Shown here: piece by piece, positions 1-64,000 of the stretch
Numbering within the stretch: position 1 is the stretch's first letter
Layout: each line of letters starts with the position of its first letter
Origin: Promethearchaeota archaeon
GTDB lineage: Archaea; Asgardarchaeota; Lokiarchaeia; Sigyniarchaeales; SOKP01
DNA length: 64,000 nucleotides
Assembly (NCBI GenBank): GCA_048938895.1
Contig: JBHLLU010000003.1
Span: forward strand, 68,331-132,330
Reading direction: 5' to 3'
The notes under the pieces: model-generated
Database searches by the model: none
Told to the model about the DNA's origin: nothing
The model's input: only the letters and a program-made list of their open reading frames with translations
Made by a program: the position numbers and the translations under genes

Positions 1-855
1 TTATTAGAATTGACAAATAATCTCGATTTCATAGCAACTGGTATTTTAGAGGGTGAACTTGACAAAATGTTATTGATTTCTGAAGAAAATGTAGAAGAAA
101 AATGTCAGTTTTATGTGAAAGATGAGATAATATATTTGGTTTATGGTATATTTCCAGATAAAAAAGGCAAATGGATACTTGAACAAATGTCAAATAATTT
201 CTCAGAATTAATAAAAGGTAAAGATGCTAACGACCTCGATAAACTCGATAAATATGAGATTGAGAGAGAATTTGAAAAACGAATAAATTATATTTTGAAA
301 GAATATCTAACACTACAAGAAGTATTTTCAGATCAAGATTTACCTTATGTAGAAGATTCTATTCGTATAGACTATATTGGTCTCTCTTCAATGTCAATTG
401 GTGTTATTTCATTATTAATTGGAGAGGATTTAAATATAGAACTACAAATTAAAGTTGACACCCCTGAAGAAGAGAAGGAAATGAAAGAATCTATGCTTAC
501 AGCAAGGATAGAAGCTATTGCGGCAAACACACAAGGTAATACAGGGGCTATTCCTCGTTGGATTGCTGTTAAATTAGGTTTTCAAAATTATAGGTTCTTA
601 ACTTTTGAAAAATATCAAAATGATTATTATCTTTCCTTATTATCAGAGGGCAATTTACATAAACTTCCAAAAGTGGAAGAATTGTTAAAACCTGAAATTG
701 ATGCAGTAGTCAAGACACCTTTTTCGGGTAATCTAAGACCTTTTAACGAACTGAAGCAGCGCCTGGAAAAGCTTTTTTCAAAAAGAAGAAAATTTCCCCC
801 ATTTGAATTCGGAGATGAGGATATCGAGGGAAAAGAAAAAGAACCAGAAAAATAA
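1..855 (+). CDS. Hypothetical protein, possibly longin-like; frame open to the window edge, so probably 5'-partial
   Basis: Frame is open from base 1. Two beta-rich/helix segments (CQFYVKDEIIYLVYG; YRFLTFEKYQNDYYLSLLSEG) resemble longin folds by eye only. Confidence 0.55.
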   Translation, partial: LLELTNNLDFIATGILEGELDKMLLISEENVEEKCQFYVKDEIIYLVYGIFPDKKGKWILEQMSNNFSELIKGKDANDLDKLDKYEIEREFEKRINYILKEYLTLQEVFSDQDLPYVEDSIRIDYIGLSSMSIGVISLLIGEDLNIELQIKVDTPEEEKEMKESMLTARIEAIAANTQGNTGAIPRWIAVKLGFQNYRFLTFEKYQNDYYLSLLSEGNLHKLPKVEELLKPEIDAVVKTPFSGNLRPFNELKQRLEKLFSKRRKFPPFEFGDEDIEGKEKEPEK

Positions 856-973
856 TTCAATTTTCGTCATAATTTGAAATACACAAATTAGGAGAGTAAT
901 GATTGTATTAACTTAATCCTGCTTGAAATACACCCATGAAAAATAATTTATTCTAAATTAATTATAGTTCATC

Positions 974-1936
974 ATGAAATATACTCCTGAAAAAATTTGG
1001 CAAGAATTTGAAACTAATAGTATCAGTTTACTAACTGCTACAGAATTATTAGTATCCATCATTGAAAATAGTAATGAAAGTGAGATTAGGGTAAATGCAA
1101 TAAGTACTTTAGCCAAAATTATTTCAGGAGGAGTAAAAATGTATAAAATTTTAGAGAATTTGGTTGTTTCAGAAGAAAATGTTAAAGTTAGGATGATTGC
1201 CATAAATTATGTCGGTAAAATCTTTTTGTACAGAGCTTTACCACTATTGAGTTGGGCTATTAAACATGAAAGTGATTATAATTGCCAAATTGAAATAGTA
1301 AAATTATTAGGGTCTATAAATGTGCAAGAATCCAAATTATTATTATATAGAGAGATTCAGAAATTCATTAAAAAAAGATATATAAATAAAGACAGAAAGA
1401 TTGAAAACAGAAAGTTCAAAAATGTATTAAGAATTTTACTGAAAGAAAAGGATTTTGAAGATTTCACTAATGATGAGTTAGCTAAAATTCTAATAAACAT
1501 TTTAGTTATTTCTCAGTTATTCACAGAATATAACAATATCTATTATGAATTAAATCGACAAAATGGGTTGATTGAGAAGCTAGATTTATCTGATATGGAA
1601 TATGAAGTTAAAGGAACACCATCAGGTTGGAAAAATAACATCAAATCTCTCTCTGATATCCCTGGAATTAATTTTTTACATTCATTAAGTTATCTTGATC
1701 TTTCTAATAATGAAATTATCAATATTGGAGAACTAAACTTTTTACCAAATTTAACTCATCTCATTTTAAAAAACAATAAATTAAGCAGAAAAGAAAATCT
1801 TGAATACTTTAAACATCTAGCCCATCTCGAACACTTAGATTTAAGGGGTAATGAAATAGTTAAATACGTTCATAAAAATAACTTTAATCCAAACGTCAGA
1901 ATTCTTTTAAGAGATCAAGATAAAGAGATAAAATAA
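974..1936 (+). CDS. HEAT-repeat + leucine-rich-repeat protein
   Basis: N-terminal HEAT-like units (EIRVNAISTLAKI, KVRMIAINYVGKI). C-terminal LRRs LSYLDLSNNEI, LTHLILKNNKL, LEHLDLRGNEI. Confidence 0.8.
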   Translation: MKYTPEKIWQEFETNSISLLTATELLVSIIENSNESEIRVNAISTLAKIISGGVKMYKILENLVVSEENVKVRMIAINYVGKIFLYRALPLLSWAIKHESDYNCQIEIVKLLGSINVQESKLLLYREIQKFIKKRYINKDRKIENRKFKNVLRILLKEKDFEDFTNDELAKILINILVISQLFTEYNNIYYELNRQNGLIEKLDLSDMEYEVKGTPSGWKNNIKSLSDIPGINFLHSLSYLDLSNNEIINIGELNFLPNLTHLILKNNKLSRKENLEYFKHLAHLEHLDLRGNEIVKYVHKNNFNPNVRILLRDQDKEIK

Positions 1937-1945
1937 AAAAAAAGA

Positions 1946-3277
1946 TTAATCTTCTATTAATTGGGTTTTACCACTACCCCATACACCAAGCGCAATTCCT
2001 AATTCCTTTTGTTCTTTAGCAACCTGTTTTACATTTTTACCCTGCATCACAGCATCAATCGCTTGTCTAAATGCTTTTGCTCCTGATATTGGTCCATCAG
2101 GATGACTATGAATACCTCCACCACTCCCTATTAGAATATCATTACCCGCTTCTTTCATACATTTTTCAACCATACCTGGCGTAATTCCTCCACTTGGCAT
2201 TGGTAATGTTGGTCTAATGTGTTGAAGCGGAAATCGAAGAGCTTTGAGGTTTTGTTCGTATCTCTCATCCAATATTTCAGCTTTTCCATAAGGTGCAGGG
2301 ATTACAACGGTGTCAGCACCACAAATTCTTGGCAACTTAGCAAATGTTAGCATACTAGTTATCCCTGTCCACTCGCCCCCGAAGTATGTTCCTCCAAAAT
2401 CCATATGACCTAAAATAGGTACTTTTATTGAAGGATCTTCAGCAATCTGTCTTAATGCTTCAAATCCAGTTGTTAAATAGTTGATCATCAAAGCATTAGC
2501 ACCTAATTCTATCATTTTATCGGCGTATTCGAACATTTCTGGGAACTTGGTAGTAATATTTATAGTATATAAAGTTTTTTCTCCTTTTTCTGAGTCTGCT
2601 TTATCAACAGCTTCCATTACTTTTACAATCCTCTCTTCTAATCGATTAAAGGAAGGATCTGATATTAATTCATCATCTTTTACAACATCACAACCCCCAA
2701 CAGCAGCTTGATATACTAAATCTGCTGCAACATCAGCAGTATGACCTGTACATGGTTTTACCATATTATTTAACAAAGGTCGTTCTGGGACATTCAGTAG
2801 TTTTCTTAATCCATCAATTCCAAACTTAGGTCCTTTATATTCTTCTAACCAAGCCTTTGGGAATGCAAGATCTACTAATTTCAATCCATGGGTAATACTA
2901 ATATTTCCAATGACACTTGAAAGTAACATTGGTATCCCCATTCCTTTGATATTTATAACGGGGAACCCGATTTGTACAAAATATATTCTCTCCTTTAAAT
3001 CCTTAGGGACAACATATTCAAAATGGGGTAGTTCGTACACTCCTAACACTCTTGCCACATGATGTTTTCTAACTTCTTCGGTCTCAGCAGGAACTCGTAC
3101 CCAAGTTCCTGTTGATTGCTCTATTGCTGCAAATCTCGAAAGGTAGTTAACATTTTGTCCTTTTGGGCGTTTAATGATATAACTTGCAATTACATACTTT
3201 TCCAAGTCAATTCCATCTAATCCAATGGCTTCTGGAGTATCTAAATATTTTTCACAGCTAGGAAATATTTCATCCAT
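1946..3277 (-). CDS. RuBisCO-like protein (form IV, RLP)
   Basis: KDDE carbamylation motif, EQSTGTW, SGG and GGGIHSHPDG are present. It has KPCTG instead of KPKxG and HMDFGG instead of HRAxH. Start moved to ATG 3277 (MDEIF). Confidence 0.85.
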   Translation of the reverse strand: MDEIFPSCEKYLDTPEAIGLDGIDLEKYVIASYIIKRPKGQNVNYLSRFAAIEQSTGTWVRVPAETEEVRKHHVARVLGVYELPHFEYVVPKDLKERIYFVQIGFPVINIKGMGIPMLLSSVIGNISITHGLKLVDLAFPKAWLEEYKGPKFGIDGLRKLLNVPERPLLNNMVKPCTGHTADVAADLVYQAAVGGCDVVKDDELISDPSFNRLEERIVKVMEAVDKADSEKGEKTLYTINITTKFPEMFEYADKMIELGANALMINYLTTGFEALRQIAEDPSIKVPILGHMDFGGTYFGGEWTGITSMLTFAKLPRICGADTVVIPAPYGKAEILDERYEQNLKALRFPLQHIRPTLPMPSGGITPGMVEKCMKEAGNDILIGSGGGIHSHPDGPISGAKAFRQAIDAVMQGKNVKQVAKEQKELGIALGVWGSGKTQLIED

Positions 3278-3394
3278 TATTTTCACATAATTATATTGAT
3301 TGTATTTGGTGAAAATAATATTGATCAATTCAAAAATTCTTTGATATAATAGGAAAAGTGAAATAAAAAAAAATGAAATAATTATAAAAATAAA

Positions 3395-4510
3395 TTAATC
3401 TTTGGCTTTAGCTTTTTCTTTTTGTACTGTTTTTATATTTGTGTATGTATTTTCGAGTACATTTAAATATTCGATTAATACCTGATCTGACTTTGATTTC
3501 TGATCATAAACTGTCTTGATCACATTCATAACATATTTAGGAAACAGAAGTTCTAAATAAAAGTCTGATAGAAGTGCATAATATTCATTTCCTCTTTCAT
3601 CTTGAAATACTTGTATTAATTGAGTATCCCAGAGCAGCTTCAATACATCATCAAGATCTTCAACCCCTTTCTTCCTAAGTTTTTCCAAATCATTTTTGGT
3701 GACTACAGAAGTACGTAGTAATCGTATAGTTTCATAAACTTGTGGGTTTGTCAGAACGTCAAGTATTCTTAGGTTATCTGCTTCACTAGGTTGATAATTT
3801 TGAAAATATCGACGAACATCGGTTTTATAATTTTCAACAAGTTGGGAGGGTAAACCTCTTTCTGCTGGATTTCTTAAAATCGTGGCTGGTGGCATGCGCA
3901 TAAGTACGATGTCTTTGATCAAAAATATTAATTCAGAGGGCATACCTTTTACAGAAGCCTCTTTAACAATTTCACGTTTAATGAGTTCCATCAGAACTCC
4001 TTCGACATCAACAAAACCTTGTTTGTACCTGTCTTTTAACCAAATCATCAACTCTGATTTGGAGACTACACCTTCGTCTCTTAATCGTTTTATTATCATT
4101 CGTTTGATCTCATCTTGATAGGTTAAAGCAAGTCGCTGTTCAGTACTTAAAGTAGGGTATACAGATAACCGTCGAAACAAAGTGGGGATCATTTGGAGAA
4201 AAGCATTATTTTCTAAATTTGTAAGGATAATTCTGGAAATGTCAATCAAACCTTCTTCGTATGCATCTGGATCATCGTCAAGATTTAAAAGTAAGAGAAT
4301 ATAGAAGTTTTTATCCGGTCCTGTGTAATATGATGCTATGTTTAATGATCCAATCATTAAACTTATCATTCCAGATTCTCCACTATACTCGTGGGTACTA
4401 TATACTTGCATAAGAGTTTTTTCAGTTAGTACGATTTCTTCAGGATATTTTGAGAGAATTTCTGTTCCTGCTCTATCATCCCATTTCATTATAACTAATC
4501 CAATTGGCAT
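3395..4510 (-). CDS. Cytoplasmic protein with N-terminal longin/uDENN-like domain and probable tandem winged helices (copy 1)
   Basis: Starts MPIGLVIMKWDDRAGTEILSKYPE. Paralogue of 9935..11047 (40/60 identical N-terminal residues by hand). ATG directly follows the upstream TAA. Confidence 0.7.
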   Translation of the reverse strand: MPIGLVIMKWDDRAGTEILSKYPEEIVLTEKTLMQVYSTHEYSGESGMISLMIGSLNIASYYTGPDKNFYILLLLNLDDDPDAYEEGLIDISRIILTNLENNAFLQMIPTLFRRLSVYPTLSTEQRLALTYQDEIKRMIIKRLRDEGVVSKSELMIWLKDRYKQGFVDVEGVLMELIKREIVKEASVKGMPSELIFLIKDIVLMRMPPATILRNPAERGLPSQLVENYKTDVRRYFQNYQPSEADNLRILDVLTNPQVYETIRLLRTSVVTKNDLEKLRKKGVEDLDDVLKLLWDTQLIQVFQDERGNEYYALLSDFYLELLFPKYVMNVIKTVYDQKSKSDQVLIEYLNVLENTYTNIKTVQKEKAKAKD

Positions 4511-7500
4511 TTAATCAATCCCTCCTTTAGATTCTTTATATGATTCTGCGGATTCCGATAGAGACTTCTTTTTCTTACTTTCAATTCCTAGAACATCTCG
4601 CATTGATAATCCAAGCAGATCCCATCTATCGCCTAACTGTCTCACCATATATTCTTCTTTTGAAGGATAGAGTAGTGATTCTGAAATTGTTTTTCTACCC
4701 TTGATATCCTTCTTCATCTTTCTTGCTTTCTTAACGAATTTGGGAATCCTAGCTTGCTGGATAGTCCTATATATCGCTAAACTCGCCGTCACTGCAACAA
4801 CCGCTCCTAAAATCATCAACAAGTAAAAAGTTGGGAAACCAAAAGTTTCATGCATATTAACCACAATAGTTAATGTTGTAGTAACTGTAGAGAAATTTGG
4901 TTTTTCAATTGTAAGCGTTGCAGTATAAGTTGCAGGTACAAAGAATGCATCAGGAATCTTATCAACCTTAACTGTGTAAGTTCCATCACCATTAGGAGTG
5001 AAATCATAGTCTTCTCCCCTAAATGTTATGTAAACATCTGCTCCTGTTACGGCTACTGAACCATTATTCGGATCTGTAATTGTTATAGTGAACTCTAATG
5101 ATTTTCCTGAATCTACTTCAGTTTTAGTCCCCTTAAATTCAGCTGGTAAACTGTAACCAAATACTCTTTTGTTAATAGTTAAAGATATTATAGCTATTCG
5201 ATGTTCATAATTCATTTTGTTTAATGTCACAATAACTGAATATTCCCCATCTTCACGTGTTTCTGTATTAATGTCTAATACAAAATCGTGACTACTAGTT
5301 TCGAAAAGAGTGCCAATTTCTGTAGTACCTGGAATTGGAACTCCAAATTCATCAAGTTTCTGTAAAATATAACTTTGTTCATCCAAGTTTGAGATCTTGC
5401 TTGATGTGAAAACATCTTCATAGGTAAAAGTGAAATTTATCGCTTCAAAAATGAAAATATTCTCAGAATCATATAATATTCCAGATTCTCCGTTAATTTC
5501 TGTGGGTCTGGATATAATTTCTATATACATCCCAAAATCTTCAATTTGAGTATAGTTTTCAAGCTTAACTGTTATGTCAATTCTATATTTACCAACATTA
5601 GTTGCATCTGAAGTATCAATTTCAAAAGTATAATATCCCGGTGAAGGACCTGGACTTAACAAACCGGAACCGTAATCCCAATCATATATAAATGATTCAG
5701 GAGTTAAAGCTGAATTAGTTCCAGTGTCAAAAAATCTGGCCGTAATATTGATAGTAAAACCATAGTATTCGGAGATTTCATAATCTCCCCCTGTATTTTT
5801 AGATAATTCTGACAATGTTGTGTAGTCATGCAATGTTAATCCTGTTGGTTTAGCAAATACAGTGATCCCAAAATATTCTTCATCTGGATCATTCCAGAAT
5901 GGCTTATACCCCCTTATAAGTACATAATAGAAATCGCTTTCATATCCTGCTGAGACAATACTGGAGTTTACTGTAACAGTAAAATTTCCAGTAGGACCTG
6001 GTGCTTGGATCATTGATTTTTCAAACAATGCTACCCCATATTTAGAATAAATAGTCCAAGTTGCTGATGTGGCAAAACCGTTTCGATTCCAATCACCAAT
6101 CCAAGATTGACCACTATCATCAGATGTTTCATAAACAAGCGAGAATGACATATTTTGGCCCCAGACAACGGAAGAAACACCTTGAACGTTTGTAAAATTG
6201 GCTATTCGCTGTGTAAAGTTTAAATCCAAGAAAAACACTAATAAAGCGGCTTGTGTTAGACTATAATTATAGTAAGGAGTGATGCTCCCTGGCTTTCCTT
6301 TATCGGAAGTATTTACAATAAAGGTTTGTGGTTGATTCACTATCCAGAGTGTGAAGTTGTACGCTTGTCCTGTTAAATACCAAAATCCAAAATCTGTAGT
6401 ATAAGCCCCATGGGCATATCCAGAGGTGTCCGTTTCCATTTCTATCACATCTTGTGAGGTATTATTCAATTGGACTTTCACAGTTACTCCAGTAACGCTT
6501 TCTGTCCCTGTATTATCCATAACTCTTATATCTAACTTTGCCATGGTTGTTACTATGAATTCATAGTAAATCTGTGGTGGTCCTAAATTAATGACTGTAT
6601 TAGAACTTAATGGAGTAGGATCACTGTAATAATCAGGATTATCATAATATACTGTATAATTATAACTAGATGAAGATATCCAACGGAACGTTGCTTCACC
6701 GTTAATATCCAAAGGAATTGTATCTATCACAGGAATACTACTATTACCTACTTCTACATATCCATAATTTAAAGGATCACCATCAACATCATCCACTTCA
6801 AAATCAATTGTCCAAAGATTAACTGTAATATTGGTTGTAATAAATAAACCTTCAAATTCGACTTCACCTCCAGGACCACTTCTACTATCATATACAATTC
6901 TTTCATCTAATCCATTATAGAGTGTATAATTGACTGTTATATTGTAGGAACCGAATGGTACTTTTAAAAACTCGACTGAACCATCAGTTAAAGTAAATTT
7001 TGTGTATGTAGTACTATCGAGAGTAAGAATATGAGTATTATTTTCCCATAGAGAAACTTCAGCTCCAGGTACTAATCTATCATCCTCATCTTTAATGATA
7101 ATTGTAACTGTAGCCGCACGCTCAACCTCGCTTTGTAACGCTATATCTAAAGTATAATAATTTGCTAACCATTCAATTTCATTAGCTGAAAGAGCATAAT
7201 CAAAGTACCTAACATCGTCTAATAATCCTTGGAAATATTGGTTATTTCTTCCTCCATTAAACGAAGTTGCTTCTGAACCATCCCCAATAAACCCAAATCT
7301 AGTTTCTGAAATGTCTCCTATAGGGAGTCCATTCCAAGCGTCTTTTTGATTATCAAATATTCCGTCTACATAAATCTTTTTATCAAATTCTTGGGAATAA
7401 TCGAAAGTTATAACACAATGATGCCATTCAGCTGGAACATCTTCATCAATTAATGTTAATCCATTAAAGTCATCAATACCTCCTACATCATTAGCAGAAT

Positions 7501-8392
7501 CAAATTCAACATGACCATCAGTAGCCATATATCCTGGTTCCCCAGCTGCAAAAGTCATATATTCTGATCTGTCAAAATCTAATATTGACCATCCGCCTTG
7601 ATTTAAAGATATCTTTACCCAAGCGGAGGCAGTAAATTCATAAACAGGACCCGTTAATGTTGTAAGAATATAATCAGGATCTGCTCCGTTGTAATTAAAA
7701 GACATATTTAAGGCAATATATTCATTTGAACCATCCATCGAAATGGCATAATTCCCTTCTAGTTCAGGAGTTGCAACGAAATCAACATCTTCCATATTGA
7801 ACATGGTTCCATGGTATAAATTACCCATGGAATCATACACTCTATTCCCAGATCCCTCTTCAAATTCCCATCTAGCAATTCCAGCAGGACAATTACTCAT
7901 ATAATAATTTGCCGCTTGACCAATAGTACTATTGCCATAATATAAATATGTATCATAATCAGTTGTACCTGCTGTGGAATTTACCTCAAACCAGACAGTT
8001 GCCCAATCATCACTAGGGAAGTCTTTTTTGATATAATACCTCCTTACTACATCATTTTCTACTATTCTTATATCATCTAAATCTTCCTGTAAGTGTCCTG
8101 CATTATATAAATTCTTCCAGTTAATCTCAATTTTTACGATATTATCTTCCAAATTAAATGTTCCGGGATTTGTAATATTAATGCATTGTCTCCATTGAAA
8201 AGACACATTCCACCATGGATCTTCACCAATACCATTATTTAACATGGGTAGAATTGGTTTTTCTTGTTCTTTAGCTTTATCAATTTTCTCTTGCATATTC
8301 GGGACCAATGGAATAACAAATAATATAGAACTTATTGTCAGCGTCAGTAACAGTGTTGTTGCGAACTTATGTTTAAACATTGTACTTTTCAT
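4511..8392 (-). CDS. Large single-pass surface protein: signal anchor, DUF2341-like + LamG domains, Ig-like repeats, C-terminal TM and basic cytoplasmic tail
   Basis: WWNVSFQWRQCINITN...DDIRIV...YLYYGN (DUF2341-like). FTASAWVK...WHH...IYVDG...FQGLLDDVRYFDYALS (LamG). Many NxS/T sequons. TM FYLLMILGAVVAVTASLAIY followed by QQARIPK. Confidence 0.8.
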   Translation of the reverse strand: MKSTMFKHKFATTLLLTLTISSILFVIPLVPNMQEKIDKAKEQEKPILPMLNNGIGEDPWWNVSFQWRQCINITNPGTFNLEDNIVKIEINWKNLYNAGHLQEDLDDIRIVENDVVRRYYIKKDFPSDDWATVWFEVNSTAGTTDYDTYLYYGNSTIGQAANYYMSNCPAGIARWEFEEGSGNRVYDSMGNLYHGTMFNMEDVDFVATPELEGNYAISMDGSNEYIALNMSFNYNGADPDYILTTLTGPVYEFTASAWVKISLNQGGWSILDFDRSEYMTFAAGEPGYMATDGHVEFDSANDVGGIDDFNGLTLIDEDVPAEWHHCVITFDYSQEFDKKIYVDGIFDNQKDAWNGLPIGDISETRFGFIGDGSEATSFNGGRNNQYFQGLLDDVRYFDYALSANEIEWLANYYTLDIALQSEVERAATVTIIIKDEDDRLVPGAEVSLWENNTHILTLDSTTYTKFTLTDGSVEFLKVPFGSYNITVNYTLYNGLDERIVYDSRSGPGGEVEFEGLFITTNITVNLWTIDFEVDDVDGDPLNYGYVEVGNSSIPVIDTIPLDINGEATFRWISSSSYNYTVYYDNPDYYSDPTPLSSNTVINLGPPQIYYEFIVTTMAKLDIRVMDNTGTESVTGVTVKVQLNNTSQDVIEMETDTSGYAHGAYTTDFGFWYLTGQAYNFTLWIVNQPQTFIVNTSDKGKPGSITPYYNYSLTQAALLVFFLDLNFTQRIANFTNVQGVSSVVWGQNMSFSLVYETSDDSGQSWIGDWNRNGFATSATWTIYSKYGVALFEKSMIQAPGPTGNFTVTVNSSIVSAGYESDFYYVLIRGYKPFWNDPDEEYFGITVFAKPTGLTLHDYTTLSELSKNTGGDYEISEYYGFTINITARFFDTGTNSALTPESFIYDWDYGSGLLSPGPSPGYYTFEIDTSDATNVGKYRIDITVKLENYTQIEDFGMYIEIISRPTEINGESGILYDSENIFIFEAINFTFTYEDVFTSSKISNLDEQSYILQKLDEFGVPIPGTTEIGTLFETSSHDFVLDINTETREDGEYSVIVTLNKMNYEHRIAIISLTINKRVFGYSLPAEFKGTKTEVDSGKSLEFTITITDPNNGSVAVTGADVYITFRGEDYDFTPNGDGTYTVKVDKIPDAFFVPATYTATLTIEKPNFSTVTTTLTIVVNMHETFGFPTFYLLMILGAVVAVTASLAIYRTIQQARIPKFVKKARKMKKDIKGRKTISESLLYPSKEEYMVRQLGDRWDLLGLSMRDVLGIESKKKKSLSESAESYKESKGGID

Positions 8393-8848
8393 TTCATATC
8401 AATTTTTTTAGTAATTACTTTTTTTAAAAATAGGTTTTCATAAATAATACCAATTCTTGTATTTATTTTTTTATCTATCAAAATTAATTTGGCATAACAA
8501 ATTCAAAATCGTCAATAAACGCAACAGAATAGAGCAATAGATCGTGTTCAAAATAATTTTTAAACTTTTGTTGTTTTACATAATTTTATTAGTTTTTTGA
8601 TTAAAAAAGGTAATTCCTAAGGTAATATTGTTATCAAAAAAATTATACTTTTCTTGTATAGAGAAAAAGGGATATTTTTAAAATGAAATTTATAATTCAA
8701 TAATTACTTTCATCTTCCATATCGCACGTTCTTTAAATCCTAAAAATTTAAATAATTTAATTTAGATTGTAGATTCAAATAAAAGTTTCAAACTTTTTCA
8801 TTTATTAATTTAATTCTTAAGATTCGTCTTTTTAATTGTAAGAAGGTA

Positions 8849-9895
8849 TTGTATATGCTAAGGCAAGTCTATATTTTGAAAGAAGGGAACATATTATATA
8901 ACAAAAATTTTGGAAAATCTCTTTCAATTGAAGATTTCCAAAAGCATATTCAAGAGATTGTTGAAGAGACCGAAAAAGGAACAAATTTAGATAGTTATGA
9001 TTATTTCAAGTATAAAATTGTATATTCTCAAGTAGAAAATGAGGATTTAATGTTTACTTTCGTAACAGATATAAATGATGATGTTAGAAGATCGAAAGAA
9101 GAATTAAATAAATTAAAGAAAGAATTTTTAGATACTTTTGGTGATAATTTAGATGGTTTGGATCCAGTACTTATGGAGATACTAGCTCCAATTATAGACA
9201 CCATACATAGAAATCTTAAAACAAAAATATCCTTAGTTGGGTTTTCTGGAGTTGGGAAGACCACCACAACGAATCTCATCTGTGCTGATGAAATCCCTTC
9301 TGTTCACATCCCTACTATCACGGGGAAAATCTCTACAGTTAAGATTGGCAAGTTATATTTCCATTTATGGGATTTTGCTGGACAAGAACAGTTTAGTTAT
9401 CTTTGGAATGATTTTATCCTTGGTAGCGATGCTGTACTTATAATTACAGATTCTACATTAGAAAATGTAGAAAAAAGTAAATTTTTTATTGAGTTAATAA
9501 AGGAACACGCTCCTTATGCTCATACTGCGGTAATAGGTAATAAACAAGATCTGCCTGATGCATTATCTATAGAAAAAATCCAAGAGATATCGGGAGTGAA
9601 AACATATTCAATGGTAGCAATCGATCCCAACAACAGAGACAAGATGATACAAATTGTAGCAGATATTTTAGAAATCAACACAGATGTATCTCCATTGTTG
9701 AAACCATTATTTGAAAGAGATCAACTTATAAATAAAGCTAGAGAATGTTTGGAAGGTGGTGATATAGCCCAAACCGCCGAATATTTTGAGAAGATATCAG
9801 ATCTCTGCCTTGAATTAGGAGATGATACGCTATATAAGGAGTTTGATGAGAAAGCAAGAAAACTCAAGAGCTATTTAACAAAGAATGAAAATTAA
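8849..9895 (+). CDS. Small GTPase with N-terminal longin-like domain and C-terminal helical hairpin
   Basis: G1 GFSGVGKT, G2 PTI, G3 WDFAGQE, G4 NKQD. ~120 aa N-terminal extension (RQVYILKEGNILY...LMFTFVTD). Confidence 0.85.
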   Translation: MYMLRQVYILKEGNILYNKNFGKSLSIEDFQKHIQEIVEETEKGTNLDSYDYFKYKIVYSQVENEDLMFTFVTDINDDVRRSKEELNKLKKEFLDTFGDNLDGLDPVLMEILAPIIDTIHRNLKTKISLVGFSGVGKTTTTNLICADEIPSVHIPTITGKISTVKIGKLYFHLWDFAGQEQFSYLWNDFILGSDAVLIITDSTLENVEKSKFFIELIKEHAPYAHTAVIGNKQDLPDALSIEKIQEISGVKTYSMVAIDPNNRDKMIQIVADILEINTDVSPLLKPLFERDQLINKARECLEGGDIAQTAEYFEKISDLCLELGDDTLYKEFDEKARKLKSYLTKNEN

Positions 9896-9934
9896 TAATT
9901 ATAGGTAAAAATAAAATAAAAAAAATAAAAAAAA

Positions 9935-11047
9935 TTATCCTTCTTTCTCTTCTTCTACTTTAATTTCAGCAGGATGATATGCTTCATCTAGTACATTAAG
10001 ATACTCTATTAACACTTCACTTGATTTCGATTTCACTTCATACTGATATATTATGGTGTTTAACATATATTTAGGATACAGTAAAGAGCTATGGAAATCC
10101 GTGAGAAGAGCATAGTATTCTGTTCCTTTTGGATCTTGAAAAACGTGTATCATTTGATTTTCCCATAACTTCTTTAATCCCGCATCGATATCATCAACCC
10201 CTTTTTTCCTAAGTTTCTCTAAGACGTTTTTTGTGACAATAGATATTCTAAGTAATTTTAAAATTTCATATACTTGAGGATCTGCAATTATATCATCTAA
10301 TACTTTCAGATTATCTTCATCTGATGGTCGATATTTTTGAAAGAATTTCTTGACTGCCACATTATAATCTTCTCTAAATTTTTCAGGAAGTCCTCTTTCA
10401 GTAGGATTTTTAAGTAAGGATATGGGAGGTCTCCGAATCATGAATATATCATTAGTGAGAAAAATTAATTCAGAAGGCATCCCCTTGACTGATGCTTCTT
10501 TTATGATGTCCTTTTTGATTAATTCCATAAGAATCGCATCTACATCGAAAAATCCTTCCCGATATCGGTCTTTTAACCAAATGTTCAATTCCGACTTAGA
10601 GATCACGCCTTCATCTCTTAATCTTTTAATAATCAACCTATTTACATCATCAAGGTATGTAATTGCCAAATTTTGTTCCCTATTTAAATAGGGATAAGTT
10701 GATAGTCTCTGAAATAAGAAGGGGATCATTTCTAAGTATGCCTTATCTTCAAAGTTTTGAAATATCACACGTGAAATGTCAGCCAATCCACCTTCGAAGG
10801 TATCTGCATCTTCATCTAAGTTAAGAAGTAAGATAATATAGAGAGGTTTATCTCTTCCGGTATAATATGAAGCAATATTTAGAGGACCCACAAGCAAACT
10901 TATCATTCCCGGTTCTCCTGTATACTCATGTGCAGCATATATTTGCATTAATGTTTCTTCACTGATTACTAATTCATCTGGATATTTTGCAAGGATTTCT
11001 GTACTTACTTTAATATCCCATCTCATTAATACTAATCCAATTGGCAT
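9935..11047 (-). CDS. Longin/uDENN-like + winged-helix protein (copy 2)
   Basis: Full-length paralogue of 3395..4510. Start overlaps the upstream stop (TAATG). Confidence 0.7.
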   Translation of the reverse strand: MPIGLVLMRWDIKVSTEILAKYPDELVISEETLMQIYAAHEYTGEPGMISLLVGPLNIASYYTGRDKPLYIILLLNLDEDADTFEGGLADISRVIFQNFEDKAYLEMIPFLFQRLSTYPYLNREQNLAITYLDDVNRLIIKRLRDEGVISKSELNIWLKDRYREGFFDVDAILMELIKKDIIKEASVKGMPSELIFLTNDIFMIRRPPISLLKNPTERGLPEKFREDYNVAVKKFFQKYRPSDEDNLKVLDDIIADPQVYEILKLLRISIVTKNVLEKLRKKGVDDIDAGLKKLWENQMIHVFQDPKGTEYYALLTDFHSSLLYPKYMLNTIIYQYEVKSKSSEVLIEYLNVLDEAYHPAEIKVEEEKEG

Positions 11048-14000
11048 TAGAACTCTTCACCTCCATTTTTATCAATGTTTTTCCCTATCGGTGATTTCTG
11101 AGTTTTTGAATCAGCGATTCCTAAAGTTTCATTAAGAGACAGCCCAAGTTCTTTCCAATCATCCCCAAATAACTTTGTTATCATCTCTTCTTTAGTAGGA
11201 ATTGAGAGGGACGCTGGAATTTTCTTCTTTGATTTTATATAACCTTTGATTTTCCTGATTTTCTTTATATGTTTAGGAATTCTTGCCTGTTGTATGACCC
11301 TGTATGCGACAACACTTCCCACTACTCCAACGATAGCTGCGGTTATTAGAATAAAGTAGAATGTTGGCATTCCTGGAAAAATTTCTTCCATCTTCACTAC
11401 AACTGTTATTGTTATTTCTTGAGTTGTAAAATTTACCATTTCGATAGTCATTTTACCTACAAGAGTTTTGGATGTGATAAAAGTATCAATATGAGAAGTT
11501 GAAATAGTCGCTGTATATATTCCTGACGAAATCTCTGTAAATGGGAAATCAACACCACCTATGTTTAAAACGACTTGAGCACTCTCTAAATTAATACTTC
11601 CTCGACTAAGGTCTAATAAATTTACTTCAATTTCAGCATCATCTCCTTGATTAACGCTTATATGATTGTTACTTCCTAAACCTGTTATAGAAACATCAAA
11701 TTCTCTTAACTTAATTTTTAAGTTTACAAGGGCAGCTCTAGCTTCATAATTATCCTTTTGAAGATTAACATATAGGTAATAAAAACCAACATTTTTAACT
11801 TCAGTATTAAAATCTAAAGAATAAGTTCCATCAGGGTTTTCATATAATAATCCAAAACCATCTTTTCCTTGCTTAATCGTCCCATTATTATATAATTCTT
11901 GCCATGTATAAATTGCAACATCTAAATCCCGTAAAAGCTGATTTCCTCCTAAAGTATCAGTGTAAGAGTATGTAAAGATTTCAGTATCTTCAACCCATAA
12001 TTCCACTGTATTATAAGCTAAATCTGTAGTTCCATTAATTGCTGTTGGTCTTTCAACGATATCGAGAAAAGTTATTATTGTTTGAGATGTAAAATTTTCT
12101 CTTGATGCTGTAATAGTTATTGGGTATTTACCAACATTTATAGCTAAGGATGTATCAATCGCACAAGAGTAGAATCCAGGATATACAAGATCTTTACTAA
12201 AATATATGGATGGTTGACTGAGCCAATCAAAAGAAACTGTTGCACCATCTAATGGATCATTTGGGGCTATATAAAATCTCACAGTGATATTAATAATTTC
12301 AGTAAATTCTTTTTTATATTCGGATATTACTAGGCGTGTTTCATAATCATATAAGTTTAAGAATGTTGCAGCTGCATTTACTTGTACTTGTTGATAATAA
12401 TTTTCTGGGGGTTCATATCCTGGAATACTTCCATCAACTATAAACCAATATTTCTTAAAATCATTCCCTGCGGACAATTTACTTGAATTAAGAGTAAGAG
12501 AATAATTTTTTAGAACCATTCCTTGATAATTTGGTGTTAAATCTGCTGTTAGTACTACCTTCCCTGTCTCCCAATCTTCTACATAACAAATGAAAGATCC
12601 TTCATCAGGAACAAGATTCCAAATACTACCATCAGTTGTATATGATATATTGATAGTCATATGCAAGTCCCCAATACCCCAAATTGCCTGAGAAATGTCT
12701 GTGATCAATTCGATTTGAGTTTCAATTGTAGGTGGTGGAGGAGCCTCTTCATAATCAAGAATAATTGAAGATTCTTTGGTCAACGTATAATTGTATATAG
12801 AAATTGTTCCAAAAGGCTCCCATTGTTTTGGGGATGTTTCATTAATTTTGAAATCAACGGAATTACCAATTCTTCGAAGTGTTATATTATAGCTATATCC
12901 AATTAGAAAAATAAATGGTTTATAGGTTTCATCATCATGAGAAGCCCATCCATCATCATTAGTAGTCAAAGTTGTAATTAAGTTTGTTCCATTCCAAATT
13001 TTAACACTAACAAAAGGAACTGGATCAAATGAATAAGCATCGTCAATTACTCTAATATTCATTTTAGCCAACGCGTTCTTATTATATATGTTGGTTAATT
13101 CTGTTGTGTTGACTTTGATCAAACCAGTGTGTCCACCAACACGATATCCTTGTATATCAACTAAAATCCCATATACATCATAATTTTCTGCTTTAAGTTC
13201 ATCATTATCAATAGTACCAATATCAAATGATTTGAAAAAATCTGTACTTGACATAGTGAGATTTTGATAAATTACATTATTTATTGTTTGGTTGTTTTTA
13301 TCAATATAGTAAATTGTCATATTATCTATTCGATCTTGCATATTTTCAAGTGTTATATTGAAATTAACCAATTTTTTATGACTAAATTCATCCATCGATC
13401 CCCCTGTATAGATTCGTTCATAAACCCTATAATAATTTCCAGGATCTTGGTCATAGGTATTAAGCGGTAAAGCATGATCATAATATTTCTCGTTTTGTAC
13501 GTAATTAGTTCGGTAAATGAAACTTGAATTCAAAAGGAAATCATTGATACTATATTTTGTATTATAAAAATAAACTTCATAATAGTAAAATGATGCATTG
13601 TTCCATTGAAACCTTGCGGTCCCATTAACTAGAGAAATCTTTTTCAAAAGAGTCCCTTCCTTATCATCAAAAATTTTAATATATCCATCACCTAAAAGAT
13701 CATCATCCCAATCTACTATCTCAAAATCTATCGTCCAAATATCTACATCTAAAATAAACGTGTGAGATAAATCAGATACATTATATAAATTCCATTTAGA
13801 CGTCCCAAAATTATCTCTTGTACTATTGAATACTACATTTTCATAGCTGGGAGTAAATATATAATCCACAGTGAAATTATATATCCCAAAATTTAGATTT
13901 GTAAAAATAGTTTTTCCAGATTCATCTGTAGTTTGCTGTTTTATAATATTACTGTCTTGTACTAGTGATACTTTAGCATTTGACACAATTCTGCCATCAA

Positions 14001-15381
14001 TATCTCTTACAATGATGGTTATGTCAGATTTTTGTGACTGAACTTCATTTAATACAACGATTATTTCATCATTATAAGTAAATTCAACATCATCTATTTG
14101 GGCAAATCCAGTATCATAATTCCCAGCTGCTGAATTTTCATCTCCATACATTCCAATCTCTAATGAGATATTTTGGCCCATATAATTACTGAGATCAAAA
14201 GTTACAAATCCAGTTAATTCCCCTATATCAGTATCGAATGTTCCAGTTGTTGATGCTCCACCAAGAGTATAATTTTGTAATGAGTATCCTCCCTTATTAT
14301 TATGAGTAATTCCTTTAAAATACTCTAAATACTCACCATTTTGTTGGTGTAGATCAGGATCAACTGGTATACTAGGTGTAGCATTAATAACTCTAACAAA
14401 ATATCCATCATTCCAAGCTTTACTCTCGCTTCCATCAAATCCCCATATTCTTACATTTTGCCAAAGTTTCAGAAAAATTTTACCACTACCATCATTTACA
14501 ACTGGAACGACAAAAGGATCTGTATATAAAACTCCAGCAAATTGGTCATCATTACCAACAGTGTCAGTTATAGAAGTCTGATTAGAACCCCATTTGTATG
14601 TATATGTTCCTCTTACTTGTACATCACCAGCAGGAGTGTCAACCAAACAATTTTGCCACCATTCAGTTGCTTGATCTTCTGTCTGTGAATCTTCTCCCAC
14701 TAATGGAAGTCTAGGGGCGATATCATCGGGTACGTCATCAGACCATGTCCAACCCACAGGGTTATAATAATGAGGAACAGATGAAGGATCTCCTGTTGGG
14801 TCATCTCCACTAGGGACATATTCAAAAGCTCCATTCTTAACTAATCCAAGACCATATTCTACTGCCGTACTTTCTACATTCATATTACCAAAATATATAT
14901 ATGTATCAATCTGAGGATTGCTAGAAGATGTAAGATTTGTATTGAAATATATTGTTGCTTTGCCTGGTGAGGATACAAAACCATCAAAATCCTGAAAAAT
15001 AAAAAAATCTCTCTCAAAAGGCTCATTATTTTTATATTCAATGACTCTAATATCTTTTAATGTGTCGTTTACTTTATTTAGATACTCACCACTCCCATAA
15101 GATATGACTACACTAACACCATAGTTATCTAATTTAACCCCTGCTTGATTTGTTATGTTAATTAATGTCCTATAGGGCCAATTTGAATCCCACCAAGGAT
15201 GAACACCTGAACTACTTAGCTCTAGGTCAATATCCTCTATACTATCTTCCACTGTTGTGTCATAAAAGGTTCCAGTAGAGGAGAAATTCATTAGATAGAC
15301 TGGAAAAAGTATCATCAACAATAATATTGAAAGACATGCCGCTTTTTTTAATCTTAGTGCTCTTTTATGTCTAACTATCAT
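11047..15381 (-). CDS. Large single-pass surface protein with DUF2341-like domain, Ig-like repeats, C-terminal TM and conserved cytoplasmic tail (copy 2)
   Basis: WWDSNWPYRTLINITN...DIRVIE...YIYFGN. TM MPTFYFILITAAIVGVVGSVVAY followed by QQARIPK. Start placed at ATG 15381 (MIVRHKR + hydrophobic stretch); the ORF track start at 15534 lies in very AT-rich DNA. Confidence 0.8.
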   Translation of the reverse strand: MIVRHKRALRLKKAACLSILLLMILFPVYLMNFSSTGTFYDTTVEDSIEDIDLELSSSGVHPWWDSNWPYRTLINITNQAGVKLDNYGVSVVISYGSGEYLNKVNDTLKDIRVIEYKNNEPFERDFFIFQDFDGFVSSPGKATIYFNTNLTSSSNPQIDTYIYFGNMNVESTAVEYGLGLVKNGAFEYVPSGDDPTGDPSSVPHYYNPVGWTWSDDVPDDIAPRLPLVGEDSQTEDQATEWWQNCLVDTPAGDVQVRGTYTYKWGSNQTSITDTVGNDDQFAGVLYTDPFVVPVVNDGSGKIFLKLWQNVRIWGFDGSESKAWNDGYFVRVINATPSIPVDPDLHQQNGEYLEYFKGITHNNKGGYSLQNYTLGGASTTGTFDTDIGELTGFVTFDLSNYMGQNISLEIGMYGDENSAAGNYDTGFAQIDDVEFTYNDEIIVVLNEVQSQKSDITIIVRDIDGRIVSNAKVSLVQDSNIIKQQTTDESGKTIFTNLNFGIYNFTVDYIFTPSYENVVFNSTRDNFGTSKWNLYNVSDLSHTFILDVDIWTIDFEIVDWDDDLLGDGYIKIFDDKEGTLLKKISLVNGTARFQWNNASFYYYEVYFYNTKYSINDFLLNSSFIYRTNYVQNEKYYDHALPLNTYDQDPGNYYRVYERIYTGGSMDEFSHKKLVNFNITLENMQDRIDNMTIYYIDKNNQTINNVIYQNLTMSSTDFFKSFDIGTIDNDELKAENYDVYGILVDIQGYRVGGHTGLIKVNTTELTNIYNKNALAKMNIRVIDDAYSFDPVPFVSVKIWNGTNLITTLTTNDDGWASHDDETYKPFIFLIGYSYNITLRRIGNSVDFKINETSPKQWEPFGTISIYNYTLTKESSIILDYEEAPPPPTIETQIELITDISQAIWGIGDLHMTINISYTTDGSIWNLVPDEGSFICYVEDWETGKVVLTADLTPNYQGMVLKNYSLTLNSSKLSAGNDFKKYWFIVDGSIPGYEPPENYYQQVQVNAAATFLNLYDYETRLVISEYKKEFTEIINITVRFYIAPNDPLDGATVSFDWLSQPSIYFSKDLVYPGFYSCAIDTSLAINVGKYPITITASRENFTSQTIITFLDIVERPTAINGTTDLAYNTVELWVEDTEIFTYSYTDTLGGNQLLRDLDVAIYTWQELYNNGTIKQGKDGFGLLYENPDGTYSLDFNTEVKNVGFYYLYVNLQKDNYEARAALVNLKIKLREFDVSITGLGSNNHISVNQGDDAEIEVNLLDLSRGSINLESAQVVLNIGGVDFPFTEISSGIYTATISTSHIDTFITSKTLVGKMTIEMVNFTTQEITITVVVKMEEIFPGMPTFYFILITAAIVGVVGSVVAYRVIQQARIPKHIKKIRKIKGYIKSKKKIPASLSIPTKEEMITKLFGDDWKELGLSLNETLGIADSKTQKSPIGKNIDKNGGEEF

Positions 15382-15631
15382 AAAATCATCTTTATCCAAT
15401 TTTGTTTTATTTAAAATTTTTAAAACTAATATAAAAGAAGTCAAATAAAATATTTTGTTTATGAATAACCTAATCATGATAAAAAACATTGAATAACGAT
15501 CAATAGAAGAAAAAAAATTAATCAAATTTAACATTTAAAACTACGATTAAAATTATGTGGACATTAAAACATTTATTTTTCGTAGAAAAAAGTTGAAAAA
15601 TTGGCATCCAGCTTGCTGATAATAATGAAAA

Positions 15632-16276
15632 TTACATTATCTCTGGCTTTTTTTCAAGAACTAGAAATATTCTCCTTTTTCTGGGATTCTGTGGATTGTC
15701 AATAATATATTGACCTTCAAAATTTGTATTTTCTGCAACAATTTTGCCAATAGTATCCATTATCTCGTCATTTTTAGGGTAAAATTGTATTACTGCATTG
15801 GAATTAGACCTCAGAATCGAATAGAATAATGTAATAAGATTTATTAGGTCTATTCTCATATTTTTATTTGTAATATCTTTAAAAATCCATTGTAATGCCG
15901 AGATTGAAACAATACCATCAAAAGTGTTTGGCTTAAACGGAGCTAGGCACATATCTGCGTTAATTGGGTTTAAATCGTTTATTTCATAATGATGCAAAAA
16001 ATTAAAAATAATATCAAGTCCAACAACTCTATATCCCATCTCCTTTAACAACATTGATGCAAATCCTGGTCCACAACCAGCATCTAAAATTAATGGGACC
16101 TTAATTGAAAAATTCATTAATTCTAAAGCTCTTAGTGTAATTTTTTGTTGAATTTTCCTCATGCTTTTAGAATTCGCATATTGGTTTAAGATGTCTCCAT
16201 TAAAATATTCTGAGGCTTTCTCGTAGATTTCCTCTGGTCTTTTTATCTTTACATCAAATTTAAATTCGTTGTTCAA
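15632..16276 (-). CDS. Bud23/WBSCR22-like SSU rRNA (guanine-N7) methyltransferase
   Basis: RPE, IQ..IT.RALEL, ILDAGCGPG, FDGIVSISALQW, QFYP.N, IID.P...KRRIFLVL all match Bud23 motifs. Confidence 0.75.
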   Translation of the reverse strand: MNNEFKFDVKIKRPEEIYEKASEYFNGDILNQYANSKSMRKIQQKITLRALELMNFSIKVPLILDAGCGPGFASMLLKEMGYRVVGLDIIFNFLHHYEINDLNPINADMCLAPFKPNTFDGIVSISALQWIFKDITNKNMRIDLINLITLFYSILRSNSNAVIQFYPKNDEIMDTIGKIVAENTNFEGQYIIDNPQNPRKRRIFLVLEKKPEIM

Positions 16277-16430
16277 GTTTATAATTGATTTATTTTTTTA
16301 TTTGATTAAATTATTAGATACAGTTTAATAAAATTTATATAACAAACCAAAAATTTTATTTAATTCTAAATATTTATATTTTCATTCTATTTTAATTTTT
16401 AATAGTTTGACTCATTATTAGTATTCTATT

Positions 16431-16730
16431 ATGTCAGAGAAAGAAGAAAAACTCTTAGTTCGAAAGGCTACAATAAATCTTAGGAGAAAATATGGAAGAA
16501 CTAAACAGATTAATGTAGTTGAAAGAGATGCTTACATCCCAAAGGGCATTGAAAAGGAAATACGAGAATCAATTTCAAAGAAGAAAACAATTTTAGCAAC
16601 TGATATCGCATTAAAATTTGATATTAGGATTTCAACAGCAAAAATTCTTCTGAAACAATATGAAGAAGAAGGATTGATAAAACTTCTGGATCCTTCCTTA
16701 AAATTAAAGATATATGTTCCTGCTTCTTAA
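16431..16730 (+). CDS. rps25e: Ribosomal protein eS25 (S25e)
   Basis: Basic 99 aa protein with winged helix ILATDIALKFDIRISTAKILLKQYEEEGLIK...KIY. Confidence 0.7.
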   Translation: MSEKEEKLLVRKATINLRRKYGRTKQINVVERDAYIPKGIEKEIRESISKKKTILATDIALKFDIRISTAKILLKQYEEEGLIKLLDPSLKLKIYVPAS

Positions 16731-16844
16731 ATTTTTGATAAAACTCTTATTTGATATTGCAGTCTGTTGAATTTATTACGTTCTTAGAAGAAAGAATTTT
16801 AAAAATATAATTGCTTAACTTCTATAGATAATTTTGATAAATTA

Positions 16845-16927
16845 GCAGATGTAGCCTAGCTGGTAAGACGCCGGCTTCGAGAGCCGGTGCGCATAAGCGC
16901 TCGGGGGTTCGAATCCCTCCATCTGCG
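16845..16927 (+). tRNA. tRNA-Ser (anticodon CGA)
   Basis: Acceptor GCAGATG/CATCTGC, anticodon arm CCGGC-TTCGAGA-GCCGG, long variable arm GCGC-ATAA-GCGC, T loop GGTTCGAATCC, discriminator G. CCA is not encoded. Confidence 0.95.
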
Positions 16928-17000
16928 TATATAATAATTAGTAATATAAGTGATTCTGCTACATAAAAATCATTTATATAAGGTAAAACAAGATTATTTA

Positions 17001-17939
17001 TTATTGAATAATCTGTAATATTAAATTTTCCATTTGAGGTTTAGCTGCTTCGATTTTATCCAAAATTGTTACTGTCTTTTGTAAATCTTCATCCTCATCA
17101 ATAATGAAGAGTAAGAAAAAGTCAATATTACCAAATTTGAGTACTTCAATAACGCCAGAAAATCGTTCCCCATTGTCAAAAACATCAGAAAATTCATATA
17201 GAGTTCTGTTCTCTGCAACGACGCGTTTTTGAAGTTCTAAATAAATTCCGTAAATTTTAATCTTTTGCATTAATTGTAGGTGTGGTCGATAATGCTCTCC
17301 AAGTGTTATTCCTTTAGAATCGAATAACGAAATTAGAATTGTATTATAATTTTTACTAATTTCCGCAAATAAATTAGAAACCATTTCGATTTTTTCGAAA
17401 AGCATTGATAATCCGCTAGAAAATGCATCCATGATGGATTTGATATCAAAGATTGTCGTTTCAAAGAAGAAGATACTAAAATCGTTTGAATATCTTGTTA
17501 AAGCTTGTTTTAAAGTAAGGATTCTTTTATTTATCTCTACGTCATCTACAAGTTGAGGATCGAATTTATGAAAAAGAATTGCAACCATTACATCTTCTTG
17601 ATGCTCTTTGAAAAACAATAATATCTCTTCTAAATAATCTATTGATTCAATGTACCTATCAAAATCTTGAGCATCAATAACGTAAAAAATCAAGTCTATC
17701 CCACTCAAAAATTTCTCGGGATGCTTCAAATAATCCTCCCGATAGATTCGCTGACCACCAAAATCTAATCTTGAAAATTCTAATCCCAAAAATCTAAAGG
17801 TATCTCGGGCAATTCTTCTCGTTGGCATTAATTTTGCTACTTCTTCTTCAAATCCAAACCGTTTTGTTATTGCTGTTATTATACTGGTCTTACCTGCATT
17901 ATCGAGACCTATGAAAGCTAGCTTCTTAAAAAGAATCAC
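17001..17939 (-). CDS. Rag/Arf-like GTPase with C-terminal roadblock/longin-like domain
   Basis: GLDNAGKT, PT, DFGGQ, HKFD (Rag-type G4), ETTI. C-terminal ILISLFDSKGITLG. Confidence 0.85.
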   Translation of the reverse strand: MILFKKLAFIGLDNAGKTSIITAITKRFGFEEEVAKLMPTRRIARDTFRFLGLEFSRLDFGGQRIYREDYLKHPEKFLSGIDLIFYVIDAQDFDRYIESIDYLEEILLFFKEHQEDVMVAILFHKFDPQLVDDVEINKRILTLKQALTRYSNDFSIFFFETTIFDIKSIMDAFSSGLSMLFEKIEMVSNLFAEISKNYNTILISLFDSKGITLGEHYRPHLQLMQKIKIYGIYLELQKRVVAENRTLYEFSDVFDNGERFSGVIEVLKFGNIDFFLLFIIDEDEDLQKTVTILDKIEAAKPQMENLILQIIQ

Positions 17940-18216
17940 CTTTGAATGCTATAATGATATTATAATATTTATTTTATTTAAGTCTGAGTTTAAATAAAAG
18001 ATGACAATTAAAAATCTTTTGGGTTTAAAGGCTTAATAGCATTACTTTAACTTAGTTAGAAAACATTTAATTAAAAGAAAAACAAATTAAGAGGAAATAG
18101 AATACAAAGTATAAATGTATCGGATTTAAATCCATTAGAAGTCTATGATTCTTTTATGTTTAAGCTAAATGTTTCAAAAAGCAATATGTCTGCCCTGTAA
18201 TTAGCTTAAACAGCAA

Positions 18217-18498
18217 TTATCCCCCCGCTAGAGCAAACGATAAGTATATTTCATCATTATCGTTAAGTTTTGTCTTATAGTCTTTTAAGTATTTAATGTT
18301 CCTACCATTTAAAAGAATTAGAATCTGAGGATTTAAATGTTTTCTACTTTTATCTAATAATTCCTCTCCAAGCATTTCTTTATACTCCCCTAAAAATTGA
18401 TTCATTATATCTCCAATAGTTTTACCTTCATATTCTACGAATTTCTTATTGATTCTCAGCTGAAAAATATTTAATAAATGTAGTTTAATTTTAGCCAT
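18217..18498 (-). CDS. MoaD/ThiS/SAMP ubiquitin-like protein
   Basis: ILILLNGRNI...L.D.DEI and C-terminal AGG. Confidence 0.9.
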   Translation of the reverse strand: MAKIKLHLLNIFQLRINKKFVEYEGKTIGDIMNQFLGEYKEMLGEELLDKSRKHLNPQILILLNGRNIKYLKDYKTKLNDNDEIYLSFALAGG

Positions 18499-18584
18499 GA
18501 AATTATTTCGTTTTAAGAATTTTGAATATTTTTATAAACAAAAAATGCCTTTTAAGTTTATTTTTTATGTTATGAAAATTTGAT

Positions 18585-20180
18585 TCAGATAAAAATATCG
18601 ATGTTATACGTACCCACAGTTTTTATTTGGCCTGTTTTTAGATTATGTTCTTTCAATATAACATACCCTTCTTTATAGATTTCAATTTCAATGAAAGCTT
18701 TATCAAATCTTTCTGTACTAAGATTTCCACCATTTGAAAAAACTGTACTGTCAATTTTGACATTAAATGCTATACTTGGTGTACTGTTCAAACATAGATC
18801 TATTTGAGAACGAGCGAATTGAGAGAGAACATCTCCAGAATCAGTTAATTCGGTTCTCCATACACTTAAAGGAGTAGGAATTAAACTATGAAAACAGCAA
18901 ACACCAAATATTTTTTGATGGCTAAGGTTCAAAACTTTTTCAATAAATATATTCATTTTATTACGACCTATAAATCCCTCAGTAGAATCTCGAGTGGTTG
19001 AATTTAACCCTTGAAAAAAAATTTTCTCATTTTCATAAAGTGGATTATAATCCCCAAAATATCGCTTCCAGTGTTGCCAAGCAGGTGGTATGGAATCAGT
19101 ATATCCTGGTACAACCAAAAAAGGGTATATTAAATTGTCCATTTTTTGCCTAGCCAAAGCAAATTCTTCTTTGTAACTGTTTCTGGTAACATTTCCCGCA
19201 TGTACTACCAAATCAACATCGTTAATATTGTTTATTAGCCCAATTACTTTATCTAAATTAGTCTTCTCATTTTCTGATTCAGCTTTAATTAATGAATGTG
19301 AAAATTGTATAAATCTACATAAAGGTTTTTTACCTTTTTTAATATCTAATGGAAGGTAATATTTTACTTCACGTTGAATTTCTTGCTTAGAATTAGAATC
19401 TAATATGGGAATTACCTGAAATTTGAGCTTATTCCCCTCTATATCTATAATAGCATAAGTAAACAGATCACGATATCGGGTTTTATTACAACAAAATGTA
19501 CCTGCATTAAAGATATATAAATCTTTTTCACTACTACTTAAAGTATATAAATTTGAAGTATGACGATGTCCATTTAAAACTAAATCTGCTTTCGCTTCCA
19601 AAAGCATTTTAAGCATATCTCCTGAATCATCAATAGCAGACCTTTCTTTTCCTGTATTAGGAATTGGGATAAGTTGATGGTGAAAACATACTATTTTAAA
19701 TTTATTTTCTCTTTCTTTTTTGATTAATTCTTCTCGAACTAATTCGATAATATTATGATGAATAATTCCCCCTGGTAAGTCTGGTTTAGTACTATCAATT
19801 CCAATGACAAACAACTCATCATCTTCATACTCATAATGCCTTCTTCCAATCATTTCTTCAAACAAGAGGTATCCGACGTTCATAGCATCATGATTACCAA
19901 TTAAAACCATCAAGGGGCATTTGGATTCAGGTTGGAACTTCTTAAATTGCTCTAATGTAAATTCATATTCTAATAATGTACCATTTTGAGTAATATCACC
20001 TAAATGTAGAAATAAATCAACATCTTCTATTTTATTTATTTGCTCTATACCTAAATTAAAGGTATGTAAGTTAAAGGGCCCTCCTGACTTGCTAATGTGC
20101 GTATCAGAAATAATTACAAGTCTTTTCTTGGTTTCAATATCTCTATTTGGGTCCAATTTCATACTTTTTTCAGTAATCAT
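18585..20180 (-). CDS. Tandem metallophosphoesterase (second domain degenerate)
   Basis: Domain 1 has SDTH, GDIT, GNHD, HH, GHRH. Domain 2 has FSHS, AGNVT, PGYTD, FHS, NSTP. Confidence 0.85.
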   Translation of the reverse strand: MITEKSMKLDPNRDIETKKRLVIISDTHISKSGGPFNLHTFNLGIEQINKIEDVDLFLHLGDITQNGTLLEYEFTLEQFKKFQPESKCPLMVLIGNHDAMNVGYLLFEEMIGRRHYEYEDDELFVIGIDSTKPDLPGGIIHHNIIELVREELIKKERENKFKIVCFHHQLIPIPNTGKERSAIDDSGDMLKMLLEAKADLVLNGHRHTSNLYTLSSSEKDLYIFNAGTFCCNKTRYRDLFTYAIIDIEGNKLKFQVIPILDSNSKQEIQREVKYYLPLDIKKGKKPLCRFIQFSHSLIKAESENEKTNLDKVIGLINNINDVDLVVHAGNVTRNSYKEEFALARQKMDNLIYPFLVVPGYTDSIPPAWQHWKRYFGDYNPLYENEKIFFQGLNSTTRDSTEGFIGRNKMNIFIEKVLNLSHQKIFGVCCFHSLIPTPLSVWRTELTDSGDVLSQFARSQIDLCLNSTPSIAFNVKIDSTVFSNGGNLSTERFDKAFIEIEIYKEGYVILKEHNLKTGQIKTVGTYNIDIFI

Positions 20181-20186
20181 TTCTCT

Positions 20187-20924
20187 TCAATCTTCTTTCA
20201 ATTTTGCAGGATGACCTAAATAAATAGAATTTTCTTTCAATACATCATTAAAATTTGTATAGGAATGCGCAGACAATTTTACGCCTTTTTTTAGATGAGT
20301 ACCTGGTAATAGAACACATTTAGCCCCAATTAATGCATTATCTTCTACTCGAATCTTCTTCAATATAAACTTATCCTGTTCAATTCCAAAACTAATAAGT
20401 GTACTTCCCATACCAATAATAACATTATTACCGATTTCCACGAACTCCGAAGAAATCCAACAAGTGTCACATATAGAATGTTTACCAATTTTTACTCCAA
20501 AAAATCTAAGAGTAAAACGATTTCTCATCCATGGGAATGGATTGGATGAAGAAATAAATAATGCCCATTTTTTAGTAAGATTTCTCAAATTCCAATATAA
20601 ATAATCTTTATCTTTAATATCTCTGGAAAAAATACCTTCCTTTGGAGGGAATAATAAATTAATAAACGTTAAGAACAATTTAGAAAATAAAATTGCAGTC
20701 ATTTGAAGCAGGTAAATGAAAATAATGACATTTAATGGAAGTAGAATAAAGAAAAGAAAGACTAAACTATCCTTCCATAAATAAAGGATATATAAGTATT
20801 CAAAAAATGAGCATGGAATAAAACTGAGCATTATTATAATTAAATAAATAATTAGATATTTATTCCTTATTTTCTCATCTATTGGTGTCGGGGATTCCCC
20901 TTTCAAACTCGCGGGTTGAAACAT
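20187..20924 (-). CDS. Membrane protein with hexapeptide-repeat (LbH) acyltransferase-like domain
   Basis: Two TM helices, PPKEG, FFGVKIGKH, VEIGNNVIIG, ALIGAKCVLLPG, GHPAK. Confidence 0.8.
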   Translation of the reverse strand: MFQPASLKGESPTPIDEKIRNKYLIIYLIIIMLSFIPCSFFEYLYILYLWKDSLVFLFFILLPLNVIIFIYLLQMTAILFSKLFLTFINLLFPPKEGIFSRDIKDKDYLYWNLRNLTKKWALFISSSNPFPWMRNRFTLRFFGVKIGKHSICDTCWISSEFVEIGNNVIIGMGSTLISFGIEQDKFILKKIRVEDNALIGAKCVLLPGTHLKKGVKLSAHSYTNFNDVLKENSIYLGHPAKLKED

Positions 20925-21772
20925 CAGTTATTCTTATCTCCACTTTTATTTTCTATTTGCTTTTCTTTAATTCTTTCCACTTTTTCTTGAGATTCCTCTA
21001 AAGATTGGACGGGAAAATTCATACTTACAGGGGTTCCAACATGAATTAAATCACTTTCTAATTCTTGCCCAATCCATGTATAGCTATTTGCACCTAAAAC
21101 AGACCCATCTTGCATTATAGTTCCCGGACTGACTATTGTCTGAGGTCCAACTACGCAAGCCTTACCAATTTTTACTTTCTTTATAACAATTCGATCATGA
21201 TAAATTAAATGAGAAAAAATGCAAATATTTAACGATGTCATTGTAAAATCTCCAATTTCGACAAATTCAGGGTCTATATAGCCTTCATAAGCGACCACAT
21301 TCTTTCCTATAGAAACACCGAACAAACGATAAATAAATATATCTGACCAAGGTATTGGAATCGCTCTAGCGAGCCAGATAGGAAAAAATGCATTCCAAAA
21401 TCTCCGATGAGTGTACTTCCATTCCTTAGTTCCTCTTCCAAATACTCCCTCTTTAGGAGGATTTAATTTATTCAATAATGTATTAATGCTGCCCGAAAAC
21501 AATATAATAGAAAATGTGAATAGGAATAAGTTCCCATAAAGGTTTAAAGGGAGTAAGAACCATTCCCACCATTGACCAATTAAAATAAAAGAAAGGAATC
21601 TCTCTCCTGTGAGTAGAAAATATAGATCATGATAAAACCAAATATTAACTAAGATTGAAACAGAACTTCCAACATATAATTGCAAAATAACGATTAAACT
21701 AAATGGTGTTTTATATACCCCTGAAGTTGAAATGTATTCTACTTTTGTTTCCAAATTTTCTTTAGTGTTCAT
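20924..21772 (-). CDS. Membrane protein with hexapeptide-repeat (LbH) domain; paralogue of downstream gene
   Basis: TM helices, PPKEG, LFGVSIGKN, VKIGKACVVGPQTIVSPG, GTPV. TGATG overlap with the next gene. Confidence 0.8.
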   Translation of the reverse strand: MNTKENLETKVEYISTSGVYKTPFSLIVILQLYVGSSVSILVNIWFYHDLYFLLTGERFLSFILIGQWWEWFLLPLNLYGNLFLFTFSIILFSGSINTLLNKLNPPKEGVFGRGTKEWKYTHRRFWNAFFPIWLARAIPIPWSDIFIYRLFGVSIGKNVVAYEGYIDPEFVEIGDFTMTSLNICIFSHLIYHDRIVIKKVKIGKACVVGPQTIVSPGTIMQDGSVLGANSYTWIGQELESDLIHVGTPVSMNFPVQSLEESQEKVERIKEKQIENKSGDKNN

Positions 21773-22028
21773 CGAAATTGTAGACCTTTAGTTATGATTT
21801 CTCTATAGTATAATATAATTTCGAAAATAATTAAAATATAATATTTAACTCAAATTATTTTAGTACTCTAAAGTCAAAAAAAATTAAAAGCTTAATTCAA
21901 TATGATATATATAATATTTCAAAATAATTCAATAAACTAGTTAAAATTTTAATGATATTTGAATTGTTCAAAGGTGAATTATAATTAGTATTGACTGGGA
22001 AAAAGCAGAACAAAAACCAGAAAAAAAG

Positions 22029-22832
22029 TTGTCAATTGAAGGCAGATTCTTACTTGATCTTAGAGCTAAGGTAAACGATCTAGAAAAACAATTGTCCGAA
22101 ACAAAAACTGAATTATCTCAAACACGAGATAAACTTGCACTCACTCAGAATGAACTAGCTGACACGAAATCTACTCTTGATGACACCCGAGATACCCTTG
22201 AAAAAACTATTGGAGAAAATCAAAGGAAAGATCAAACTATTGAAGCTTCATCAGCAGAAATTGATACATTAAAAGCAGATAAGGAAAATTTAACTAAAGA
22301 TTTAGAGGAAACTGTTGCCAAAGTTACTGATATTGGTCCAAAACTAAGTGCTTCAGAAGAAAACGTAGAGAACTTAACACAAGAATTAAAGGCTGCAAAT
22401 CAAAAACTTCAATCAGATCAAGAATTAATCAATAAACTACAGGCTGAAAATGAAGAATTAACCTCAAAACTTGCAACTGTCGAAGGTGAAATGACACAAT
22501 TAAACTCACAGCTAACTGAATTGAATAACACTCTATTACAAAGAGATACTCAAATTCAAGAGTTAAGTGATACAATGGCTGAAAAAGAACAAGCATTAGA
22601 GTCAACAACTGCTCATCTCACCGAAGTAGAATCTGAATTAGAAGAATTGAAACCGCCTGATATTGGAGCAGGAGGGTTTGCTGCTGATGAAAGAATTACA
22701 TGTCCTATGTGCGGAGCCGTCGGACATGATATTAAAACCGTTGAAGATAAAGGAAAAGTCCTAAGCTACGTCGGACATATCCCAATGTATGCAAAAAAGC
22801 ATGTTTGCAAAAAATGTGGATATGAATTCTGA
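22029..22832 (+). CDS. Long coiled-coil protein with C-terminal zinc ribbon
   Basis: ~200 aa of heptad repeats, then CPMCG...CKKCGYEF. Confidence 0.8.
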   Translation: MSIEGRFLLDLRAKVNDLEKQLSETKTELSQTRDKLALTQNELADTKSTLDDTRDTLEKTIGENQRKDQTIEASSAEIDTLKADKENLTKDLEETVAKVTDIGPKLSASEENVENLTQELKAANQKLQSDQELINKLQAENEELTSKLATVEGEMTQLNSQLTELNNTLLQRDTQIQELSDTMAEKEQALESTTAHLTEVESELEELKPPDIGAGGFAADERITCPMCGAVGHDIKTVEDKGKVLSYVGHIPMYAKKHVCKKCGYEF

Positions 22833-22986
22833 GAAAACACCAATTTGGTAGAAAAGATTAATAAAATTTTTTATAACTCCCTTTTTATTTACTGATATTT
22901 CTCTATATTAATTTTTTTGGCAGATTAGCTTTCCATGATCTATATTTAGTAGATAAAGTTTGAAATTCAAACTTTTATATACTTGT

Positions 22987-24801
22987 TTAATCATTAAATA
23001 TTTCTATTATTAACGACTTAAGAGGGGGACTATCTTTCAATTCGAGAATTTGGCTAGTCTTATGATGTTTTTCGAGAGTTTGCCATATAGATGAATTATT
23101 TTGTAAATATTGTATAAATTTTGTTAATTTTTGTTTCGCGAGATAAGTCTGTCCCTTAAACAAATAGCAAAACGAAAAGGGGTCAATTGATTCTATAAGT
23201 AATATGTAATCCCCAAATTTAACTCGATCAAGTCCTTTAGAAAAGAATTCACTACTGAAAGAATTAAAAGCAGATAAGAAGCTGCTGAAAAGATCTTCAT
23301 CAATTTTCCATTCATCTAAAAAGGGATAAGAGAAGACTAGTGTTCCCCCTTCAGCTAAAATCAATAATAATGTAGATTTTTCCTCAAGTTCGTCTGGAAT
23401 TTCAACAGAACGTTTTCCTTGGATACGTTCTAAGATTTGTTCGGTTTCTGCTAATTTAATGCGTTCAGTTATAGGAAAAGTTTCCCAAATGTCTGAGTAC
23501 TCAAGTAGTTTATCATGTTCGGTTGAAATCCCCCATGCTAATAGATCAAGTCCATGAAAGTCAGCAATACGTTGTGCTTCAATTAACAATCTTCTTCCTT
23601 CTTCAAAATTCATTTGTATTAAGGCTAATTTTCCCTGTAATAATTTTGTTTCAGCTAACCAGTAATAATTATGTGCCTTTTCTGCTATATCCAAACTTCT
23701 GGTAATCAATGGTTGAATTTCATCTAATATATTTGGATCATTATAGATAGATAACTCTTCCAATAATAAATCACATAAGCTTCCTAAAGCATGTATTAAT
23801 GCATCACCACTAACTTTTTCTATTAGTTCTTTGTAAATTGCCTGTGCTTCTACATGATCACGCATTCTTGTACTATTTTTCAATATATAAGCTTTAGCAC
23901 CTAAATATAGAGTAGAAATATCGATTCCCTTAATTTTCGATTGATTGTATAGGTCAGAAAAACGGGAGAAATAACGATTAGCTATATCAATAGAATTTTC
24001 ATCAATATGATTTCCAATTAATAAGCTAAGGGCTAAAGCCATTGGTTGAATTAGACCCCATTTTTCAGAAAGAATCAAGCTGCGTTCAAAATATTCTATA
24101 GCTAGATTGATTTTTCCGATGACCCTATACACATATCCTAATCTAAATAAATTTCTGACTAAATGATCTGTAATATTTAGCTCTTCTGATAGAGCTAATG
24201 CCTGATGTCCATACTTTAAAGCTTGGTTGATTTCACTTTTTGTATAATACAAATTGGCTAAAATTATAAATACATCAAGTTTAGTTCTATCTCTTATTTC
24301 CTCTATTGATAAACTTAATTTACAAAATTTAAATGCTTTACCATAATCTCCTTCTTGCTCGTATATTCGTGCGATTAGAGAATAACTATCTGCAATAGCA
24401 GCATTTATACCCAGTACTTTATTGATTTCTAAACTCTTTAAAGCATAATCTAATGCTTTCTTTCGTTTATCTGGAGAATTGTATATATATCCTAATAGAA
24501 GATAAGTTGTTGCAAGACCCAAATTATTTTCTAATTTCTGTTCTTCAGTCAGTCTTAGGCATTCACGTGCTAGTTCTTTTGCGTTAATAATATTGCCTTT
24601 CAAGAGGAATATCCAAGCCTTTATTCTTAATAGATCTATTTTGATAAAATCTATCGAGGGATCATCTGCATTAGTTTTTAATAATCTTTCAGCATCTTGG
24701 ACATAATGAGTTGCATTGTCTAGATCCCCACTAAATGCTATATTTGCTTTTCTTATAAGAGTTCTCGCTTGCTCTAATTCTCTTGGGGAAGAATTGGTCA
24801 T
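22987..24801 (-). CDS. TPR protein with C-terminal longin-like domain
   Basis: TPRs (YLLLGYIY...KALDYALKSLEI; LFRLGYVY...AIEYFERSL). C-terminal LLLILAEGGTLVFSY...LFSSFLSAFNSFSSEFF...FSFCYLFKG. Confidence 0.8.
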   Translation of the reverse strand: MTNSSPRELEQARTLIRKANIAFSGDLDNATHYVQDAERLLKTNADDPSIDFIKIDLLRIKAWIFLLKGNIINAKELARECLRLTEEQKLENNLGLATTYLLLGYIYNSPDKRKKALDYALKSLEINKVLGINAAIADSYSLIARIYEQEGDYGKAFKFCKLSLSIEEIRDRTKLDVFIILANLYYTKSEINQALKYGHQALALSEELNITDHLVRNLFRLGYVYRVIGKINLAIEYFERSLILSEKWGLIQPMALALSLLIGNHIDENSIDIANRYFSRFSDLYNQSKIKGIDISTLYLGAKAYILKNSTRMRDHVEAQAIYKELIEKVSGDALIHALGSLCDLLLEELSIYNDPNILDEIQPLITRSLDIAEKAHNYYWLAETKLLQGKLALIQMNFEEGRRLLIEAQRIADFHGLDLLAWGISTEHDKLLEYSDIWETFPITERIKLAETEQILERIQGKRSVEIPDELEEKSTLLLILAEGGTLVFSYPFLDEWKIDEDLFSSFLSAFNSFSSEFFSKGLDRVKFGDYILLIESIDPFSFCYLFKGQTYLAKQKLTKFIQYLQNNSSIWQTLEKHHKTSQILELKDSPPLKSLIIEIFND

Positions 24802-24958
24802 TTTTATGGATTGCACTGTATAGATTAAAATTAAGGAAGACAAATTTCCTTAAAAGCGTTATGGAAAAAACTTACATCGACTGTAATTGAAATGTTTTAT
24901 ATTTCTCTTCTCCTTGAATTCAAAATTTTAAAATATTTTACCTGTATTTATTACCATT

Positions 24959-26266
24959 ATGAATGATAGTCCCAAGAAGAAATTTATTGGATCCTTACCT
25001 CAAAAAGAACTCCTTAAGTTATATGCAAAACATGTGAATGGTCCCAAAGTACGCTTTTTCAAAAGTCTTGGTTTAGGAGTTATTCCCGGAGAAAGAGAAG
25101 GTGTTTTCCTACGTACACTGGAAGGTCCAAGACCTGGTGAACCTCCATTGGAGATGTATAACTGTCGTACTTCGGGGGGTGTTTATAATTTAGGGCATTT
25201 AAATCCAAGAATCGTCCAGATCGTTAAAGATGCATTGGATGGAGGATTGGACATAGGAGACCATATTCTCTTATCTGAACAAAGGGCTTTATTAGGTAAA
25301 AAGCTTGCTGAATTAATGCCAGGAGATATAAGCAAAACTACTTTTGGTGTTGCTGGAGGGGAGGCTGTCGATTGTGCGATTAAATTTTCAAGAGCATATA
25401 CAAAACGTAAAGGATGCATATCAGCAATCGGTGGTTATCATGGTCATACAGGTTTTGCATTAGCAACAGGAGATCCCGTTTTCAAAGACAATTTTCTCTG
25501 GAATCTTCCCGGATTTACACAAGTTCCATTTGGTGATATTGATGCCCTGAGAAAAGTCATGAATGATGATACTGCTTGCTTAATTTTAGAAACTATCCCC
25601 GCTACAGGAGGAATCTTGATTGCTTCTGAAGGGTATTTTGCAGAAGTAAGAGAGATTTGCGATGAAAAGGGCGTGATGATGATTATCGATGAGGTTCAAG
25701 CGGGTCTTGGGAGAACTGGTGTGTTTTGGGCAATCTATGGTGGACTTTATCCCAATGAGAAAGTAGTGCCGGATTTTATGGTATTGGGAAAGGGTATGAC
25801 ATCTAGTATTTATCCCTTATCTGTATGTAGCTATAAACCGTTTATTGAGAAGGCAGTCTATAAAGATGATCCATTTATTCATATCTCCACAACGGGTGGT
25901 TCTGATATTGGATGTGCGATCGCCTTAGAAATGCTCAATATCCAATCTGATCAGAAATTTTTAGATCATGTGAAAGATATGGGTAATATATTTCAAAAAG
26001 GATTGGAAGAAATTAAAGGAGATTTCCCCGATCTCCTTAATGAAGTTAGAGGTAGAGGACTCATGTGGGGTGTTGAATTCCACAATGAAAGGGATAGTCA
26101 ATTAGCTATGCTTTCTATTATAAAAGAAGGAGTCTTACTTGACTATTGTAATAATAAAAAAGATACTGTCAAAATTTTGCCCCCTTTAATCGTCGAGAAA
26201 CATGAGCTTGATGCGATTCTATCAAAGATACGCAGTGCTTTAGAAAAATTGAAAAAAATAAAGTAA
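24959..26266 (+). CDS. Class III PLP aminotransferase (putrescine/ornithine type)
   Basis: GGEAVD, YHG, DEVQAGLGRTG, LGKG (PLP lysine), VRGRGLM. Confidence 0.9.
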   Translation: MNDSPKKKFIGSLPQKELLKLYAKHVNGPKVRFFKSLGLGVIPGEREGVFLRTLEGPRPGEPPLEMYNCRTSGGVYNLGHLNPRIVQIVKDALDGGLDIGDHILLSEQRALLGKKLAELMPGDISKTTFGVAGGEAVDCAIKFSRAYTKRKGCISAIGGYHGHTGFALATGDPVFKDNFLWNLPGFTQVPFGDIDALRKVMNDDTACLILETIPATGGILIASEGYFAEVREICDEKGVMMIIDEVQAGLGRTGVFWAIYGGLYPNEKVVPDFMVLGKGMTSSIYPLSVCSYKPFIEKAVYKDDPFIHISTTGGSDIGCAIALEMLNIQSDQKFLDHVKDMGNIFQKGLEEIKGDFPDLLNEVRGRGLMWGVEFHNERDSQLAMLSIIKEGVLLDYCNNKKDTVKILPPLIVEKHELDAILSKIRSALEKLKKIK

Positions 26267-26274
26267 TGATGAAA

Positions 26275-27720
26275 TTAAATCTTTAATTTTTTATCTTCAT
26301 GGATTTTAGCCAGAGCTTCTCTAACTTGTTTTAACTTTTCCCCTTGTAAAGGATACTTATATATAGCTAGTATCGCGATTATTAGTGCGATAGCAGGATA
26401 AACAAAAATTAATATTCGAAGCGTCATTTGAATTTCCGAGGATGCAGGAAGTGTAAATACTTCCCAATCTGCTATTATAAACATCGGACCTATACTTACA
26501 AATACGACTATAATTGCTAAACGCAAGAAAAAAGAATTTACCCCGTAATATCCTGCTTCCCTCCGAATTCCCGTATTAACCTCATCTTCATCAATTATAT
26601 CACTTACAATTAAATCTATAATGTAGAAAGAGCCTGAAAGTCCAAGACCTATAAAGAAGAAAACAAGTATTGCAAGTATTTCCATATTTGGACCGAGAAA
26701 CATCAATGGAAATAATGTTACGATCCAGGAAGTCATGGAGATCATCCATGCTTTTCTATTTCCAATCTTTCTAACTATAGGTTTCCATACAAAAGTTATG
26801 AATATTACCGATGAAATAAAAGCAGCTCCCATGAGCAATGAAATCATAAATCCATCTTCTATTGCTAATACTGCTTTCGCATAGAGAGGTATGAGTGTTG
26901 GTAATATGCCATACACAAACCAATTCGCAATTTCTGCAGGAATATACCACATGAATGATTTACTTTTAATACACATTCTAATTGAGTTTGAAAAGCTTGG
27001 TGCTATTTTATAGTCTTCCTTGAAATGTTTTTTCTCTCTAGGTGTAAATATAGCGAAAATTAGACCAACTAAAATGACAATTATCATAGCAACCATTCCA
27101 AATAATTGATATTCTCCCAATGCTGTAGAAACAGCATGTGGATCTGAAGCATCTGGAGTAAAGTCCTCAATAAACAAACCTGGTAAAACAAATGCAACAA
27201 TTAAACCAAAAATGAGAAAAGCTTGTCGCACATTGTTAGCTTTTGTCCTTTCATTTTCAGAGATGAAAGTTTCTGGGAATAGTGATGTTGCATTAAGACT
27301 ATACATAGTATAAAAGAACTCGAAAATAATGATAATAATCATAAAATAAATAAAATTACCAATCTGATTATCTACTCCAATTGGAAATATTGGTGTAAAC
27401 AAAAGAAATATTATTACTCCAAGAGGTACTATAGCAATCATAATATATGGTAAACGACGTCCAAATCTTGTATGTGTTCTGTCTGATAAAGAACCAAGCA
27501 TAGGATCGTTGAGACTATTCCACACGGCCCATATTATAAACCCCATTGTAATTAATCCAATATTAAGTTGAACTACAGTAAAATAAAATGTAAACACCAG
27601 AAACGTAAAAGTTTGATAGGCAGCTTGGTCAGCTATTTGTCCTGTAGAATATTTTGCGGCCTTTATAAAAGAATATTCTTCATCAGTTCCTTTTCTTATT
27701 TCATTCATTTTTTTTTCCAT
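26275..27720 (-). CDS. MFS transporter, glycoside-pentoside-hexuronide (MelB) family
   Basis: NDPMLGSLSDRTHTRFGRRLPY, DIIDEDE..TG.RREAGYYG, ~12 TM helices. Confidence 0.9.
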   Translation of the reverse strand: MEKKMNEIRKGTDEEYSFIKAAKYSTGQIADQAAYQTFTFLVFTFYFTVVQLNIGLITMGFIIWAVWNSLNDPMLGSLSDRTHTRFGRRLPYIMIAIVPLGVIIFLLFTPIFPIGVDNQIGNFIYFMIIIIIFEFFYTMYSLNATSLFPETFISENERTKANNVRQAFLIFGLIVAFVLPGLFIEDFTPDASDPHAVSTALGEYQLFGMVAMIIVILVGLIFAIFTPREKKHFKEDYKIAPSFSNSIRMCIKSKSFMWYIPAEIANWFVYGILPTLIPLYAKAVLAIEDGFMISLLMGAAFISSVIFITFVWKPIVRKIGNRKAWMISMTSWIVTLFPLMFLGPNMEILAILVFFFIGLGLSGSFYIIDLIVSDIIDEDEVNTGIRREAGYYGVNSFFLRLAIIVVFVSIGPMFIIADWEVFTLPASSEIQMTLRILIFVYPAIALIIAILAIYKYPLQGEKLKQVREALAKIHEDKKLKI

Positions 27721-27898
27721 ATATTGTTAATTTGTATTTATATCTCTTTTTTTATTAATAAAATTTTAAGTTTGAAACCAAAAAATAGTAGGTAAATCAT
27801 TAAAATTATAAATATAACTAAAATAATATTAAATTAGAGAGGAATTCTTTTATTAGAAATTGAAATCAAATTTATTCTTAAAAAACGGGCGAAGAAGT

Positions 27899-28018
27899 AT
27901 GAAATTACCTGAAGAACAGGAAGAAAGTGAAGAAAAGGAACCAAGAAATATCAATGGCTGTCCTTATAGTACTAAAGAGTTAATCAATTGGATTATTGTG
28001 AAATTGGTGAGAAGATGA
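27899..28018 (+). CDS. Putative 39 aa peptide (not in the ORF track), coupled to the 7TM gene
   Basis: MKLPEEQEESEEKEPRNINGCPYSTKELINWIIVKLVRR*. Its TGA overlaps the next ATG (ATGA 28015-28018). Confidence 0.5.
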   Translation: MKLPEEQEESEEKEPRNINGCPYSTKELINWIIVKLVRR

Positions 28019-29097
28019 CAATAAGTGTTGAGAATTTAATACTAGTATTATCAACGGTTATTGCAGCAACTTTATTCTTGGTTGGGGGGATAATCACTTT
28101 CTTAAGTGCTATTAAGCGAAAAAGTCCACTAGTCTTTTTATTCTCTGCTAGTTGGATATTGCAAGCGATTTTTTGGTATCTAGATTCTGTGGCTCATTTG
28201 TTGTATTCATTCTTTCTCATGAGAGTAGCATTTATTCCTCAAAGTATTGGAGTTCCATGTATGTTTATTTTTCTAGAGTTGATAAAGAAAGAAAATGTAA
28301 ACCCAATCAAAATGATCTTGTTAGCATTAATAGAAACCACTTTTTTAATGTTATTATTTTTACCTGGAGCTATGGAAGTTATCCCTGGTTACGGTGTCCA
28401 TTTTGTTGGACTTACACGTTTTTTTCAGATAATCTGGCTAGTTTACTATGTGTTATTTTACCTAAGTTGGAGTTATCAAACATATAGAAAAGCCCCTCAA
28501 GAATTAAAGAAGCTAGTAACTCAGCTACTTTTTGGAAGTATTTTATTTTCTTTAGTGACTACTGTATTTTATGCAATGGGTACAATTTATAGAATGTTTA
28601 ATCCACTAGGATTCATTATACACGGAATAGGAGCACTTATAACTATTATAGTAATATTGAAAGATCCCTCAATTATATATATCTTACCTTTTAAAGCATA
28701 CAGACTTCTAGTCTTCGAAACACAAAAGGGTATTACTCTGTTTAAGCATGACTGGGCTGAATTAAGAGCTATAGAAGAAAATGTCTTTTCTATGTTACTT
28801 CAAGCAACAAGAAGTGTCTTAAACGAAATTATAAATAAAGGGGATGTACGCAAAATCGATTTGGACAAAGCCGTTCTCCTAATTCAACATGATGTAAAAT
28901 ACCCCGTTGTTTCAGCGTTAGTAACATCGAAATCTAGTAAATCATTGTTATTTGGCTTAAAGAAATTTCATGATGAGTTTACTATCAAATTTCTTTCTGA
29001 TTTGGATGATCTAATGGACATTTCCAAGTTTAAAAAAGCAGATGATCTTATAGAAAATATTTTTGATTTCATACCAAAATATGGAGGGAAATCTTAG
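28015..29097 (+). CDS. Seven-TM membrane protein with C-terminal longin-like domain (copy 1)
   Basis: Seven hydrophobic segments, then YRLLVFETQKGITLFKHDW...FSMLLQA...VVSALVTSK. GGTGA SD precedes ATG 28015. Confidence 0.75.
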   Translation: MTISVENLILVLSTVIAATLFLVGGIITFLSAIKRKSPLVFLFSASWILQAIFWYLDSVAHLLYSFFLMRVAFIPQSIGVPCMFIFLELIKKENVNPIKMILLALIETTFLMLLFLPGAMEVIPGYGVHFVGLTRFFQIIWLVYYVLFYLSWSYQTYRKAPQELKKLVTQLLFGSILFSLVTTVFYAMGTIYRMFNPLGFIIHGIGALITIIVILKDPSIIYILPFKAYRLLVFETQKGITLFKHDWAELRAIEENVFSMLLQATRSVLNEIINKGDVRKIDLDKAVLLIQHDVKYPVVSALVTSKSSKSLLFGLKKFHDEFTIKFLSDLDDLMDISKFKKADDLIENIFDFIPKYGGKS

Positions 29098-29187
29098 ACT
29101 TCATTTGTCTTACAAATTTATTTAAATAAATATATCTTAAGAAAAGTTATTGCTGTGAAGATTGTTAAAATCTAATGTGATCCAACA

Positions 29188-30285
29188 ATGATCAGTTTTG
29201 ATAATTTAATGTTAGTATTATCTGCATCGTTAACTGGAATCTTTGTAGGAGTAGGAGGCCTAATTACTTTCTTTTACGCTCTAAAGAAAAAGAATAACCT
29301 TATATTTTTATTTTCAGCATTGTGGTTATTATATTCCATATATTGGTTTATTGACGCAGCTGCTCACTTCTTCTATTCGAAAAGACTTATGACTTGGGCT
29401 ATTGTCCCGGAACTAATAGCTGCTCCATGTATTATAGTTTTTATTGAGCTTAGTAGGAAAGAACATGTAAATCCTGTAAATATTACAATGTTAATTGTTA
29501 TCGAATTTATTTTGCTAATGGTTACCTTTTTACTCCCCTTAAATGAAAATTATGAAGTGATTCAAGGTTATGGAGTTCATAATAAGGGTATCATTCGTGT
29601 AATTCAGGTAATTTTCCTATTTTATTTTGTTACTCAATATTTTTTATGGAGCTTTAAAACTTGGAGGAAAGTACCTCTGGAATTCAAACGTTCAGCCACG
29701 TGGCTTTTATTTGGCAGTACACTATTTTCTATAATAACAGTGTTAATGTATGCTATGGGAGGATTAATAAAAATTTTTAATTCACTCGCGTTTTTTACCA
29801 ACGGAATAGGGGCATTTATTACCATAATTGTGATCTTACAAGATCCAAAGATCATCTATATTTTACCTTTTACAGCTTATAGAGTATTAGTAGTTGATAC
29901 AAATGAAGGAATAGCACTTTATAAGTATGATTGGGCTGATATAGGAGAAGTTGAAGAAAATATTTTTTCGATGGTGTTACAAGCGGTTGGGAAGGTTTTA
30001 GACGAGATTTTAAAGAAAGGGGAAGTACGCGAAATTCAGATGGATAGAGCTGTATTACTTATTCAGCATGATAAAAATTACCCAATCGCCTCTGTTTTAG
30101 TCACTTCAAAATCTACAAAATCCTTAAGATCCGGTCTTAGAAAATTTAATGACCAATTTATTTTGAAATACTATCATAAAAATGTTGATGTGCATGAAGT
30201 AAGCAAATTTAGCGAAGCGAATATACTAGTACATAAGATCTTTGATTTTATTCCAGAAAGAAAAACTACATCGAAAGAAACTTGA
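29188..30285 (+). CDS. Seven-TM membrane protein with C-terminal longin-like domain (copy 2)
   Basis: Full-length paralogue of the preceding gene (shared GYGVH, DP.IIYILPF.AYR, EEN.FSM.LQA, AVLLIQHD). Confidence 0.75.
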   Translation: MISFDNLMLVLSASLTGIFVGVGGLITFFYALKKKNNLIFLFSALWLLYSIYWFIDAAAHFFYSKRLMTWAIVPELIAAPCIIVFIELSRKEHVNPVNITMLIVIEFILLMVTFLLPLNENYEVIQGYGVHNKGIIRVIQVIFLFYFVTQYFLWSFKTWRKVPLEFKRSATWLLFGSTLFSIITVLMYAMGGLIKIFNSLAFFTNGIGAFITIIVILQDPKIIYILPFTAYRVLVVDTNEGIALYKYDWADIGEVEENIFSMVLQAVGKVLDEILKKGEVREIQMDRAVLLIQHDKNYPIASVLVTSKSTKSLRSGLRKFNDQFILKYYHKNVDVHEVSKFSEANILVHKIFDFIPERKTTSKET

Positions 30286-30483
30286 ATATACCTAGTTTTA
30301 AAAACCTATTCCAGTTAAATCAAAATCCACTAATTTTTTTTTATAAAAACTTATAATTTTTTTATTAATTCGAAAATAATTCAAATTAAATTAGAAATAA
30401 CTTTAAATATCCAAATATATGTTTTATATTAGGCGTATATTTCAAGAATTTATATTTCATTAGAAAAACGGGGTGAAGTACAT

Positions 30484-31449
30484 ATAGAAGATTCACTATT
30501 ATTCTTTCATGAAGAAAAGGATTCCGAAAAGAAGCTTTTTAAGATTCTATTCACAGGTTTGGATCAAGCAGGAAAAACTAGCATTATTTTAGCTTTGCAT
30601 AGAGAATTCTCAAAAATAGCTGTAATTGAACCTACAAGAGGTGCTCAAAGAACAACTTTTAAATTTTTAGGAAGAGAAATTTCTGAATGGGATTTAGGAG
30701 GTCAAAAGAGTTATTTAATTTCATATCTAAAAAACCCTAGTAAATTTTTTGCCGATACAGAAATTGCAATTTATGTTATTGATGTATTAGATTCTTCTCG
30801 TATAAATGAATCTTTAAGCTATTTATTTGATGTTATTGAGAAATTTAAAGAGCTGAGAATTGAACCACCATTAAATATTTTCTTCCATAAATGCGATCCT
30901 AAATTAATTCATAGGGTAGAAAACGAAATCGAAGCACAAATCGAAGAATTAAAGAAGAAAATAAATGAAACAGCTAAATATAAGAATATTAACTTTTTCT
31001 GCACTTCAATATACGATCCATTTACAATAATGAGTTCTATGTCTCAAATATTATTGGAGCTCTATCCAAAATCAGAACTAATTCAAAAAACTATCGAAGA
31101 ATATGCAAGAAAGTTAGACTGCGAAGGATTAATTATAATTGATAAAAATTCGATTATATTGGGTTCCTGTTTCAAGGATGATGAGTCTAAAAAGCTTTTA
31201 AGCAGCACAATTGGTTATTTCCTAAGCATTAATGATGTATTTGAGGATTTGGAGTTAGATCAACAAGAGGATCAAATTGTTGTTCGAAAATCCGGAAGAT
31301 ATTTCTTATTCAAGCCGATTCTTTTCAAAGATTCTGATTTACCGTATTATATGCTTTTACTGAAAAGGCATAATCCATTTGATATATATTTTATAAATAA
31401 GGATTTTAGTATTTTCGTAAATCTTTTTGAGGATATTGTTAAAAATTAA
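30484..31449 (+). CDS. Rag/Arf-like GTPase with C-terminal roadblock-like domain; start uncertain (ATA proposed)
   Basis: KILFTGLDQAGKT, PT, WDLGGQ, HKCD, CTSI. The track start (TTG 30559) lies inside the P-loop, and the frame is open back to TAG 30430-30432. Confidence 0.8.
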   Translation: MEDSLLFFHEEKDSEKKLFKILFTGLDQAGKTSIILALHREFSKIAVIEPTRGAQRTTFKFLGREISEWDLGGQKSYLISYLKNPSKFFADTEIAIYVIDVLDSSRINESLSYLFDVIEKFKELRIEPPLNIFFHKCDPKLIHRVENEIEAQIEELKKKINETAKYKNINFFCTSIYDPFTIMSSMSQILLELYPKSELIQKTIEEYARKLDCEGLIIIDKNSIILGSCFKDDESKKLLSSTIGYFLSINDVFEDLELDQQEDQIVVRKSGRYFLFKPILFKDSDLPYYMLLLKRHNPFDIYFINKDFSIFVNLFEDIVKN

Positions 31450-31576
31450 TATATCCTTCTTTTTCTTAAATTTATCACTCCTTATAGGTCTAAATTATAA
31501 ATTAGAGCAAAATTAAATATAATTTAAATCTATATGTCATATACAATAAAACAAGCTCTAGTAATTGCTATCTAAA

Positions 31577-33031
31577 ATGAATTTAGAAAAGCTATTCAGA
31601 CCAAAATCTATTGCTGTAGTTGGCATAAGTAAGAAAAATCCTCTTAGCCCTGGACGAATAGTATTACTGAAAAATGAATTTGAAATGCAAGTTAAAGTTT
31701 ATGGAATTTATCCAAATGGAGGTGAAATTGAGGGAATTCAATTATATGAACGCTTGGATAAATTACCTGAAGTTCCTGATCTATTAGTCATTGCTGTTGG
31801 TCCTGATGACACTTTAGAATACATTCAAGAATGCAGTAATTTAGGAATTCCTTCAAGCGTTATAATCGGAGGAGGATTCGCTGAAATCGGTGGAAAAGGT
31901 AGAAAAAGACAAGAACAACTTCAAAAAATAGCTTTTGATAATGATATTGCTGTTCTTGGGCCTAATTGCCTTGGAGTTTACGCACCACCGATTGTTGACA
32001 CTATATTTTTGCCTACAGAGCGCATAACTAAACCTCCTAAAGGATCTGTTGCTTTAATAAGCCAAAGTGGAGGAGTTTTGGTGGATCAATTCTTTGTAAA
32101 GTTTAACGAAAGACATATCGGCGTATCCACTGCAGTTTCAATTGGTAACCGTGCGGTTGTGGACGAAGTTATGCTTTTAGAATATTTCAGCCGTGTGGAT
32201 CCTGAAACTACGAATATTGCTTTTTATTTAGAGGGTTTTAATGAAGGGAGAGCACGTGATTTCTTAGAACTAGCGAAAGTTTCTGAAGACACAGTTATTG
32301 TATATTTTGGTGGCAAAACAAGGGAGGGAAAGGTTGCAACACAATCACATACGGCGAGTTTGGCAGGTAATTATAGAATTATATACGATGCATTGCGGCA
32401 GCATTACATTATCCAACCCCACAGTGAACGGGAACTTCTGACTTGCTTAAAAGTTTTTGATGTATTGGCAAAGAAGAGGAACCCTTTCGGAAAAAATGTT
32501 ATCACCTATGGTGATGTGGTGATCGTATCTGTTTCAGGTGGCCATGCTGTTTTAGCTTCAGATATGTTAAAGATTTACGGATTAAATGCTATAAAGTTCT
32601 CTCAACAAGAAAAAAGAGATCTAAAGAGCCTTATGAATCCTGTCGCCGCTGAAATCGCTTCGTTTAACAATCCTATTGATTTAACCGGATCAGTATTAGA
32701 TACAGATATCGAAAACATAATTAGATATCTATCAAATATCGATAGAATTGAATGTATAATTCTGCTATTACTTCCCTATCCACCTAACATCTCTTTTCAA
32801 ATTGGGAGAAGAGTAGCAAATATTATTACATCGAAAAATAAACCTGTTGTTTGTTTCATACCATACGTGGCAAAATATTCAATTATAATTGAATCACTTG
32901 AGCTCGCAAACATTCCAGTATTTCACTCAATAAAAGAAACGGTGCAAGCTGTTTCTGCATTAAAACAGAGAACTAGAATGGATAATCTTAAACTGAGAAA
33001 CATATTCGGAACCGATAAAAAAATTAAGTAA
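31577..33031 (+). CDS. acdA: Acetate/acyl-CoA ligase (ADP-forming) alpha subunit
   Basis: PKSIAVVG, GGFAEIG, GPNCLG, SQSGG, SIGN, YLEG, SHTASL (phospho-His), NPIDLTG. Confidence 0.85.
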   Translation: MNLEKLFRPKSIAVVGISKKNPLSPGRIVLLKNEFEMQVKVYGIYPNGGEIEGIQLYERLDKLPEVPDLLVIAVGPDDTLEYIQECSNLGIPSSVIIGGGFAEIGGKGRKRQEQLQKIAFDNDIAVLGPNCLGVYAPPIVDTIFLPTERITKPPKGSVALISQSGGVLVDQFFVKFNERHIGVSTAVSIGNRAVVDEVMLLEYFSRVDPETTNIAFYLEGFNEGRARDFLELAKVSEDTVIVYFGGKTREGKVATQSHTASLAGNYRIIYDALRQHYIIQPHSERELLTCLKVFDVLAKKRNPFGKNVITYGDVVIVSVSGGHAVLASDMLKIYGLNAIKFSQQEKRDLKSLMNPVAAEIASFNNPIDLTGSVLDTDIENIIRYLSNIDRIECIILLLLPYPPNISFQIGRRVANIITSKNKPVVCFIPYVAKYSIIIESLELANIPVFHSIKETVQAVSALKQRTRMDNLKLRNIFGTDKKIK

Positions 33032-33839
33032 CATCAATTATGTTTTCAAGTTCATGAATTGATTTTTCTATAAATCTTTCCTCATCTATTAATAGTTCTA
33101 TTGCATTTTGGGGACAAACTGAAACACATCGACCACATCCTCTGCATTGATTACTAATGATAGCTTTATTATCTTTAATAGTAATCGCACTGACAAAACA
33201 AATATCATTTAAACAAGTACCACACCCAATACAGTTGTCATTTACACGAACAACCACTCCTGGCATCTTTTTTATCTTTGATCCTATTTTTGGTACCAAG
33301 ATCGAAGACACACGCCATAAACAACAACACGGGTCACAATTACATATGCTTAAAAGCTTATCCCCTGAACTAACACCTAACCATTGCGCATCTAATCGGT
33401 TCTTACCTATCATTTGAACTAATCCCGCTTCTCTACATTTTTTAAGGTGTTCTAATGCATCTTCTTTGCTTACTAGTCTCCCTAGTTGAGGATTAATATC
33501 AAGTACAGAATCTCCAAGAAAAAGGCAACCCAATTCCTGGGGATAATCTTGGCAATCCATACTTGATCTGCAAATACAAAAATCCATTATCCAATGATTT
33601 TTAGCTTTATTAATAAAATGTTCTAATACTTGAGAAGGCATTACGTATTCTCGATATTCTCCTAAAGATTTGTTCAGATTTATGACTCTATCTTGAGGGA
33701 GATAAATGATATCATCACCTCTAAAGAGAAGAAAATCAAAAAATGTTCCTAAGATAGGTAAATTTGTCAGTTTAGCTATAAACTTAACATTTGGAAAAGT
33801 TTTTTTCAATATTTTAACAAACCAAAGTGGTCGAGGCAT
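33024..33839 (-). CDS. 4Fe-4S binding protein
   Basis: CICR, CNCDPCCC, CIGCGTC, CRGCGRCVSVCP. Confidence 0.85.
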   Translation of the reverse strand: MPRPLWFVKILKKTFPNVKFIAKLTNLPILGTFFDFLLFRGDDIIYLPQDRVINLNKSLGEYREYVMPSQVLEHFINKAKNHWIMDFCICRSSMDCQDYPQELGCLFLGDSVLDINPQLGRLVSKEDALEHLKKCREAGLVQMIGKNRLDAQWLGVSSGDKLLSICNCDPCCCLWRVSSILVPKIGSKIKKMPGVVVRVNDNCIGCGTCLNDICFVSAITIKDNKAIISNQCRGCGRCVSVCPQNAIELLIDEERFIEKSIHELENIIDVT

Positions 33840-33904
33840 CGAAACTTCAAACTTATCTAAATTATTATATTAATAAAATCTAAAATAAGAATATTACTTA
33901 ATAA

Positions 33905-38618
<4,714 letters not shown>

Positions 38619-38702
38619 TTTGGTGTTTTATACATTTATAAATAAATAAAAACAATGTTTATTTAAAGTTTAAGAGAGATATATTAGAAAGCCTGATTAT
38701 CA

Positions 38703-39665
38703 ATGAAAATTGATATTGAATTACTAAAAGAATTTGAAAAAACGCTTGACACGCTACATCCAGAGAGAGGAAAAATACCAATAAAAATTCTTGGATTCGG
38801 TGAGATCAGCTTAGTATTCGAAATTCTTAATGATCCAGCCCATTTAGCATACAAGAGAATTCCTATTTTTGATAATGAGAACCAAGTTAAAAGGCATATC
38901 TGGGCGTATAAAGAATATTGCAGAATTTTAACTGAAGAAATTGGTTTAAACCTTCCTCAGCATGATGCGATTTGGTTTAAAAATGAAATGGATGAAATTA
39001 AATTCTATTGTGTGCAACAGAAGATTGATCCTGAAGCTGTGGGGAATAAAGTTATTCACCAAGTATCTGATGAGGAAATTGAAACATTAATTCTTCTAGC
39101 AATGAGAGAAATGAAAAAGGTTTGGACTCTTAATAAAGAGAACATAACATTAGATGTCGGTTTGGATGGACAAATTTCAAATTTTGTTGTGGTTGATTAT
39201 GACCACCATGTACCAAAAATTAGTGAAGCATCAAAATTATTATATTTAGATACTAGTACTCCCCTTTTTCGGAGAAATAATATAGAAGCCATGGAAGCAG
39301 AATTATTTTTAAAAAGTGCTCCTTCTTTCTTAAGATTTCTAATTAAAGCTTTGTTTTTAGAAGAAGTTGTAGATCGGTATTATGACTGGAGACTTGTAGC
39401 AATAGATTTAATTGCTAATTTTTTTAAAGAACAAAAACCTGAGATGATTCCAAGACTTATTAGGAGAGTTAACCAGTTTTTTAGAGAAGAAGCTAAGGAG
39501 TTTAATATAGAACGAATAACATTCGAAGAAGTGCATAAATATTATAAAAACGATAAAATGATCTGGGTAATATTTCAAAACGCTAGAAGACTTGATAGAT
39601 TTCTTAAATCTAAACTTTTTAAGAAGAAATATGATTTTTACCTTCCAGATAAAATAAAAAGGTAA
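38703..39665 (+). CDS. DUF6206-like protein, putative kinase-like fold (copy 1)
   Basis: LGFGEISLVF, AYKR, LDGQISNF, YLDT. Paralogue at 44400. Confidence 0.65.
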   Translation: MKIDIELLKEFEKTLDTLHPERGKIPIKILGFGEISLVFEILNDPAHLAYKRIPIFDNENQVKRHIWAYKEYCRILTEEIGLNLPQHDAIWFKNEMDEIKFYCVQQKIDPEAVGNKVIHQVSDEEIETLILLAMREMKKVWTLNKENITLDVGLDGQISNFVVVDYDHHVPKISEASKLLYLDTSTPLFRRNNIEAMEAELFLKSAPSFLRFLIKALFLEEVVDRYYDWRLVAIDLIANFFKEQKPEMIPRLIRRVNQFFREEAKEFNIERITFEEVHKYYKNDKMIWVIFQNARRLDRFLKSKLFKKKYDFYLPDKIKR

Positions 39666-39673
39666 GATTGACC

Positions 39674-39829
39674 TTATTTCTTATTTATTTCTTGAGTAGA
39701 AATCCACTTATCTTTACATTTTTCAGAACAAAAGACGTGAATAGTAGTAGGTTCCTTAATATCAAAATATTGAATTTTTGCTCCACCAATTATTTCTTTT
39801 CTACATAGTTGACATTTAATCACAGACAT
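39674..39829 (-). CDS. 51 aa TRASH/YHS-type metal-binding protein (not in the ORF track)
   Basis: MSVIKCQLCRKEII...HVFCSEKCKDKW, i.e. CxxC...FCSxxC. Confidence 0.75.
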   Translation of the reverse strand: MSVIKCQLCRKEIIGGAKIQYFDIKEPTTIHVFCSEKCKDKWISTQEINKK

Positions 39830-39942
39830 TTTCTACTACTATCATCGAATTTTAAATACAAAGTAGTTTTAGAATTAATAAACATTGAGAATCAGATAAT
39901 ATTATATACACTCTCAAAAACAAATTTTTTCGTCTCCAAAGT

Positions 39943-41082
39943 ATGAGTGATATTTATAGAGCAAAAGTTTATTTTACTTCAAATGTGTTCTCCGAAAAGG
40001 AAATTGGATCTAATAAGAAAATCTCCAAAGAAATTCGTAAAACAATAAAAGAATTATGGGAGGAACTGACTAAAATATCAGAATTAAAAATTTTCGAAGG
40101 TAGATTCCCTACAGAGGATCAAATACAACATGACATTGAAATTTTCAATCCTGATATTCTTGGTTGTCATTTGAGTCATCAAATATCCTCTAAAATGTTA
40201 GAAAAATCACAGATTTTTGCTATTTCTACCTCAACAGTGGGATATAATCATATTCAAAGAACTAAAGAAGATAATATAATAATTACAAATACACCAGGAG
40301 TTCTTCATAAGACTGTAGCAGACTATACTATAGCACTAATAATGGCAAATTTAAGAAACTTAATTGATCTTCATAATTATATTTGGAATAATCAATGGGA
40401 TTCAACAAATAAGTGGGATTTAGATAACTCTCTCTCATCTGTAATCGATAATAAAATAATCGGAATCATAGGATTAGGAGAAATCGGTAAGGAATTAGTA
40501 CAAAGGTTATCTGGCTGGAACATTAAGATCCTATATTTTGATCTTAAACAGAAAACAGATTTTGAGAAAAAATTTCCTTTTCTCGAGTTTAAGACAGATA
40601 TTAAAGACATTTTTAGGGAATCAGATATTGTGAGTATTCATGTTCCATTAAACAAAAATACAAAAAACTTAGTTAGTCGAGACTTATTATCTGTTATGAA
40701 AACAGATGCTTTGCTTGTAAACACAGCCCGAGGAGGAATTCTGGATTTAAATTGCTTTTTGGATATGTTAGAACGTAAAGAAATTAACATCAATATAGCT
40801 CTTGATGTTTTCCCGACAGAGCCTTTAGACACTAAGACGCTAGATAGATTTAAAAGAATTAAAGAAAACCAACCTCATATCAGAATGATTCTTATTCCTC
40901 ATAATGCCTCTGCTGATGCCAATACTAGAGGCAATATGAATATTATATTCTTGAAAAATATAATAAATCTTATAAAATCAAATGCTATTGAGGATTTAAA
41001 AGAAATTGCTATAATTCCTGAACAGAAAAAACAATTAAAAGATAAAGAATGGAGAATTTCTAAATATTGGGAAAAAAAATGA
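39943..41082 (+). CDS. D-isomer-specific 2-hydroxyacid dehydrogenase
   Basis: VGYNHI, TNTPG, GLGEIG, SIHVPL, NTARG, LDVF, PH. Confidence 0.9.
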   Translation: MSDIYRAKVYFTSNVFSEKEIGSNKKISKEIRKTIKELWEELTKISELKIFEGRFPTEDQIQHDIEIFNPDILGCHLSHQISSKMLEKSQIFAISTSTVGYNHIQRTKEDNIIITNTPGVLHKTVADYTIALIMANLRNLIDLHNYIWNNQWDSTNKWDLDNSLSSVIDNKIIGIIGLGEIGKELVQRLSGWNIKILYFDLKQKTDFEKKFPFLEFKTDIKDIFRESDIVSIHVPLNKNTKNLVSRDLLSVMKTDALLVNTARGGILDLNCFLDMLERKEININIALDVFPTEPLDTKTLDRFKRIKENQPHIRMILIPHNASADANTRGNMNIIFLKNIINLIKSNAIEDLKEIAIIPEQKKQLKDKEWRISKYWEKK

Positions 41083-41651
41083 TTAGATCATTCATAGCTC
41101 TAGAATTAAATGATAAAGACACTATAGATAAAATTGAATCTTTCTCGACTCGATTAAAGCAAAACCAACCAAAATTGAAATTAGTAAAACCTGAAAACCT
41201 CCATATGACTGTTAAATTCCTTGGTAATATTCCAGAAACTTTAGCGCCTCAAATATTTACTATTTTAAGAGATGATATTAACTCTAAAATGTTGCAAGAA
41301 AAAACCTATAAATACATTCTTAAGGGTGTTGGACAATTCAATAAATTCTCTGTTTTGTGGATAAAATTAATTGGTGACATTAATTTACTGCAAGAAGTTA
41401 AAAATTCTATAGAGCGCCTCCTTCATGAAAGATTGAAAATCAATCGTGATAAAAGAGAACAATTTAAACCTCATTTAACTATTGGAAGGCTTAGAAGAGA
41501 AAGAATCAATTATAAAAACTTTGATATTTTCAAGAAATTAATAAATGAAAACAAAGATACAGAATTTGGGGAATTTTTAATTAATCAAGTTAAACTTAAA
41601 AAGTCAGAACTCACTCCTAAGGGGCCGATTTACGCAGATCTGGTATATTAA
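41079..41651 (+). CDS. thpR: RNA 2',3'-cyclic phosphodiesterase (2H family)
   Basis: RSFIAL, HMTVKFLG, PHLTIGR, SELTPKGPIY. ATGA overlap with the upstream gene. Confidence 0.9.
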   Translation: MIRSFIALELNDKDTIDKIESFSTRLKQNQPKLKLVKPENLHMTVKFLGNIPETLAPQIFTILRDDINSKMLQEKTYKYILKGVGQFNKFSVLWIKLIGDINLLQEVKNSIERLLHERLKINRDKREQFKPHLTIGRLRRERINYKNFDIFKKLINENKDTEFGEFLINQVKLKKSELTPKGPIYADLVY

Positions 41652-42350
41652 ATGGAACCAAGAAAATTTTTAAAGGCTATCATATGGGATCTAGATGGAA
41701 CACTCATTTATTTTAATATTAATTTCCTAAGAGCACGTCGAGACGCTATAAAAATTTTGAAAAAAGAACATGTCCCAAAACATTTACTTTCTGTAGAGTT
41801 TTCAATTTTGGATAACGTAGCAAAATCAAGAGAATATTTCAAGTCACAAGGTTTTTCTGAAGAGAGAGTATCACAAATTATTAAACAGGTTGATGAAACT
41901 ATCACTAAAGTTGAATTTGAGGCAGCTCAAAAGGCTCAAATGGTAGGGGGAATCGATCAGGTGTTAGAATATGCTAACTCAAAAAACCTTAAACAAGCGA
42001 TATTCACTTTTAATACTAGAAGAAACGCTGAAACTTCGCTTAAAAAGGTTAAATTACTTCATTATTTTGACTTAATTGTAGGACGAGACAGTGTAACTAA
42101 TCTAAAACCTCATCCAGAGCATATATTATATATCTGCAACCAACTGAGAATAGACCCTTCTGAAACACTAGTTATCGGAGATTCTAGTCGAGATATAGAA
42201 GCAGCTATTAATGTAGGGGCTTATTCCATCGCTCTGGATACAAAAAAACCTAATTTTTTTGGAGGAGAATTCATTAAAAAGGCTGATGTGATTATTGAAC
42301 TTAATGAAATCCCTTCAAAATTAATAGAAATAATTGAGAAACTTTTATAA
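41652..42350 (+). CDS. HAD-family hydrolase
   Basis: WDLDGTL, KPHP, IGDS..DI. Confidence 0.9.
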   Translation: MEPRKFLKAIIWDLDGTLIYFNINFLRARRDAIKILKKEHVPKHLLSVEFSILDNVAKSREYFKSQGFSEERVSQIIKQVDETITKVEFEAAQKAQMVGGIDQVLEYANSKNLKQAIFTFNTRRNAETSLKKVKLLHYFDLIVGRDSVTNLKPHPEHILYICNQLRIDPSETLVIGDSSRDIEAAINVGAYSIALDTKKPNFFGGEFIKKADVIIELNEIPSKLIEIIEKLL

Positions 42351-42430
42351 AGCAGAAAAGGAATAATTAAAATATTCATTAAAACTTTTGAAAAATATTA
42401 ATATTAAAACTACGGGTTTAAAACAAAATA

Positions 42431-42685
42431 ATGAAAGTAGAGTTTCTCTTGGACGTGCTTAAGCCACATCAGCCAGATTCCTATTTTGTAGCCCAACAAT
42501 TAATGCAAATTGAAGGGGTAAAAAAAGTAAGAGTTAAGGTGGATGAATTAGATCAAAAAACAGCTTCTTTACATATTAACATAGAAGGTACCAACTTATC
42601 ACTTGAAAGGATCGCTGATCAACTAGCAGGAATAAATTGTGCGCTTCATTCTGTAGACGAAGTAATATGTGAAGAACGGGATTAA
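42431..42685 (+). CDS. DUF211 family protein
   Basis: LDVLKPHQP...HSVDEV. Confidence 0.8.
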   Translation: MKVEFLLDVLKPHQPDSYFVAQQLMQIEGVKKVRVKVDELDQKTASLHINIEGTNLSLERIADQLAGINCALHSVDEVICEERD

Positions 42686-42792
42686 CTTATTTTTTACCTT
42701 TATTTTTTTTATATCTTTTTTTATGATTTACCAAAAAAATAAAAAGTAATTTATCTCATTTTTATCTAAAAAAGAGATATTTTTTTGACAAC

Positions 42793-43146
42793 ATGCAAGA
42801 TCCAAGTGTAGTTAAAATCCTTCAAAAACAAGGAGAAATCAATGATGAATTAGATTATGCTATAATGAATTATCTACTTCAAAATCGAGGTCCAGGATAT
42901 ACTGCTTGTCAGCCATCACTTGTAGAACTTGAGGATGGTAAACAGGCAATAAAAATGAATCTAGATCATACTTTTGTAGATAAAGATAATCAATTAATGG
43001 GTTTAGGTATTGTAGGTAAGATTTATATTGATCTCGATACACTTCAAGTGATTTATTGCACCCCCATTAAAGATTTAGAAACGAACAAACAAGTTTTACT
43101 TGATGCTGGTATAAAACCTGAAATACGTCCAAGAGGAAAATATTAA
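42793..43146 (+). CDS. Hypothetical protein
   Basis: 117 aa ORF with normal composition, co-oriented with neighbours. Confidence 0.7.
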   Translation: MQDPSVVKILQKQGEINDELDYAIMNYLLQNRGPGYTACQPSLVELEDGKQAIKMNLDHTFVDKDNQLMGLGIVGKIYIDLDTLQVIYCTPIKDLETNKQVLLDAGIKPEIRPRGKY

Positions 43147-43251
43147 TCTTTGCATATAGAGCTCTATCTAATTTTTCAAAATCGAATTTTATTTAAGAAT
43201 TTCAATAAAAAATTATATTAGTTATTTCATTCTTTAGTCTACTGAATAATA

Positions 43252-43800
43252 ATGTCTAATAAGGAAAACAAAATTAAAAGTTTAATACGGGAATATCTGC
43301 TAGAAGAGGGATTGTTACGAGGAAAGATTAGTAATCCAAAATTAGAGTTTGGATTTCAATTTATTTTCCCTCCCGGTAATGACCCTATGGGACGTCAAAT
43401 TGGTAGAAATATGGTAGTGATAAAACCTAACCAAAAGGATTTAATAGTTATATCACTTGGGACTCAAATTTCGAACCCTCACATTGATGCTTTAAATTCA
43501 TTAAAAGAAAATAAAAAATCACAATATTTTTGGGATCTTAGAAAATATCTTCTTGCTAAAGATTTATTCTATCGAATTGACATACAGAATTATCGATATG
43601 AAATTAGCGACCAAATATTTCTTAACCAAAATGGCACAGTTTCCAAAAATAAATTTTTCAAATCAATTAGGAGAGTTTTTGATGCTTCAGCTTATACTAA
43701 TATAATGTTAGGTGAATATTGTTTTGGAAAGCTAAAACCAGATGATTTCATGAGATCTAAAGATTTTTCAAATGGATCTGATTTTTCACTCTATTCATAA
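43252..43800 (+). CDS. Hypothetical protein, DUF2299-like
   Basis: IREYLLEEG...F.F...P; I..DQIF...VSKNKFFKSIRRV. Confidence 0.6.
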   Translation: MSNKENKIKSLIREYLLEEGLLRGKISNPKLEFGFQFIFPPGNDPMGRQIGRNMVVIKPNQKDLIVISLGTQISNPHIDALNSLKENKKSQYFWDLRKYLLAKDLFYRIDIQNYRYEISDQIFLNQNGTVSKNKFFKSIRRVFDASAYTNIMLGEYCFGKLKPDDFMRSKDFSNGSDFSLYS

Positions 43801-43829
43801 TATAAAATTTAGAAGGTAGGTGTATTCCT

Positions 43830-44348
43830 ATATTTAAGGATTGGTTACAAGCACTGGGAAAACTTGATTATGTACAAGGGAAGGCAAGACCAGATGTAGA
43901 CTGCATCCTATGTGCTGTAAGAGATAATGATGAACGTGTTGTAACGTTAAAAGTTTATGAAGATAAATTATGTTTTATTGTTTTGAATCTATATCCATAT
44001 AATCCTGCTCACTTAATGATTGTTACTCAAAGACATATAACAAAATTCATAGATTTAACAAAAAAGGAATTAATTCACGTGAATCGAGCGATCCAAGGCA
44101 TTCAATTAATGTTAAATGATTTATACAATCCTAAAGGATATAATATTGGTATTAATCAGGGAAGAAATGCGGGAGGTAGTATTGAACACCTACATTTTCA
44201 CTTGATTCCTAGATATGGGACTGAACTTGGATTTATTGATATCGTTGGTAAAACACGTGTACTACCTGAAGGTTTAGAAGCAGTAAAGAAGAAATTAGAT
44301 GAGAATATTCATAAATACTTGAATAAAGAGTTTTTCGAAAATTTCTAA
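43830..44348 (+). CDS. HIT family hydrolase; start uncertain (ATA proposed)
   Basis: HLHFH triad, NLYPYNPAH, GYNIGINQG. The in-frame upstream CILC Zn motif shows the track start at 43983 is too late. Confidence 0.85.
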   Translation: MFKDWLQALGKLDYVQGKARPDVDCILCAVRDNDERVVTLKVYEDKLCFIVLNLYPYNPAHLMIVTQRHITKFIDLTKKELIHVNRAIQGIQLMLNDLYNPKGYNIGINQGRNAGGSIEHLHFHLIPRYGTELGFIDIVGKTRVLPEGLEAVKKKLDENIHKYLNKEFFENF

Positions 44349-44399
44349 ATTAATACCTTGATAATTTAATTTTAAAGCATTTATATAAAACTATCCTTA

Positions 44400-45374
44400 A
44401 TGAACAATCAGCTTTCTATATTAAAGAAGTTTGAAGATTTGTTATACTCAAATACATCTAAAAAGGATAGAATACTCATTAATGTTTTAGGTTATGGTGA
44501 AATGAGTATTGTTTTTGAAATTTTAAATGATGTAAATAATAGTGCCTATAAAAGACTTTCAATTTTCGATGAAGAAAATCAAGTGAAGCGGCATATTCAA
44601 GTTTTTAAAGAATATTTTCGAATATTAAATAAGGAACTAAATATCAAAATCCCCCCTTACAAAATTCATTGGTTCAGAGACAGATCTAACAGCATCAAAT
44701 TTTACTATATTCAACAGAAACTTCCTGCCTTTTCAATAGGGAATAAAGCTATTCATAGTTTAGATAAAAAAGGCATTATGAATTTTGTTTTGTTAATATT
44801 AGAAGAGATGAAAAAAGTTTGGATATTTAATCATTCTCAGGACAAAATAAAGGTGGGTTTAGATGCACAAATCTCTAATTTTGCTATTGACAATTTCAAT
44901 CAAACTAATCCGACTCTGGATGCAAACTCTAATTTGATCTTTCTTGATACAATACCACCCTTTTTTCGAATAAATGGTAAGGAGGCAATGGATCTTGCTC
45001 TCTTATTAAAATCTACTCCTACATTCTTAAAATGGATACTTAAGATTAATTACATACAAAATATCATGAATAATGTGGTAAATAGATATTATGATTTTCG
45101 CACAACTGTAATAGATCTTATTGCAAACTTCTCCAAGGAACAAAGAGCAGATTTAATTCCTGCTTTGATTAAATTAGTCAATAATTTCATAACTCAAGAA
45201 CTTTCAGAGTTAAATATTAAACCTGTAAAATTAAAAGAAATAATAAAATACTACAAATATGATCGACTTATTTGGATCTTATTCCAAAACCTTAGAAGGT
45301 TAGATAGATTTATAATTACAAGATTATTTCGAAAGAAATATGAATTTTTCCTTCCTCCAAGAATTAAAAGATAA
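44400..45374 (+). CDS. DUF6206-like protein (copy 2)
   Basis: LGYGEMSIVF, AYKR, LDAQISNF, FLDT. Confidence 0.65.
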   Translation: MNNQLSILKKFEDLLYSNTSKKDRILINVLGYGEMSIVFEILNDVNNSAYKRLSIFDEENQVKRHIQVFKEYFRILNKELNIKIPPYKIHWFRDRSNSIKFYYIQQKLPAFSIGNKAIHSLDKKGIMNFVLLILEEMKKVWIFNHSQDKIKVGLDAQISNFAIDNFNQTNPTLDANSNLIFLDTIPPFFRINGKEAMDLALLLKSTPTFLKWILKINYIQNIMNNVVNRYYDFRTTVIDLIANFSKEQRADLIPALIKLVNNFITQELSELNIKPVKLKEIIKYYKYDRLIWILFQNLRRLDRFIITRLFRKKYEFFLPPRIKR

Positions 45375-45447
45375 AAATATCTTTTAATAACTCATCAAAA
45401 TTATATTAAAGAGAAAAAAAAAATTTAGAAATTCAATCTGAAGTATT

Positions 45448-45681
45448 CTATCTTGTTGCTGCGCGAATATCCGCGGCAGTAACTCTCTTTCGTTTATCTG
45501 CTTTGCAGACTTTGATTGCTTCCTTAGTTGCAGTGGCAGCACTCGACTCTAAAAAGTCAATTAACTTGTCTAAGGCTTCTGCTGCTACAAGATCGGCTCC
45601 TTCTTTTTTCATTAATCTTCTAATAGGAGCCTTAGCAATATAACCTTCAGATTTCTTTGCTGGAGCTTTCTTTTTAGCCAT
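45448..45681 (-). CDS. Archaeal histone with short Lys-rich N-terminal tail
   Basis: IAKAPIRRLMK..GA..VA...KRKRVTAADI histone fold, preceded by MAKKKAPAKKSEG. Confidence 0.9.
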   Translation of the reverse strand: MAKKKAPAKKSEGYIAKAPIRRLMKKEGADLVAAEALDKLIDFLESSAATATKEAIKVCKADKRKRVTAADIRAATR

Positions 45682-46247
45682 TCTTATTCCTCCACTTTAT
45701 TTTTATGGGATTATTATTTAGATGTTAATTAATAATAACTACGCATTTCTATTATATAAATGTTATGATTCGAATCGATAATCTCTTTCGAGAAAATTTT
45801 CGAATCCTTAAGTTCGAAAATTAGATTGTTTTATTAATATGATATTAATTTCTAATATAATTTTTTTTTTAGTTTTGTCGGAAATAAATGTGTAAAATCT
45901 CAATTTTTCAATTTTTCACTATTATTAATAATTCAATAAATCTTAACGAAAATTGGTTAACCTATTATTAACCATTGTTGAATTTTAGGGTTAACCACAG
46001 ATTAAAAAATTTAAAGTTTCATTTAACAAAATCTTGAAAATAAAACACAAAAAATTTTTTAGATTCTTAAGATATTAAGAATCAGAATAAATGGATTATC
46101 CCATAAACATTGTTTTTCTCTTTCAAAACTTTTTTTTCTATTTTTTTTCTAAAAAATAAAATTAAAATATGAGATCTTAGACTATTTCATTATAGATGAA
46201 AAAATAAATATATTGAGACCTTATCTTCAAGAAACTAATTTACTACC

Positions 46248-47084
46248 ATGAATGAACTAGAAGAATCAGAAATTGAAGAAGCACTGCAATCATTAAATTT
46301 TACTAAAAATGACTCAAAGGTACTACTGACTCTTTGTAAATATAAGATATTAAGCCCTGCAGATATTGCAAAACATTCGGGGGTGGATAGAGCACGAGTA
46401 TATGACTCTTTAAATAGATTAATAGAGAAAGGCTTTATCCAAAAAGAACCGATCAAAAGAGGAGCAAACTACCAAGTGATACCAATTGAACGAATATTTC
46501 GAGTGATACGCGAAGAATATAAACAAAAAATAGAGGATACATTAGTTCTTGAAAAAGTAATTAGTGAACTAGAAATTACAAAAGAAGAAACCGAGCCACG
46601 TGTATGGGCTATAAGTTCAAGATCTAAAATTAGGAAAAAAATAAAAGAACTAATCAATGCTGCCCAGGAACGAATTTTCTTCATTATTACACCAGATTTA
46701 CTTATGGAGGAATTAGGGGGTTATGAGTGGATACTAAGAGAATTGTGGAACAAAAAATTCTCTTCTTCTATCCAAGTAATTATTGCTCTTAAGTATAGTG
46801 ATTATTTAAAAGAAGAAATAAAGAAAATGTTAAAACTATCTATTACAATCCACTCTATTGAGGGTGACAACGTCATTCCTTTTGGCCTATTGATTGCCGA
46901 TAATCAATTTCTGCTAACCACCTTAGATCAAGTAAAAGAAGCTCCTGAATATACTTCAGGCTTATGGTTGGAGAATGGAAATGAAAAACAGATTATAGGG
47001 TACATCCATCTCTTTAAATATTTTATTACCAATTGGTGTAAGCTGATAAAACTAACTCCCAAAAAAATACCAAATAAAAACTGA
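46248..47084 (+). CDS. TrmB family transcriptional regulator
   Basis: SPADIAKHSGVDRARVYDSLNRLIEKGFI wHTH plus PLD-like effector domain. Confidence 0.9.
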   Translation: MNELEESEIEEALQSLNFTKNDSKVLLTLCKYKILSPADIAKHSGVDRARVYDSLNRLIEKGFIQKEPIKRGANYQVIPIERIFRVIREEYKQKIEDTLVLEKVISELEITKEETEPRVWAISSRSKIRKKIKELINAAQERIFFIITPDLLMEELGGYEWILRELWNKKFSSSIQVIIALKYSDYLKEEIKKMLKLSITIHSIEGDNVIPFGLLIADNQFLLTTLDQVKEAPEYTSGLWLENGNEKQIIGYIHLFKYFITNWCKLIKLTPKKIPNKN

Positions 47085-47224
47085 AATTTCGCGATTTAAA
47101 AAAAAAAATAACAAAAATTCTTATCCAAAAATATAAATTTTATCTAAAAAAATAGATATTATAGTATAAATTTGAGACAAAAACACTCATTCTGAGTGAG
47201 GAATATTTTGGGGGATAATACTAT

Positions 47225-47788
47225 ATGTCGTATCGCGGAAAGGTCATAATGTGTGGGGACGCATCAGTAGGTAAATCTACTTTATTGGCACAATATGTAG
47301 ATAACCAATTTAGTGAAAAATATGTCCCAACCATTGGAGCTAATTTTTTAATAAAAGAAATTGATCTAAGTCCGATAATTAATAAACTTGAGATAGATAA
47401 TCCAAATCTAAGAGAAGATATACAAAAAAAAGGATTTAAGCTTTATTTTTGGGATATAGGTGGTCAACAAGACAAATTATTCAGCAATGAATACTATTTT
47501 GTTCAAGCTGTCGGTGCTTTTATAATTTTTGATATTTTAAATAGAGAATCATTCGAGAATGTCAATTTCTGGCTTCAAAAGGTAAAAGAACTGAGTGGAG
47601 AAATCCCAATTATTATTCTTGGCAATAAAATAGATAGGATCAACGAAAGAACTGTTTCCTTTGAGGAAGCTAAAAAAATGGCTAGTGATTTTGGGCTGGA
47701 GTGTATTGAGACCTCCGCAAAAACAAATGAAAATGTTGATGAAGCTTTTGAGAGGTTGGCAATTTTAATCTTAAATAATCTAAGATAA
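47225..47788 (+). CDS. Rab-like small GTPase (no prenylation tail)
   Basis: GDASVGKS, PTIG, WDIGGQ, GNKID, ETSAK. Confidence 0.92.
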   Translation: MSYRGKVIMCGDASVGKSTLLAQYVDNQFSEKYVPTIGANFLIKEIDLSPIINKLEIDNPNLREDIQKKGFKLYFWDIGGQQDKLFSNEYYFVQAVGAFIIFDILNRESFENVNFWLQKVKELSGEIPIIILGNKIDRINERTVSFEEAKKMASDFGLECIETSAKTNENVDEAFERLAILILNNLR

Positions 47789-47874
47789 ATTCTAAATAAT
47801 CTTAAATATTTAATTTTATTTTTGTCTTTAAGAACATCTGTTATATGTTGAGATTATTTCGTTATCTAAATATT

Positions 47875-48612
47875 ATGAGTATTTTATTAATCCCTGTTGC
47901 TCCTTTATCAAGAACGAAATCTCGTCTTAAAGATTGTTTTTCAGCTGAACAACTTGGGGATTTAACTATTGCTATGGTTAAAGACCTTAGTGCGACTTTA
48001 ACTAATGTGAACTGTTTTGAACATAAAATCGTGTATTGTCAGACTCCAGAAATTTTAGAAATTGCAGAAAGTTATGGGTTAATCGGTATTAAAGAGAAAG
48101 AAATAAATAAATCTAAATCTTTTGATGAGGTGATAAACCACCTTAATAGTATAGCAATAAAAGAATATAAAGCACTTCAAACAACTATTGCTTTTTCAGA
48201 TCTAATTTTAATAAATGCTCGAAATTTTTATGAAATCGATTCTCTCATTAAGGAGAATCAATTAGTAGTATGCCCTGCTATTCATTCCGCAGGTATTTCA
48301 ATTCTAAGCAGAAATCCCCCCGATATTATTCCCTCCTCTTTTTCAGACCCAGAAACTCCGTCTTTAATCGCTTTAATCAACAATGCGAACAATAAGGGTA
48401 TTAAAAAATTAGTAATATACGATTCCTTTAGAGCTGGTTTTGACGTAGACATAAAGCAAGATTTAGTTCTGGCTTATGAGTATTTAAAAATCTTTAATTT
48501 AAAGAACACCGAAGTCTATAAATTCTTAAAGAAAAGTTTAAAATATTCTTTAAAGAAATTAAACGCAAATAATAATCGAACTTTTAACTTGATTAATAGA
48601 AAGAATAATTAA
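47875..48612 (+). CDS. cofC: CofC-like guanylyltransferase (F420 biosynthesis)
   Basis: LIPV.....KSRL, AM.KD, SDL, FDVD...DL. Confidence 0.7.
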   Translation: MSILLIPVAPLSRTKSRLKDCFSAEQLGDLTIAMVKDLSATLTNVNCFEHKIVYCQTPEILEIAESYGLIGIKEKEINKSKSFDEVINHLNSIAIKEYKALQTTIAFSDLILINARNFYEIDSLIKENQLVVCPAIHSAGISILSRNPPDIIPSSFSDPETPSLIALINNANNKGIKKLVIYDSFRAGFDVDIKQDLVLAYEYLKIFNLKNTEVYKFLKKSLKYSLKKLNANNNRTFNLINRKNN

Positions 48613-49841
48613 AATGTAAAAACTATGTTCAGTTTGACCTTTTCTCCTAAAATTTCTTCTGCTATAGTTTGAAATTCCTCTCTTTCATCTTTTAAAGCAT
48701 TCAAATATCTTGTATAGTCTTTATTTTTCCGTTCATAATCATTTGTAAGATGTTCGAGCTTCACTGTATTAACTGATATTTCATTCTTCAATTCCTCTAA
48801 AAGATCGGCTAATCCCGCAGCTTTTATCTTATCTTCAATTGATTTAATTTCTTCTTTTAAATGCAAATATTCTTCAAGATTGGTTTGGAGTATTTTCTCA
48901 TCAAAGATCATGTTTATATGGTCAACAGTTTTTTGCTTTGTATCTGTTTTAAGATTTAACTTATTTTCTTCCAGAGCGTGCCTTAATTGAACCATTAGAC
49001 CAGTAAATTTTGGTAAATCTTTTCTCTCTGAAGAAAGCATTCTAATTGGATTTTTAAGAAAATCCCTTAAATAATTCATATCTATATTAGGAACATGAAT
49101 AGTTTCCTTTTCTAATTCAAATTTAAATTTCTTTAAAGCTTTCTTAAAACCTATTTCATCATTAATTTTTAACTGAAGTTTAAATAATTTATCCTGTTGT
49201 GCATCTAACTCTTTAAAGAGATCATTTTGCTCTAATTTTATTAGTTCTGAATTTAGTTCTTCCTGCTTGTTTTTTCTTTCTTCTAACTCCATTTCAAATT
49301 TATCTAAATCTGCTTTCGCATGCTCAATATTTTCTTTTAGTGAAAATATTTTTGGTAATTTTTTTAAAAGATATTCGGCATCCTTGACTTCACTATATTT
49401 CTTTCTAAGAAATGAATCTAATTCACCCTGATTTTTACCTAATTTTCGAGTTATATAATTTAATTCTTTTATTTGAGGTTGTACTTCTTTTTGAAATTTA
49501 GGCAATGACTTTCTGGCTATCTCATTAATACTTGTAAATAATTTTTTAATCGCGTTTAATAAATCTAAAGTATTATCATAAGTAATCTCTTCTTCAGGAA
49601 TCACAATTTCGTCTATTTCTTTTCTAATTCGATCTGAGAAGAAATTTAGCGATTTTTGGGACTTCTGATCAATTTTTTCTCTTCCTTCTTCTAAGAAATG
49701 ATCCAGACATACCTTAATTTCTATTAAATTATCTCTGATGTCAAATATTAATTTTTTTAAGGCTCTCTTTATTTTTGAATAAATAGAATTTATCTTATCT
49801 TCATAAAATTCCTCGAAATCCTCTAAATTTTTTTCAACCAT
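48609..49841 (-). CDS. Coiled-coil hypothetical protein
   Basis: 410 aa, K/E/L-rich and helical. Confidence 0.75.
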   Translation of the reverse strand: MVEKNLEDFEEFYEDKINSIYSKIKRALKKLIFDIRDNLIEIKVCLDHFLEEGREKIDQKSQKSLNFFSDRIRKEIDEIVIPEEEITYDNTLDLLNAIKKLFTSINEIARKSLPKFQKEVQPQIKELNYITRKLGKNQGELDSFLRKKYSEVKDAEYLLKKLPKIFSLKENIEHAKADLDKFEMELEERKNKQEELNSELIKLEQNDLFKELDAQQDKLFKLQLKINDEIGFKKALKKFKFELEKETIHVPNIDMNYLRDFLKNPIRMLSSERKDLPKFTGLMVQLRHALEENKLNLKTDTKQKTVDHINMIFDEKILQTNLEEYLHLKEEIKSIEDKIKAAGLADLLEELKNEISVNTVKLEHLTNDYERKNKDYTRYLNALKDEREEFQTIAEEILGEKVKLNIVFTF

Positions 49842-49859
49842 TTTGCACTCTAATTAGAT

Positions 49860-51149
49860 TTAATTTACTGGTTTAATAATCTTTCTGCCATTCATATATT
49901 TTTGAAGTACTTTTGGAATAGTTATTGAATGGTCTTCATTTTGATAATTCTCTAATATACAACATATAGTACGGGATGTAGCTATTGCTGTCGAATTTAA
50001 TGTGTGTAAAATTTCTTTGGGTTGATCACTACCAACTAAACCCATTCTAATTTTTAATTTTCTGGCTTGATAATCTAAACAATTTGTACAAGATACCAAT
50101 TCTCGATATGTTTCAGAGGCAGGGAACCATACTTCTAAATCATATTTCTTTGCAGCATTGTCATTTAATTCTCCAGATGCAATATTTGTAATCCTATAAG
50201 GAAGTTCTAATTCTTTAAAAATCTCTTCCGAATTTGCTAAAAGTTCTTCATGGTATTGCCATGAATCTTCAGGTTTACAAAAAATAAATTGTTCTACTTT
50301 TTCAAATCGATGGACTCTAAAGATACCTAGAGTATCTTTTCCATGTGAACCGGCTTCTCTTCTAAAGCAAGAAGAAATACCTGCATATTTTAATGGTAGA
50401 CTTTCTGGAGAGATTACTTCATCATAATGATAAGCTGCTAATGTTTGTTCAGAGGTAGCAATCATATAAAGATCTTCTCCTTCGATTTTATAAAGAGACT
50501 CTTCAAAATCAGCTAACTCCGCGGCAGCTTTCATAACTTCGTACTTTGTAAAGAAAGGCGTCCACATTGGGATAAAACCTTTACTAGTAAGCTTATCTAA
50601 CGCAAATTGTAATAAAGCTAGGTTTAGATAAACTATATCTCCTTTAAGATAATAAAATCTCGATCCTACGATTTCTGAGGCTTTTTGAGTGTCTGCGCCC
50701 TCAATTATTGAAATTAAATCAACATGTGAGAGGGGATTAAAATTAAATTTAGGAATATTACCAACTACTCTAATAATTTCGTTATCCTCTTCAGTTTTAC
50801 CAATAGGAACAGAACTATGCAGAATATTTCCAATCATATATCGAAATTTTTCTCGCTGATCAAATAATTCTGCTCTATCCTTTTCTAATACCTCAATTTC
50901 TGTCTTGATTTCTTTAGATTTTGCTATTGCTTCTTCTGCTTTTTGCTTTTCTCCTTTTTTTCTAAATTCACCAATTAAAGCAGATATATCATTTCGTTCT
51001 TTCCTTAGATCTTGTAATTTTTGTAATACTTCTCGCCATTTTACATCATATTTTAAGACTTTTTCAGCATTTACGGGATCCTTGAATCTTTTCTTCTCTG
51101 ATTCAATAATTTTTTCCAGATTACTTCGAAACAATTCTATATCAAGCAT
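49860..51149 (-). CDS. serS: Serine--tRNA ligase
   Basis: ATSEQ, FRREAGSHGKDT.GIFRVH.FEKVEQF, ELVSCTNC, HTLNST. Confidence 0.97.
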   Translation of the reverse strand: MLDIELFRSNLEKIIESEKKRFKDPVNAEKVLKYDVKWREVLQKLQDLRKERNDISALIGEFRKKGEKQKAEEAIAKSKEIKTEIEVLEKDRAELFDQREKFRYMIGNILHSSVPIGKTEEDNEIIRVVGNIPKFNFNPLSHVDLISIIEGADTQKASEIVGSRFYYLKGDIVYLNLALLQFALDKLTSKGFIPMWTPFFTKYEVMKAAAELADFEESLYKIEGEDLYMIATSEQTLAAYHYDEVISPESLPLKYAGISSCFRREAGSHGKDTLGIFRVHRFEKVEQFIFCKPEDSWQYHEELLANSEEIFKELELPYRITNIASGELNDNAAKKYDLEVWFPASETYRELVSCTNCLDYQARKLKIRMGLVGSDQPKEILHTLNSTAIATSRTICCILENYQNEDHSITIPKVLQKYMNGRKIIKPVN

Positions 51150-51183
51150 TTTTAAACCCCAAATCGTTGTAGGACTTCAAAAT

Positions 51184-51369
51184 TTAATCATGATGTATCC
51201 TATCTGTAATAGTAGAACGAGCTAAAGCGGTTTTAACCTTTCTTTTATCATAACCAACAGTTTCAATAATCTTCATGATCTTTATTCTTCTTGCTTTACC
51301 TTTCAAACCTTCTTCTGCCATAAATTCCTTAGCAAATTCTTCTCTTTTTGATTCTTCTTGTTCTGCCAT
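51184..51369 (-). CDS. Small conserved-looking hypothetical protein
   Basis: 61 aa from ATG 51369 (MAEQEESKREEFAKEFMAEEGLKGK). Confidence 0.65.
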   Translation of the reverse strand: MAEQEESKREEFAKEFMAEEGLKGKARRIKIMKIIETVGYDKRKVKTALARSTITDRIHHD

Positions 51370-51425
51370 AAATTTTAGTAATGAACTTTTAATAAAAAAT
51401 TTCACGTGTTTGATATTTATTCTCT

Positions 51426-52187
51426 CTATCTTTTATGGCAAATAACTATTTGATAGTTTGATTTTGAATTAAAAATTTCCTTTTTTGAGGAACCATATTT
51501 ATAATCAATTATGAAACCATTGTAATGAAGCAGAGCATCTAACTCTTGTGGAAAGAGCATTCTTAATTTAACTTCTCTAATGATTTCCTTGTTCTCAAAA
51601 CTATAGTAAAATTTCACGTGATTAATTTGAGTTTTATTATCATAAACATTGCTAGTGAAAACTCTTACCATCCCCTCTCCATCTGGATTTGGGTATTCTC
51701 TTTCAAATCTTTGTAAAGGGTCTCTTAGAAGTATTTCAAGATTAGGATTGAACGTATCAAAGATAAATCTTCCATTTTTTTTTAGATGAGTTTTTATACA
51801 AGACAAACAATTTTTTAAGTTTTGATTGTCTAGAATCCAATTTATAGCAACACCGGGCATAATAATTGTAGAGAATTTTTGATCTAGATGAAAATTTGCC
51901 ATATCCCCTTTAACCCAGTCAATATTTAAATTTTCACTTTTAGATTTCTTAATCGCGTGCTCTAGCATTATTTCTGAGAAATCTAATCCCATAATCGATA
52001 TTCCTTCTTTTGCGATAGGAATTGTAATTAAACCTGTACCGCACGCTAATTCAAGAACTGGTTCCCCATATTTTTGAGCTTGCTCTAAATAAAAAGTAAC
52101 TCGATTATTTATTAGACCTCTAGCATGAGCTTCGTTATCATAATGTTGCCCACTGATGTATAGATATTCATCATCCCTTTCCTTCAA
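51426..52187 (-). CDS. Class I SAM-dependent methyltransferase
   Basis: VLELACGTG, GLDFS, GDM, G.FIFD. Confidence 0.9.
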   Translation of the reverse strand: MKERDDEYLYISGQHYDNEAHARGLINNRVTFYLEQAQKYGEPVLELACGTGLITIPIAKEGISIMGLDFSEIMLEHAIKKSKSENLNIDWVKGDMANFHLDQKFSTIIMPGVAINWILDNQNLKNCLSCIKTHLKKNGRFIFDTFNPNLEILLRDPLQRFEREYPNPDGEGMVRVFTSNVYDNKTQINHVKFYYSFENKEIIREVKLRMLFPQELDALLHYNGFIIDYKYGSSKKEIFNSKSNYQIVICHKR

Positions 52188-52452
52188 AAAAACCTACCCT
52201 CCATTTGCGAATTTCTTAAAAATAAGCTAAAATATTAATTAAACTTAAGACAAATTGCTTAAAAAGATCTTCTTTGAAAAAATAATGTTTGAAATGTACA
52301 ATACTAAATGAATTCGCTTATCATTATTGAAATTATGAAATCTAATCAGAAAAAATAAATTGTAGCCATAATTTCATAAACCAATAAGATTTAAAGTTTA
52401 ATTTCAAATCAACTAAAAATTTTTGGTGAAGTTTTACAAAAAGGTGAAGTAA

Positions 52453-54465
52453 TTGTCTGAGAAACAGACCACGGATGAACCAAGAATCGGAGTTTATGTA
52501 TGTAGATGAGGGGTTAATATAGGAGCTGCTGTTGATTGCGATGCTGTCAGAGATTATGTAGAAAAAAATGCTGGGAAGAATAATGTTGTTGTTTCGCGAG
52601 TTAATGATTTCACATGCTCAGATCCAGGCCAAAACATTATTAAAAACGACATACTCGACTTAAATCTAAATAGAGTAGTAGTTGCTGCTTGTACACCAAA
52701 GATCCACGAACCAACCTATAGAGCAGTTTTAGCAGAAGCAGGAATAAGTCCCTATTACTTTCAAATGGTCAATCTTCGTGAACATTGCTCTTTTGTACAT
52801 GCTAAGGACAGACAAGGCGCAACAGAAAAAGCTATAAGGCTTGTTCAGGCAGGCATTAATCGTGCTCGAGAATTGGAAACAATACCAAGAAAAGAAATTC
52901 CAGTAGAGAAAGCAGTATTAGTCGTAGGCGCAGGAATTGCTGGAATGAATGCAGCTTTAGATTTAGCAAATCAAGGAATTCCTGTCTATCTAGTGGAAAA
53001 GGAAGCAACCATTGGTGGGAAAATGGCACAATTAGATAGGATATATCCAACTGACGATTGTGGAATATGAGTTTTAGCGCCAATAATGGTAAACGCTTCA
53101 AAACATCCAAATATAAATCTTTTTACTTACAGTGATGTTGTAGAATTTAAGGGCATTCCAGGAGATTATCATGTAAAAATTAGAAAAAATGCTCGATATG
53201 TTGACCCAAAGAAATGTACTGGATGTGGTTTATGCACAACTAAATGTCCTGTTAAAGTTCCTAGCGAGTTTGACAGAGGTATTGGTGAAAGAACTGCAAT
53301 TTATATCCCATTTCCGCAAGCAGTACCAAAATTAGCTGTTATGGATAAGAGTGTGTGTATAGAATGTAAAAATTGTGAGCGCACATGTCCAGCTGAAGCA
53401 ATTGATTTCGAACAAGAGACTGAATATGTCGAAGTAAAGGTGGGGGCAGCAATTATCGCAACAGGATGGGACGAATATCCGATATGGGAATCAAATGAAT
53501 ATAATTATGGATATTATCCTGATGTGATTACCCAAATAGAACTTGAAAGAATGTTAAGCCCGATAGGGCCTACTGGAGGTCATGTTTATAGAGTATCTAA
53601 TGGTGAAACACCGAAAACGATTATAATGATTCAATGTGTAGGATCCCGAGATATCAATGCCAATCCATACTGTTCATTTGTATGTTGTAATGTAGCACTT
53701 AAGAATGCTCAATTACTAAAACAAGAATATCCTGATCTGGATGTCATTCTGTTTTATATTGATATTCGTACCACAGACAAAGGAAATGAAGAATATTACA
53801 GAAAAATAAGAGAAACGGGGATTAGAATGATTAGAGGAAAAGTCGGCGAAATTATAGAGGATAAAAAAACAAATAAGCTGAAAGTTAGAGCATTTTCGTC
53901 TTTAACTGGAGAGATTGTAAAAATTGATGCTGATTTAGTAGTTCTATCGACGGGAATGATTCCTTCGAAAGGAACCGAAGAGATTATTGAAATTATGGGA
54001 TTAAGTAAAGGTCCGGGAGGTTTTCTTTCTGAAATTCATGGGTGTTTGAGCCCACAAGAAACAAAAGATGTCGGAATATATATTGCTGGGTGTGCTTCTG
54101 GGCCAAAAAACATTCCTTACTCAGTTTCCTCAGCTCTAGCTGCGGCTAGTAAGGCATCGACACTTCTTTCTCATGATACTTATAATCAAGAATTAATCAT
54201 TGCTGAAGTAGATGAAGATTTGTGTATGGGGTGTCATAGGTGCGAGAAATTATGTTCTTACGATGCTATTAAGGTCAATGAGTACGAAATCGCTGTTGTT
54301 GATGACTTAAAATGTAAGGGTTGTGGTGTGTGTATCTCTTCATGCCCTGCAAAAGCTATTGACTTAAAATATTATCGAGAAGAGCAATTTACCCAAGAAA
54401 TAAAAGGAATCGGCTGTAGTGAAGCGGTATCAATTGAAAATATTACTGAGACCATAAAAGATTAA
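52453..54465 (+). CDS. hdrA: Heterodisulfide reductase subunit A-like selenoprotein (two in-frame UGA), 670 aa
   Basis: AGGTGA SD then TTG 52453. RIGVYVCR-UGA(52507)-GVNIG and PTDDCGI-UGA(53068)-VLAPIM both fall at conserved Cys positions. Has GAGIAG FAD motif and ferredoxin motifs. Joins track ORFs 52765 and 53086. Confidence 0.93.
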
Positions 54466-54486
54466 ATAAATTAAAGGTTAGTAATA

Positions 54487-54915
54487 ATGACTGATAAAAA
54501 AGGTAATAGTTCAAGAAGAATTATAGCTTTTGGATGCGACAAATGAGGTTATTCTGTAGCTGATTTAACAGGGGTGACAAGAAGATCTTATTCAACAGAT
54601 TTTTACCTCATTAGAGTGAGATGTACGGGACGAATAGGAATTCACTTGATTATGGAAGCCTTATTAAATGGTGCTGACGGTGTTGCAATAATTTCTTGAA
54701 AAGTGGGGGAATGTGAATTCGGAAATGGAAATACTAACACATTTGAACATATCCTTACTTTAAAGAAATTGTTAAAGCATGAAGGCATATCTGAGCAAAG
54801 AGTTCAACAGTATTTTTGTTCAGCGGCAGAAGTTGAAAAATTTATTAACTCCGTTGAAGATATTTCCACAAAAATTCATGCCCTCCCTCCTCTACCAAAG
54901 AATATTCCGAAATAG
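54487..54915 (+). CDS. mvhD: MvhD/VhuD [2Fe-2S] subunit selenoprotein (two in-frame UGA), 142 aa
   Basis: IIAFGCDK-UGA(54544)-GYSVAD, IRVRCTGR, GADGVAIIS-UGA(54697)-KVGECEFGNGN, SAAE. Confidence 0.92.
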
Positions 54916-54916
54916 A

Positions 54917-54969
54917 ATGATCTTTTCAAAAAAATTATAGTTGAAAAGAAACTAACCCATTGCTTGGGT
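54917..54969 (+). promoter_or_regulatory. Candidate SECIS-like hairpin(s) 3' of mvhD
   Basis: ATGA, then a 9 bp stem TCTTTTCAA/TTGAAAAGA with an A-rich loop, then ACCCA/TGGGT hairpin. A canonical 3' GA core is not clearly formed. Confidence 0.4.
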
Positions 54970-55003
54970 CTTCGGAAAAATTTGAATTTAAATAAGTATT
55001 AGA

Positions 55004-56503
55004 ATGATTATGAGTCTTGAAGAAAATTTTTCATGGGAATTTTTAAAGAATGTAGCGGATGCTTTAGATTCATACAGAATTCGAGCTTTAATTGATGCTA
55101 AGAAAGATATTTTAGATGCTGGAATTTATGATGAAACTGAATATGACACTATACTCTATACAATGTTAGATGAAGAAAAGTTAAAATATTCCCTTTTTAA
55201 TTTTCTAAAAAGTAATTCCAAAAGTAATTTGCAAACTTTACAGCAATTTTGTGAGGAAACTTCCACGAAATTGCATAAAACTCTAAGTATATTAGAGTTA
55301 CTAAAAAATGAAAAACTTATCAATGTAGAAGAAATATATGATAAGATTGAAGGAGATGAAGATAGTCCTGAGCAACTTATCTTCAAAAATTATTCAATAA
55401 AGGTTAATGATGGTGATCTTTCAAAGCTAAAACCCATTTATGAACCTGTTAAAGTTATATTCGAATCTAAAAATTGTTCTGGATGTGGGCTATGTGCAGG
55501 AATTTGTCCTGTAAATTGTCTTCAAATTTATAACGGATTCGGAAAAATTAATGAGGATAAATGTATTCGGTGCGGATTATGTTATTTTGTATGCCCTCGA
55601 ACATATTTCCCCATTAAAGTTTTAAATATGGCTCTTGAAGAAGCTTCTGAAATTAAGGAATATGAAAATGTTGGCCATTATTTAGAAGCCTATTCCGCTA
55701 AGACTAAAATAAAAGAAATCTCAGAAATATGTCAAGATGGAGGAATTTCAAGTACTTGTTTACATTATCTTTTTGATAAAAAGAAAATAGATCTTGCTTT
55801 AGGGGCAAAAATGAGTAATACTCTATGGCGCCCTGAACCAATTTTGCTTAAAACTAAGGAAGATATCCTGAAAACAGCTGGAACTAAATATGTGAATAAT
55901 CCTAATCTTCAAATACTAAATCAAAAGGAAGTAAAAAACACAAAAATTGCAATAGTAGGTGTTCCTTGCCAGATGCAAGCTCTTCTTAAATCCCAGATCT
56001 ATAATATTGGCTTTCCATCATTGGAGAATATTGATTATAGAATAGGAATATTTTGTATGGAATCCTTTTCTTTTGAATCTCTTTTAAAAATATGTGAGAA
56101 AATGAACGTAGATATTAAAAATGCTAAAAAGATGGATATCAATAAGGGTAAATTCTTTGTATATACAAATAAAGGAGAAGAATTAAATATTCCTATTAAA
56201 GAAATTTCTCATTTGGCTCGAGAAGACTGCGAAATGTGTTATGATTTAACCTCTGAATCTGCTGATATTTCGATTGGCTCTATTGGTTCTCCCTCTGGTT
56301 GGAATACTGTTCTCATCCGGACTGAGAAAGGTAAACAATTATATGAAGAGTTAATCTCAAATAATTTGATTGAATCAAAACCAATAGAAGAAGTTAAACC
56401 TGGGTTATCCTTACTCCAAAGGATTGCTGGTTCTAAAAAAAATAATTGTGAAAAGCATATTAGCTTAAAAATAGGAGAAAGTAAGAGAGTTCCAATTTAT
56501 TGA
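55004..56503 (+). CDS. frhB: FrhB/FdhB-family F420-binding subunit with ferredoxin and N-terminal extension
   Basis: CSGCGLCAGICP, CIRCGLCYFVCP, QDGG, GTKY, VGVPCQ, IGIFCMESF, ADISIGSIGSP.GW. Confidence 0.85.
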   Translation: MIMSLEENFSWEFLKNVADALDSYRIRALIDAKKDILDAGIYDETEYDTILYTMLDEEKLKYSLFNFLKSNSKSNLQTLQQFCEETSTKLHKTLSILELLKNEKLINVEEIYDKIEGDEDSPEQLIFKNYSIKVNDGDLSKLKPIYEPVKVIFESKNCSGCGLCAGICPVNCLQIYNGFGKINEDKCIRCGLCYFVCPRTYFPIKVLNMALEEASEIKEYENVGHYLEAYSAKTKIKEISEICQDGGISSTCLHYLFDKKKIDLALGAKMSNTLWRPEPILLKTKEDILKTAGTKYVNNPNLQILNQKEVKNTKIAIVGVPCQMQALLKSQIYNIGFPSLENIDYRIGIFCMESFSFESLLKICEKMNVDIKNAKKMDINKGKFFVYTNKGEELNIPIKEISHLAREDCEMCYDLTSESADISIGSIGSPSGWNTVLIRTEKGKQLYEELISNNLIESKPIEEVKPGLSLLQRIAGSKKNNCEKHISLKIGESKRVPIY

Positions 56504-56558
56504 ATCTCCAATTATTTTTTATTAAAAATAAACTATTGATGCAAAATATTTAACCATT

Positions 56559-57209
56559 TTATGCCATTGCAAAAATATTCAAAGGAATGCAAATAAATAT
56601 GATGTCGAAATTAGAATTTAAACATAAGAATTGCTCTATTTCTATAATTTTAGCTCCCAAACTATTATAAACATGATTATACTTTAGATTCATTCTAACT
56701 AAGACCACCTCATTTAAAACAATTATAGAAGAATTATTAGAAGGAGGGGGGATAAGGGTAAAATTTAAATAGCAATCTCTCTGAGTAGTAAATATTTCTG
56801 TTTGGTTTTCATAATCCGCTTTAATAATTAAACTATTGTTATAAGTTAGATATATCAAGGATTCATTAGTAGCTTTTAAGGAATAAATCAAAACATGTTT
56901 ATAATAAGGATAAAAATGAAATTTTTCTTTATCATCATCAATTTTTAACTTAAGATCTTCTACAATAAACCTGTCAATCTGATAATTAACTTCAAAAAAT
57001 AAATCATATTCAAATAATTCACTTTTCTCAATAACAATCTCAGAATTTTGAATTTCTGTTTTATAACTTATCTTATAATATATTCTTGTTAATATTATAA
57101 AATTATTAATAATTAATGAGAAAGATGTAATTAAAATACCTGTAAGAATTATTCCAAGTAAATACATCCATTTTCTTCTCATCTGTCCTCTCCAAAATAT
57201 ATTAGACAT
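56559..57209 (-). CDS. Hypothetical membrane-anchored protein
   Basis: N-terminal hydrophobic helix; very AT-rich 216 aa ORF. Confidence 0.55.
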   Translation of the reverse strand: MSNIFWRGQMRRKWMYLLGIILTGILITSFSLIINNFIILTRIYYKISYKTEIQNSEIVIEKSELFEYDLFFEVNYQIDRFIVEDLKLKIDDDKEKFHFYPYYKHVLIYSLKATNESLIYLTYNNSLIIKADYENQTEIFTTQRDCYLNFTLIPPPSNNSSIIVLNEVVLVRMNLKYNHVYNSLGAKIIEIEQFLCLNSNFDIIFICIPLNIFAMA

Positions 57210-57575
57210 CTATAAAAATTTAAATCTTTCCCTCACCATTAGAAACATTTCACTCTTTCAAGAATGAACTATGAAATTATTTTACTATTCTGATTCATAT
57301 TCACTTCAAAATTAGGAGGATAATATAATTCCTCTCAAAAATGGAAAAAACTAAAAGAGTTCTCCCTTATTCGATTTCCAAAAAAGTATCAATAAAAAAC
57401 ATATTATCGAGAAATTAGAAAAAAAGATTAGAGTTCCTCAATACAAAATTCTTATTTTTTAATAAAAACTCTTGTCATCCCGCGTTTTCTTCACTAAAAC
57501 CAAAAATTTAATATTGCTTTCTATATTCACTAACATTAAATCAATAAATAAACCTTAGTATATAATTGAATTTAA

Positions 57576-58073
57576 ATGAGCTCTACATCTGCTATACGAC
57601 CCAAAAATTTCCGTGAAAAAGTTTTTTTCCGTGAACTCCGCTCCCAAGTGGATGGGAATGCTAAAGTTGAATATGGGTTAACACAAATTAGAGGTATTGG
57701 TAGAAGGTTTGCTCAAGCAATTGTTAGAGTAGCAGGCATTGATCCTGCCATGAGAATTGGTGCAATTCCAGAAAAAGATTTAAACCGAATTGAGCAAATT
57801 ATTTTATCCCCTGTAGAAAGTGGGATCCCTAATTGGATGGTAAATAGACCCAAAGATTTGCGTAGTGGTAAGGATCTTCATATTATTGGTAATAGATTAG
57901 ATCTTTCTCTTAAAAATGATATAGATAGGATGAAGAAAATTAAATCTTATAAAGGAGTTCGCCATCACTTAAGATTAAAGGTACGTGGTCAAAGAACAAA
58001 AAGTACTGGACGTCACGGTTTAGTCGTTGGAGTTATGCGCAGAAAGAAAGGTCAACCGGGAGCACAGAAATAA
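57576..58073 (+). CDS. rps13: Ribosomal protein uS13
   Basis: LTQIRGIGRR, YKGVRH..LKVRGQRTKSTGR. Confidence 0.97.
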   Translation: MSSTSAIRPKNFREKVFFRELRSQVDGNAKVEYGLTQIRGIGRRFAQAIVRVAGIDPAMRIGAIPEKDLNRIEQIILSPVESGIPNWMVNRPKDLRSGKDLHIIGNRLDLSLKNDIDRMKKIKSYKGVRHHLRLKVRGQRTKSTGRHGLVVGVMRRKKGQPGAQK

Positions 58074-58082
58074 GGTGACATT

Positions 58083-58601
58083 ATGGGAGATCCACGACGA
58101 TTAAAAAAGAAATTTAGGAAACCTAAGCATCCATTTCAAAAAGAGAGGATCATGGAAGAACTTGAGTTCATCGGAAAATACGGATTGAGGAATAAAAGAG
58201 AATTCTGGAAATCAAGAACAAAATTAGCAGATTGGCGAAATATTGCAAGACAATCAAGAACACTATCAAAAGAAAGAGCTGTTGAAGTTCAGCAGGAACT
58301 AATTAGAAAATTGGATCGATTAGGAATTATAGGTTCAGAAGCCGAATTCGAAGATGTGCTCCTTCTTACCGTTGAAGATGTACTAAAAAGAAGATTGCAA
58401 ACTCTTGTTTATGAAAAAGGACTTGCTAGCACAATATATCAAGCAAGGCAGATTATAACACATGGACATATTCAAATCGCAGGAAAAAAGATTAATGCAC
58501 CTTCCTACATCGTTAAAAGAACTGAAGAAGATCTAATTGATTTTGCTCCAAATAGTCCGCTTTCGCGAGTAAAAGAAAAATCAACAAAAAGTGAGGCTTA
58601 A
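58083..58601 (+). CDS. rps4: Ribosomal protein uS4
   Basis: [28 protein letters not shown]. Confidence 0.97.
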
Positions 58602-58999
58602 TGAGTAGAAGAGATGATATGAAGTGGGCAATTGTACACATATTTTCAAGTTATAACAATACAATTGTAACTGCAACCGATTTAAGTGGTGCTGAAACTT
58701 TCGCTAAGTGTACCGCAGGGATGGTAGTAAAGGCAAGCCGGGATGAATCCTCTCCTTACGCCGCTATGCAGTGCGGTTTTCGTGTTGCTAATGACCTTCG
58801 AGATAAAGGAGTACGGGGTATTCACATAAAAGTTCGAGCTCCGGGTGGAAATAAGAGCCAAACTCCCGGACCAGGTGCTCAAGCCTGTATTCGAGCCCTG
58901 GCTCGTGCCGGCCTTCAAGTTGGTCGCATCGAAGAAGTAACCCCTAAATCGCATGACCACTGCCGGAGGAAGGGCGGTCATCGCGGTCGTCGGGTGTAG
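58601..58999 (+). CDS. rps11: Ribosomal protein uS11
   Basis: [29 protein letters not shown]. Confidence 0.97.
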
Positions 59000-59006
59000 A
59001 ATCTTT
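58944..59006 (+). repeat. Direct repeat copy 1 (3' end of rps11; attL-like)
   Basis: 57/63 nt identical to 62350..62412. Confidence 0.9.
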
Positions 59007-59037
59007 AAAGAGGATTACCAATCTATAAGAAAGTAAA

Positions 59038-59355
59038 TTATTCCAGTTTTCTAAATTCATAATCTCCTTTAAGATGTGAGTCTTTTAAAGTTTTAGCTCT
59101 ATTGAAGAAAATTCTTGATATATATATGTCGAAGATCCTGATGTTTGGAAACTAATTCTTGATAATTTCCTTAACATCGTTAAAAAATTTTCTCCTTATT
59201 GATTTGTTAGCAATTTTTACAGAATCAGGTTCTGAATCGTAATGAAAATCAGTGTTGTAGAGAATTTGAAATTTAAGTAAAATAGTTTTCCATGAGTCTA
59301 TTAATATTTCCTTGTATTTTTCGGTTATTTTGTTGAAGAGATCGTTGAACTTCAC
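59038..59355 (-). pseudogene. Possible gene remnant with internal TAG
   Basis: 67 aa ORF whose frame stays open 37 codons past TAG 59152-59154. No recognisable family. Confidence 0.25.
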
Positions 59356-59476
59356 TTTTTAAGTACTTGACAAATTATGCCATATATCTGATTAGATTAT
59401 GATTTAAACGAGGTGAATTAAGAACTAATGAATTATATTACATTATTCATTAACTATATTAATAGAGTGGTTAAAA

Positions 59477-60493
59477 ATGAATGAAAAGAATAGTAATGTA
59501 AAAGCAAATAGTATTAAAATCTGTTTATTGGAAAAAAAAAGAGGAAATTTTGCAATACAAGAAAAATTTACTAAAAATAATGATATTGTAGATACAACTG
59601 ATTTAGAAGTAGAACATCACTATAAAGCTCTTACTAAGGCAGGATATCAGGTTAAAACGTTAAAATGGAACGACAATATCATTTCAGATTTGAAGAATTT
59701 AGATGCAGATTTGGTATTTAATGTATCAAGTATAGTTGAGACTGCGATTTTAGATGATCTAGAGTTTCCATATGTTGGATCTGATGTTTTTAGCTGCATT
59801 ATAGCCACTGATAAGGCATTAGCTAAGGATTTTTGGATCAAGGCAAACTTGCCAACCTCACCCTATGTGTTAGCAAAAAAGATAGAGGATTGTCAAATTT
59901 TCAAGAAATCAAAACCATTTAATTACCCTTTATTTATAAAACCATCAATGGGAAGAGGGAGTTCAGGTATAGATGAAACTTCCAAGGTTCATTCTTATAA
60001 AGAATTATTGGAAGGAGTTAAAAAAAGACTTGATACTATAAATCAACCAGTTCTCATAGAAAAATATCTTGAAGGTAGAGAAATAACATGTGGAATCATT
60101 GGCAACGGAGATAGGATTAGAGCTCTGCCCTTGTTAGAAATTATTCATAGTGGGGATGAGGATTTTTTAACTTTTGATAAAAAAGAACTAGATGACGATG
60201 TTTTTAGCTGTCCAGCTCAGTTATCATCCGTTCAAACCAAAAATCTACAGAAATTAGCGATTTCAGCATATGAAGCTATTGGTATAAGAGATTATGGCCG
60301 TGTTGACATGATTTTAACTGAAAATGGTCCATTTTTATTAGAGATTAACAGCTTTGCAGGTTTAATGTGCACGCCAATAGAAAAACCACATAGTTACATG
60401 GGATTCATGGCACTTGCAGAAAATAAAGATGGTAGCGAATTCCTAAACGATATTGTAGAGGAGGCATTAATCAGAATTCAAAAAAAATCCTAA
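59477..60493 (+). CDS. D-Ala-D-Ala ligase-like ATP-grasp enzyme
   Basis: PYVGS, DKALAK, LFIKP...GSSGI, IEKYLEGRE, YGRVD, LEINS. Confidence 0.85.
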   Translation: MNEKNSNVKANSIKICLLEKKRGNFAIQEKFTKNNDIVDTTDLEVEHHYKALTKAGYQVKTLKWNDNIISDLKNLDADLVFNVSSIVETAILDDLEFPYVGSDVFSCIIATDKALAKDFWIKANLPTSPYVLAKKIEDCQIFKKSKPFNYPLFIKPSMGRGSSGIDETSKVHSYKELLEGVKKRLDTINQPVLIEKYLEGREITCGIIGNGDRIRALPLLEIIHSGDEDFLTFDKKELDDDVFSCPAQLSSVQTKNLQKLAISAYEAIGIRDYGRVDMILTENGPFLLEINSFAGLMCTPIEKPHSYMGFMALAENKDGSEFLNDIVEEALIRIQKKS

Positions 60494-60514
60494 TAATAAT
60501 TTTGAGATAAATTT

Positions 60515-61591
60515 ATGCCTAATATTATAATAAATCTTAAAAAAATTCAACACAATGCAGAAACATTAAGAGCACTACTACAAAAGAAGAATCTTTCAAT
60601 AATTGGTGTAACAAAGGTAGTTTTAGGTAATCCAGTTATTGCAAAGGTATTAACTCAAGCAGGAATAGAATATCTGGGAGATTCAAGAATAAAAAATATT
60701 ATCAAAATGAAGAGAAATAAAATTAACGCCAAATTTGTGTTGATTCGCGTTCCCAGCGCAAGTGAAATTCCTTTAGTTGTTCAATATGCAGATTTTAGCG
60801 TCAATTCTGAGCTTGAGATAATTAAAATGCTATCAACAGAAGCTATTAAACAAAAAAAGATTCATAAAATAATTATAATGCTAGATATGGGTGATTTAAG
60901 AGAAGGTATTTACCCTTCTAATATTGATAAGTATATCTACCAGATTAAAAAATTAAAGGGAATCAAACTAAGCGGAATAGGGACTAATTTAAAATGTTTT
61001 GGTGGTATTATCCCAACAAATCTGAATATGAAGAAATTTTCAAATATTGCTGACGAATTAGAAAAGAAATTTGGATTAAAATTTAAATTTGTATCAGGAG
61101 GAAATTCTTCTAATATGAATTGGTTAATGTCTTGTAAAGATACAGGTAAAATAAATAATCTAAGAATAGGGGAAGCGTTATTTTTAGGACATGAAACAAT
61201 TAATTTTCAACCAATACCAGACTTACATAGAGATTCATTTAAATTTACAGCAGAAATCATCGAATTAAAACAGAGATCCTTGCGACCTCAAGGAATTGTA
61301 GTCTCTAATGCATTCGGAGAAAAAATTCATAAAAAGTCACTGTTTATAATTAAAAAAAAGAAAAGATTTCGCAAGCAGGCACTATTAAATTTTGGGAGAC
61401 AAGATATTAACCTTGATGGTCTAAGACCGATATCTAACATAAAGATTCTTGGAGCCTCAAGCGATTATTTAATAATTGATGTAAAAGATAATGAATTTAA
61501 AATTGGTGAGGTTTTAAATTTTAATCTCAATTATGAAGCTTTATTAAGAGCGATGACAAGTCCATATGTCTCTAAAAAATTTATAGATTAA
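60515..61591 (+). CDS. Alanine/ornithine racemase-family PLP enzyme
   Basis: GVTK (PLP Lys), DSR, MGDLREG, GTNL.C, SGGNS, LRIGE, GASSD. Confidence 0.88.
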   Translation: MPNIIINLKKIQHNAETLRALLQKKNLSIIGVTKVVLGNPVIAKVLTQAGIEYLGDSRIKNIIKMKRNKINAKFVLIRVPSASEIPLVVQYADFSVNSELEIIKMLSTEAIKQKKIHKIIIMLDMGDLREGIYPSNIDKYIYQIKKLKGIKLSGIGTNLKCFGGIIPTNLNMKKFSNIADELEKKFGLKFKFVSGGNSSNMNWLMSCKDTGKINNLRIGEALFLGHETINFQPIPDLHRDSFKFTAEIIELKQRSLRPQGIVVSNAFGEKIHKKSLFIIKKKKRFRKQALLNFGRQDINLDGLRPISNIKILGASSDYLIIDVKDNEFKIGEVLNFNLNYEALLRAMTSPYVSKKFID

Positions 61592-61712
61592 CTAAAAATT
61601 TATAAAACCATTAATTTCAAGTAATCCTACTGTTTAAGATAATGAATACCCAAATGTTATTTTTTCTTTTCCAGATTGGGCAACTTCTATTTTTGCGTAC
61701 TGTTCAAAAGTA

Positions 61713-62279
61713 TTATCTGCCTTTTCTTTGTTTTTTGAGATATATTCTCTCACTTCTTGCAGGGGGAGGAAATATTCCTCCTTTAACAGATTGTACTTGT
61801 TGTATTGATAAAAAAGCATTTTCATAATTTTGTTCAATAATAGCGATCACCTGCTTCAAATTTTTACGTTTTATGATTAATTGTATCAATATATTATTAT
61901 AACCTTCAGCGGTTAATACTGTAAGCCCATATCCCGCTTCTTTCAATGAATTTAATAATTTATCTGGCTTTCGAAGTACAATTAACTGTATATTTAATAA
62001 ACCAATTGATAATTTGCGGTCTATATAAATGCCAACATAAGTTCCGGTAGCAAAACCACCAGCATATGCAAAATAGTAAAGAATATTAGAGATATTCATA
62101 AAAAGCTGTCCAATGGCAAGAAGCCATATAAATACTTCAAAGAATCCGACTATAGGAGCCAATTTGATTTGATCTCGTGAAGTAAATATTATTCGCAAAG
62201 TTAATAGGGAAACGTCTAAAATTCTTGCGAAAAAAATTAATAATGGTATAATAATTAAACCAATTATCTCATCTGTCAT
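61713..62279 (-). CDS. DUF2179/DUF5698 membrane protein
   Basis: IFFARILDVSL.TLR, GFFEV.IW, YAGGFATG, GYGLT. Confidence 0.85.
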   Translation of the reverse strand: MTDEIIGLIIIPLLIFFARILDVSLLTLRIIFTSRDQIKLAPIVGFFEVFIWLLAIGQLFMNISNILYYFAYAGGFATGTYVGIYIDRKLSIGLLNIQLIVLRKPDKLLNSLKEAGYGLTVLTAEGYNNILIQLIIKRKNLKQVIAIIEQNYENAFLSIQQVQSVKGGIFPPPARSERIYLKKQRKGR

Positions 62280-62349
62280 TATAATTAAATCTATTTCAAA
62301 ATTAATAAGTGATTTGGGATTTCATCTTAAGAAACCAGAACCTTCATAG

Positions 62350-62412
62350 CTAAATCGCATGACCATTGTAGGAGGAAGGGCGATCATCGCGGTCGTCGCG
62401 TGTAAAATCTTT
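62350..62412 (+). repeat. Direct repeat copy 2 (orphan rps11 3' end; attR-like)
   Basis: Encodes [17 protein letters not shown] with no upstream rps11 sequence. Confidence 0.9.
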
Positions 62413-62525
62413 GAAAAGTTAGCTGATTTAAAAAACTCAACGCTCTATTCCTCTAAATTTAATCCTTTTCTATTATAATATTTCTTTATTCTCAGAAGTA
62501 ATAGAGAAATATTAGTGAAGGAGTC

Positions 62526-63608
62526 TTATCTTCTATATCGGGCAATAGCAACGATACTACCAAAAGATTTAATTATTTCTCCTTGCTCTGTTTCTTTCGA
62601 GATTCTTTCTACTTGTACACCGTTCTTATATGCTAAGAACAAAAAATCATTAAAATTCTTAAATCCATCTATGATAATTAATTTCTTCACCGAATTAGTA
62701 ATTAAGGCTTTTTTAGTTTCTTTATAGCCATAGAGTGCTAACCCACTGTCTAATGATAATTCTTTCAAAAATTCCTGAACAACTTGTCTCTCTTTACTGT
62801 ATTTTAGTTGCGTCATTTGATCTGATAATCGATTAACTAATGATCTGATTCCTTCATATCCACCATCATATGGTAAGTCTATTGTATCCTGAATAATGGG
62901 TTTGAGTCTATAGTCTATATTTTTATCTTTAACTAATTTAATCTTTGAATTTCCCGCTCCTCCTACAAAGATAGCTTTCAAATTATTAAGTCGTAGAAAT
63001 TCTTGATTTATGTATCTTATTAATTTCCGATAAAATTTTACTTCTTTTTCTTGAATTAACCTTTCAAATCTCCTTTGCGAATACCCACCAGCACTATGTT
63101 TACTGGGAATACTTGATGAAAAATGCTTTATTGTATTTATTTGCTTACCTTTAAGATAACCAATAGAAGCTCTTTTTCTTCCTACTACCACTAATCCATA
63201 TGCGTTCTTATCTAATAACATATCCTCAAATGGTGTAAGCAAGAAGTGATCATCACACCAATAAATGAATGTCAATACCTTTTCAGGTGGATTTAACACA
63301 TATATTTCATTTTTTTCAGTACCTCTTTGATTTTTTTGAGGGATTGAGCCTGAAAAGATAACAAGTCCGTTTTTAGGGAGCGTTCAAATCTTAGCAAGTT
63401 GACCCGTGATGCTTAAAATACTGTTCCGAACATTATTACGGGTACGTTTGGATTTGATGTTCTGGCTCTGAGATATTTCATCCTTTAAATAATTGGAAAC
63501 ATCACTTATAGATTTTTCTGGAGGTATATAGAGTGAAATAAGTTCTGTATGGAACCCTCGCTTTTCCTTAAGCGATTCTATTATATCTTTTAAATTCTCA
63601 TCATTCAA
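62526..63608 (-). CDS. aRF1/eRF1 paralogue with one in-frame UGA (63384-63386) and GGYSQ motif; recoded gene or young pseudogene
   Basis: [14 protein letters not shown], ...[20 protein letters not shown]..., [22 protein letters not shown]. The two track ORFs are in the same frame (309 nt apart). Confidence 0.8.
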
Positions 63609-64000
63609 TATTGATCAACTTATTACTAATTTATGAATATCTTAAAGTAAGTTTGCTATTTATTCTTTTTTCACAGAAAATTAAAGAAAGAATAATTCGA
63701 TTTAAAGATAATCTATTCATTCCTACTAATAAAGTGCGATAACGAATAAGAACTAGTTACTAATATTTATTCCTGACATAGCAAATCCTAATGATTATCC
63801 CTATAACTATCATTTTCAAAATACACCATAATTATTTCATTAAAAATATTTAATTATTGTTTTATTTTGTATGTTGGTTAGTTTTTTTTAACTATTCTTC
63901 TTACATACGTTACAAGAATAATTATTGAAATCATAATTTTTATTTTTCTTAAATTTTTCATATAGTTTCACTCATTTCTATATACATATTTGCTTTCCAG

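Follow-up and report, generated by a model that had tools for sequence, protein, structure and literature searches.

The window analysed here is a stretch of 64,000 nt from Promethearchaeota archaeon (GCA_048938895.1, contig JBHLLU010000003.1, positions 68,331-132,330, forward strand). It carries two neighbouring genes, A and B, each encoding a membrane bundle of seven helices joined to a longin-like domain (7TM-longin proteins), followed by a gene for a Rag-like GTPase (Table 1). A and B are paralogues, as the initial annotation had stated; they agree at 53% of 356 residues (E 4e-136), and the pair is old. A correctly starts at the ATG at 28015, since the resulting N terminus matches those of B and of the homologues. 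The small ORF overlapping this start is 62% identical to the N terminus of a 532-aa PGA_cap-like gene, which takes the place of A in a related locus (L014) and shares with the ORF the ending KLVRR before the stop. From this likeness, the ORF appears to be the remnant of a longer membrane gene.

Table 1. Features of the locus, with positions in the window
Feature	Position	Strand	Details and basis
39-aa ORF	27899..28018	+	overlaps start of A (ATGA); translation
7TM-longin protein A	28015..29097	+	360 aa; ORF, start, AlphaFold2 model, fold matches, topology
7TM domain of A	28015-28686	+	residues 1-224
GYGVH of A	28387-28401	+	residues 125-129
Longin domain of A	28687-29094	+	residues 225-360
7TM-longin protein B	29188..30285	+	365 aa; paralogue of A, same architecture
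GYGVH of B	29566-29580	+	residues 127-131
AT-rich spacer, B to GTPase	30286..30483	+	198 bp; read from sequence
T runs in spacer	T9 30334-30342; T7 30357-30363	+	read from sequence
TTTAAATA in spacer	30402-30409	+	read from sequence
GGGGTGA in spacer	30470-30476	+	read from sequence
Rag-like GTPase	30484..31449	+	321 aa if ATA 30484 is the start; G domain and C-terminal roadblock
TPR protein	22987..24843	-	618 aa; C-terminal longin of A/B type; Pfam TPR_12 and others

The next co-oriented gene after B does encode a Rag-like GTPase. It matches Pfam Gtr1_RagA with 82.5 bits (cut-off 22; 4e-23), its nearest solved relative is LokiRagO (8YL2; 40% identity, E 6e-90), and RagA, RagC, Gtr1 and LokiRagO are its top structural and sequence matches. 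Its AlphaFold2 model (pLDDT 72) has, after residue 196, the alpha-beta-beta-alpha-beta-beta-beta-alpha order of a roadblock domain. Hence, it combines a Gtr1_RagA G domain above the cut-off with a C-terminal roadblock, the combination by which we recognise Rag/Gtr proteins. Its G4 motif is HKxD, a Rag trait. The start of the gene is unusual: its frame has no ATG, GTG or TTG upstream of the P-loop, and the ATA at 30484 stands where the orthologues of L014 and L016 have TTG. The ORF as listed, from the TTG at 30559, would truncate the P-loop. This type of GTPase is far commoner and more conserved than the pair (at least 69% identity among the matches listed, in at least 120 clusters), and so does not depend on it.

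With 43 copies in the window, the motif TTTAWATA is about as frequent as chance predicts (42). The TATA-like boxes that precede B and the GTPase therefore carry no weight, and TTTAAATA is at most a putative promoter. On the opposite strand, the TPR protein ends in a domain matched by the longin HMM (E 1.3e-6). Homologues of this protein lie near the pair or near a Ras-like GTPase in L012, L019 and G008, a loose co-location with the pair and the GTPase that recurs in several genomes.

Fold and topology of the paired membrane proteins

A Kyte-Doolittle scan finds seven hydrophobic segments in A and seven in B. The AlphaFold2 model of A, built from an alignment of 87 sequences (pLDDT 94.0, pTM 0.90), has helices at residues 5-35, 38-63, 66-92, 97-114, 132-159, 162-188 and 195-216, which bears out the seven membrane helices first read from the sequence. 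Because confidence is high over the whole chain, bundle and longin are predicted as one docked unit. The count of positive residues (K+R) is 11.5 for the predicted inner loops and 2.0 for the outer ones, with an inner excess in 87/87 family sequences. As judged from these charges, the predicted topology is N-out and C-in in all 87 sequences, placing the longin in the cytoplasm, as the initial annotation required of the C terminus.

Residues 227-357 of A follow the order beta-beta-alpha-beta-beta-beta-alpha-alpha in the model (DSSP: E228-235, E241-246, H255-272, E280-282, E287-292, E298-304, H309-325, then short helices). This is the longin fold, with a five-stranded beta-beta-alpha-beta-beta-beta sheet, C-terminal helices and no N-terminal helix. 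The closest solved longin is Sec22 (Z 13.1, 123 residues), followed by TRAPPC4 (Z 12.9, rmsd 2.8, 121 residues), Fuzzy (Z 12.7, rmsd 2.7, 121 residues) and VAMP7 (Z 12.1, 118 residues); Foldseek returns AP2 sigma, TRAPP and Mon1-Ccz1 at E of about 1e-2. The soluble longin-like domain noted at the outset is thus supported by topology and structural matches. In sequence comparisons, neither A nor B matches a Pfam longin family above the curated cut-off, a profile search of PDB sequences gave no longin match, and the 87 members yield weak matches to Fuz_longin_1 in two (best E 9.6e-4) and to Intu_longin_1 in one (E 0.052).

How is conservation distributed over the two domains? Nearly invariant positions among the 87 sequences cluster in the linker after helix 7 and in the longin (P218, L224, P225, F226, G239, W247, G276, L311, F318, F322, F350, P354), and the bundle retains only one, P161. 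The GYGVH motif sits in a beta hairpin (residues 120-130 of the A model) between helices 4 and 5. The claim that this loop is conserved holds for the subfamily, where Y126 and G127 are invariant in an alignment of 19 sequences, but not for the wider family, where Y is kept in 24/87, G in 37/87 and H in 20/87. Near the outer face, the subfamily conserves the polar residues H61, Y126, R135, Q138, Y186 and N196. Read from the alignments, the pattern is that of a presumptive variable input joined to a conserved output.

The same conservation bears on a different function for the bundle. Its best structural match is human alkaline ceramidase 3 (ACER3; Z 15.1, rmsd 3.6, 197 residues), and adiponectin receptor 2 also matches (Z 12.0), as would be expected if the bundle were an enzyme or transporter within the membrane, akin to alkaline ceramidases and PAQR proteins, and the longin its regulatory appendage. 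CREST-type hydrolases of this kind have a conserved intramembrane zinc site of His, Asp and Ser. Across the 87 sequences, the bundle keeps none of these three residue types at an invariant or nearly invariant position, and neither A and B nor the 87 members match Pfam families of this kind. We therefore reject the hydrolase, whose catalytic-type residues are not conserved, and regard an enzyme or transporter of this type in general as extremely improbable.

A widespread family resembling prokaryotic sensor modules

The 7TM-longin family comprises 557 clusters and is present in 52 of the 121 Asgard genomes sampled. It is covered by no Pfam family, and our literature searches found no description of such proteins. 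We conclude that it is a real, unannotated receptor-like family, whose partner is a candidate only. The A/B subtype itself is patchy: at E <= 1e-40 it occurs in 2/121 genomes and is absent from both other genomes of the same genus. In a quick tree, the orthologue of B in Loki-type loci is the gene that comes first in the pairs.

The structural neighbours of the bundle in the Atlas are the 7TM modules of histidine kinases, GGDEF and HD proteins (TM 0.66-0.74). When its profile was aligned by hhalign with ten Asgard HisKA_7TM domains, the probability was 91.7% and the score 48.1 over 198 columns, above all 31 controls (reversed profile, 18.0; block shuffles, maximum 36.0, with 0/20 reaching the score; column shuffles, maximum 15.6, 0/10). 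Among the 87 members, 7TMR-DISM_7TM matches five weakly (best E 0.0026) and HisKA_7TM one (E 4.9e-4); this likeness lies below Pfam thresholds, and the composition of membrane proteins can inflate profile scores. Hence, the bundle resembles, in sequence profile and in model, the prokaryotic HisKA_7TM sensor modules, and may be a distant relative of that class.

Gene fusions point in the same direction. Among genome matches with long open frames, one member (G071:C63) has the TM domain at residues 1-224 (E 5e-39), the longin at 225-354 (E 1e-24), and then HisKA (396-463) and HATPase_c (509-616), a fusion to a cytoplasmic signalling output that is absent from A and B. Such kinase fusions are rare; apart from this confirmed case, no more than two others among the 113 full-length matches have a fitting length (627 and 547 aa), and a weak search for longer fused homologues of 631-2000 aa found none. 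Other members are fused to an alpha/beta hydrolase (P0268) or, weakly, to a wHTH domain. The TM domain also has a homologous sister family of stand-alone 7TM proteins (hhalign probability 96.3%, E 1.5e-9; control maximum 34.4), which has an Arf-like GTPase within 1.5 kb in 11/30 loci. In C133, the 186-aa gene after the Arf-like GTPase showed, as a single sequence, no likeness to longin or roadblock profiles (probability <1%).

Given the HisKA_7TM likeness, the kinase fusion and the sister family beside GTPases, the 7TM-longin unit is most likely a sensor with its transmitter. The receptor-like logic of the initial annotation is thereby strengthened, by a HisKA_7TM-like membrane part and by a histidine kinase relative that shares the whole unit. 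With a sensor-type bundle, a longin and a kinase-fused relative, the family stands at the junction of prokaryotic sensing and the eukaryote-like machinery of longins and GTPases.

The bundle could also be a passive anchor, holding a longin platform at the membrane in the manner of Ragulator, without sensing, and recruiting lipid-free GTPases or roadblock/longin proteins. This would fit the concentration of conserved positions in longin and linker, and the many other anchors and scaffolds that carry the same longin type in the genome of origin (34 HMM matches, including single-pass and TPR proteins). It would also fit passages of PMC4917890 reporting that Asgard small GTPases lack the machinery for lipid anchoring. 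However, seven helices and subfamily-specific conserved polar residues near the outer face exceed what an anchor needs, and the HisKA_7TM kinship and the kinase fusion point to signalling. We hold a mere anchor to be distinctly improbable.

Small GTPases as candidate partners

The initial annotation expected a conserved linkage between the pair and the Rag-like GTPase. The search for related loci, run on the 19-sequence subfamily alignment, does not bear this out. The GTPase is adjacent and co-oriented in 2/26 public loci (L014 and L016), and a metagenome contig from another study (X5) independently has A, B and the GTPase together; all loci with this adjacency are close relatives. Eleven sister-clade loci have a different, convergent GTPase of the Ras family instead, and the locus of this Ras-like GTPase occurs without the pair in G071. 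Overall, a small GTPase is the next or next-but-one gene in 14 of the 15 loci of the A/B subtype; these 14 represent two arrangements, one of which, inherited as a single layout, accounts for 11. Among 11 distant family loci, none has a GTPase within two ORFs in either direction. These frequencies must be read against a dense background: in the genome of origin, 105 of 4161 ORFs are GTPase genes (at least four of them in the window), so placed that one is expected as the nearest gene in either direction at 4.9% of positions, and no more than two genes away at 8.8%. Of 33 loci with this longin type, four have a GTPase at such a distance of up to two genes, near that 8.8%, and we reject a general linkage in this genome. 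A link of the pair to the Rag-like GTPase is a weak possibility.

What, then, of a heterodimer of A and B whose paired longins serve the adjacent GTPase as exchange factor, GAP or docking platform, making one receptor-GTPase unit? The co-oriented adjacency here, in L014, in L016 and on the independent contig would agree with it, as would the resemblance of the longin to those of the GEFs Fuzzy, TRAPPC4 and Mon1-Ccz1, with the weak Fuz_longin_1 matches in 2/87 members. The roadblock domain of the GTPase could stack on a longin dimer, and B-type genes keep an adjacent paralogue in 12/15 close loci. However, the adjacency is restricted to the nearest relatives, the orthologues of the pair and of the GTPase lie on separate contigs in G113, and L014 has B without A. 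Moreover, the T runs of the spacer suggest separate transcription, the GTPase of the window lacks a standard start codon, and GTPase genes are dense in this genome. Such a unit is therefore unlikely. Tandem A and B may still form a heterodimer, which cannot be obligatory for the family since most members are not in tandem (18/113 full-length matches are).

We lean modestly towards A and B being Asgard membrane receptors, in which a seven-helix input bundle, distantly related to the HisKA_7TM class, has a longin docked below its cytoplasmic face as transmitter and output. Beyond the demonstrated fold, topology, family and domain combinations, their action could be pictured as follows. The variable outer face, to which the subfamily-specific GYGVH hairpin belongs, would sense a signal that changes the bundle; this change would reposition the longin or alter its dimer state; and where the longin is the sole cytoplasmic domain, as in the 360-aa forms, it would relay the signal by protein contact. 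The most likely class of partner is a small GTPase or a roadblock/longin protein, among which the adjacent Rag-like GTPase is one putative candidate, plausible but unlikely to be the right one. The fullest version, in which the 7TM-longin pair is a ligand-gated membrane platform and brings in or switches a GTPase, Rag-like here and Ras- or Arf-like in other places, along an Asgard route from receptor through longin to GTPase, seems to us quite unlikely.

These proteins bear on the open question of how the numerous small GTPases of Asgard archaea are targeted and regulated. In MK-D1, such GTPases generally do not share operons with genes for roadblock or longin proteins, and their partners are therefore hard to assign (PMC10933270). 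A widespread 7TM-longin family provides concrete proteins to examine as membrane platforms for GTPases, and its kinase-fused relative indicates that a classical two-component pathway can receive input from the unit. If the route from receptor to GTPase were true, it would be a prokaryotic pathway assembled from components of eukaryotic Rag, TRAPP and Mon1-Ccz1 signalling, and would explain the arrival of lipid-free Asgard GTPases at membranes. Should the GTPase link fail, the family would still be a new class of archaeal receptor input, useful though of narrower interest.

Comparison with known systems

Eukaryotic GPCRs share with A and B the seven helices and the N-out, C-in orientation. Structural matches of the bundle to class A, C and adhesion GPCRs (Z 12-13.8) are in a range common for helical bundles. 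Neither A and B nor the 87 members show a Pfam 7tm match or a sequence relation to GPCRs, also by PDB profile search, and no heterotrimeric G protein is known to be involved. The longin SNAREs Sec22, VAMP7 and Ykt6 also tether a longin to the membrane, but with the longin at the N terminus and a single C-terminal anchor, whereas A and B have the reverse order and no SNARE motif.

Among the assemblies that act on GTPases, Mon1-Ccz1, Fuzzy-Inturned (CPLANE) and the TRAPP core Bet5/Trs23 (TRAPPC1/C4) share the longin fold, the paralogous pairing and the association with small GTPases, whose genes are near A and B. They are soluble and have multiple longins or subunits, whereas A and B each carry a single longin on a membrane bundle and their dimerisation and GTPase binding are putative. 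In the Ragulator-Rag system, with its membrane sensors SLC38A9 and LYCHOS/GPR155, membrane proteins and roadblock/longin platforms position and regulate Rag GTPases. The likeness lies in the membrane embedding of A and B and in a Rag-like neighbour with a roadblock domain. Ragulator is anchored by lipidated LAMTOR1 and A and B by helices, without sequence relation to SLC38A9 or GPR155; furthermore, Asgard archaea lack mTOR, according to passages of 10.1101/2020.10.19.343400. The neighbouring GTPase is related to the solved Asgard Rag-like GTPases LokiRagO (8YL2) and LokiRagM (8ZLA, 9M28), and has the same two-domain build as 8YL2, entitled "RagA-like small GTPase from Asgard Lokiarchaeota (LokiRagO)" in the PDB and named there as a homotetramer.

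Finally, sensor histidine kinases and other prokaryotic receptors with HisKA_7TM (PF16927) or 7TMR-DISM_7TM (PF07695) input modules resemble A and B in layout, with seven helices at the N terminus and a signalling part behind them in the cytoplasm, and the 7TM-longin family has a histidine kinase among its own members. A and B differ in that their sole cytoplasmic domain is a longin instead of a kinase, cyclase or HD domain, and the fused form differs from HisKA_7TM kinases in having the longin between bundle and kinase.

Structure and extent of the 7TM-longin family

The initial annotation described A and B as two paralogues, each with seven hydrophobic helices and a longin-like C-terminal domain, and this description is well supported. 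The genes are separated by 90 bp, their products share 53% identity (E 4e-136), and a Pfam search of the window ORFs found no family for either. The AlphaFold2 model of A, built with 87 sequences (pLDDT 94.0, pTM 0.90), has seven helices, a beta hairpin at residues 120-130 bearing the GYGVH motif, and a C-terminal beta-beta-alpha-beta-beta-beta-alpha-alpha domain. This longin domain spans residues 225-360 in A and 227-365 in B. In structure comparisons the domain of A matches solved longins with Z of 11.6-13.1: Sec22 (13.1), TRAPPC4 (12.9, rmsd 2.8), Fuzzy (12.7, rmsd 2.7), VAMP7 (12.1) and AP-3 sigma (11.6). Foldseek retrieved AP2 sigma, TRAPP and Mon1-Ccz1 for the longin domain at E of about 1e-2, none reaching 1e-3. 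The bundle resembles alkaline ceramidase 3 (Z 15.1), numerous GPCRs (Z 12-13.8), rhodopsins and also adiponectin receptor 2, with Z values that are common for helical bundles. Basic residues average 11.5 in loops 1-2, 3-4 and 5-6 plus the segment after helix 7, versus 2.0 in the other loops, and the inner count exceeds the outer in all 87 family sequences. By this bias, the N terminus faces outward and the longin domain is cytoplasmic.

Features of the window and of the related loci
Sequence	Coordinates	Strand	Feature
Window	9209-9580	+	Small GTPase gene (tblastn)
Window	17286-17924	-	Small GTPase gene (tblastn)
Window, 5' of A/B		-	MFS transporter
Window, 5' of A/B			Aminotransferase
Window, 5' of A/B			TPR protein
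Window	27899-28018		39-aa ORF overlapping the start of A
Window	28015-29097	+	A, 360 aa
Window	29188-30285	+	B, 365 aa
Window	30484-31449	+	Rag-like GTPase
Window, 3' of GTPase			ADP-forming acyl-CoA synthetase-like gene
Window	47231-47758	+	Small GTPase gene (tblastn)
L014	4203-5801		PGA_cap-like membrane gene, 532 aa
L003 (G000:C95)	1240-2733		Third paralogue
L004 (G000:C133)	1267-3363		Large single-pass membrane protein
L053 (G000:C133)	5205-9077	one strand	Stand-alone 7TM gene set
L055 (G000:C113)	23416-25675	co-oriented	Second tandem pair, 370 + 380 aa
L086 (G071:C63)	624-2501		Fusion protein, 625 aa

An exhaustive search, clustered at 50% identity, recovered 557 clusters when hits were taken at E <= 1e-3 and still 438 when they were taken at E <= 1e-10. 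Most are about 355-365 aa long and align end to end. All homologues carry the name "hypothetical protein" and come from Asgard taxa. By profile search, the family occurs in 52 of 121 sampled Asgard genomes, including 30 of the 51 of high quality, and a single genome can hold as many as 8 copies. The A/B subtype is patchy: 2/121 genomes contain it at E <= 1e-40, and both other genomes of the same genus lack it. Conserved positions concentrate in the linker between helix 7 and the longin domain and in the longin domain itself; in the bundle, P161 is the sole nearly invariant position. The GYGVH loop, initially annotated as conserved, is indeed common to the subfamily, but it is a mark of that subfamily only and not of the whole family. 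Our literature searches turned up no account of the 7TM-longin architecture; the asCOG supplements of Liu et al. may already list the family.

The own genome (4.65 Mb in 174 contigs) holds other proteins of this kind. A longin HMM matches 34 of its ORFs, of diverse architecture. One encodes a large single-pass membrane protein (L004). Its outer domain is big, and its cytoplasmic tail consists of this longin type and, after it, a helix-turn-helix-like end. A third paralogue (L003; 26% identity, about 130 extra C-terminal residues) adjoins a 246-aa gene of unknown family; the assembly is unreliable here, since the ORF contains 100 consecutive N and repeats an N-terminal segment.

The tandem pair and its locus

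Among 15 public A/B-type loci, 12 have two co-oriented copies, 2 have a single one and 1 lies at a contig edge. In a quick tree, B joins the first genes of the public pairs (support 98), the second genes form a separate clade (support 100), and A falls outside both together with its orthologue from L016, a public locus. It thus seems that B retains a paralogue beside it, but one whose type varies. Distant subfamilies were duplicated independently, with three genes in a row in MK-D1 (L021) and two recent copies in a Helarchaeota genome, and co-oriented tandems make up only 18 of 113 full-length family matches. A heterodimer is thus possible for A and B but is not a rule of the family. The own genome has a second tandem pair (L055), from a more distant subfamily and with a 47-bp gap; it has no Pfam match and no GTPase neighbour.

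The window has a G+C content of about 30%, and its nearest public relatives are labelled Hodarchaeota, Hermodarchaeota or Promethearchaeota. In one of these relatives (L014), the position of A is taken by a PGA_cap-like membrane gene. The 39-aa ORF at the start of A matches the N terminus and the last residues of that gene and looks like the relic of an internal deletion; it shows the site to be rearranged between close relatives.

Linkage to small GTPases

The next co-oriented gene does encode a Rag-like GTPase, as initially annotated (Pfam Gtr1_RagA, 4e-23). Its model (pLDDT 72) combines a G domain with a C-terminal roadblock domain, and its closest match is LokiRagO (8YL2; E 6e-90, 40% identity), followed by RagA, RagC and Gtr1. 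The protein is highly conserved, with at least 69% identity among the 120 clusters listed, from several Asgard groups. The codon at 30484-30486 is ATA, where the L014 and L016 orthologues start with TTG. Reading the sequence, we found no in-frame ATG, GTG or TTG upstream of the P-loop; the first standard start, TTG 30559, would cost strand 1 and the first P-loop glycine. The ATA may serve as a rare start codon, or it may reflect recent loss of the start or an error in the assembly. The 198-bp spacer between B and this gene contains runs of T9 and T7. Oligo-T tracts terminate archaeal transcription, so B and the GTPase seem likely to be on separate transcripts. TATA-like words occur in the window only at chance-level frequency.

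These genes had been proposed to form one system, an A/B heterodimer regulating the neighbouring GTPase through its paired longin domains. In public data the Rag-like gene follows the pair at just two loci, L014 and L016, which are close relatives since they have their whole gene order in common. It does so again on an independent contig of sequencing run X5. However, the linkage is not conserved beyond these cases. Instead, 11 loci of the sister clade (Loki-type) have, after the pair, a 183-aa Ras-family GTPase in convergent orientation and a wHTH-TPR gene; in L012 a TPR-longin gene intervenes between pair and GTPase, and L013 has no GTPase at the locus. A GTPase is thus nearby in 14/15 close loci, yet in just two arrangements. 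The Ras-like GTPase and wHTH-TPR gene also occur at the same site without the pair (G071), a TPR-longin gene can occupy the pair's place (G008), and the pair and Rag-like orthologues can lie on separate contigs (G113). At all 11 distant family loci, the two closest ORFs on either side include no GTPase. Small GTPases account for 105 of the own genome's 4161 ORFs; they directly neighbour 4.9% of genes, counting both sides, and lie within two genes of 8.8%, while 4 of 33 loci with the A/B longin type lie within two genes of one. The window itself has at least 4 GTPase genes. Conserved linkage therefore does not support the proposed regulation, which we consider unlikely.

Two side observations concern these GTPases. 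One of the three further GTPases of the window is paralogous to the Rag-like one, at 38% identity. A contig labelled "Candidatus Nanopelagicaceae bacterium" (L009, DATKTW010000167.1) carries a typical Loki-type pair with a Ras-like GTPase, whose ORF of only 96 aa is perhaps frameshifted; the contig is probably a mis-binned Asgard one.

One result runs opposite to those against a specific GTPase link. Stand-alone 7TM proteins of about 250 aa form a family that shares homology with the bundle: hhalign gives a probability of 96.3%, E 1.5e-9 and a score of 66.1, against 20.7 for the reversed control and at most 34.4 for 15 block shuffles. Of 30 loci of this family, 11 have a GTPase within 1.5 kb; they fall into a few orthologous groups. 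At L053, a tightly packed set encodes a DUF2070 membrane protein, the stand-alone 7TM protein (256 aa) and an Arf-like GTPase (174 aa). The last gene of the set overlaps that of the GTPase by 4 nt and encodes a 186-aa protein with a C terminus resembling a winged helix. This set is kept in two other Asgard genomes (G008 and G049). On another contig of the own genome (C88), an Arf-like GTPase gene is divergent from a 7TM gene.

Possible kinship with sensor proteins

In the Atlas, the bundle has structural neighbours (TM 0.66-0.74) in the 7TM modules of HisKA_7TM histidine kinases and of GGDEF and HD proteins, which serve as leads only. We compared the bundle's profile with one from 10 bona fide HisKA_7TM domains of Asgard genomes. 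The native profiles matched with a probability of 91.7% (E 7.7e-7, score 48.1 over 198 columns); the reversed control scored 18.0, and the native score was reached by 0/20 block shuffles (maximum 36.0) and 0/10 column shuffles (maximum 15.6). Weak Pfam matches to 7TMR-DISM_7TM (5/87) and HisKA_7TM (1/87) point in the same direction.

The most telling evidence for a sensor comes from a fused protein. In G071, one family member (L086) consists of the bundle (residues 1-224, E 5e-39) and the longin domain (residues 225-354, E 1e-24), followed by HisKA and HATPase_c, and is, judging from these domains, a sensor histidine kinase built on the 7TM-longin unit. Two other family matches are of similar length: 627 aa in G117:C483 and 547 aa in G030:C234. 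Another member (P0268) has a C-terminal alpha/beta hydrolase, and one has a weak wHTH at its C-terminal end. The best reading, which we favour by a small degree, is that the 7TM-longin proteins are a receptor family with the longin as transmitter or output domain. Liu et al. (10.1101/2020.10.19.343400) report that NPRL2-like longin domains are often fused to two-component domains in Asgard archaea.

Follow-up and report, generated by a model that had tools for sequence, protein, structure and literature searches.

An aRF1 paralogue of Asgard archaea carries a conserved in-frame UGA: evidence for programmed recoding and a possible link to termination efficiency

The bacterial prfB gene, which encodes RF2, contains an early in-frame UGA that is bypassed by a programmed +1 frameshift, and the output of the gene follows the efficiency of termination at UGA. 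To our knowledge, the interruption of a release factor gene by a stop codon of its own is known only in bacterial RF2 and in two giant viruses. The autoregulation of prfB is summarised in PMC3521657. The accessible part of that paper also describes the eRF1-like genes R726 of Mimivirus and mg280 of Megavirus, in which an internal stop is passed by readthrough, and states that autoregulatory stops are absent from the archaeal and eukaryotic release factor homologues. Readthrough in Archaea was shown for selenocysteine (Sec) and pyrrolysine only, according to the available text of a 2021 review (PMC8211752).

In our study, an aRF1-family gene with a single in-frame UGA was found in the window, that is, the whole 64-kb stretch of Asgard archaeal DNA that was analysed. 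Similar to prfB, it is a class-I release factor gene with a conserved early in-frame UGA to be bypassed. However, the fold of the bacterial release factor is unrelated to that of aRF1/eRF1, and the bypass in prfB depends on a Shine-Dalgarno-like stimulator and a shift to the +1 frame; in the Asgard gene the frame continues unchanged. Moreover, the Asgard gene is a paralogue that accompanies an uninterrupted canonical factor, and its feedback is a proposal. The Asgard family shares with R726 an aRF1/eRF1-type factor with NIKS, YxCxxxF, and GGQ motifs and, as proposed here, the readthrough of an internal stop, but R726 combines one frameshift with one readthrough, whereas the Asgard family contains a single in-frame UGA and no frameshift. 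R726 and mg280 are viral, whereas the Asgard gene is cellular and chromosomal and lies near ribosomal protein genes. In plant eRF1-1, as presented in the accessible text of PMC5397192, the expression of an eRF1-family gene is likewise coupled to stop codon readthrough, but the terminal stop is sensed and the output runs via NMD, whereas the Asgard stop interrupts the coding sequence. The selenoprotein genes of Asgard archaea (HdrA, VhuD, VhuU, SelD, and PrxL; PMC4989117, PMC11227280) resemble the present gene in that their in-frame UGA is conserved and their genomes encode the full Sec machinery. They differ from it in that the paralogue is devoid of a conserved SECIS-like element and of Cys homologues, and its UGA falls in a variable loop and not at a redox site. 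The canonical archaeal aRF1, represented by PDB 3agk and by the copy of the host, shares the three domains, the NIKS and YxCxxxF motifs, and a GILRY-like C-terminus with the paralogue, and 3agk is also a short form without the C-domain insert. The paralogue differs from the canonical factor in its identity of about 52% to the host copy, its separate long-stemmed clade, its in-frame UGA and, in the window copy, GGY.

The original prediction had described codon 75 as TGA in a frame that is otherwise open, and this was confirmed; the reading frame contained 360 codons with no second stop and no frameshift (Table 1). In the readthrough product, the Pfam domains eRF1_1, eRF1_2, and eRF1_3 scored 59.9, 98.4, and 56 bits, respectively, and the NCBIfam aRF1 model TIGR03676 scored 353.1 bits against a curated cut-off of 234.7. 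The aRF1 of Aeropyrum pernix (PDB 3agk) aligned with the product from end to end (E 6.5e-57). By its predicted three-domain architecture and its above-cut-off score, the gene is an aRF1/eRF1 class-I release factor. The NIKS and YxCxxxF motifs, which serve stop codon recognition in the N domain of aRF1/eRF1 factors and are also quoted in PMC3521657, were found as QNIKSK at codons 49–54 and as YWCDDHF; both were kept in the orthologues. The sequence had also been called a perfect aRF1, which did not hold, as GGQ reads GGY and the C-domain insert of about 50 residues of canonical Asgard aRF1 is absent from the paralogue.

Table 1. Positions in the window of the interrupted gene, its parts, and the other features discussed in the text.
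Feature	Position	Strand	Basis or remark
Complete aRF1-paralogue frame (360 codons, counting the in-frame TGA) and terminal TAA	62526..63608	minus	translation, Pfam, TIGR03676, 3agk
TTG start codon	63606-63608	minus	ATG in all four DNA orthologues
N-terminal 74-aa piece as reported by gene callers	63387..63605	minus	upstream dN/dS 0.18-0.32
In-frame TGA, codon 75, context AAG ATT TGA A	63384-63386	minus	TGA in 5/5 aligned DNA sequences
Codons 76-360: remaining N domain, M domain, short C domain without insert	62529..63383	minus	downstream dN/dS 0.125-0.20
YWCDDHF, codons 116-122	63243-63263	minus	translation
GGY (GGT GGG TAT) replacing GGQ; TAT at 63081-63083	63081..63089	minus	translation, orthologue comparison
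Terminal TAA	62526-62528	minus	translation
69-nt copy of the rps11 3' end, 88% identical	62350-62418		between paralogue and neighbour
HdrA, two in-frame TGA	52453-54465	opposite to paralogue	window
VhuD-like gene, two in-frame TGA	54487-54915	opposite to paralogue	window
Loki-type SECIS after HdrA/VhuD	54907-54961	opposite to paralogue	covariance model, 63 bits

The genome that contains the window is 4.65 Mb in 174 contigs. A profile search of this genome found a canonical aRF1 of 427 amino acids on contig C39, uninterrupted, with GGQ and a score of 491 bits, and the paralogue on contig C33, with 341 bits and one TGA; a pelota-like gene was also present. From these sequences, the interrupted gene is taken to be a second, divergent copy and not the main release factor of the cell. 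The presence of the paralogue beside an intact canonical aRF1, like the GGY, had been overlooked earlier. A quick maximum-likelihood tree was built from five paralogues, 22 canonical Asgard aRF1s, and six Thermoplasmatota outgroups, with the protein-only partial orthologues left out. The paralogues formed a single clade (SH-aLRT 100) with a long stem (0.53), sister to the sampled canonical Asgard aRF1 set (99) and within Asgard relative to the outgroup; its exact position is tentative, because long branches meet. Co-adaptation of the canonical aRF1 of the host to the paralogue was rejected, as the motifs of the canonical factor match those of congeners without the paralogue.

Whether orthologues keep a stop at codon 75 had been put forward as a check, and in our study they were found to do so. 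One metagenome scan yielded four independent DNA loci (L034–L037), which matched residues 1–356/360 with 65–78% amino acid identity. Codon 75 was TGA in all four, and hence in five of the five DNA sequences including the window copy, and the context AAG ATT TGA A was invariant. When the N-terminal 74 amino acids were used as a query, 26 non-self protein clusters (90%-identity clusters) were obtained. A stop at codon 75 is implied in 21 of them (65–85% identity), which ended exactly after ...QLAKI (or ...LARI, ...LAKL), 19 being exactly 74 amino acids long; the remaining five were contig-end or canonical-factor fragments. Four of the 21 clusters are the four DNA loci and the other 17 are known as protein alone, the identity of the stop being known from DNA for five family members only. 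Among 5.8 billion protein clusters, the six closest relatives (72–77% identity) were all called as C-terminal pieces of 232–250 amino acids. The best 120 matches listed in the whole-protein search contained no full-length family member with a sense codon, be it for Cys or for another residue, at codon 75. Such a member would have outscored every canonical match. The retention of the in-frame stop is, on these alignments, far beyond chance. The family is found in Asgard-type sediment archaea, with the UGA always at codon 75.

Verification of the TGA against other data had also been suggested. In the same study, a contig of a second sample (62891–63455, depth 16) spans the TGA and showed no difference there and two elsewhere, which rules out an assembly or read error at this codon; contigs of other samples came from four DNA runs, with parts of the stretch lacking cover in some runs. 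Among the sequencing runs listed for the stretch, none was of RNA. An origin of the stop by a CGA to TGA mutation is not indicated, as canonical homologues carry K, N, or R here. Of the 2274 long ORFs in the genome (250 codons or more), 278 end with TGA, so UGA is not reassigned.

The dN/dS values on both sides of the stop, the calculation of which had been recommended, were obtained by the method of Nei-Gojobori for all ten pairs of the five DNA sequences. They ranged from 0.18 to 0.32 for codons 1–74 and from 0.125 to 0.20 for codons 76–360; selection was purifying on both sides and the downstream part was not neutral. The codons immediately after the TGA (76–103) showed a pN/pS of 0.04–0.28 in every pair. 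In L034 and L035 the first in-frame ATG, GTG, or TTG was found only from codon 130, so codons 76–103 are reachable there solely via the TGA. The two alternative frames across codons 76–135 contained 3–9 stops. Synonymous sites were somewhat more conserved upstream of the TGA, where the codons of conserved residues were identical more often (24 of 46) than downstream (44 of 142; Fisher p = 0.013). Taken together, programmed recoding of a conserved UGA in this aRF1 paralogue family is well supported at the sequence level. The original prediction had considered readthrough and a recent nonsense mutation equally plausible; of the two, programmed decoding of the UGA gains support, whereas the mutation is rejected by the conserved TGA and the dN/dS values.

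The gene callers predict precisely two ORFs at this locus, which could suggest that a 74-residue peptide and a protein of the M and C domains are made separately by re-initiation downstream, with readthrough unneeded. Codon 104, which is GTG or ATG in the window, L036, and L037, would suit such an arrangement. Against it, L034 and L035 are devoid of ATG, GTG, and TTG in codons 76–129, yet codons 76–103 are under strong purifying selection, and the N domain would be split midway with NIKS and YxCxxxF on separate pieces; we consider two separate products very improbable.

The TTG start and the GGY of the window copy, together with the failure to find the paralogue when 153 further species genomes from the order were searched, could indicate a pseudogene, a recent nonsense mutation, or a sequencing error at the TGA. 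However, every orthologue, even at 65% identity, carries the same lesion, dN/dS was far below 1 on both sides, and both the TGA and the TAT were present in contigs of other samples. The dS among the five loci (0.2–2.0) excludes that the orthologous loci are copies of one recent pseudogene. Selection was not relaxed on the window branch, where 32 non-synonymous and 39 synonymous codon changes were counted, as against 13 and 15 for L034 and 27 and 30 for L035. The window copy carried ten private changes at otherwise invariant positions, the same number as L035. With a ratio like that of its sisters, the window copy is not visibly decaying, the TTG start and GGY notwithstanding, and the pseudogene was rejected as hardly credible.

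The host had been thought to decode UGA as Sec, and this was substantiated. The genome contained tRNA-Sec and SelB on contig C51, SelB exceeding its cut-off with 243 bits. It also contained two selD genes interrupted by TGA and about ten Loki-type SECIS elements, and the window itself contained the HdrA and VhuD-like genes with their SECIS (Table 1). The UGA of the paralogue could therefore be proposed to encode selenocysteine, with a SECIS that is atypical, located within the coding sequence, or outside the sequence covered. This proposal agrees with the four in-frame TGAs of HdrA/VhuD in the same window and with the stop being TGA in five of five sequences and never TAA or TAG. It is also favoured by the accessible part of PMC11227280, in which SECIS elements are diverse and a recognisable eSECIS-like structure was missing from about 15% of the selenoprotein genes of Asgard archaea.

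The original prediction had seen no SECIS at the gene, and our searches led to the same result. A SECIS comprises AUGA, a stem, an A-rich loop, and GA, and is normally located on the transcript directly behind the stop codon. Eight canonical elements were found by pattern after the description in PMC4989117 and aligned, and a covariance model was built; the 9-bp stem of the aligned elements showed clear covariation. In the genome the model gave ten matches at E <= 1, the eight training elements at 55.5–63.3 bits followed by matches of 45.8 and 29.9 bits. With filters off, the sole real match in the window and the four loci was the HdrA/VhuD element on the opposite strand; no match above 14.5 bits was found on the strand of the paralogue within the 64-kb window, and the maximum in the five loci was 14.5 bits. 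Three of the five loci did contain weak matches inside the coding sequence, 66–80 nucleotides past the TGA (14.5, 13.2, and 11.5 bits; E 1.7–6.7), a point in favour of Sec. These matches were rejected, as they were non-significant and not conserved, the AUGA of the window being ACGA in L036 and L037. Pattern scans ([A/U/G]UGA, a 6–12 bp stem, an 8–35 nt loop that begins A-rich, and a final GA or AA) were added because the covariance model misses the selD-type SECIS; as controls, the canonical SECIS and one of the two selD-type SECIS were recovered. They gave no match in L034 and L035 and none that was positionally conserved in the other loci. The 3' UTRs of the five loci were unalignable and contained no conserved element, the 3' flank of the short contigs being 190–550 nucleotides and short in L034, L035, and L037. 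An Rfam scan of the four loci found no SECIS or other relevant family and only the 3' end of 23S rRNA, in L037.

The site itself also speaks against selenocysteine. As had been stated earlier, it is not a Cys position; the aligned position in the canonical aRF1 of 29 relatives was K, N, or R and never Cys. An AlphaFold model, which had a mean pLDDT of 70.7 and a weak N domain and was consulted solely for the position of the loop, placed residue 75 in the loop between the helix 53–71 and the strand 81–84, where the residue should tolerate substitution. The position is therefore a variable loop residue with no Cys homologue and no redox role, and the best 120 matches listed showed no Cys or sense variant of the family. 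Likewise, aRF1 was absent from the archaeal selenoprotein family lists in the accessible parts of PMC4989117, PMC11227280, and PMC13188914. On balance, we regard Sec insertion at this codon as rather unlikely.

With moderate confidence, we favour a SECIS-independent programmed readthrough of the UGA that would link the synthesis of the paralogue to the efficiency of termination. Most ribosomes would probably terminate at codon 75 and give a 74-residue fragment, whereas some would read the UGA as sense, most likely through a near-cognate tRNA and independently of a SECIS, and complete all three domains of the factor. How much full-length paralogue is made would then be set by how poorly the UGA is terminated, so the codon would act as a built-in throttle or sensor. 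The regulatory form of readthrough is favoured because no known member lacks the stop and the product itself acts on stops, and because TGA occurs in five of five sequences despite a dS of up to 2, with the two preceding codons invariant. We infer the identity of the decoding tRNA, the efficiency of decoding, and the feedback; by analogy, the UGA may serve as a feedback sensor of termination, which needs the paralogue, or the canonical factor that is sensed, to act on UGA.

The signals around the UGA speak against this reading. UGA-A was the commonest context of the ordinary TGA stops in the genome (44% of 278), so the sequence is unlike a known leaky context. RNAalifold from -13 to +155 of the TGA gave a weak fold of -15.7 kcal/mol that lacked covariation support (term +0.32), and no convincing stimulatory structure in this interval. 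An 11-bp pairing of AUCUUUUCAGG with CCUGAAAAGGU begins 26 nucleotides downstream of the UGA; it was not counted as a stimulator, as it is composed of conserved IFSG and PPEK codons. In an ARAGORN search for suppressor tRNAs, with and without introns, tRNA-Sec was the only tRNA that reads UGA among the 17–24 tRNAs detected, the search being incomplete. A tRNA-Pyl with an intron of 1828 nucleotides was taken as spurious.

In the window copy, the catalytic GGQ of the M domain is replaced by GGY. GGQ was kept in all four DNA orthologues and in six protein orthologues, as in canonical aRF1; it is thus a feature of the paralogue family that the window copy lacks. The TAT lies within contigs of two further samples, with no difference reported there. 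With GGY in place of GGQ, the product of the window copy may bind stop codons without peptide release, and the GGY argues that this product cannot itself restore termination.

The UGA may also be read through and yet do nothing except restrict the paralogue to a constant and very small amount, a passive brake without feedback on a factor harmful in excess. The evidence for a conserved, translated-through UGA applies here equally, and the ordinary UGA-A context suggests low and unregulated leakage; the window copy with GGY is also predicted to be unable to close a feedback loop via peptide release. However, low expression would be cheaper through a weak promoter or a weak start codon, and a sensor better explains why every known member has strictly retained a stop, specifically TGA, in the gene of a factor that acts on stops. 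The known precedents, prfB and, in the accessible part of PMC3521657, mimivirus R726, are feedback devices. A fixed brake therefore appears unlikely to us. Starting again from regulatory readthrough, a further step would be that the duplicated factor forms a UGA-sensing circuit, with the GGY copy as a release-dead anti-terminator that favours Sec insertion or readthrough. The paralogue would be made only upon readthrough of the UGA and would then tune the balance of termination and recoding at UGA in some Asgard archaea, where UGA serves both as a stop and for selenocysteine. We consider this circuit quite improbable; if true, it would provide a cellular archaeal precedent for prfB-like feedback together with a natural 'eRF1-AAQ-like' competitor.

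The neighbours of the paralogue were chromosomal, namely rps13, rps4, rps11, an ATP-grasp Ddl-like gene, an Alr-like gene, and a DUF5698/DUF2179 membrane protein gene; the contig ends 390 nucleotides upstream of the paralogue gene. In three congeners, the 4.5–11 kb downstream of rps11 contained none of these genes, so the paralogue lies in a variable region. L036 adjoins a Ras-family GTPase gene and L037 adjoins the 3' end of 23S rRNA. No orthologue was found in the 153 other genomes of the order or in 399 others of the phylum sample (E <= 1e-120), which shows a patchy distribution among species-representative MAGs and does not imply absence. No relative was found among the IMG/VR viral contigs. 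Peptide patterns searched in GTDB were not specific for the paralogue; 92 loci were confirmed, and the 80 of them that were listed had at most 46% identity and were assigned to canonical aRF1s.

A full-text literature search (titles and abstracts) found no published description of an interrupted archaeal aRF1. The terms 'release factor', 'aRF1', and 'eRF1' were absent from the accessible main texts of PMC4989117 and PMC11227280, supplementary tables aside. The accessible text of PMC9723677 mentions the release factor solely as the competitor of pyrrolysine at UAG, and that of PMC6514570 mentions Asgard for Dom34 and VLRF1 only. The interrupted aRF1 paralogue therefore seems to be new. As the gene callers split every member into a 74-residue piece and a piece of about 250 residues, current annotation does not reveal the family.

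Asgard archaea are considered the closest group to eukaryotes. A conserved in-frame UGA in a cellular gene of the aRF1 family would be the third independent case of a feedback device of this kind. It would also be the first archaeal candidate for programmed stop codon readthrough that is neither selenocysteine nor pyrrolysine, and would offer a short, concrete context for testing how Archaea choose among termination, near-cognate decoding, and Sec at UGA.

The end of the contig carrying the window was compared (window 59013-64000) with the loci around rps13-rps4-rps11 in three congeneric genomes, L138 (genome G002), L139 (G004) and L140 (G003). In these congeners, the 4.5-11 kb after rps13-rps4-rps11 lacked homologues of all four genes (Ddl-like, Alr-like, DUF5698 and the aRF1 paralogue); the contig end is therefore a variable island. 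The duplicate of the rps11 3' end separates the DUF5698 gene from the aRF1 paralogue, and the two copies bound a 3.3-kb block containing Ddl-like ATP-grasp, Alr-like and DUF5698/DUF2179 genes. The copies look like att-type repeats of an insertion; no integrase, however, was seen. The duplication also accounts for the depth peak at window 62354-62407 in the metagenome contigs.

Coordinates of the features described
Feature	Location	Strand	Remarks
HdrA, VhuD-like gene and SECIS	window 52453-54961	+	in-frame TGAs; SECIS model
selD, two tandem genes	contig C140 of the window's genome (G000), selD locus L128:73-1116 and L128:1471-2508		in-frame TGA in each
rps11 3'-end duplicate pair (69 nt)	window 58944-59012 and 62350-62418	+	88% identity
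small hairpin-like stretch, CGCUU-AAGGAA-AAGCG	window 63556-63575	-	codons 12-17 of the aRF1 paralogue

In the tandem, HdrA (670 aa) and the VhuD-like gene (142 aa) each contained two in-frame TGAs, followed 3' by a Loki-type SECIS at window 54907-54961 (+), which scored 63 bits with the SECIS covariance model. This pair with one SECIS agrees with the shared-SECIS tandem described in PMC4989117. Each selD gene was followed by a selD-type SECIS (AUGA, 7-bp stem, ~20-nt loop, GA), and both elements were missed by the canonical SECIS model. Only 17-24 tRNAs were found by ARAGORN across the whole genome; therefore, many intron-bearing tRNAs were missed. A 'tRNA-Pyl' with a 1828-nt intron (contig C124:338-4043 of the window's genome, ARAGORN intron mode) is almost certainly spurious.

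The stem pairing of the hairpin-like stretch was retained in all five aRF1-paralogue orthologues. The metagenomic orthologue L034 contained a single C to U change in the 5' arm, giving a G-U pair, and L035 and L037 contained changes in the loop. The stretch falls within a part of the gene whose synonymous sites show higher conservation than those elsewhere in it (identical codons at conserved residues, 24/46 upstream of the in-frame TGA vs 44/142 downstream). The metagenomic contig of L037 carries a 23S rRNA 3' end (L037:1382-1468, -) ~250 nt downstream of the paralogue. Proximity to rRNA operons may be one reason that this family is found on short, unbinned contigs.
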